This document shows, piece by piece, positions 1-32,000 of a stretch of 32,000 nt of DNA. How positions within the stretch are numbered: position 1 is the first letter of the stretch; every line of letters begins with the position of its first letter. The stretch covers positions 2,160,001-2,192,000 of the forward strand of contig NZ_CP047960.1 in assembly GCF_014280195.1 (NCBI RefSeq), given 5' to 3'. The translations under genes were made by a program, and so were the position numbers. Under the pieces are notes generated by a model that had not been told where the DNA came from, made no database searches, and worked only from the letters and a program-made list of their open reading frames with translations. This DNA is from Synechococcus sp. A15-24. Lineage in GTDB: Bacteria > Cyanobacteriota > Cyanobacteriia > PCC-6307 > Cyanobiaceae.

Positions 1-1901
<1,901 letters not shown>

Positions 1902-1902
<1 letters not shown>

Positions 1903-1927
1903 AAAAAGCCCCCTTCTAAAAGGGGGC
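1902..1927 (-). terminator. Rho-independent terminator for the minus-strand 5'-nucleotidase gene, possibly also used by ligA
   Basis: The stem GCCCCCTT (1908-1915) pairs with AAGGGGGC (1920-1927) around the loop CTAA. On the minus strand the hairpin is followed by a T-run (plus-strand A-run 1902-1907). It lies between the convergent genes ending at 1902 and 1950. Confidence 0.7.
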
Positions 1928-1949
1928 AGAAATCATTGAACGCTGTTAA

Positions 1950-4190
1950 TCAGACCGTGATCTGAATTGCATTCTGAAGGTCAATCGCCTGATCAGCGGT
2001 GATGCCTTTAACGAGAATCGTACCGGCGTCGTGAATGATCTTGATGCTCCGCTCAGGGTTGCTGGGCTGGGACACTTCAAAGCCGATCGACTCATCGATG
2101 GCGATCACGTCACCCTCTTCAAAACTGAAGCCCATGATTTTATCCTTGCCAGCTGAGCCGACATAAACATCGGCGCCGCCGCGCCCGCGGAGCTTGTCAT
2201 CACCGAAACCGCCATCGAGCAGGTCATCAGCTTTCCGGCCCTTCAGCATGTCGTCACCACGGAGACCTTGAAGTGCGCTGCCAGTACGTGTAGCTACGAG
2301 TTGGTCATTGCCGCGCGTACCCATGATTTCATCAGCGGGGTCCACGAGATCGGCCTGGCTGGGACGGAGCAGAACAGAGCGGGGAGAAGCAATGACGTCA
2401 GCGTCCTTGATGTCGACAACGCCACCGAGTTCCTCAGCGATGTAGGTCGCCAGAATTTCCTGCTCACCAATGACGGTCTCGATCTTGTCCTGAAGCGGAA
2501 CAAAGGCCTGATAGCCATCACCACCACCGGCTTGATAGTTGTTCGTGGCCAGGGTGAAGGTTTCCTCCAGTGCTGCGTCGTTCACGGCGAAGTCCTCGAC
2601 CAGCTCAACGGTGCTGCCGTCATCCCGGGTCACCGTGAGGTTGGCCACACGGCTGGTTTCACTGAGAGACAGCGCCTCTTCCACGCCGGGGCGAAAGGTG
2701 ACGAACTCCAGCTCAACACCGGCAAAGTGTGGAAAACGCCCATCCAGTGCCGGCGCCCGGCTGACGCCGTTTTCAACAATGGCCAGGAACTCAGCGCCGG
2801 TGAGATCCATGATGGTGAGCTGGTTATCGAACGCCAGAGCGGCGTTCACCTGCAGCTTGGTAATCGGGGAAAGACCAGCAATGGTGTCGCGAATGCCGCC
2901 GCCGTTTTTCAGGGCGATATCAGCACGTTTCGTTTCACCGATTTCTGCGAGGTACTCGTTGGCATACCAGAGCGTTGAATCAGCAGCAAGGCGACCCAGG
3001 TTGGTTTCACGGCTGCGGATATCAGCGCGAACGCCATTGAGGCTGTCGTTGGTGGTGCCGACTTCGGCGAAGGCGGCCTCCACCTCATCTGTCGCCAGAA
3101 GAGCTTCGTAGGTGCTCACCACAACGGGATCAGCCACTGCGTCGCCGGAGGTCCAGGCACGGAGAGCGGTTAAACCCTCATCGTTCGTGGGCACAGGGCC
3201 GCTGTTGTCGGCGTCGTAGCTGGTGATCTCACCGTTGTCGTTGAAGTTCACCAACAGGTGGCCCACATAGCGCCAGATCTGCTCGGTGTTGGTGATCAGA
3301 ACGGTGTTGCCCTCGGAATCAGCCGACTGCAGAGGGTAGTTATGCGTGATCGGATTGCCGGCTTCTTCGGTACGCAGCAGGTTGAACGGACCGCTGGGGG
3401 TGTCAGCGGACATGTAACCGGTCATGCCGGCCTGGATGATCACATCGACACCATCCAATTCCGCAGGAAGAACGGATTGATCGGTGTAGTCCTGAGCGTG
3501 ATCAATGAAGATGATTTTATTCACACCTTGATTGGTGAGGCGATCGATCTCCGCCTGAATCAGGGGGAGCGGCTCAAGCACTGGTTCCCGAGCCGTTCCC
3601 TCACCACTGGTGCCACCGATGTAGTCCAGACCGGGCAGGTTGCCATCGGCGACCAGGGAGAACATTTCACTGGGTGAACGGCCGATCAAACCAATCTGCT
3701 CACCGTCGATTTCGATATAAGCGGAGGGTGCAATCTTGCCTGCCAAGTCTTCAACGCTTTGAGCGGGCTCACCGGCGGCGTAGCTCACGAAAGGAGCGGC
3801 ATTGCCGTCCGTATCAACAACGGAGCTGAAGTCGAGGTTGGCGGACAGATGGACGTACTCCGATGCATTCACCATGTCGATGAACTCACCGATGTTCCCA
3901 TCCATCTCATGGTTACCAATGCCATTGGCCTTCACGCCCATGGCATTGAAAATTTTGATATCCGCTAAGCCAGGCTTACCTTCTGTAGTTTCACTAGCAG
4001 AATAAAAGAGATTAGGAAGGGTGTGGTCTCCAGCGGTGACATGAAGGCTGGCCCAACCCTGCGCTGCAGCTTCATCCTGCAAGCCATCAGTGATGGCTGC
4101 GTAATTAACAACCTTGTCCTCAAGTGTATTGACATCCTTGAAGTTGGACTCGTTGTCAGAGCTGTGAATCAGCTGAAGCTGAAAAGCCAT
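1950..4190 (-). CDS. Metallophosphoesterase/5'-nucleotidase-family protein with a C-terminal RTX (hemolysin-type Ca-binding) repeat block; no N-terminal signal peptide
   Basis: It has the calcineurin-like motifs TAGDH and GNHEMDG and the 5'-nucleotidase C-domain-like motif KNGGGIRD. Seven in-register nonapeptides run from GTRGNDQLV through GLRGDDMLK, GRKADDLLD, GGFGDDKLR and GRGGADVYV (about 2133-2321). Composition is AT-richer than the flanks. Confidence 0.85.
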   Translation of the reverse strand: MAFQLQLIHSSDNESNFKDVNTLEDKVVNYAAITDGLQDEAAAQGWASLHVTAGDHTLPNLFYSASETTEGKPGLADIKIFNAMGVKANGIGNHEMDGNIGEFIDMVNASEYVHLSANLDFSSVVDTDGNAAPFVSYAAGEPAQSVEDLAGKIAPSAYIEIDGEQIGLIGRSPSEMFSLVADGNLPGLDYIGGTSGEGTAREPVLEPLPLIQAEIDRLTNQGVNKIIFIDHAQDYTDQSVLPAELDGVDVIIQAGMTGYMSADTPSGPFNLLRTEEAGNPITHNYPLQSADSEGNTVLITNTEQIWRYVGHLLVNFNDNGEITSYDADNSGPVPTNDEGLTALRAWTSGDAVADPVVVSTYEALLATDEVEAAFAEVGTTNDSLNGVRADIRSRETNLGRLAADSTLWYANEYLAEIGETKRADIALKNGGGIRDTIAGLSPITKLQVNAALAFDNQLTIMDLTGAEFLAIVENGVSRAPALDGRFPHFAGVELEFVTFRPGVEEALSLSETSRVANLTVTRDDGSTVELVEDFAVNDAALEETFTLATNNYQAGGGDGYQAFVPLQDKIETVIGEQEILATYIAEELGGVVDIKDADVIASPRSVLLRPSQADLVDPADEIMGTRGNDQLVATRTGSALQGLRGDDMLKGRKADDLLDGGFGDDKLRGRGGADVYVGSAGKDKIMGFSFEEGDVIAIDESIGFEVSQPSNPERSIKIIHDAGTILVKGITADQAIDLQNAIQITV

Positions 4191-4360
4191 GATTTAAAAA
4201 TAAATCGAAAACTAATATTAGATGAAATTTTCGCAGGATTCTTCAGTCCTTGTTGCACGGAGCACACAATGCTGTCTTACGCATTACAAGGTTCAATCCG
4301 TAAAAGTAGCCAGCAGCTTTACACGTTTATCTAACTCTAGTCATAGAAATTATTATGCAT

Positions 4361-4389
4361 AAAAAAACCCCTTGCTGATGCAAGGGGTT
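4361..4389 (-). terminator. Rho-independent terminator of the 4411..6132 gene
   Basis: The stem AACCCCTTGC (4366-4375) pairs with GCAAGGGGTT (4380-4389) around the loop TGAT. On the minus strand the hairpin is followed by a T-run (plus-strand A-run 4361-4367). Confidence 0.75.
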
Positions 4390-4410
4390 GAAGAGATTCG
4401 CTCTATTTGA

Positions 4411-6132
4411 TCAGCCCAGATCAGCCTGACTGATGGCGTAGGTGTCCAGAGTGCGGGACACCTCGTTGGTCACGAACATGTGACCGCTCGTTTTCGTGTC
4501 GTTGACGAAGAGCAGACCTTCTGGGGACAGGGATTCAGGGGATTGGAGAGTGGCCACGTGCTTAACGCGGTCATCGTTGTCTGCCGCATTGATGTCAACA
4601 ACCTCAAAGATGGGAACAATCGTTCCGAGCTCATCTTCATCGCCGTTATTGTAGCAACGCTCCAATGCCACTGCGATGTAGTGACGCTTGTTCTTCTTCT
4701 TGCCAAAGGAGAAGTACTCAACGGTTTCAGGCTCGGTTCCCTTGTCATCGCTGCGGCCGTCGGGGTAGTAGCCGAGTTCAGCAGCAATTTCTTCGGTGAG
4801 ATTGCCAGAGTCGTAAACGACTTCACCCTCATTGTTGTGAATGGAGAAGCCACGGCCGCCAAAACCGACGAGGCTGCCGGTAACAGGGTCGTTCTGATCA
4901 GCCAGGGTTTTCAGGCGACCCTCAGCGATGATCTGTGAGTCGTAGTTGCTCACATCACCGAAGTCTTCCAATTTGCCGGCACGAACCTCATCAGACCAGA
5001 ACTCATCATCCGAGCTGACACCGTACTTCTTGGTGATGAAGAATTCATCACCTTCTTCAGCTTCAAAATCTCCCTCGGAGCCAATACCAGCTTGATCGTA
5101 GACGTAGATCGTTTCAGTCAGACTGAGAGGATCGACAAAGGAATCGATCTCGGCGCCAGTGGAGTTCGTTCCGTAGGAGTAAACACCGTCAGCTTCAGCT
5201 TCGAAGTTGACATCATCTGGGCGAACTCGGCCATCACCCTCATTGGGGGAGATGAACAGAATTTGCTTCTTACCACCAAGCTGGATCTTGAAGGTATCGA
5301 TGCCGTCCGGCATCCGTGCGCTTGTCACGCCTTCTTTAACAGTGGGGTTGTACCCGTCATCCCTATCGGTGGTATCGAAGGGGATACCAGACCAATCCTT
5401 ATAACCAAGGCCGAAGACGCCGGTGATTTTTCCTTTCTTCAGGTTGACTTCAGCCAAAGCGTTGTTTTCCTGCAACGCAACAAGAGCTGTCTTATTACCG
5501 GTAATTCCGACGTACTCAGGCTCGAGGTCGATACGTGCAAAGTTGTTATTGCCCTCTTTCTCAGGGCCATACATCCGTACACCATTGTTCTGGTAATAAC
5601 TGTTATTCTTTGTGAAGTAGAGGATATCAACGGCAGACTTAGAGGGTTTCTTGTTATTGATGTCAATGATTGAAATACTTCCTGGGGGGTTCTGACCTGA
5701 CTCATCGGAGCCGTAGAAATCCAGAGGCTCTCCCTCATCGGCAGTAACCAGCTTGCGGCCGTTCTTCGTAAAGGACAGCTGGTCAGGCTGGAAGCCAACG
5801 TCAACAGAACCGCGACTGATCAGTTCGCCTGCTTCGTAGTTGAAAAACTCAACCTTGCCCTCGCGGGTGTCGCGATCGAAAACAGAGGCCGCGACCAAAC
5901 CCTTTGAGCTCACGCGAACGTCGGAGACGTCGCCTTCCAGATAATACTCAGCAACAACTACTCCCTGGTCGTAACCATTGGAGTAATCAACTGCTACAAC
6001 CTGGCCACCTTTGTCATCGGTGTACTCACCGGTGATAACGAAAGCGGTTTTAGCCGAAGGGTCCCAATCAACCTTTTCAGCTCCACCGGGGTTAACCGAT
6101 TGCAAAGGGCTGATAATTTTGTCGCTGATCAC
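4411..6132 (-). CDS. Putative secreted phosphatase (beta-propeller-like, 'atypical alkaline phosphatase / choice-of-anchor-I'-type); function tentative
   Basis: This is a 573-aa ORF with a GTG start; no in-frame ATG lies upstream before a stop. It is acidic, rich in D/G/N/Y, and has no signal peptide. The functional call rests on my recollection that homologues next to a 5'-nucleotidase in marine Synechococcus are annotated as P-stress alkaline phosphatases. It is not based on a motif I can point to. Confidence 0.65.
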   Translation of the reverse strand: MISDKIISPLQSVNPGGAEKVDWDPSAKTAFVITGEYTDDKGGQVVAVDYSNGYDQGVVVAEYYLEGDVSDVRVSSKGLVAASVFDRDTREGKVEFFNYEAGELISRGSVDVGFQPDQLSFTKNGRKLVTADEGEPLDFYGSDESGQNPPGSISIIDINNKKPSKSAVDILYFTKNNSYYQNNGVRMYGPEKEGNNNFARIDLEPEYVGITGNKTALVALQENNALAEVNLKKGKITGVFGLGYKDWSGIPFDTTDRDDGYNPTVKEGVTSARMPDGIDTFKIQLGGKKQILFISPNEGDGRVRPDDVNFEAEADGVYSYGTNSTGAEIDSFVDPLSLTETIYVYDQAGIGSEGDFEAEEGDEFFITKKYGVSSDDEFWSDEVRAGKLEDFGDVSNYDSQIIAEGRLKTLADQNDPVTGSLVGFGGRGFSIHNNEGEVVYDSGNLTEEIAAELGYYPDGRSDDKGTEPETVEYFSFGKKKNKRHYIAVALERCYNNGDEDELGTIVPIFEVVDINAADNDDRVKHVATLQSPESLSPEGLLFVNDTKTSGHMFVTNEVSRTLDTYAISQADLG

Positions 6133-6170
6133 GGAAAAAAAGACGTACCCGAAGTGAAAATGCCATTCAT

Positions 6171-6200
6171 AAGGAAAGAAAGATTTATGACAGGTTTAAG
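6171..6200 (-). promoter_or_regulatory. Candidate Pho box (three 8-bp units at 11-bp phasing) upstream of 4411..6132
   Basis: The minus strand reads CTTAAACC tgt CATAAATC ttt CTTTCCTT, 39-68 nt upstream of the GTG start. The cyanobacterial Pho box consensus is PyTTAAPyPy(T/A) repeated every 11 bp. Unit 1 matches well and units 2-3 match only partially. Confidence 0.3.
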
Positions 6201-6419
6201 ATCTGGTCAAGCTCTCTTGCGGGACATGTTCGTTGCGCACTAGTCGAACATTCTTGATCTTTTCTTTCTTCTGATGGAACTGCACCGTTGGATCAAAACC
6301 GACTGCGGCAGAGCCAAATTGGCCGATCTTGCAGCGCGCCCAGGTGTTCTTGCGCGCCTGCGCCTGATCTGGTTTGTGCTGATCGCCGCCCTGCGTGACT
6401 GGCCCTTGCCCAACACGGA

Positions 6420-7076
6420 TCAGAGCGGCGACTCATCCTCCTGAAGCGCCTGGCGTGCAGCACGGCTCACCAGAACGACCACACCGATCGTGGCCAGCAC
6501 ACCCGCCACCCGCAAAGCCCAGGTGATCGGATCTGCCTCACCGGCCAGCACCTCACCAAACCGAGCCACATCACCGGCCAGGGCGCCAAGTCCGCAGAAC
6601 AGCACCGTGCCCGGAAGAATCCCGATCAACCCAAGGCTGTAATCCCGCAACGAGACCTCGCTGAGGCCATAGGCCAGATTCAGCAGTGAAAAGGGGAAAG
6701 CCGGCGACAAGCGCGTCAGCAACACCAGCTTCAGCCCCTCCTTGCTGACGGCCCGCTCCACCGCCTGCAGCTTGGGGAGCTGCTCCAATCGGCGCTGGGC
6801 CCAGTCGCGCAGCACCGTGCGACCAAGCAGGAACACCACCACCGCCCCAAGGCTGGCGCCAACGAACACCAGGCCACTGCCAAGCCAGGTGCCATAAAGA
6901 ACCCCGGCCAGCATCGAGGCCCACACCCCCGGCAGCAGCAAGGTCACCCAGAGGGCATAGAGCGGAATGAACGCCACCGCCCCCAGCGGGGAGCGAAGTA
7001 GCTCCAACGCATCCGGGAGCCAGTGCTGAACCAGGGAGATCAATTGGACACCCACCCACTCGGCGGAGCATGGCAC
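6420..7076 (-). CDS. TVP38/TMEM64 (DedA-superfamily) membrane protein
   Basis: The protein is polytopic and hydrophobic and has the family-typical segment LLTRLSPAFPFSLLNLAYGLS. The GTG start directly abuts the upstream stop codon at 7077-7079. The exact start is uncertain. Confidence 0.8.
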   Translation of the reverse strand: MPCSAEWVGVQLISLVQHWLPDALELLRSPLGAVAFIPLYALWVTLLLPGVWASMLAGVLYGTWLGSGLVFVGASLGAVVVFLLGRTVLRDWAQRRLEQLPKLQAVERAVSKEGLKLVLLTRLSPAFPFSLLNLAYGLSEVSLRDYSLGLIGILPGTVLFCGLGALAGDVARFGEVLAGEADPITWALRVAGVLATIGVVVLVSRAARQALQEDESPL

Positions 7077-7865
7077 TCAACTGGAGGCTGAGGTGTAGAA
7101 GCGCAGGGCAAAAAGCCAGAAAGCCCGCGCCGCCGCAAAGAACAGCACCGCCAGAGCCAGGCCCGCCAGCAGGATGGGTGCGGCGGCTTCACCGAGCAGC
7201 ACCTGAGCGGGAACCGTGGTGAGAAACGCCACCGGCAGCACCAGGGTGAAAAGCAGGCGCAGGGCCGGCGGGTAGGCGTTGAGGGGATAACGGCCGGAGG
7301 CCAGCAGAGCCCGCAGCACCTCAGTGGCATTCCAGGTTTTGACGAACCAGATGCTGGTGGCGGCAATCAGGAACCAGAGCGAATAGAGGATCAAGCCACC
7401 GGCCAGCAGCATCACCAGCAGGGTGAAAAGCGCAGACAGACTGAGCACCACACCGGCCTGATGGCTGCCCCAAGCCAAAAGCCCAAGCCCCAGACCGATC
7501 TCCGGCAGCCCCGCCGGCGACAGAGTGCGCAGCGACAGCCAGAACTGGCTGTCGATCGGTTTGAGCAGCACGAAATCCAAGGTGCCCTCACGCACATGGG
7601 TGACGATCGCCCCGAGGTTGGGGCGCAACCAGGTGGTGGCCATGCCGTCGAACACCGTGTAGAGCCCCTGCACCATCAGGGCCTGGGCCCAGCTCCAGCC
7701 CCCCAATGTCTGATCGGGGCCATAGAAGAGCGACAGCAGGAACAGGCTGCCGCTGAGGCTCATCGCCACCGCCAGCAGCTCGATCAGCACGTTGGCCTGG
7801 TATTCCAGCTGTGAGGCCAGGGCCGTCCCCCAGAAGCGACGCAGGGTTCGCCAGTAGCGCCCCAT
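7077..7865 (-). CDS. ABC-2-type transporter permease
   Basis: The protein is polytopic. I place the start at MGRYWRTLRRFWG.., whose ATG overlaps the upstream TGA as TGATG at 7863-7867. The 8036 start in the ORF track would overlap the upstream gene by 170 nt. Confidence 0.8.
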   Translation of the reverse strand: MGRYWRTLRRFWGTALASQLEYQANVLIELLAVAMSLSGSLFLLSLFYGPDQTLGGWSWAQALMVQGLYTVFDGMATTWLRPNLGAIVTHVREGTLDFVLLKPIDSQFWLSLRTLSPAGLPEIGLGLGLLAWGSHQAGVVLSLSALFTLLVMLLAGGLILYSLWFLIAATSIWFVKTWNATEVLRALLASGRYPLNAYPPALRLLFTLVLPVAFLTTVPAQVLLGEAAAPILLAGLALAVLFFAAARAFWLFALRFYTSASS

Positions 7866-8662
7866 CAGGCCCCCATGGCGCTGTAATAACGCACCCCGGC
7901 CCTCCAGAGCAGCAGCACCAACGGCAACAACAACGCGATCCAGGCCAGTTGCGCCCCAAAACCCGCCAACAGATCCACCGGCTGGCCTGCCAACACCCGA
8001 GCCGGGAAATCGATCAAATAGGGGAACGGGGTCCACTGGGCCCAGGCCCGCACCGCCGGCGGGAAGGCCGTGAGCGGCGCCAACAGACCGGACAGGAACA
8101 GGAAGGGAATGAACTGGAGCCGCTCCAAGGCACTGGCCTTCTCACTCCAGAAGCACAGAGCTGCAATCAGGCTCTGGAACAGAAAAGCGATGGCGAAAGC
8201 CATCCAGATGGCCAGCCAGGCCAGCAGGAAGCCCCCCAACGACGGCAACCAGAAGGCTTGCGGCTGCACTGCAAAGAACACGGCAGCGATCAGAGCGGCA
8301 AAAGGCAAACGGGTGAGCTGTTCCCCGAGGTGCGCCGCCACATAGCGCCAGAGCGGGTGCAGCGGTTGCAACAGGTAGGGCGAAAGCCGACCGCTCAGAG
8401 CATCATCCTCAAAGTCGTACACCACCCAAACCACCGAAAACTGGCGCACCAGAAAGGCACTGAGGAAATAGCGATCGAGGGCCACTCCATCGAGACCTAG
8501 CCCTGAACGCGCGTCGCTACCGCTCCAGACGCTCAGCATGATGAATGGCAAGACTCCGGAAAGCGCCCAGAGGGCGATCTCGGCGCGGTACTCGAGCATG
8601 TGGGCGTATTGGCAACCCAGCAGCACGCGGATGATCCGCCGATTCAGCCCGAAGATCCGCAT
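7865..8662 (-). CDS. ABC-2-type transporter permease
   Basis: The protein is polytopic and lies immediately downstream of the ABC ATPase. Its ATG overlaps the ATPase stop codon at 8660-8664. Confidence 0.8.
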   Translation of the reverse strand: MRIFGLNRRIIRVLLGCQYAHMLEYRAEIALWALSGVLPFIMLSVWSGSDARSGLGLDGVALDRYFLSAFLVRQFSVVWVVYDFEDDALSGRLSPYLLQPLHPLWRYVAAHLGEQLTRLPFAALIAAVFFAVQPQAFWLPSLGGFLLAWLAIWMAFAIAFLFQSLIAALCFWSEKASALERLQFIPFLFLSGLLAPLTAFPPAVRAWAQWTPFPYLIDFPARVLAGQPVDLLAGFGAQLAWIALLLPLVLLLWRAGVRYYSAMGA

Positions 8663-9636
8663 CAGACGCGCCCCTGCCGGAACAGCCCACCGATGAGCTC
8701 CTCAATCGGTGGATCGGTGACATCCAAATCGCGCACCGCAAAGCGCTCGAGCAGCTGGGCCACCACGGCGGTGAGCTCATCCCTTGCAACCAGGAGCCGC
8801 ACATCACAGCCATCGATCAGCTCCAGCCTCCCCAAACCCGCGAACACCGCGGGATCAACAGGAGATTCCAACTCCAACCGCACCTCGCGCTCCGGCGCCA
8901 GCTGCTCAGCCAGGGAGTCCAGCGGCCCATCGTGAAACAAGCGTCCCTGGTGGATCAGCAGCACCCGGGGGCACAGGGCCGTGATGTCGGCCATGTAATG
9001 GCTGGTGAGCAGCACAGTGGCTCCTGTGCGGCGGTTGTAGTCAGCCAGGAATGTGCGCACCCTGGCCTGGGCATTCACATCCAGCCCCAGCGTGGGTTCA
9101 TCGAGGAACAGCACCTGCGGCTCGTGCAGGAGCGCCGCCAGGAGTTCGGCCTTCATCCGCTGACCGAGGGAGAGCTTGCGCACCGGCCGGGTGAGCTCCT
9201 CCCCCAGCTCCAGCAGATCAGCCAGCTCACTGATCCGTCGCCGGGCCACGCCATCGGGGATGCCGTACACCGCCGCATTCACCCGCAACGAATCCATCGG
9301 CGGCAGGTCCCAGAGCAGCTGCTGTTTCTGACCCATCACCAAGGTGATCCGCCGCAGGAACTCCGCCTGACGGCGCTGCGGACTGAAGCCCGCCACCTGC
9401 ACCTCCCCAGCGCTGGGGTGAATGAGGCCGCAGAGCATCTTCAAGGTGGTGGTTTTGCCAGCGCCGTTGGCGCCAAGAAAGCCCACCATCTCGCCGGGCT
9501 CGATCCGGAAGGACACGTCCTGCACCGCTGTCACATCCCGGGTGCGGCGGCGAATGAAATGGCGCAGGGTGCCAGCCAGGCCGGGCTGCTTCTCGGCAAC
9601 CCGGTAAGTCTTGCTCAGCCCCTCAACCTGAATCAC
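8662..9636 (-). CDS. ABC transporter ATP-binding protein
   Basis: It has Walker A GANGAGKTT, the signature LSLGQR and Walker B LFLDEPT. It is first in an ATPase-permease-permease arrangement. Confidence 0.93.
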   Translation of the reverse strand: MIQVEGLSKTYRVAEKQPGLAGTLRHFIRRRTRDVTAVQDVSFRIEPGEMVGFLGANGAGKTTTLKMLCGLIHPSAGEVQVAGFSPQRRQAEFLRRITLVMGQKQQLLWDLPPMDSLRVNAAVYGIPDGVARRRISELADLLELGEELTRPVRKLSLGQRMKAELLAALLHEPQVLFLDEPTLGLDVNAQARVRTFLADYNRRTGATVLLTSHYMADITALCPRVLLIHQGRLFHDGPLDSLAEQLAPEREVRLELESPVDPAVFAGLGRLELIDGCDVRLLVARDELTAVVAQLLERFAVRDLDVTDPPIEELIGGLFRQGRV

Positions 9637-9640
9637 CGAC

Positions 9641-12418
9641 TCAGCTCAGATCCGCCAGGCGTTTGCGGGCCAGATCGGCCTGGGCCTGCTTCTCATCCAG
9701 GTTGGCCTGGCATTCCGCCACCACCTCCGGCGGTGCCTTATCGGCGAAGTTGGGGTTGCCCAGCCGGCCCGCCAGGCCCTTGATCTCCTTCTCGGCCTTG
9801 GCGATGTCTTTCTCGAGGCGGCCCTTGAGCGCATCGAGATCCACCAGGCCTTCGATCGGCAGCAGCACCTGCAGCTCACCGCTCACCCCCGCCAGGGCCT
9901 TGGCCACCGGAGCTGCATCCGCCTCTGCCGGCGCCATCACCGCCACCGACTCCGCCCGCGTCAGGGCCGTGATGTCAGCCGTGCCCTGGTTGAGCACCGC
10001 CGCCAGCTCGCCGCGGCCGGTGACGAAACGCACCGGTACCGATTGCGAGGGCTTAAGCCCCGCCACAGCGCGCAGATTGCGCACCACACGGATTGCAGCG
10101 ATCAGCTCAGCAAAGGAGGCTTCCAAGGCATCATCCAGAGCGCTCTCGTCCAGCACCGGCCAGGGCTGCAGGGCCAGGAAGGTGGTTTCCGACTCACCCG
10201 TCACGCTGTGCCAGAGCTCCTCGGTGAGGTGGGGCATCAGTGGATGCAACATCAGATGCATCTGACTGATCACCTTGGCCAGCACCTGCTTGGCCACCCG
10301 CTGATCGGCGAGAGCCTCTGCTGAAGGATTCTCACCGGGGTTGAGACGGCGCTTGCTCAGCTCCAGATACCAGTCGCAGACGTCGTTCCAGGCGAACTCG
10401 TAAAGCCCCTTGGCCGCTTCACCCAGGCCATAGCTGCTGTAGCGCTCGGCCGTCTCCCGGTTCACCCGGGCCAGGCGGGAGAGGATCCAACGATCCGCCA
10501 GCTGCAGGGCCGCGGGGTCAGGATCCCCCAGCTGGGCCGGCGTTTCGCCGCCCAGGTTCATCAGAGCGAAGCGGGTGGCGTTCCAGAGCTTGTTGGCGAA
10601 GTTGCGCGAGGCCTCCACCGTGGCGGAGGTGTCGGTCTTGCGGTCGTAGTCCAGGCGGATGTCCTGCCCCGCACCGGCCACCTCCCGCACCAAGGCGAAG
10701 CGCAGGGCATCGGTGCCATAACGCTCAATCAGCAGCAGCGGATCGATGCCGTTTCCGGCGCTTTTGCTCATCTTGCGGTTCTGCTCGTCCCGCACCAGGC
10801 CGTGGATGTACACGTCTTGGAAGGGCATCTCACCGGTGAAGGCGCCGGCCATCATCGTCATCCGTGCCACCCAGAAAAAGATGATGTCGAAGCCCGTCAC
10901 CAGGGTGCTGGTGGGGTACCAGCGCTGCAGGTCGGCGCTATCGGCATCAGGCCAACCCAGGGTGGAGAAGGGCCAGAGGCCACTGGAGAACCAGGTGTCG
11001 AGCACGTCTTCGTCCTGCTCGATCTCCGCCGCCGCGCCGTACTCCGCCTTGGCCTTCGCCAGGGCTTCGGCTTCGTTGCGGGCCACCACATAGGGCGTGG
11101 TGTCGGTGTACTTGCCGCCGGTCTCGCTGATCACGAACCAGGCGGGAATGCGATGGCCCCACCAGAGCTGACGGCTGATGCACCAGTCGCGGATGTCGGT
11201 GAGCCAATCGCGATACACCTTCTCCCAGCGCTCTGGGATGAAGCGGGGATCCTGCTTCTCGAGGGCCTCGCGGCAGCGAGCCGCCAGGGGCTCGGTTTTG
11301 ACAAACCACTGGGTGGAGAGCAACGGCTCCACCGGCACCTTGCCGCGGTCTGAATAGGGAACGCTGTGGCGGTAGTCCTCCACCTTCACAAGCAGGCCCA
11401 GCTCCTCCAGGCCAGCCACCACAGCCTTGCGGGCCTCGAAGCGATCAAGCCCTTCGAACTGGCCGGCCTCCTTGTTCATCGTGCCGTTCTTGCGCATCAC
11501 CGTGATCTGAGGCAAATCGTGGCGATGGCCGATGGCAAAATCGTTGGGGTCGTGGGCCGGCGTCACCTTGACGCAGCCGGTGCCGAAGTCTTTCTCCACG
11601 TGGTCGTCGGCCACGATCGGAATCTCACGGCCCACAAACGGCAGCGTGAGGGTCTGGCCCACCAGATGGGCATAGCGCTCGTCGGTGGGATTCACCGCCA
11701 CCGCCGTGTCACCCAACATCGTTTCGGGCCGAGTGGTGGCCACCTCCAGATGGCCATCGCCGCTGCTGAGCGGATAGCGGAAATGCCAGAGGTGGCCGTC
11801 CACCTCCTTCATCTCCACCTCCAGATCGCTCACCGCCGAACCGGAGGCGGGGCACCAGTTCACCAGGTACTCACCGCGGTAAATCAGCCCCTGCTCATGC
11901 AGGCGCACAAAGGCCTCTTTCACCGCCTCACTCAGGCCCTCGTCGAGGGTGAAGCGCTGGCGCTGCCAATCCACGGAATAACCCAAACGCCGCAGCTGGC
12001 CCACGATCCGGCCACCGCTTTCGGCCTTCCATTGCCAAGCCCGTTCCAGGAAGGCATCGCGGCCGAGGTCGTGACGGGTCTTGCCCTCCTCCTTGAGCTG
12101 CTTCTCGAGAATCGTCTGCACGGCGATCGAGGCGTGATCGGTGCCCGGCAGACAGAGAACGTTTTTCCCAGCCAGGCGCTGGGAGCGCACGATCGTGTCG
12201 ATCAGGGCTGTGTTGAAGGCATGGCCCATGTGCAGGCTGCCGGTCACGTTCGGCGGCGGAATCACCACCGAGAACGGTTCACCGGGTGCTTTGGGATCAG
12301 GATGGAAGGCTCCCTGGTCTTCCCAGGCCTGCTGCCAGCACGCTTCCGTACCAACCGGATCGTAGGTCTTGGCCAGTTCGGGCACGGAAGCGGTGCAATG
12401 AGTGGGCCATGCTCGCAA
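9641..12418 (-). CDS. valS: Valyl-tRNA synthetase
   Basis: It has the class I motifs SLHMGHAFN (HIGH) and KMSKS and a C-terminal coiled-coil tail. The ORF-track start at 12418 is a TTG. An in-frame GTG at 12385 giving (M)PELAKTYDP is an equally plausible start. Confidence 0.95.
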
Positions 12419-12470
12419 AGCCCTGTTCGTTCAGACGAAAGGCCCTAAACCACAATATCGAGGTCACGGC

Positions 12471-12608
12471 ATGGGTGCGATCCGGACCCGGAATCTGACC
12501 CTGGGCATCACCCTTGCAGTCCTCTGCGCAGGTTGCACGAGCAATCAATTTCAAGCGGAGGACGTCACCCCAGAGGATGAGCCCAGCTCAACGGGCGAGA
12601 CGCCGTAG
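12471..12608 (+). CDS. Small putative lipoprotein (45 aa)
   Basis: An ATG at 12471 gives MGAIRTRNLTLGITLAVLCAGC.., a basic N-terminus plus hydrophobic core plus lipobox L-C-A-G-C. The short acidic tail overlaps the 3' end of the convergent gene by 21 nt. No other support. Confidence 0.35.
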   Translation: MGAIRTRNLTLGITLAVLCAGCTSNQFQAEDVTPEDEPSSTGETP

Positions 12609-13211
12609 ATAGTCCTCCTGGCGACCGGCGTTGATCCAGCCGGTGGCGATCAGCTTTCGGGCGCTCTCGTTGACCCGTCCGCGATGAATGTGGGACGGAC
12701 CAGCCGGAAAGATCACCAACTTGCCCCGTTCCGCCGGTTCGTGGTGGTCCTGCCAGTGGAACTCGGTCCCAGCTTCATCCACGTCGTTGCAATAGAGAAT
12801 CCAGGCCAGCACCCGGTGGACGGGTTCAGTGGCCTCATCGCTGATCATCCAGTCGCAGTGCCAGCGCTTGAAGCCCTCCCCGGGGGCGTAGTGCTGAAGG
12901 TTGAAGATCGGATTCACAAACAGGCTCTGCTCCGGACAGCAATCGCGAAACAGGGGCCGCTCCTTCAGATAACGCTCCAGGCCGGCCGTCACCCCACGAA
13001 GGATCAGTTGCGACAGAGCAAAGGATTCCGGTTCCAAGCGATCAATCGCCACCAGGCTGATGTCAGTGCTCTGTTTCGCCGGTTCCCCCTCACCCTCCGG
13101 CACGAAGGCCACGCCGGGCCGCTGCAAATCCACACGGCGTTCGAAGAAGTCACGCACCGCATCGGCAACCGACAGGTAGCCGGAATTGCTGTAGCGCCCG
13201 ATCAGATTCAT
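12588..13211 (-). CDS. 2OG-Fe(II) oxygenase-superfamily protein (putative)
   Basis: It has an HxD-type triad candidate WHCDW and a distal His in GPSHIHRG. The size and layout resemble the small 2OG-Fe(II) oxygenases common in marine cyanobacteria. Its start overlaps the upstream stop as ATGA at 13208-13211. Confidence 0.6.
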   Translation of the reverse strand: MNLIGRYSNSGYLSVADAVRDFFERRVDLQRPGVAFVPEGEGEPAKQSTDISLVAIDRLEPESFALSQLILRGVTAGLERYLKERPLFRDCCPEQSLFVNPIFNLQHYAPGEGFKRWHCDWMISDEATEPVHRVLAWILYCNDVDEAGTEFHWQDHHEPAERGKLVIFPAGPSHIHRGRVNESARKLIATGWINAGRQEDYLRRLAR

Positions 13212-13669
13212 ACCGCTGTCTCCAGGCGCGGGACGGCCACCACCGCATCGAGCTGCTGCCAGCGCACCCGGTCAGCCACCACATGGTCCTGCAATTGCAC
13301 CTGCTCGATCACCGCCGCGGCCCGATCGAGATCCAGGGGGACACCAGGTCCCATCGGCAGCACCAAAACCTGCTGTTCTGCCGGATCGGCCATCACCTGC
13401 AAATCGAGGTCCTCCAGCTCCCGCTCAAAGAACACTCGCCGCATGCGCGTGGTCACAGTGGAGCCAAGGGCCTCAACAAAACGGGCCATCCCGGCCTCAT
13501 GTCCAGAGCACCCACAGTTGAGCGACAACCAGATTAGCAGCTTCACCCAGCTGTCCACCGTCCACAACGGCTGGAAGCTCTCGCGGTGCTGCTTCACTAA
13601 CTCGCCGATGGCGAAATCGAACAGGGTGGCCTGCAGGCCAGTGGCATCAGCGGAATCCATGACACTCAT
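13208..13669 (-). CDS. Hypothetical protein
   Basis: This 153-aa ORF has backbone-like composition and is translationally coupled to the downstream oxygenase gene. I recognise no motif. Confidence 0.6.
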   Translation of the reverse strand: MSVMDSADATGLQATLFDFAIGELVKQHRESFQPLWTVDSWVKLLIWLSLNCGCSGHEAGMARFVEALGSTVTTRMRRVFFERELEDLDLQVMADPAEQQVLVLPMGPGVPLDLDRAAAVIEQVQLQDHVVADRVRWQQLDAVVAVPRLETAV

Positions 13670-13714
13670 CCTCTCCTGCGAGAGGTCAGACTGGACGAAC
13701 CGGCTGCTTCCCCC

Positions 13715-13972
13715 ATGGCCCTGGATCTCAACGATCCCGAACTTGAATTCTCCGATCTGGTCTACGCCTACCAGAGCTGGGTGATGGCGGTGATCAACGA
13801 CGAGAAGCTCGACGGTGACGACAAATTGCTCACTGACGACATCACCGAAGACGCACTGAATGCCATGCGCTTCCTCCCCGGTGAAGTCACTAGTGCGATC
13901 GAGACCAGCCTGGCCCGCGTCTATGACGTGGATGCCGATGAGCTGGCTGAGCTGCTGTTCCCCGAAGACTGA
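13715..13972 (+). CDS. Small acidic hypothetical protein (85 aa)
   Basis: The ORF is clean and has non-shadow composition (D/E-rich). It sits 8 nt upstream of the SDR gene on the same strand. Confidence 0.55.
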   Translation: MALDLNDPELEFSDLVYAYQSWVMAVINDEKLDGDDKLLTDDITEDALNAMRFLPGEVTSAIETSLARVYDVDADELAELLFPED

Positions 13973-13980
13973 ACCGAGCC

Positions 13981-14886
13981 ATGGTCTGGACCGTTGACGA
14001 CATCCCCTCCCAGGAGGGGAGAGTTGCGCTTGTCACAGGAGCGAACAGCGGTCTGGGCCTGGCCACCGCCCGCGCCATGAGCGCTCGCGGGGCGACGGTG
14101 ATCATGGCTTGCCGCTCCCGGCGCAAAGCCGAAACGGCACGGAAGCAGCTGCTGGAAGCGGGGCTCACCGGCCTGGATCTGCTGGAGCTTGACCTGGCGG
14201 ACCTCAACAGTGTGCAGCGTGCTGCAGCCGAGGTGAGTGATCGCTACGGCCACCTGGATCTGCTGTTCAACAACGCCGGGGTGATGGCCCCACCGCGTCA
14301 GCTGACCGTTCAGGGCCATGAGCTGCAACTGGGCGTGAACCACCTGGGCCATATGGCCCTCACCCTAAAACTGCTGCCGCTGATGCAGGGTCGCAACGAT
14401 GCCCGCGTGGTGACCGTGACCTCCGGCGCCCAGTACTTCGGACGCATTCGCTGGACTGACCCCAGCTGGGCACAGGGCTACGACCGCTACGCCGCCTACA
14501 GCCAGAGCAAGCTGGCCAATGTGATGTTCGCCCTGGAACTGGAGGCACGGCAGCAGAAGCAAGGCGGCGGCATCCGCTCTCTGGCAGCCCACCCCGGCCT
14601 GGCTCGTACGGATCTGCAGCCAACAGCGATCGCCAGTGGCGGCAACCGTCTGGAGGCTGTGGCATACCGCCTGATGGATCCCCTGTTCCAAAGCGCTGCC
14701 ATGGGCGCCTTACCTCAGCTGCATGCCGCTACAGCCGCGACAGCGCAGGGGGGAGAGCACTACGGCCCAGACCAACTGGGGGGAATGCGCGGCCACCCAA
14801 CCCGCTGCCGCATCGCTCCAGCCGCCCTCGACCGTGAGCAGCGTCAACGGCTCTGGCAACTCAGCGAACGGCTGATCAGTGCCTGA
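13981..14886 (+). CDS. Short-chain dehydrogenase/reductase (SDR)
   Basis: It has the cofactor motif VTGANSGLGLATA, the NNAG motif and the catalytic YSQSK (YxxxK). Confidence 0.9.
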   Translation: MVWTVDDIPSQEGRVALVTGANSGLGLATARAMSARGATVIMACRSRRKAETARKQLLEAGLTGLDLLELDLADLNSVQRAAAEVSDRYGHLDLLFNNAGVMAPPRQLTVQGHELQLGVNHLGHMALTLKLLPLMQGRNDARVVTVTSGAQYFGRIRWTDPSWAQGYDRYAAYSQSKLANVMFALELEARQQKQGGGIRSLAAHPGLARTDLQPTAIASGGNRLEAVAYRLMDPLFQSAAMGALPQLHAATAATAQGGEHYGPDQLGGMRGHPTRCRIAPAALDREQRQRLWQLSERLISA

Positions 14887-16859
14887 CCAGCCCACCGCCA
14901 TCGGGCGGTTGATTCCATACGTGATGGGGCGAGCCCGCCGTGGCGTTGTGGGATCGAGCCGTTACGCCCATCGGCTTCGGCAGGCCTTGCTGGAGGCAGC
15001 CAAGGATGCCGAGCACCGACCTCTGCTGGTCAGGGGGGAACCGGGACTGGAGAAAGACAACCTTGCTGCGCTGGTGCATTACGGCTCCGAGCGCCGTCGC
15101 CGGCTGCTTGTGCGCCTGGATGCTGGAGATCTCCAGGGCAATGGCCGACTGCTTTTGGATGACCTGCTGGACTCCTCCCTTTTGGTGAGCGGCATCGATC
15201 GCCTGGAACCGGCCGTGCAGCAACGCTTGATCTCCATGGCGCGGGGTGAATCACCACAGTTCACCGCCCGCGTTCTGTTCACCAGCGAAACCCATCTGTC
15301 CTGCCACGATGGGATTGCACAACTGATCAGAGTTCCACCCCTGCGGGTGCGCGGGGAGGACCTGGTGGGGGACTGGATTCGCTACATGGTCCGGCTGCAG
15401 AGCTCTGGTCTGGGGTGGGAACAGCCCCCCGCGGTGCCGGATGCGGTGGTCCGCAGGCTGCAGAACCATGACTTAGCCAACAACCTGCGCGAACTGGAGA
15501 CCCTGGTGGATCGAGCGCCCCGTCAGGCCCGGCAACAGTCGTCCGCTGGAGAACTGCCAACCATGCTTCCCGAGGCAGTGTTCTGGACGGGCAATCGGAA
15601 CCAAAAGGCCAGGTTTGATCTGTGGCGCTGGAAGCCAGAGCTGCGCCAGTGGATGCGGGCCCCCCAGCTCTGGAATGGACTGCTGTTCGGGTTGGTGAGC
15701 TGGTTGTTCGTTGCGGTGAATCTGGCGCTCTGGCTTGGGCCCCAGGCACGTGCCGACAACCCGATGCTGAAACTGTTCTGGGCCTGGTGGTGGCCCTTGA
15801 TCCTGATCAGCTACCCCCTGGTGGGTCGGCTCTGGTGTGCCATCTGTCCCTTCATGGTTTGGGGGCAGATCGCCCAGCGTTTGACCCCATGGCGCAAGCG
15901 GCTCTGGCCCCATGGCGACACCGATCGCTGGGCCTCAAACCTGCTCGCAGCAGGGTTTGCCTTGATCCTGATCTGGGAGGAGGTGTGGAATCTTGAAAAC
16001 ACCGCCTGGCTCAGCAGTTGCCTGCTGCTGCTGATCACAGCAGGGGCTGTGGTCGGATCGCTGCTGTTCGAAAAACGGTTTTGGTGCCGCTACCTCTGTC
16101 CCGTGGGAGGGATGAACGGCCTGTTCGCCAAACTTTCGATGCTGGAACTGAGGGCTGAAGCCGGCACCTGCGGTGGCAGCTGCAGCAGCTACGCCTGCTT
16201 CAAGGGAGGTCCAGCCCAAGGGAGAGGGGCTCGCCACGGAGGGCTGTCCATTGGGCACGCACCCGGCTCACCTCAGTGACAACCGCAATTGCGTTCTGTG
16301 CATGACCTGCACCCAAGCCTGTCCAAACCGATCGGTGCAACTGCGTCTGAGGCCCCCTGCCGCTGATGTGCAGAAAGACATGCGGAGCCCAGATGGCGAG
16401 CGGGGGCTGATCCTGGTGCTTGCTGGGGGAATCACACTGCATCACTGGGAAAAGCTGCTCAGCTGGTTGCCTTTGGCACCAGCGTCATTGCAGGAGGGTC
16501 CGCTCTTGCCACGGCTGAGTTTCGCCCTGCTTGCTCTTGCTCTCCCCTCTACAGCCGGGCTGTGGCTAAACCGACGTTGGTTTTTGGCAGCGCTGCCCCT
16601 GCTCTGGGCCCTGCTCCTCGCACGTCATCTTCCGATGGGAATGCTGGAAGCTGGCACCGTGTTGCCCAGCGGCTGGCCCCGTTGGTCGGCTGATTCCCAT
16701 GTGCTGGCGTTTTGTCAGACCCTGGTCATCAGCATCGGTTGGGCTGGCGCTGTGGTTTTGGCCCGACGGCTCTCAACCGCAAAGTTCTGGGGCTGGCTGA
16801 GCTGCAGCATGGTGCTGTTATCAATCAGCTGCGCTGGACGCTGGCTGGTGGCCTTCTGA
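14879..16859 (+). pseudogene. Sigma-54-activator-like (degenerate AAA+) domain fused to a polytopic 4Fe-4S-binding membrane domain; split by a 1-nt frameshift near 16205-16226
   Basis: ORF 14879..16279 has NtrC-like blocks: LVRGEPGLEKDNLAALVH in place of GESGTGKE, then IRVPPLRVRGEDL and NNLRELETLVDRA. It continues with TM segments carrying LWCAICPF and FWCRYLCPVGG. ORF 16173..16859 continues in the next frame with GEGLATEGCPLGTHP and the ferredoxin motif CVLCMTCTQACP plus more TM segments. Skipping one base around 16223 joins ..CFKGGPAQG to EGLATEGCP... The start may be GTG 14879 or ATG 14924. Confidence 0.7.
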
Positions 16860-16863
16860 TGCC

Positions 16864-17268
16864 ATGACTGGTTCCTCTCCTGCCTTGAACGCCCGTCAAA
16901 AGGCGTTGCTGACGGCTCTCAACGCCTGTGGGGATGAAATGAGTGGTCAACAGCTGCATCGCAGCCTCGATGACGAGGCATCCATGGGACTAGCGACCGT
17001 TTATCGCAATCTGCGGCAACTGCAGCAACGGGGCCTGGTGCGCTGTCGCCATCTGCCCACCGGCGAAGCGCTCTACGCCCCTGTGGACCGGGATCGCCAT
17101 CACCTCACCTGTGTGGACTGTGGAACAACGCAGGTGCTGGACCATTGCCCCATCCATGGCATCGACGTGCCTGCTGACAGTCGAGGAGACTTCAAATTGT
17201 TGTTTCACACGCTTGAATTCTTTGGTTTCTGCAGCAGCTGCCGTCCGCAGCGAAGCTTCAAACCATGA
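16864..17268 (+). CDS. zur: Fur-family metalloregulator, probably Zur
   Basis: It has a winged-helix segment GLATVYRNLRQLQQRGLV and the Cys sites HHLTCVDCG and CSSC. The Zur assignment rests on my recollection of the marine Synechococcus Zur sequence and is not verifiable here. Confidence 0.8.
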   Translation: MTGSSPALNARQKALLTALNACGDEMSGQQLHRSLDDEASMGLATVYRNLRQLQQRGLVRCRHLPTGEALYAPVDRDRHHLTCVDCGTTQVLDHCPIHGIDVPADSRGDFKLLFHTLEFFGFCSSCRPQRSFKP

Positions 17269-18002
17269 CCCTGGCAGCGACCTACTACGGAGCCAATAGC
17301 TGGCTACTGGAATTCAACAACCTGCGCGTGCTTGTGGACCCCTGGCTCAGGGGAAGCCTGAGTTTTCCTCCGGGGTCCTGGCTTCTGAAAGGGGTTCTGC
17401 CCCATGAGCGTCCCGCACCTGGGACACTCGATCTGCTGCTGCTGACCCAGGGCTTGGCGGATCACAGCCACCCCGAAAGTCTTGATCTCCTGCCGCGCGA
17501 TCTGCCCGTCATCGGCTCGGCATCCGCGGCACGGGTGGTGCGACTACTGGGATTTCAAACCATCACCAGCCTTAAACCAGGTGAGACAACCAACCATCAG
17601 GGACTCACGGTGCGTGCCACCGCCGGCGCTCCAGTTCCGATGGTGGAAAACGGCTATCTGCTGGAGCACGAGGCCGGACAGCTCTACCTGGAACCCCATG
17701 GATTCCTGGACCCAACCCTTCCCGAACAACCTCTGGATGCCGTGATCACGCCGATGGTGGATCTGGGTCTTCCAGCCCTGGGTGCTTTTGTGAAGGGCTG
17801 CAGCGTGGCGCCGGAATTGGTTCAGCGCTTCCAACCCACCACCATGCTGGCCAGCACCTCCGGTGGCGATGTGCGTTTCAGCGGCGCTTTGAGTGGAATC
17901 CTGCAGATGAGCGGTTCTGTGGAGCAAACCGGCCGCGACCTGCCGACGAGCACCCAATGGCTAGACCCCACACCAGGAGAGCGTTTGGTGCTGAAACCGT
18001 AA
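17265..18002 (+). CDS. MBL-fold metallo-hydrolase-like protein
   Basis: It has a degenerate HxHxDH-region segment LLLTQGLADHSHPESL. Its ATG overlaps the Fur-family stop as ATGA at 17265-17268. Confidence 0.7.
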   Translation: MTLAATYYGANSWLLEFNNLRVLVDPWLRGSLSFPPGSWLLKGVLPHERPAPGTLDLLLLTQGLADHSHPESLDLLPRDLPVIGSASAARVVRLLGFQTITSLKPGETTNHQGLTVRATAGAPVPMVENGYLLEHEAGQLYLEPHGFLDPTLPEQPLDAVITPMVDLGLPALGAFVKGCSVAPELVQRFQPTTMLASTSGGDVRFSGALSGILQMSGSVEQTGRDLPTSTQWLDPTPGERLVLKP

Positions 18003-18049
18003 GGGAAGCAAATCCTTACCAACTCAAAAGGAGCAATCGGCGAGATCGC

Positions 18050-18067
18050 GTTACAGTTCTTTACAGA
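18050..18067 (+). promoter_or_regulatory. HLR1-type direct repeat (candidate RpaB site) upstream of hli
   Basis: The sequence is GTTACAGT tc TTTACAGA, against the HLR1 consensus (G/T)TTACA(T/A)(T/A) nn (G/T)TTACA(T/A)(T/A). Each half has one deviation, a G at position 7. It ends 16 nt before the hli ATG. Confidence 0.5.
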
Positions 18068-18083
18068 TCGATCGAGATCCCCG

Positions 18084-18314
18084 ATGACCAACTCCAACGA
18101 CAACTGGTTCCAGACCACCGCAGCCCGTGAAATCCATCTGGAACAGCTCAAGCAAGCTGAGCGCTTCAATGGCCGCGCCGCCATGCTCGGCATCGTGATC
18201 GGGATCATCACCGAAGGACTCACCGGAGCTGGCATTGCCCACCAAATCGGCCTGGGGCCACTGGTGGATGGCTACGCCGCTTGCCGCACCCAGTTCCTTC
18301 CCTTCTGCTTCTGA
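18084..18314 (+). CDS. hli: High-light-inducible protein (HLIP, CAB/ELIP/HLIP family)
   Basis: It has the chlorophyll-binding helix motif ERFNGRAAMLGIVIGIITE in a single-TM 76-aa protein. Confidence 0.92.
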   Translation: MTNSNDNWFQTTAAREIHLEQLKQAERFNGRAAMLGIVIGIITEGLTGAGIAHQIGLGPLVDGYAACRTQFLPFCF

Positions 18315-18329
18315 GCCTCAGAAACTCGA

Positions 18330-18365
18330 CCGATGCGACGGGCAGCGCGACTTCCGTCGCATCGG
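18330..18365 (+). terminator. Strong hairpin downstream of hli (possible terminator, no U-tract)
   Basis: A perfect 12-bp stem pairs CCGATGCGACGG (18330-18341) with CCGTCGCATCGG (18354-18365) around a 12-nt loop. It starts 16 nt after the hli stop. It is followed by CGACAAAAAC, not a T-run. Confidence 0.35.
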
Positions 18366-18465
18366 CGACAAAAACAGGCTAAATTTTCGTAACGTTGACC
18401 CGGATCTTCCGGATGCAGTTCGTTCCAGGCCATGCAACGGGGGCCAGGACGCTGTGGAGACGCCC

Positions 18466-18642
18466 ATGTCCCCCCTCTCAATGATTCAAAAGCGCACCCA
18501 ACGCCAGCAACTTCTTGAAGGCGCTCGTCGCCAGATGGCCAAAGCCGAAGGGTGCTTCGACCTTGAAGTCAACAGCGCCAGGATTGCACCGGCACCGCTA
18601 TATGACCTCTCCTACCGAGCCATCAGCGCCAACTGGCTCTGA
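18466..18642 (+). CDS. Hypothetical small protein (58 aa)
   Basis: This uses the internal ATG of ORF 18235..18642 and begins MSPLSMIQKRTQRQQLLEG... The longer version would overlap hli. No motif is recognised. Confidence 0.3.
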   Translation: MSPLSMIQKRTQRQQLLEGARRQMAKAEGCFDLEVNSARIAPAPLYDLSYRAISANWL

Positions 18643-18746
18643 TTCAGCGCCAGGTCGTTTATTTCGCTGTGTTCAACGGTTATCAATTTCACAGCCCGAC
18701 ATCGTGCGCGCTGAGACGGTAAGAGCACCCTGAACACACCAGTCCC

Positions 18747-18965
18747 ATGATCAAACTCGGAGGACGCGTGGTGGAAACTCCAATGGGTTCCACCATCGAT
18801 TCCATTCGTGATGGCGGCTTCTGGGTTTGCGATCGGGACCGGAACTGTCGGGAAGTGTGTGGTCTCTGGGAGGCTGAAGAATTCCTGCGCGAGCGGGAGA
18901 GGGGATTTGATTACCCCTACGCCTCCCAGCTCCACGCCGTAGAGGATGTCCAGAGCAATCAGTAG
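18747..18965 (+). CDS. Hypothetical small protein (72 aa)
   Basis: The ORF is open and has non-shadow composition, including a Cys pair in WVCDRDRNCREVCG. No family is recognised. Confidence 0.4.
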   Translation: MIKLGGRVVETPMGSTIDSIRDGGFWVCDRDRNCREVCGLWEAEEFLRERERGFDYPYASQLHAVEDVQSNQ

Positions 18966-19015
18966 TTCCCATCAGGCGTTGTCTCCGCTTTGATGAGGTC
19001 ATTTGAGCTGTTTAG

Positions 19016-19147
19016 ATGACCCTTGGTCGCTTCTTGATCCTCTTTGCTGTGGGTGTCGTTGCTGCGCTAGTGCTGAAACTTACCTGGCTTAACTGGTTGC
19101 TGGGCTTAGCTGCGGGGTGGGTGGTTTTCAAACTCATCAAGGGTTGA
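19016..19147 (+). CDS. Hypothetical small hydrophobic peptide (43 aa, two predicted TM stretches)
   Basis: My own translation is MTLGRFLILFAVGVVAALVLKLTWLNWLLGLAAGWVVFKLIKG*. It is below the ORF-track length cutoff. Confidence 0.3.
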   Translation: MTLGRFLILFAVGVVAALVLKLTWLNWLLGLAAGWVVFKLIKG

Positions 19148-19252
19148 CGTCAAATCCAAAGGCGTTGAACTCCTGACATCAACCTCTCCGGTGTGAATGG
19201 TTACCCATGACCTTGGTCGCGATGCCTATCACCAGGCAAAGCCAACCGTCTG

Positions 19253-19549
19253 ATGATCACAACGACGACCCGTCTCCGACTTCAGAACATCTGCGATCGC
19301 ATCGCACAAGGCGAATCAGTCTCCTTAACCGAACGGGTTTACCTACAGAAATTTGCCGATCGAGACCGCAGCGTCCTCTCCTGGATGAACCGGGCTCAAC
19401 GCAGACAGCAACAAGGCGCTGTGACGGGGCTCGACAAACTGCTAATCGACATGGACCTCGGTAGTTGCGATCCAGGTGACATGCATCGCCGCAGTGATGA
19501 CCTCAGCGAGTGGTTCGGCAATGCTGATCCCTGGCTCCGCCGAGATTGA
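19253..19549 (+). CDS. Hypothetical protein (98 aa)
   Basis: The ORF is open and begins MITTTTRLRLQNICDRIAQGESVSLTERVYLQKFADRDRS... It resembles small conserved picocyanobacterial hypotheticals as far as I recall. No function is assigned. Confidence 0.45.
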   Translation: MITTTTRLRLQNICDRIAQGESVSLTERVYLQKFADRDRSVLSWMNRAQRRQQQGAVTGLDKLLIDMDLGSCDPGDMHRRSDDLSEWFGNADPWLRRD

Positions 19550-19567
19550 GGTGGATCTGACCAGCAA

Positions 19568-19831
19568 TCAATCAGCATTCATCCGTTGCTGATGACGGGG
19601 CAGGGCCCACTCAATAAAGGCCTCTTTCTTGTCACGGGAGCCTCGTCGAGCACAACCTGCCGCCGCAGACTCTCTGACGGCATCGCTGAACGCACCAGCT
19701 TGTTCAAGCTCTATGTACTCGCAATGGCATTGGGCTGTCGCAAGATCATTCATCAATTCTGCAACTTCACCCCACATTCTCATCTTTCGTTCCATGCATG
19801 AAGCGTGATAGCTGATGTAATCAGGCTGCAC
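19568..19831 (-). CDS. Hypothetical protein (87 aa or shorter)
   Basis: The ORF is convergent with 19253..19549. Internal Met codons (MERKMRMW..) are alternative starts. No motif is recognised. Confidence 0.35.
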   Translation of the reverse strand: MQPDYISYHASCMERKMRMWGEVAELMNDLATAQCHCEYIELEQAGAFSDAVRESAAAGCARRGSRDKKEAFIEWALPRHQQRMNAD

Positions 19832-20089
19832 GTCAGTTTGTCATTGTCGATCCGTCTGATCGATGCCAACTTGATCCAACCCTCCTCCATCAAAGGCAGC
19901 CGCCGAGGCACCCATCAGCAGAGCGATGCAGACTATCTAGGGCTTCCACATCAGAACAGCATTCAATTCAGAACAGATGCTTCTGCATAACAAACGACTG
20001 ACCAAGTTTTATCGAAGAACAACAACTGAGCACTCCACTCACCTGCGTTCATCAATCACTGAACGCATTGGCGATGGATCACCAATCGT

Positions 20090-20251
20090 CTAGCTCTCGT
20101 CGTTGATCAAACGAAGAGCGGCATTCAACACGGCTTGCTTCGCCTCATTGCGCTTCATCCCTTCACGTTCGAAGTGGCGAACAATGCGGGATAGGTCCCA
20201 CCACACAGCCGCTTCCACTTCATCCATTTTGTTCGCGACATGAAGTGACAT
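20090..20251 (-). CDS. Hypothetical small protein (53 aa)
   Basis: My own translation is MSLHVANKMDEVEAAVWWDLSRIVRHFEREGMKRNEAKQAVLNAALRLINDES*. It is below the ORF-track cutoff and lies just outside the distal att copy. Confidence 0.3.
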   Translation of the reverse strand: MSLHVANKMDEVEAAVWWDLSRIVRHFEREGMKRNEAKQAVLNAALRLINDES

Positions 20252-20296
20252 GGCCGGCAGGCGACTTCTCCACCTCTAGCGAACTACCGCAACGAA

Positions 20297-20349
20297 TGGG
20301 CGATGCTGGGATCGAACCAGCGACAATCTCCTTGTAAGGGAGGTGCTCT
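20297..20349 (-). repeat. Distal att copy: 53-nt duplicate of the 3' part of tRNA-Val (from the D-stem 3' strand to the discriminator base)
   Basis: It matches 27353-27405 at 51 of 53 positions in the same orientation. The two differences (20305 G vs 27361 A; 20321 C vs 27377 T) are the two partners of T-stem pair 49:65. Similarity stops abruptly on both sides. Confidence 0.9.
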
Positions 20350-20396
20350 TTTCTTCAGATTCACTGACACAACTGAGCTAAAGTAATCCTACTAAT

Positions 20397-20420
20397 TTTT
20401 TAGAGCAGTTTTTAGAGCAG
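20397..20420 (+). repeat. Perfect 2 x 12-bp tandem TTTTTAGAGCAG (candidate arm-type recombinase/Xis/regulator site)
   Basis: The sequence 20397-20408 is identical to 20409-20420. The pair lies 48 nt inside the distal att copy. The same core recurs at 22489-22512, 24778-24790 and 27221-27256. Confidence 0.8.
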
Positions 20421-20447
20421 AGCTGCCAAACTCACCGCCCTGTTGTC

Positions 20448-20633
20448 ATGAGCGTGTTGGATCAGTTCAGTGATGACCCAAGACCAATTCTTGAGGTCGC
20501 CTTAGAGCAAGCCACTCCAAACCGAATCAGCAAGGTCACTGTGCAGCGGTGCATCAGCAAGCTGTCCCCGCATTGGACTGATGAGCAGCTCCAACAAGTG
20601 GTGGAAATGTTCCAAGCTCACAGGCTTCTTTGA
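20448..20633 (+). CDS. Hypothetical protein (61 aa)
   Basis: This is the first ORF inside the element on the cargo arm. No motif is recognised. Confidence 0.4.
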   Translation: MSVLDQFSDDPRPILEVALEQATPNRISKVTVQRCISKLSPHWTDEQLQQVVEMFQAHRLL

Positions 20634-20683
20634 TCAAAGGATTTGATCCTTGTAACAATGGGGCAAGCTAGGAGTGCTTTAGA

Positions 20684-21541
20684 TTGAAACGGTTTTCTAT
20701 TGTTGCTGCCCTATGGGCTTTCGGTTGCCCTGTACTCGCACAGGTTGATCCTCAGGTAGCCGAGCAGTGCAAAGACGCCAGAGACTTTCTTGGTTGCGTA
20801 AAAGCTTTTTCTCAGCCAGCAAAAATAAATGATGAATTGTCAGCGCTCAGAGATGCAATGAAAAAAGTTGCGTCCAGGCTTGCATCAGGCACGAGCCTCA
20901 ATAATTCCTCGTCTACATTTCAGCCGGTAATTGATGCTCATGCCATAGTTCCTGCCGAGCAGCAAAATTCTTTGGCATACCAATCTGCTTCCATGGCAAT
21001 CGATTTATTCGACCTTACCCAGTCGGTCTGGCAGTCCAGGATTAGCAATACTGTATTAGCAATGGGGATGGGATCGGTGCCAGGCGTGACTCATTTATAT
21101 CATCAATGCGTGAGTTTCAAGAACCAAGTCGGCCGGTCATATGGCATAATTGGTAAAAGTATTCCCTGGAACTTTAGAGAAACGGGAATGTTTGGAGGCG
21201 GTTGCAATTTATCTGGCAACTCTCCAGAATCTCCTCTTTATAGGTATACGATTGGCATTTTAAAAGAAGGTGCTACAAATCCAAATGACATCAAAGAATA
21301 CTCAATGAAACTAAAGGAGGCTAAGAGACTGGCCTCGCTGGGCCCGTGGAATCGTTATCTAGAGAAAAATCCTGGGATGAAAGCATGGGCAATGGCTAAC
21401 CCTGGCTTAGCTGAGTCAAAGAAGAATGAATACATCAAAAAGAATGGAAGTGATACTGTGAATATGCCTGATTTGCCAGCAAATTTTCGATACTTAAGAG
21501 GAACCAAGGTGGAGGCGATGATCTCAGGCACAGGTTTCTAG
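20684..21541 (+). CDS. Secreted/periplasmic protein of unknown function (285 aa)
   Basis: A TTG start is preceded by GGAG about 10 nt upstream. The signal peptide is MKRFSIVAALWAFGCPVLAQ. The coding sequence is markedly AT-rich compared with everything else in the window. No domain is recognised. Confidence 0.7.
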   Translation: MKRFSIVAALWAFGCPVLAQVDPQVAEQCKDARDFLGCVKAFSQPAKINDELSALRDAMKKVASRLASGTSLNNSSSTFQPVIDAHAIVPAEQQNSLAYQSASMAIDLFDLTQSVWQSRISNTVLAMGMGSVPGVTHLYHQCVSFKNQVGRSYGIIGKSIPWNFRETGMFGGGCNLSGNSPESPLYRYTIGILKEGATNPNDIKEYSMKLKEAKRLASLGPWNRYLEKNPGMKAWAMANPGLAESKKNEYIKKNGSDTVNMPDLPANFRYLRGTKVEAMISGTGF

Positions 21542-21547
21542 GTCGCA

Positions 21548-21763
21548 ATGGCAATCACCACACGAGCACAACGCCAGCAACGCCAAAACGAGGCTCTTCA
21601 GCTGATCAGCAGTGCTAAACCGGCCACCAAACCGGCGGGTAAGGGGCCCCGGGGTAAATCCATTGCAGCGCAATGCATCTCAGCGATTTATGCCCTTAAA
21701 CCCCCCGGCCATGACCTGCCACTACGACAACTGAATCAACCTTTGAAGCAAAACGCTCTCTAG
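21548..21763 (+). CDS. Hypothetical protein sharing its first ~20 codons with the 22108 gene (truncated or mosaic paralogue)
   Basis: MAITTRAQRQQRQNEALQLI.. compares with MAITTRQQRVQRRNEALQLI.. at 22108. The nucleotide similarity starts exactly at the ATG and is lost after about 60 nt. Confidence 0.4.
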   Translation: MAITTRAQRQQRQNEALQLISSAKPATKPAGKGPRGKSIAAQCISAIYALKPPGHDLPLRQLNQPLKQNAL

Positions 21764-21944
21764 CGATTTCCATTCGTCTTATGTTTGTTTCTATTTCAAT
21801 TTCACGCGCCAATTGGAGTAGTTGCGCTTTACAAATCGCTTTGTCGCCAGCAGTTGGATGGATCATGAGACATGACAGAAAATTCATAGCTGAAAAGCTA
21901 AAAGCAATGCCTGCGGCTCTTTCAGAAGCGTCATTTACGTACAC
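21696..21944 (-). CDS. Hypothetical protein (82 aa or shorter)
   Basis: It is the only ORF covering the AT-rich stretch 21770-21950. Its 3' end overlaps 21548..21763, so at most one of the two is correct in the overlap. Confidence 0.25.
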   Translation of the reverse strand: MYVNDASERAAGIAFSFSAMNFLSCLMIHPTAGDKAICKAQLLQLAREIEIETNIRRMEIARERFASKVDSVVVVAGHGRGV

Positions 21945-22107
21945 ACGACCATGAAGCTAGGTAACGACAGTCATCACCAGACAAACGCCTCAAGCCACAC
22001 CAACGTCACCAGTGATGCTCCTCCAATCACTATCGACAACCACTGGTCACGAAACACGCGTGTCATCTCAGCAATGCAGCTGACCCAATAAATCGCCGCT
22101 GATCACC

Positions 22108-22488
22108 ATGGCAATCACCACCAGGCAGCAACGTGTTCAACGCCGTAACGAGGCTCTTCAGCTGATTGCTGATGGTGTGCCACCAACTGACGCAGCGACG
22201 CAATTGTCGTTGAAGTGGGGGTGCTCTCGCAGAACATCACTAAGGGACATAGAACTCGCCCAAAGTGAGCTTGCAACCGCCCTGGACTCATCAGAGTTGC
22301 GGAACATGGTGGGTTGGTTGGCGACGCAGTATCAACGCCTAGCCGCCAAAGCTGAAAGGGACGGCCAGTACGCAGCAGCCTGCGGATGCCTTAATTCCTT
22401 GAGGGTGATGTTGGTGCAGCCGCAACTGGATCGGCAATTTGAAGCGCACTTCCGTGGCCGCTTTACGCACCAAGTCCACAGGCGCTAA
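22108..22488 (+). CDS. Putative helix-turn-helix DNA-binding protein (126 aa)
   Basis: It has an HTH-like segment TDAATQLSLKWGCSRRTSLRDIELAQ followed by a helical tail. Its stop codon is immediately followed by the tandem motif pair at 22489-22512. Confidence 0.6.
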   Translation: MAITTRQQRVQRRNEALQLIADGVPPTDAATQLSLKWGCSRRTSLRDIELAQSELATALDSSELRNMVGWLATQYQRLAAKAERDGQYAAACGCLNSLRVMLVQPQLDRQFEAHFRGRFTHQVHRR

Positions 22489-22512
22489 TGCTCTAAAGAT
22501 TGCTCTAAAAAG
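22489..22512 (-). repeat. Tandem pair of the TTTAGAGCA motif in inverted orientation (TGCTCTAAAGAT TGCTCTAAAAAG)
   Basis: It was read directly from the sequence. It has the same 12-bp phasing as the pair at 20397-20420. Confidence 0.75.
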
Positions 22513-22789
22513 CGGAAAAGCCCACAACAACCGCAGTCACAGCTGGCATTTCAGAAGATTGACCACCTGCTGACGTAGCAGGTGCTCTTAAGGGAATGTA
22601 TCGAGTCCAGCAATCTTGAGACTCAGCCTGCCAGTGAGATCGGAGTGGAACTGGCACAGCGTCCTTGCGCCCTGGATAAGCCAGTAGGGCTTGGGAATGA
22701 CATTTTTGGGTCTCGGGGTAAGATGACCGCGAAATGTGGTGTTTGATTAAAGCCGCAAGGCTTGACTTCTATTTTCATTTCCACCTCTC

Positions 22790-23029
22790 ATGAAAACACT
22801 TCTCTTAATTTCTTCACTGTTAGTTGTACCTGCCGCGGCTAAAGCCGATTCGGTGAACTGTCGAACAATCGGCAACAGCACTTTTTGCAACGGGTATGGA
22901 AGCAATGGCAGCTCTACCTACCAGCAGCGATCTATTGGCAACTCTACTTTTTACAATGGCACAGACAGCTACGGGAATAGATACTCAGGGAGTTGTAGAA
23001 CAATCGGCAACAGCACTTTTTGCAACTGA
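22790..23029 (+). CDS. Small secreted Cys-bracketed triple-repeat peptide (79 aa)
   Basis: The signal peptide is MKTLLLISSLLVVPAAAKA. The mature part contains CRTIGNSTFCNG, RSIGNSTFYNG and CRTIGNSTFCN. The outer repeats are encoded by near-identical 33-nt segments (22858-22890 and 22994-23026). A strong terminator follows. Confidence 0.7.
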   Translation: MKTLLLISSLLVVPAAAKADSVNCRTIGNSTFCNGYGSNGSSTYQQRSIGNSTFYNGTDSYGNRYSGSCRTIGNSTFCN

Positions 23030-23051
23030 GCCTTCGGGCTCTTTTTTTTTT
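23028..23051 (+). terminator. Rho-independent terminator
   Basis: The hairpin is GAGCC ttcg GGCTC, followed by a run of 10 T (23042-23051). It overlaps the stop codon of the peptide gene. Confidence 0.85.
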
Positions 23052-23218
23052 GCTCAGCGCCCGTAATAACCACCCTGCGGTCGTCGGTTGTGCATCTTGA
23101 TGCACAATATCTTGCTCAGCTCACGAGCAGCGGCAACAGCGACTACAAAGCGATCAGATGACCTCCGGACGTGGACCCCATGCCGGATCGTCCTCACCAC
23201 CGATGTACGGAACTGTTG

Positions 23219-24229
23219 TTAGAGGGGGGGGTGCGAGACATGGGAAAAATCCCCAACGCCGTAGAGGTATTCAGGACGGCCACGCTTGCCGGTTCTGCGT
23301 TGGTGACGCTGTAGCTGACCTTGTTCAAACAGGTCAAAGCAGACCAGCCGTGCGTGTTCTGCATTGCCACCAAGAGCTTTGACCATCTCAGTGATGGACT
23401 GATAGCCGTGTTGCTCAACGTGCTGCAGAACCCTTTTGGCCAGGTTTTCTGACTCAACTGGCTTCTGTTGGTCTTGCTGCTCTGCAAGCCACCAGCTGTA
23501 AGTCTCGACATCGCGCTCAAGAACCCATGTGGTGCCTGGCTCGATATTCCGCTTGCCAAGGGCATGCAGTGAAAACTTGCCGTCATTGAGGCTTGTCAAA
23601 CCCCAGCCGTCTTGAACTGCAGCACTGATGGTTCCAATGCCAGAGATGTCGTCCCACTCAATTTCTGAGCGCTTACGCCTGATGCCATTTCCGTCTGGCT
23701 TGCGTTTATTGCAGTGAGCACTCATCAACATCGACACGCCGTTGTTGACCAGGCATTTGTTGAGTCGGTAAAGGACATCAACAATTTCACTGTCAGTTAT
23801 GCGCTGCCCTTCTGAGCACAGAACGGTGGTCAAGCTGTCGCAGCCAATGAAGCCGTACTCCTTTGACTGAATGGTCTCCAGGAGCTGTTCAAATGGAAAC
23901 GGCTCATCTAAGTAGATGACATCAAAGTTGCGTTTCAGTCCCTGACGACGGAACTTGCGTTCGCTGAACTTCTCAGGCTCATCACCTTGAATCAGCAGTG
24001 CCTTGGCCTGCTGTGTTTTAAAGGCACCCAGAAAGGGAGTGCCTTCTTGAACTGCCTCGCAGCAGTGGTTCATCAAGGTTGTTTTGCCAGTGCCCCGCTC
24101 TGCAGGGAACACAACAATGCCGCTGGCAGCGAACTGATGAACGCGCCAGTTTTTTCCTAGGTCCTGCACACCCCCTTTTTTTGAGTCATGGATTAAGTCC
24201 TTTAGTGGCCGGTAGTCGTATTCGCTCAT
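23219..24229 (-). CDS. RepA/AAA_25-type (RecA-fold) replicative helicase-like ATPase with C-terminal winged helix
   Basis: It has Walker A AERGTGKTT, Walker B-like FIGCDS and a SAHCNKRK segment matching the HHxxK-type motif of RepA-like helicases. The C-terminal wHTH-like region reads ITEMVKALGGNAEHARLVCFDLFEQGQL. I place the start at MSEYDY (24229), which overlaps the upstream stop as ATGA. Confidence 0.8.
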   Translation of the reverse strand: MSEYDYRPLKDLIHDSKKGGVQDLGKNWRVHQFAASGIVVFPAERGTGKTTLMNHCCEAVQEGTPFLGAFKTQQAKALLIQGDEPEKFSERKFRRQGLKRNFDVIYLDEPFPFEQLLETIQSKEYGFIGCDSLTTVLCSEGQRITDSEIVDVLYRLNKCLVNNGVSMLMSAHCNKRKPDGNGIRRKRSEIEWDDISGIGTISAAVQDGWGLTSLNDGKFSLHALGKRNIEPGTTWVLERDVETYSWWLAEQQDQQKPVESENLAKRVLQHVEQHGYQSITEMVKALGGNAEHARLVCFDLFEQGQLQRHQRRTGKRGRPEYLYGVGDFSHVSHPPL

Positions 24230-24933
24230 GACAGCCACCCGTGGAGTTCGGGACAGCCGAGATCGTTTTTGCGGAAGCAATCAACGTCACGGCGTTGGTA
24301 CCGCAAGGTCTTGAGCTTGTGCTGCACAGCGATGACAAACCGCCGGTATTTGGGGTTGTGCCTGGCGGCATCAACCAAAAGCGGCAACAACTGGTCGCCC
24401 TTGTATTCCGCCCGGTAAATGGCCTTGAAGTAGTGGCGCAGCTCATCCGGGCTGCACAGTTCAAATTCAGGACATGCCATTGCCTCGCGCCATTCAGCAA
24501 TGAACTGAGGCAGCAGCCTTCGCCACCTTGTACTGACGTTGCGTTTTGCCGTAGCCCGATGCTTGCGTTGACCAGCAGGCAGCCATGGCTTGTACAGGTT
24601 GCAAGCGCCCGTGTGGCCGCAGTTGGTGCGATGCAAGAACCAGGTTTGACCACGCCACCGGAATTGATCCTGCAGCGGGCTGTTGTGGCAGAACAGTGTG
24701 TTGTCGTTGAAGCGGCAGTCGCCGTCTTTAACGCGACCACAAGCGCATGGGTTCTTACGCCCTGATCTGGTCAGCTTCTGCTCTAAAAAATGACCTAGGC
24801 GCGGTTTTATAGATCTAGATCTACTTGTCGCACCAGTCGATTTGGGCGCACTGACACCCTGCTCCGCGAGTAGGTTTTCACTTAGCCTTGAGGTTGTACG
24901 GGCCTCATGGCTGCTCAATTTTTGAGTGGCCAT
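24226..24933 (-). CDS. Zn-ribbon protein, possible primase-type zinc finger/replication initiator
   Basis: The segment PCACGRVKDGDCRFNDNTLFCHN resembles the primase-helicase zinc ribbon (CxxCG..dRFrFdD...C). A second Cys/His cluster reads HRTNCGHTGAC. The N-terminus is basic. No TOPRIM or AEP motif was seen. Confidence 0.65.
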   Translation of the reverse strand: MATQKLSSHEARTTSRLSENLLAEQGVSAPKSTGATSRSRSIKPRLGHFLEQKLTRSGRKNPCACGRVKDGDCRFNDNTLFCHNSPLQDQFRWRGQTWFLHRTNCGHTGACNLYKPWLPAGQRKHRATAKRNVSTRWRRLLPQFIAEWREAMACPEFELCSPDELRHYFKAIYRAEYKGDQLLPLLVDAARHNPKYRRFVIAVQHKLKTLRYQRRDVDCFRKNDLGCPELHGWLS

Positions 24934-24937
24934 TTTT

Positions 24938-25252
24938 TTATTCCTCGTTTGCGATTTGGATCAACAAGTCGGCGTGACAGGGCTTGTCTTCTGAGCACCA
25001 ACAGGCAAGGTCTTTACCCTTCAGCTCTTGTCGAACCTGCTCCCAGTAGTCATCAGCAGCAGGCGAAAGAAGCCAGAACCTGAATTTGTCCACCGCCAGC
25101 TCGTAATAGGTCTCCTCAGGAACACCAGGATCACGATCCTTAGCTGGCGTCACTGGGTATGGATTGCCCCAGCGAGTAGGACGACCGACATAAACGGTGT
25201 TCTTAGGCATCCGCCAACCAGCGGTGCGTTTGCGTTGTATACGTTTAGGCAT
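24938..25252 (-). CDS. DUF4326-family protein
   Basis: It has the family-typical blocks YVGRPTRWGNPY and KGKDLACWCSEDKPCHADLL. Confidence 0.8.
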   Translation of the reverse strand: MPKRIQRKRTAGWRMPKNTVYVGRPTRWGNPYPVTPAKDRDPGVPEETYYELAVDKFRFWLLSPAADDYWEQVRQELKGKDLACWCSEDKPCHADLLIQIANEE

Positions 25253-25479
25253 CAGACCAGCTCCTTGATGAGCTGGTCTGCCTTGCGTTGGATGCGACCA
25301 CGCTTGTGCAGTTCTTTCTGGATACGGTCAACGTCCCAGCGGATGCTGGCGTTAGAACTGGCGCCCAAGAAATAGTGTTCCCCGCCGACCAAGAAGCCGC
25401 CATGGGAGTCTCTGAGGCGTTTTAAATAGCTTTGACTGACTTGGAGATGCTCTGCGGCATCTGGGGTCCGTAACAACAC
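25252..25479 (-). CDS. Excisionase-family (HTH_17/AlpA/MerR-like) DNA-binding protein
   Basis: The pattern (M)LLRTPDAAEHLQVSQSYLKRLRD .. IRWDVDRIQKEL matches the 'LLTvkEaAeyLgVS..tiyrl.. ..r...dl..fl' excisionase HTH pattern. It has a GTG start and overlaps the upstream ORF by 58 nt. Confidence 0.7.
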   Translation of the reverse strand: MLLRTPDAAEHLQVSQSYLKRLRDSHGGFLVGGEHYFLGASSNASIRWDVDRIQKELHKRGRIQRKADQLIKELV

Positions 25480-25712
25480 GGGAGACCTTCCTGTTTAAGG
25501 CCCATGCACTGCGCAATCAGCCGGATGTATGGCTTGTAGTTGCTGAAATCAAAGACAGCATCACCGTGCTGTTCCTTGAGCCTCAACAGGTTTTGGCCAA
25601 TCTGTTCAACGTCTAAACCACCTGCGGGGTAACGGAAGTCAACATCGTGACCGTTAACCAGCATGGCCAGCTTTCCCTGAGCTTTTTTCAGTTTCGACGC
25701 AGTCCGACTCAT
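25422..25712 (-). CDS. Hypothetical protein (96 aa), first gene of the replication/excision operon
   Basis: The ORF is open with an ATG start, downstream of a 231-bp intergenic region. No motif is recognised. Confidence 0.45.
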   Translation of the reverse strand: MSRTASKLKKAQGKLAMLVNGHDVDFRYPAGGLDVEQIGQNLLRLKEQHGDAVFDFSNYKPYIRLIAQCMGLKQEGLPCCYGPQMPQSISKSVKAI

Positions 25713-25943
25713 TTACAGAGCAAAGGATGAACGTTTGAAGTTCCACCCCGTTAGACGCAACGTAGAAGCGAATCGGTCCAGCCTTGGGAAAAGCTGTTCA
25801 CGGGGTCACAGGATCGCTGTGACGTTGTCCGTGAGATGTTGATGAGAACCTAGCGAGCACTGTCTGCGGCTGTCAACCACAGCAGGCTGCAGCAAAGTGG
25901 CGCACCACGTTATTAACCAAGGCATACCACTCTTCCATCTTCG

Positions 25944-27209
25944 TTATTCAACAGCGACCAAACCTTCGGAGTACCGCTCAACTGCCGCTTGCAGACTAGA
26001 TTCATCAACCCACCTGCCATATGTTGACATGTGCACGGTCGGGGTATGACCCATAAGCGCACTTGCTTGTCGAACGTGCAAAGGATTAGTTGAGCAAACA
26101 TGACAGCGCCATGCCCACGAATGCCTCAGCGAATAAATGCTGAGACCTGGATTACTTCGCACCAAGTTTTGCCAGGGTGCGTATCGGCGAAGCAACTGCC
26201 CGTAGGCATGACCAACCTGCTTAAAGCTTTGCTTCTCCTCAACCTTGGAAATTTCGTTCAGAACCGGCTGGGGCAGTTTCACCAGGCCAGAGGCATAAAG
26301 CTGCAGAGCCTTCATTCCTTCACCTGCACGGCCTTCGATATCCAGTGGCAGGCACAGCCGTGGTGGCTTTGGCTTCTGCGCCAGTGAAGCCGTGTTCCTT
26401 TTGACGGCACCGGCATAAAGCCGACCTTCCTTGACGCTCAGCAGAGCCAACTCTGCGGGCCTGAGCCCATAAAGCGATATCAAGGCTGTCGCTAAACGCA
26501 AATCATGACGGCCATCTGCCTCCATCTGATCCAACAGGGCAGCAAGGTCTGGCGACTTGATTGGTGGGGTTAAACGCGCCTGCGTACTAGTAGCGGAAAC
26601 ACCGATCAGTTCAGCTGTGAATGACTTCTCCGGCGGCAGCCAACACTGATAGGCACCAGCCCGATCAACGGCGTAACGCAAGAAAGCCACGACGCTTTGA
26701 ACATTGCGCCTACGGCCTTCACCACCAGATTCCATGTCGGCAAAAAAGAGTTGCGCGTAACGCTTCAGCAAGGCCCTTGAATCGCGTGGCTTGGGCTTTT
26801 GATCCATGCACACCAACAAACGATTCAGACGCGTTCTGAGGTCAGACAGCGTTGAGCTGCGAAGACCTTGCTTGCCCTTCAGGTACTCCTGCACAACAGC
26901 CGACCAACCTTGTTCAGCAACGCCGCTGTGACTGGAGGGAACTGCAAGTTCTGCGGTGTCTAGACGAACAGCCTCAGCAAGGCTGAGGTTGCGGCTTTCC
27001 ATCAGCTGCCGAACGCGTGTGACGGCGTTCAAGATCTGCACTGAGTTGGTGGCCTTCCACTCAATCGGCAGCACCTTGGCGCTCTTGGTGCCGTCTTCAA
27101 AAACGCGAGTCAGCTTGGTTTTGCCGCTTTGAGCAATGACGTTCCAGCCGAAGCCGTGGTTGTCCTTGATCTGACGCCGAAGCGTTTTTTCCCATTGCTG
27201 GGCGGGCAT
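25944..27209 (-). CDS. int: Tyrosine recombinase (phage-integrase family)
   Basis: Its catalytic signature includes GLRPAELALL (Arg I) and LRHSWAWR (HxxR). It also includes LMGHT and STYGRW (Tyr nucleophile). It lies 143 nt from the intact tRNA-Val on the same strand. Confidence 0.9.
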   Translation of the reverse strand: MPAQQWEKTLRRQIKDNHGFGWNVIAQSGKTKLTRVFEDGTKSAKVLPIEWKATNSVQILNAVTRVRQLMESRNLSLAEAVRLDTAELAVPSSHSGVAEQGWSAVVQEYLKGKQGLRSSTLSDLRTRLNRLLVCMDQKPKPRDSRALLKRYAQLFFADMESGGEGRRRNVQSVVAFLRYAVDRAGAYQCWLPPEKSFTAELIGVSATSTQARLTPPIKSPDLAALLDQMEADGRHDLRLATALISLYGLRPAELALLSVKEGRLYAGAVKRNTASLAQKPKPPRLCLPLDIEGRAGEGMKALQLYASGLVKLPQPVLNEISKVEEKQSFKQVGHAYGQLLRRYAPWQNLVRSNPGLSIYSLRHSWAWRCHVCSTNPLHVRQASALMGHTPTVHMSTYGRWVDESSLQAAVERYSEGLVAVE

Positions 27210-27220
27210 GGAAGCGGGGC

Positions 27221-27256
27221 CTGCTCTAAGCCGTTCTAGAGCAGTTTTTAGAGCAA
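27221..27256. repeat. Cluster of three TAGAGCA-core motifs between int and the tRNA (one inverted, two direct)
   Basis: The copies are CTGCTCTAAG (27221-27230, inverted), TTCTAGAGCAG (27234-27244) and TTTTTAGAGCAA (27245-27256). The first two form the palindrome CTGCTCTA-n8-TAGAGCAG. Confidence 0.75.
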
Positions 27257-27352
27257 AACAGCTCTAGCAAGCCGCGGCCAGCTGTAGCCAGACAACAAAG
27301 AAGCGGCCTTACGACCGCTCAGAAACTAGTATGAGACTGGGCTTTTGGAGAG

Positions 27353-27424
27353 TGGGCGATACTGGGATCGAACCAGTGACAATCTCCTTGTAAGGGAGGT
27401 GCTCTACCGCTGAGCTAATCGCCC
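27353..27424 (-). tRNA. tRNA-Val (anticodon UAC), CCA not encoded
   Basis: The minus strand reads GGGCGAT TA GCTC AGCGGTA GAGC A CCTCC CTTACAA GGAGA TTGTC ACTGG TTCGATC CCAGT ATCGCCC A. This folds as a canonical cloverleaf with TAC in the anticodon loop CTTACAA. Confidence 0.93.
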
Positions 27425-27483
27425 AATGCAGCGAATTCTGCCTCAACGCGGCAGCCTGAACACAGCCGTCATGTCGGTTCACG

Positions 27484-27978
27484 ATGGCCTCCGGCAGAGC
27501 CCATGACCGCGCCACGCTGATTGTCAGTGCACCCATCGGAATGGCTGCTGCAATTTGGTGGGGAGCTGACGCCGGGTTCATCGCAGCGGCTGCATGCCTC
27601 ATCGGCGGACTCTGGCTGTCACCAGATCTCGACACCCACTCCAACGCCCTGCGGCGCTGGGGACCGCTCCGTGGGCTGTGGTGGCCCTACAGGCACCTAA
27701 TTCCCCACCGATCGCTCTGGTCCCACGGCCCCTTGATCGGCACAGCCCTGCGATTGCTGTGGCTGCTGAGCTGGTGGGTTGTGGTGTCACTGCTGATCGG
27801 GTGGCCCACAAACGCCGGGTTGCCGACGCTGGTCAGTTGGCTGAACCAGCAGCCTCAACAGGCCATCGCCCTCGGAATCGGGCTGGAGGCGAGTGCCTGG
27901 CTGCACCTGATCCTGGATGGCGATCCCTGGCCTGTGGAGTGGTCACCGCGGCGTCTAGGGCAACGGCGGCGGCGGTGA
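27484..27978 (+). CDS. DUF2227-like putative metal-binding membrane protein
   Basis: The blocks SGRAHDRAT, SPDLDTHSNALRRWGPLRGLWWPYRHLIPHRSLWSHGPLIGT match my memory of the DUF2227/COG2389 pattern. The remainder is hydrophobic. Confidence 0.55.
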   Translation: MASGRAHDRATLIVSAPIGMAAAIWWGADAGFIAAAACLIGGLWLSPDLDTHSNALRRWGPLRGLWWPYRHLIPHRSLWSHGPLIGTALRLLWLLSWWVVVSLLIGWPTNAGLPTLVSWLNQQPQQAIALGIGLEASAWLHLILDGDPWPVEWSPRRLGQRRRR

Positions 27979-27990
27979 GAGGGTGGGCGC

Positions 27991-28821
27991 GTGTCGATCC
28001 ACCCCTCCATGGCTCCAGACCGGCCTGATGCACTGCAGAAGCTGATCGATGTGGTAGCCCGGCTGCGGGATCCGGATCAGGGCTGCCCCTGGGATTTGAA
28101 GCAGACCCATGCGTCTCTGGTGCCCTATGTGCTGGAAGAGGCCCATGAAGTGGCCGATGCCATTCGCCATGGCAACGACGACCACCTCAAGGAGGAACTC
28201 GGCGATCTGCTGCTGCAGGTGATCCTCCATGCCCAGATCGGCCGGGAGCAGGGCCGCTTTGATCTGGATGCCATCTCCTGCGCCATCAGCGACAAGCTGA
28301 TTCGTCGCCATCCCCACGTCTTTGGCGGAGAGCTCCGCAGCTGGGATGAAATCAAAGCCGAAGAACAGGCCGAAGTCCTGGCTCAGTCCACCAGCCCCCT
28401 CAGCGATCGGTTGACCAGCAAGGTGCGAGGCATGCCCGCTCTGGCCGGTGCCATGGCCATCTCAAAGCAAGCCGCCAAAGCCGGCTTCGAGTGGGACGAC
28501 ATGGCCGGCGTTTGGGAAAAAGTGCAGGAGGAACTCGATGAACTGAAGGAGGCCATCGCCAGCGGCGATCAGGGCCATGCCCAGGAAGAACTGGGCGATC
28601 TGCTGTTCACCCTCGTGAATGTGGCGCGCTGGTGTCGCCTCGATCCCGAGGAGGGGCTGGCCGGCACCAACCACCGCTTTCTCGATCGCTTCTCCCGAGT
28701 GGAGGCCGCCCTGGAGGGCAATCTTCAAGGCCGCAGTATCCAGGAGCTGGAAACGCTCTGGCAGCAGGCCAAGGCCCAGATCAGGGCTGAGCAGGCAACA
28801 GCTCACGCCTCAGAAACGTGA
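27991..28821 (+). CDS. mazG: Nucleoside triphosphate pyrophosphohydrolase MazG
   Basis: It has a CPWD box and tandem MazG EExxE/D motifs (LEEAHEVADAI..EELGDLLLQV and QEELDELKEAI..EELGDLLFTLVN). The start is GTG 27991 or ATG 28009. Confidence 0.9.
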   Translation: MSIHPSMAPDRPDALQKLIDVVARLRDPDQGCPWDLKQTHASLVPYVLEEAHEVADAIRHGNDDHLKEELGDLLLQVILHAQIGREQGRFDLDAISCAISDKLIRRHPHVFGGELRSWDEIKAEEQAEVLAQSTSPLSDRLTSKVRGMPALAGAMAISKQAAKAGFEWDDMAGVWEKVQEELDELKEAIASGDQGHAQEELGDLLFTLVNVARWCRLDPEEGLAGTNHRFLDRFSRVEAALEGNLQGRSIQELETLWQQAKAQIRAEQATAHASET

Positions 28822-29524
28822 TCACAGCGGTCCAGGCCTGATCGGCAAGATCCGGATCCCAGCGCCAGCCGTCATCACGCATGAAGGTGTGATTGGCCTC
28901 AAACAGCACGGTCTCGTGCCTCAGCCCCCGCAGGGCTTCGAGAACCCGTTCACGATCCTCAGCCGGTACGTGGGGATCTTCGGAGCCGAACAGCGTGAAC
29001 AAGGCCCCCTTGATCTCGCCGGCCCGTTGCAGCGAATCCGCGATGCCGCGGCCCAGTTTTCCGTTCTGCAACCCGGTTGGATAAAGACAGGCGGTAGCAC
29101 GCACCTCCGGTCGCAAAGCGGCACGAAAGGCGAGATGACCGCCGATGCAGAAGCCAATGGCACCGAGGCGCTGCTCATCCACCTCGGTCTGCTCACTCAG
29201 CCAGGTCAACATGGCCTTTGCATCAGCGTCGAAGGAGGCGATTTCAGTACGACGGGCCGCGTCATTGCCCCTCAGACGACCGATCGCATCGGGCTCGAGC
29301 ACTGTCCCCACCGGCTCCACGCGATGGAAGATCTCCGGCGCCGACACCACAAAGCCATAGCCCGCCAGGCGATTCGCCAACCGCAGGATCGGATCGCCCA
29401 GTTGGTAAATATCCGAATAAAAAATCAGGCCCGGCCAAGGGCCCTCCTCAACGGGGCGGGCCAGATGAACCCGCATCAAGCTGTCGTCCACGGTGAGACC
29501 GATGGTCTGTTGCTCGATCCGCAT
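28781..29524 (-). CDS. Dienelactone hydrolase-family protein
   Basis: It has an alpha/beta-hydrolase nucleophile elbow with Cys, GFCIGGH. I place the start at MRIEQQ (29524), which avoids overlapping arfB. Its 3' end overlaps mazG convergently by 41 nt. Confidence 0.8.
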   Translation of the reverse strand: MRIEQQTIGLTVDDSLMRVHLARPVEEGPWPGLIFYSDIYQLGDPILRLANRLAGYGFVVSAPEIFHRVEPVGTVLEPDAIGRLRGNDAARRTEIASFDADAKAMLTWLSEQTEVDEQRLGAIGFCIGGHLAFRAALRPEVRATACLYPTGLQNGKLGRGIADSLQRAGEIKGALFTLFGSEDPHVPAEDRERVLEALRGLRHETVLFEANHTFMRDDGWRWDPDLADQAWTAVITFLRRELLPAQP

Positions 29525-29537
29525 GGCAGGCGGCGCG

Positions 29538-29972
29538 TTACTCCTCAAGTGTTGGCCGGTTGCTGCGCTGACGCTTGAGATCACCGCGCTTTTTCTTGGC
29601 CTCCAGACGACGCTTCACTGCACCGCGTCTCGGACGGGTGGACTTTCGCGATGGTGGCGGGGGCTGCAGACCCTGCCGCAGCAGGTCGGCCATGCGGTGC
29701 AGAGCCTTCTGACGGTTCTGCCACTGCGAGCGTTCCTCCGCCACCACCACACGCAAACAACCGTCCGACAGCCGGGATGCCAGCTGTTCCAGCAAGCGCG
29801 CCCGCCGAAAGGGGCCCAGCACCGAACAGCTCTGCAGATCCAGCACCAGCTCCACCCGTGAATCGGTGGTGTTCACCCCTTGCCCCCCTGGACCGGAGGC
29901 CCGCGAGAAGCGCCACTGCAAGTCCCCTGAGGGAATCACCAGGCGATCCGTGACGTGGAGATCCAGCACCAT
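29538..29972 (-). CDS. arfB: Peptidyl-tRNA hydrolase ArfB (alternative ribosome-rescue factor, RF-1 domain)
   Basis: It has the GGQ motif SGPGGQGVNT in a 144-aa protein with a strongly basic C-terminal tail. Confidence 0.85.
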   Translation of the reverse strand: MVLDLHVTDRLVIPSGDLQWRFSRASGPGGQGVNTTDSRVELVLDLQSCSVLGPFRRARLLEQLASRLSDGCLRVVVAEERSQWQNRQKALHRMADLLRQGLQPPPPSRKSTRPRRGAVKRRLEAKKKRGDLKRQRSNRPTLEE

Positions 29973-30191
29973 GACGCCACGCTGGCACTTTGGTCTTGAC
30001 GGCCGAATCGCTGCGATGCAGTGAAGGCCGCTGATGGATCAGCTGGCATCAGTCAGAAAAGGCACGGAGCTGCACTCTTCCTTGCAGCCCCATATCCACG
30101 TTCATTAAACACTAGATGTTGAGTGCGGCAAACCTACAAACGCTCCATACGGTGTTTGGCGAAGTCCCCCTGAGGTCCTTAGCTGGAGTGA

Positions 30192-31906
<1,715 letters not shown>

Positions 31907-32000
31907 AAGTGCCGTGCATCAGCCCGTTGTTGCCGCAATCGGGTGTGCTGCTGAGCGATCAGCTCCACCACCAAGGTGGGATGGCGATGGATCAGCGCGA

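Follow-up and report, generated by a model that had tools for sequence, protein, structure and literature searches.

Tycheposons, known from Prochlorococcus (Hackl et al., bioRxiv 10.1101/2020.12.28.424599), combine an inward-facing tyrosine integrase beside a tRNA gene with a second, partial copy of the tRNA 3′ part, a Xis gene and a small replication module near the integrase, a cargo arm on the opposite side, and accretion of island DNA distal to the tRNA. Vesicles or borrowed capsids have been proposed in the tycheposon literature as the cell-to-cell vehicle. The same architecture recurs in a ~7-kb element that the marine cyanobacterium Synechococcus sp. A15-24 carries in its tRNA-Val(UAC) gene and that we analyzed within a 32,000-nt window (contig NZ_CP047960.1, positions 2,160,001 to 2,192,000; window numbering is used throughout). 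One arm of the element carries genes for the integrase (int), a Xis-like HTH protein, DUF4326, a Zn-ribbon protein, and an AAA_25 helicase; the other carries cargo. Every element ORF is open, the arm sites are intact, and the ORF set is as described in a first-pass annotation of the sequence. The likeness to tycheposons proposed there is borne out by members of the same integrase family at tRNA-Ala(GGC) and tRNA-Arg(TCT), including low-GC marine elements with VapE and capsid genes.

Judging from sequence comparison, the element quite likely belongs, as an intact element of the cargo type, to the picocyanobacterial tycheposon family and entered tRNA-Val(UAC) by site-specific recombination. This assignment is based on the tRNA targets and architecture that it has in common with tycheposons and on its low-GC relatives. 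The kind of element is already known; the novelty is the tRNA-Val target, which is unreported for tycheposons.

Attachment sites and boundaries

The intact tRNA-Val(UAC) gene, identified with ARAGORN and Rfam, occupies 27352–27424 on the minus strand (start at 27352 or 27353) and constitutes attL, with its 3′ 54 nt lying in a core at 27350–27405. The attR core, a 56-nt partial copy of the tRNA 3′ part, is located at 20294–20349 on the same strand. The two cores form a direct repeat identical at 53 of 56 positions, and apart from these two the window has no copy of the tRNA 3′ part (none is expected in shuffled sequences). The tRNA and bracketing copy reported in the first-pass annotation are both present, but the repeat spans 56 nt from 20294 rather than 53 nt from 20297. 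Together they enclose 7,056 bp. As that annotation had also noted, this ~7.0-kb region is AT-richer than its surroundings (GC content of 0.45 to 0.55 versus 0.61 to 0.66 in the flanks).

The drop in GC content begins at ~18.5 kb, to the left of the element. The stretch that separates the element from the HLIP gene (18317–20293), which contains small ORFs and a glutamine-II riboswitch, is an older clade-specific island outside the mobile unit. It is kept at 90 to 94% identity in RS9915, L170, L176, L177, and L179 and is missing from other Synechococcus species, where synteny stops at 18316 and restarts at 27350. Its left edge carries no tRNA fragment. The tRNA-Val site itself is, in other species, either empty or occupied by different inserts of 1 to 6 kb.

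Four forms of the attachment site were recovered: attL and attR in the window, attB in L170, and attP in L180 and L181. L170 is a close wild relative (flanks 95 to 96% identical) with an empty site. A single intact tRNA-Val there connects the window's 20349 side with its 27350 side, so that the DNA to the left of 20294 runs straight into the tRNA, as had been predicted for an empty site. The contigs L180 and L181, obtained in two metagenome sequencing runs, are identical over 6,167 bp and belong to the same element lineage. They supply the expected circular junction, with the order P arm, partial tRNA without its 5′ half, P′ arm, and integrase, the two arms in L180 being connected via a single core; attP-like junctions and circular assemblies can also be obtained from tandem insertions. 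The P-arm/core junction was absent from JGI metagenomes in an exact-match scan.

A compensatory base pair in the T stem distinguishes the four forms. It is G:C, the host type, in attB and attR and A:T, the element type, in attP and attL; the attR variant is that of the empty-site tRNA of L170. This sorting is as site-specific recombination predicts and is consistent with a crossover located 5′ of the T arm.

A sister element in RS9915 occupies the same site and has the same backbone, with unrelated cargo and no DUF4326. Nucleotide identity between the two is 93.4% for int, 94.4% for repA, 91.6% for xis, and 86.6% for the Zn-ribbon gene, compared to 91.5 to 97% for flanking core genes. Since the backbone has diverged to about the same extent as the core flanks, long vertical residence with cargo turnover is possible. 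The element might then be a resident, effectively fixed island that entered the common ancestor of A15-24 and RS9915, was inherited vertically, exchanged its cargo arm by homologous recombination, and does not move as a unit, an explanation also favored by the fact that attB and attP come from relatives and not from A15-24. We consider it unlikely, because a wild relative that is just as close has the site empty, two runs contain an attP junction of this lineage, and all ORFs and arm sites are intact. Moreover, attL in the window has the attP-type T stem while RS9915 has the host type, which indicates separate integration events. Returning to an element that arrived by site-specific recombination, comparison of the four forms shows, at the level of sequence, integration by recombination of attP, carrying the tRNA 3′ copy, with the chromosomal tRNA. 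It places the crossover 5′ of the T arm, within the region of the anticodon arm. By the same comparison, the 3′ half of the working tRNA is now element-derived, and the original 3′ half has been moved 7 kb away.

Integrase, arm repeats, and the integrase family

The integrase gene (25944–27209, minus strand) reads inward from the tRNA and encodes a divergent tyrosine recombinase of 421 aa that matches PHROG_1 (8.7e-12). The protein itself is below every Pfam threshold and has no PDB match, even by profile. PF00589 is matched by 14 of 20 of its relatives (best value, 2e-5), and R250, K270, R362, H388, and Y397 are invariant. The integrase and helicase calls of the first-pass annotation thus hold in profile searches, the former through PHROGs and family-level PF00589 and the latter through AAA_25.

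The P arm (20350–20426) contains two direct TTAGAGCA repeats with a 12-bp period (20400–20407 and 20412–20419), which are kept in RS9915, L179, and the L180 attP. In the P′ arm (27210–27349), TTAGAGCA-type sites are located at 27222–27229 (minus strand), 27237–27243 (plus strand, 7 of 8), and 27248–27255 (plus strand), and a hairpin terminator for the tRNA is found at 27301–27320. All eight occurrences of TTAGAGCA lie within the element (0.42 expected); outside the arms, the motif is present at two internal sites, 22489–22508 and 24779. Arm repeats are 8 to 9 bp long and differ from lineage to lineage, the two arms of an element sharing one motif. This motif changes along with the integrase N terminus, which is 93% identical between elements sharing the motif and ~40% identical between elements with different motifs. 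Xis co-varies with the repeat as well (89% versus 48 to 56%), so co-variation does not single out the integrase as the binder. We infer that the integrase binds the core and, through its conserved N terminus, the TTAGAGCA repeats on both sides of it.

The gene for the excisionase-like small HTH protein (xis; 25252–25479, minus strand) gives two weak matches, HTH_17 (0.0027) and phrog_66 (0.013), and is kept at the same position in all family members examined, at 40 to 89% identity. Its start is overlapped by o96 (25422–25712, minus strand), a conserved 96-aa ORF with no function assigned that is 76% identical in L082; the 58-nt overlap recurs in L180. The integrase and the Xis-like protein would together excise a 7.06-kb circle and restore tRNA-Val.

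The integrase family mostly targets tRNA-Ala(GGC), sometimes tRNA-Arg(TCT) or tRNA-Val. According to ARAGORN, ~45 of 60 integrase loci lie immediately 3′ of a tRNA, mostly Ala(GGC) but also Val(UAC) and Arg(TCT), and several further loci have a partial tRNA-Ala copy only. Ala-type elements are 7.5 to 9 kb long and flanked by 45- to 52-nt repeats. The metagenome contigs L136 and L143 have terminal overlaps of 123 and 141 bp, which point to circles of 7.9 and 7.3 kb, respectively; both contain attP and encode a DUF3987 helicase in addition to int and xis. Such circular contigs of 7 to 8 kb, and the distant relationship of the RepA-like ATPase to AAA ATPases of cyanobacterial plasmids, would suit an integrative plasmid, i.e., a small RepA-type circular replicon that is integrated part of the time and mainly extrachromosomal. 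We regard this as quite improbable: no partition, relaxase, or copy-control genes were recognized in the element, and the ~45 loci adjoining a full tRNA represent the integrated form. The gap between this explanation and a tycheposon is largely one of wording.

Replication module, accessory gene, and cargo

The repA-like gene (23219–24229, minus strand) encodes a RecA-fold ATPase/helicase (AAA_25, 1.4e-10) with a C-terminal winged HTH of the Lrs14/Sta1 type (6e-5). Its likely start is the ATG at 24229, from which it overlaps the Zn-ribbon gene by 4 nt (ATGA) and encodes 336 aa, as in RefSeq. The protein is 93% identical to its RS9915 counterpart; the L180 variant has a weak DnaB_C match (4.9e-5, below the Pfam cut-off). 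More distantly related are the AAA_25 portions of large proteins from phage S-CBS4 and from cyanobacterial plasmids. The translationally coupled upstream gene (24226–24933, minus strand) encodes Zn235, a 235-aa protein with a Zn ribbon and a three-helix bundle. Zn235 has no profile-library match, and its AF2 model (pLDDT of 82, deep alignment) has no structural match. Residues C63, C73, C82, H83, C105, H107, and C111 are invariant and C65 nearly so. The Zn-ribbon part resembles the N termini of D5_N, DUF5906, Toprim, DUF3987, and PolA proteins, and homologues occur fused to primase and helicase domains. Zn235 is a putative replication accessory protein or initiator without a catalytic primase domain. 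Searches of the element revealed neither a primase domain nor an origin or partition function, and the helicase module at this position differs in other family members. The coupled pair may maintain or amplify the circle, with the winged HTH of the RepA-like protein recognizing an origin, possibly at 22489–22595, and the host supplying priming.

DUF4326 (24938–25252, minus strand; PF14216, 1.2e-23; phrog_464, 1e-32) had been counted as part of the replication module. This placement is rejected, since the gene sits in a variable slot that is empty in L086 and L087 and holds a 66-aa ORF in RS9915 and L180, and it is missing in the three closest relatives. It is described as a phage-type gene (PMC9503650), for which processing of ADP-ribose-derived signals has been proposed in the literature, and would here be a phage-type accessory gene. 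Its phage character is one of three observations that would fit a PICI-like satellite, which would rely on a helper cyanophage to be induced and packaged and would interfere with that phage; the others are the PICI-like int-xis-replication layout and a major capsid protein gene in relatives of the same integrase family. The low-GC marine elements L166 to L168 combine int, a VapE-like helicase, and Phage_capsid, and VapE and capsid are hallmark types in the tycheposon supplement (Hackl et al., bioRxiv 10.1101/2020.12.28.424599). A satellite is improbable, given that Pfam, PHROGs, and PADLOC revealed no terS, capsid, portal, or interference gene in the element, that 2.9 million IMG/VR contigs contained no integrase relative or att junction, that 7 kb is below typical satellite size, and that Hackl et al. 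found no cargo-type elements in viral fractions. The earlier label "satellite-like" is not supported for this element. The tRNA-adjacent integrase, the Xis-like gene, and DUF4326 could also be what is left of a decayed prophage, yet no remnants of virion, lysis, or packaging genes were detected with Pfam and PHROGs, all ORFs are open, and the compact architecture recurs in dozens of loci as well as in circles of equal size, making decay a very remote explanation.

On the opposite (plus) strand, the tycheposon-like element carries c61 (20448–20633; 61 aa), which has no family matches and no function assigned; in L180, a related ORF of 65 aa is found at this position. The next gene, c285 (20684–21541), encodes a cargo protein of 285 aa, predicted to be secreted from the signal-peptide-like N terminus of its translation. 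Its cluster has no other member and is known from A15-24 alone; its N-terminal leader and the motif VDPxVxxxCKDxxDxxGCV are common to a 232-aa protein of L166 (E = 2e-10). The first 30 codons of c71 (21548–21763) duplicate the 5′ end of c126 (direct repeat 21543–21606 versus 22103–22166, 78%; BLASTP identity of 67% over 30 aa). Thus, c71 is probably a recombination scar, and the duplication suggests cargo exchange by recombination, as expected of a fixed island. The c126 gene itself (22108–22488) belongs to the conserved backbone. Its 126-aa HTH-like product (weak HTH_23 match) is 38% identical to a 127-aa protein of the RS9915 element, the gene has 86.5% nucleotide identity in L180, and it is a candidate element regulator.

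A conserved non-coding patch (22489–22595), which begins with an inverted TTAGAGCA pair (22489–22508), is 79% identical to RS9915 L001 13939–14045, located directly 3′ of repA, and 86% identical in L180. It is a candidate cis element, either an ori or a regulatory site. The adjoining segment 22596–23186 has no counterpart in RS9915 and contains the cargo gene c79 (22790–23029), whose small product is predicted to be secreted from a signal peptide read in its translation and has three IGNSTF(C/Y)N repeats and no family matches. The arms converge on an intrinsic terminator (23028–23051, plus strand; stem GAGCCTTCGGGCTC at 23028–23041, then T10), followed by a perfect 9+2+9 palindrome, TTGTGCATC-TT-GATGCACAA (23088–23107); both had been pointed out before and are there. 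The palindrome is not conserved in RS9915 and is therefore not part of the backbone. Overall, this arm would represent exchangeable cargo, made up of small secreted proteins, plus an HTH regulator.

Comparison with described systems

The element shares with PICIs and SaPI-type satellites the order int, xis, regulator, and replication genes. SaPI Rep, like the RepA-like protein of A15-24, is a helicase with a C-terminal DNA binding domain. In contrast to these satellites, the A15-24 element is smaller and has no packaging or capsid-remodeling genes, no sign of a helper phage, and no relatives on the viral contigs of IMG/VR. As in lambda-type integration, the core, here tRNA-derived, is flanked on each side by an arm with paired short direct repeats, and these co-vary with the integrase N terminus; unlike in lambda, the arm sites are putative, being defined by sequence, the motif is also found at 22489–22508 and 24779, and Xis co-varies too.

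The Ala(GGC) and Arg(TCT) targets of its integrase family are shared with Prochlorococcus tycheposons (Hackl et al., bioRxiv 10.1101/2020.12.28.424599), and the VapE/MCP, DUF3987, or RHH genes of its relatives fit the published hallmark classes. The A15-24 element differs in its Synechococcus host, in its tRNA-Val(UAC) target, which is outside the seven published sites and has no YR_V group, and in its 56-nt repeat, compared to ~40 nt. It also differs in pairing a Zn-ribbon-only protein with an AAA_25 helicase, with no recognizable primase, and in carrying small secreted proteins without an assigned role where tycheposons carry nutrient-acquisition operons. The tRNA-Phe(GAA) insertions of marine Synechococcus (Grébert et al. 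2022, PMC8995045) are similar in host, in forming a tRNA-seeded variable region, and in their tyrosine recombinases. They use another tRNA, have the recombinase at the distal end, and are often fragmentary, whereas the A15-24 element is compact, complete, and bounded, with both attB and attP recovered.

Boundaries of the element and recombination at tRNA-Val

An intact tRNA-Val(UAC) gene occupies positions 27352–27424 on the minus strand (ARAGORN, Rfam). Its 3′ part belongs to a 56-nt direct repeat, 20294–20349 versus 27350–27405, with 53 of 56 positions identical; the 20294–20349 copy is the only second copy of the tRNA-Val 3′ part within the window. GC content is 0.45 to 0.55 inside the element compared to 0.61 to 0.66 outside. 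The first-pass annotation had described a tRNA-Val and a copy of its 3′ part bracketing AT-richer DNA, and the repeat and the GC contrast confirm this; ORF, Pfam, PHROG, and NCBIfam results recovered the gene content it had listed. On the minus strand, the integrase gene (int; 25944–27209) is the first from tRNA-Val and is followed, all on the same strand, by genes for o96 (a 96-aa ORF), the excisionase-like HTH protein Xis, a DUF4326 protein, Zn235 (a 235-aa Zn-ribbon protein), and RepA. The plus strand carries the cargo-arm ORFs c61, c285, c71, c126, and c79, named for their lengths in amino acids. A terminator (23028–23051) and a perfect palindrome (23088–23107) lie where the two arms meet. 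The palindrome was considered as an origin and rejected for its lack of conservation in the sister element of the cultured strain RS9915.

The insertion site was surveyed in one genome per species, located with the flanking MazG protein. The order HLIP gene, tRNA-Val, DUF2227, MazG is kept across marine Synechococcus, and the distance from the HLIP gene to tRNA-Val ranges from ~0.4 to 6.4 kb among the surveyed species. RS9915 carries its sister element at the same tRNA-Val, with core flanks 91.5 to 97% identical to the window. The int, xis, Zn-ribbon, and repA genes are 87 to 94% identical in nucleotide sequence between the two elements; the RS9915 element lacks DUF4326, and its cargo arm is wholly unrelated to that of A15-24.

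An empty tRNA-Val site had been predicted in a relative. Looking up contigs that encode the exact HLIP protein of the window yielded L170, a 21-kb wild contig whose flanks are 95 to 96% identical to the window. Here, the predicted arrangement was found: a single intact tRNA-Val connects the sequence left of 20349 directly with the sequence right of 27350. The reciprocal form was present in L180 and L181, contigs from two sequencing runs that are identical over 6167 bp and whose integrase belongs to the 90% cluster of the window integrase. In these contigs, the P′ arm upstream of the integrase (27210–27349 in the window) is joined via one partial tRNA-Val to the P arm (20350–20426) and the distal element end; the partial tRNA has no 5′ half and received no ARAGORN call.

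An alignment of six att sequences gave the pattern expected for site-specific recombination. The attB consists of the tRNA 5′ half, core, and host flank; attP consists of P arm, core, and P′ arm; and attL and attR are the two reciprocal attB/attP hybrids. A compensatory T-stem pair (two substitutions) is G:C in attB (L170) and in the window attR and A:T in attP (L180) and in the window attL. Because the pair sorts in this way among the att forms, the crossover lies 5′ of the T arm, within GCACCTCCCTTACAAGGAGATTGTC (the anticodon arm). Judged by this marker, the 3′ half of the functional tRNA-Val of A15-24 is derived from the element. The RS9915 copy has the G:C pair at both ends and so stems from a different attP allele or event.

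The attP-type junction could also stem from tandem insertions; in both cases, the integrase would have to be active in natural populations. Across the contigs and genomes compared, as distinct from A15-24 cultures, the distribution is patchy: the site is empty in L170, the attP form is present in L180 and L181, the cargo differs in RS9915 and also in the contig L179, and two relatives, L136 and L143, are circular. By extension, the element would also excise in A15-24 itself. The att junction was not found in an IMG/VR scan, nor was the exact 23-nt P-arm/core pattern in JGI metagenomes. Contigs L171–L175, L178, and many of L086–L165 break at most ~150 bp past the HLIP gene or 50 to 400 bp upstream of the integrase. 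We would expect such breakpoints if the island varies within populations.

Other variable DNA is present in the window. The 2 kb left of the element (18317–20293) are common to the A15-24/RS9915 lineage only and, because they bear no att scar, represent older island material. Inside this stretch, just downstream of the HLIP gene, is a glutamine-II riboswitch aptamer (RF01704; 18390–18449, plus strand; 50 bits versus a gathering score of 33), after which small ORFs follow. A ~2-kb presence/absence polymorphism at 14869–16841, absent in RS9915 and L176 and present in L170–L175, encodes a 647- to 658-aa protein with a weak Fer4_5 match between an adh_short gene and a FUR gene. A second low-GC patch (1950–6132, minus strand; GC 0.49 to 0.52) codes for a 746-aa protein with an RTX-like Gly/Asp-rich C terminus and a 573-aa protein, both large and apparently secreted, and looks like another small island.

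The integrase family, its tRNA targets, and arm repeats

The window integrase matches the PHROG_1 integrase profile at 8.7e-12; it has no Pfam match and no PDB match, either as a single sequence or as a profile. PF00589 matches 14 of 20 relatives, weakly (best, 2e-5), and the ~420-aa family largely escapes this model. Residues R250, K270, Y359-x-x-R362, H388, and Y397 are invariant in the 20 relatives. The earlier integrase call is thus upheld, although the window protein itself lacks a Pfam match: catalytic residues, PHROG_1, and the PF00589 matches of relatives identify a tyrosine recombinase.

Relatives are 43 to 76% identical. Of the 60 metagenome loci scanned, ~45 have the integrase directly 3′ of a tRNA; the same position is seen in the genomes of WH8101 and CB0101 and in one marine single-contig genome. 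The target is mostly tRNA-Ala(GGC), with Val(UAC) in L086 and L107–L109 and Arg(TCT) in L114. Ala-type elements measure 7.5 to 9 kb, have ends marked by 45- to 52-nt repeats, and keep the same gene order of int, small ORFs including xis, a Zn-ribbon or other unknown protein, and a helicase. Two freshwater loci, L145 and L149, have a layout opposite to that of the window: the integrase lies ~5 kb from tRNA-Ala at the distal end, reading toward the tRNA, and a partial tRNA copy adjoins it.

The ends of the L136 and L143 relatives overlap by 123 and 141 bp, which makes these contigs circular assemblies of 7.9 and 7.3 kb. These circles contain attP, int, xis, a 358-aa protein that is primase-like by motif alone, a DUF3987 helicase (6.7e-30), and an RHH protein. 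Low-GC marine members, whose GC of 0.39 to 0.42 fits Prochlorococcus, combine int with a VapE-like helicase and Phage_capsid (MCP), and one low-GC element, L166, has an attP-type junction too. A link of the integrase family to Prochlorococcus would rest on this GC content and gene content. The IMG/VR scan revealed no relative of the window integrase.

In a neighbor-joining tree (no bootstrap), the window Val-type integrase is sister to marine Ala-type integrases (74% identity) and far from the freshwater Val-type integrases, to which it is only 51% identical. This position suggests repeated tRNA retargeting within the family. On the basis of neighbor-joining placement and identities, Val(UAC) specificity may have arisen at least three times, and Arg(TCT) specificity once, from Ala(GGC)-targeting ancestors.

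The short arm repeat of the window element, TTAGAGCA, has eight copies in the window, all within the element, compared to 0.42 expected. A direct pair with a 12-bp period lies in the P arm (20400–20419), two exact copies and one 7/8 copy lie in the P′ arm (27222–27255), an inverted pair is at 22489–22508, and single copies are at 20502 and 24779. The repeat also occurs in both arms of the RS9915 element and of the Ala-type L082. Other elements have other arm motifs: TTTGGCGCA in WH8101, TTTGGTGCC in CB0101, TTCTGCGCA in the L136/L143 circles, and TTCTGCGCTA in L166. Integrase residues 1–45 are 93% identical between motif-sharing elements and ~40% identical otherwise, and the greatest divergence between Val and Ala types falls in the central residues 90–210. 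The pattern may mean that an N-terminal arm-site module stays constant while the central core-binding region diverges on retargeting. We read the TTAGAGCA repeats as arm-type integrase sites; their assignment to the integrase is one that we infer, since Xis co-varies as well.

Putative replication module, accessory gene, and cargo

RepA is a stand-alone AAA_25 (RecA/DnaB-like) ATPase with a C-terminal wHTH. The AAA_25 match (1.4e-10) bears out the first-pass description of a RepA-like helicase without a recognizable primase, and a catalytic primase domain is absent from the element's replication module. The L180 RepA variant has a weak DnaB_C match (4.9e-5, below the Pfam cutoff); distant relatives are AAA_25 portions of large proteins of Synechococcus phage S-CBS4 and cyanobacterial plasmids. 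An ATGA overlap couples the Zn235 gene to repA. Close relatives of Zn235 are few (25 proteins), and a profile search collected 115 representatives, mostly of 190 to 240 aa. The Zn-ribbon matches N termini of proteins with D5_N/DUF5906, Toprim, DUF3987, or PolA domains. An AF2 model of Zn235 built with a deep alignment (pLDDT of 82) consists of a beta-rich Zn-ribbon (55–117) and a three-helix bundle (137–223) and has no structural match in PDB or BFVD. PDB sequence searches with RepA and with a Zn235 profile gave nothing useful.

The only conserved noncoding patch outside the arms, 22489–22595, contains the inverted TTAGAGCA pair, lies directly 3′ of repA in RS9915, and is a candidate origin. 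From its domains, the positional equivalence with other helicase modules of the family, and the circular contigs, the element is predicted to self-replicate.

Several proteins bear some likeness to this module. S-CBS4 gp082 (L184, 3026–5014), from a Synechococcus siphovirus, is a 662-aa protein with a weak N-terminal Zn-ribbon and AAA_25. When the Zn235 family was compared to the gp082 N terminus by hhalign, the CxxC motif alone was aligned, at a probability of 6%; that Zn235 and RepA might be a split form of a gp082-like Zn ribbon–AAA_25 fusion is a weak proposition. In the CB0101 element (L085, 12127–14545), the Zn235/RepA position is taken by two proteins of 271 and 536 aa with no Pfam match. 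The former has a C-terminal CPICGR...C Zn-ribbon and an N-terminal FDFDG motif, and together they may constitute a primase-type version of the module. Prochlorococcus MIT0604 encodes a "putative zinc finger protein," MIT0604_00161, two genes from the integrase MIT0604_00163, and mitomycin C strongly induces both (log2FC of 7.2 and 8.5; bioRxiv 10.1101/2020.12.28.424599, supplementary tables). Judged by its description, as opposed to its sequence, MIT0604_00161 may be a Zn235 counterpart.

The DUF4326 gene (Pfam match at 1.2e-23) lies between xis and the Zn-ribbon gene. The same slot is empty in L086 and L087 and holds a 66-aa ORF in RS9915 and L180; in the WH8101 element, DUF4326 is instead placed after the helicase. 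A part in the replication module was ruled out, as the three closest relatives lack the gene and the WH8101 element has it at another position. DUF4326 belongs to the rhodanese-phosphatase superfamily, with predicted processing of ADP-ribose–derived phosphates in virus-host conflicts (Iyer et al., PMC9503650). The variable slot, the WH8101 position, and this prediction therefore mark DUF4326 as an accessory gene, possibly one for counter-defense.

The cargo arm is exchangeable, as the RS9915 comparison demonstrates, and its genes have no family or PHROG matches. PADLOC, run on all element proteins, gave one weak match (RepA to mad8, E = 0.0024) and none that is meaningful. Both c285 and c79 have seemingly secreted products without a family match; in a 15-billion-protein collection, c285 is a singleton. 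Its signal peptide and VDPxVxxxCKDxxDxxGCV motif (20684–20840) recur in a 232-aa protein (L166, 70–768, minus strand; BLASTP E = 2e-10) at the cargo end of the low-GC marine element with an integrase of the same family; the C-terminal part of that protein is unrelated to c285. The c79 product has three (R)(T/S)IGNSTF(C/Y)N peptide repeats (22850–23026) after the signal peptide, and no homolog was found. c126 encodes a conserved HTH-like protein. c71 and c126 share a 64-nt direct repeat at their 5′ ends (21543–21606 versus 22103–22166, 78%), and c71 resembles a truncated copy of the c126 regulator gene start. This duplication is a probable recombination joint for swapping cargo cassettes between elements. 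The LexA-box consensus RGTACNNNDGTWCB occurs nowhere in the window, and a promoter scan was uninformative (1 site versus 3.9 expected).

Significance and relation to known mobile elements

Prochlorococcus, in which tycheposons were defined, is hard to manipulate. The present element offers a small, complete example in A15-24 and RS9915, both cultured Synechococcus strains, with a shared backbone and different cargo. Natural attB, attP, attL, and attR sequences are all at hand, and the T-stem marker records the element-derived tRNA half. This opens direct tests of excision, replication, binding to the arm sites, and transfer by vesicles or phages, and the element is valuable mainly as a tractable model, fully delimited and available in cultured strains. 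Two leads on how such elements select and switch islands come from the family: the arm repeats, which differ between lineages and co-vary with the integrase N terminus, and the apparent repeated switches among tRNA-Ala, tRNA-Val, and tRNA-Arg. A wider reading joins two claims, that the integrase family is a natural tRNA-retargeting series and that Zn235 and the AAA_25-wHTH helicase are an undescribed, primase-less two-protein replication initiator; we regard the combination as tentative and somewhat more doubtful than probable. Retargeting, if true, would show how tycheposon integrases gain new island specificity.

The first-pass annotation had also called the element satellite-like. No terS, capsid, or cpm/ppi-like packaging or capsid-hijacking genes were found in it with Pfam, PHROGs, and NCBIfam, and IMG/VR contained neither an integrase relative nor the att junction, so a PICI or satellite nature is unsupported for the window copy. 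In the same three collections, none of the element ORFs had domains of the relaxase, oriT, or type IV secretion kind that ICEs and IMEs carry.

The tycheposon-like architecture that had been proposed, in contrast, is substantiated. The element is bounded and shows tRNA integration with a partial 3′ duplication (the 56-nt repeat and the four-way att alignment); tRNA, int, o96, xis, DUF4326, Zn235, and repA share one strand in the tycheposon module order; and excision, integration, and patchy occurrence among close relatives are indicated by comparative evidence. From the hallmark set of xis, SF3/SF4 helicases, primases, RHH, and regulators, AAA_25 resembles the hel_IRVE-DnaB class in kind, and the Xis-like HTH is weak. 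Tycheposon cargo serves niche adaptation or phage interference; the window cargo arm is exchangeable and lacks family, PHROG, or meaningful PADLOC matches. As for the tycheposon-specific tyrosine recombinase lineage, to which the integrase may belong, members of the integrase family sit at tRNA-Ala(GGC), tRNA-Arg(TCT), and tRNA-Val and include the low-GC marine elements with VapE and MCP. Elements of the family thereby match published tycheposon features, namely tRNA-Ala(ggc) and tRNA-Arg(tct) targets, the hel_VirE, hel_DnaB, and D5 helicase classes, RHH, and MCP. Hackl et al. listed seven Prochlorococcus target genes (tRNA-Pro, -Ser, -Ala, -Thr, -Arg, -Met, or tmRNA), and tRNA-Val(UAC) is outside this list; the list describes Prochlorococcus and is not in the formal tycheposon definition. 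On these comparisons, we regard it as a cargo-type integrative element of the tycheposon kind in Synechococcus, intact, bounded, and recently mobile. What is new is tRNA-Val(UAC), a site unreported for tycheposons, and the host Synechococcus; nothing in current understanding is overturned, and a known element class is extended to a new host and site.
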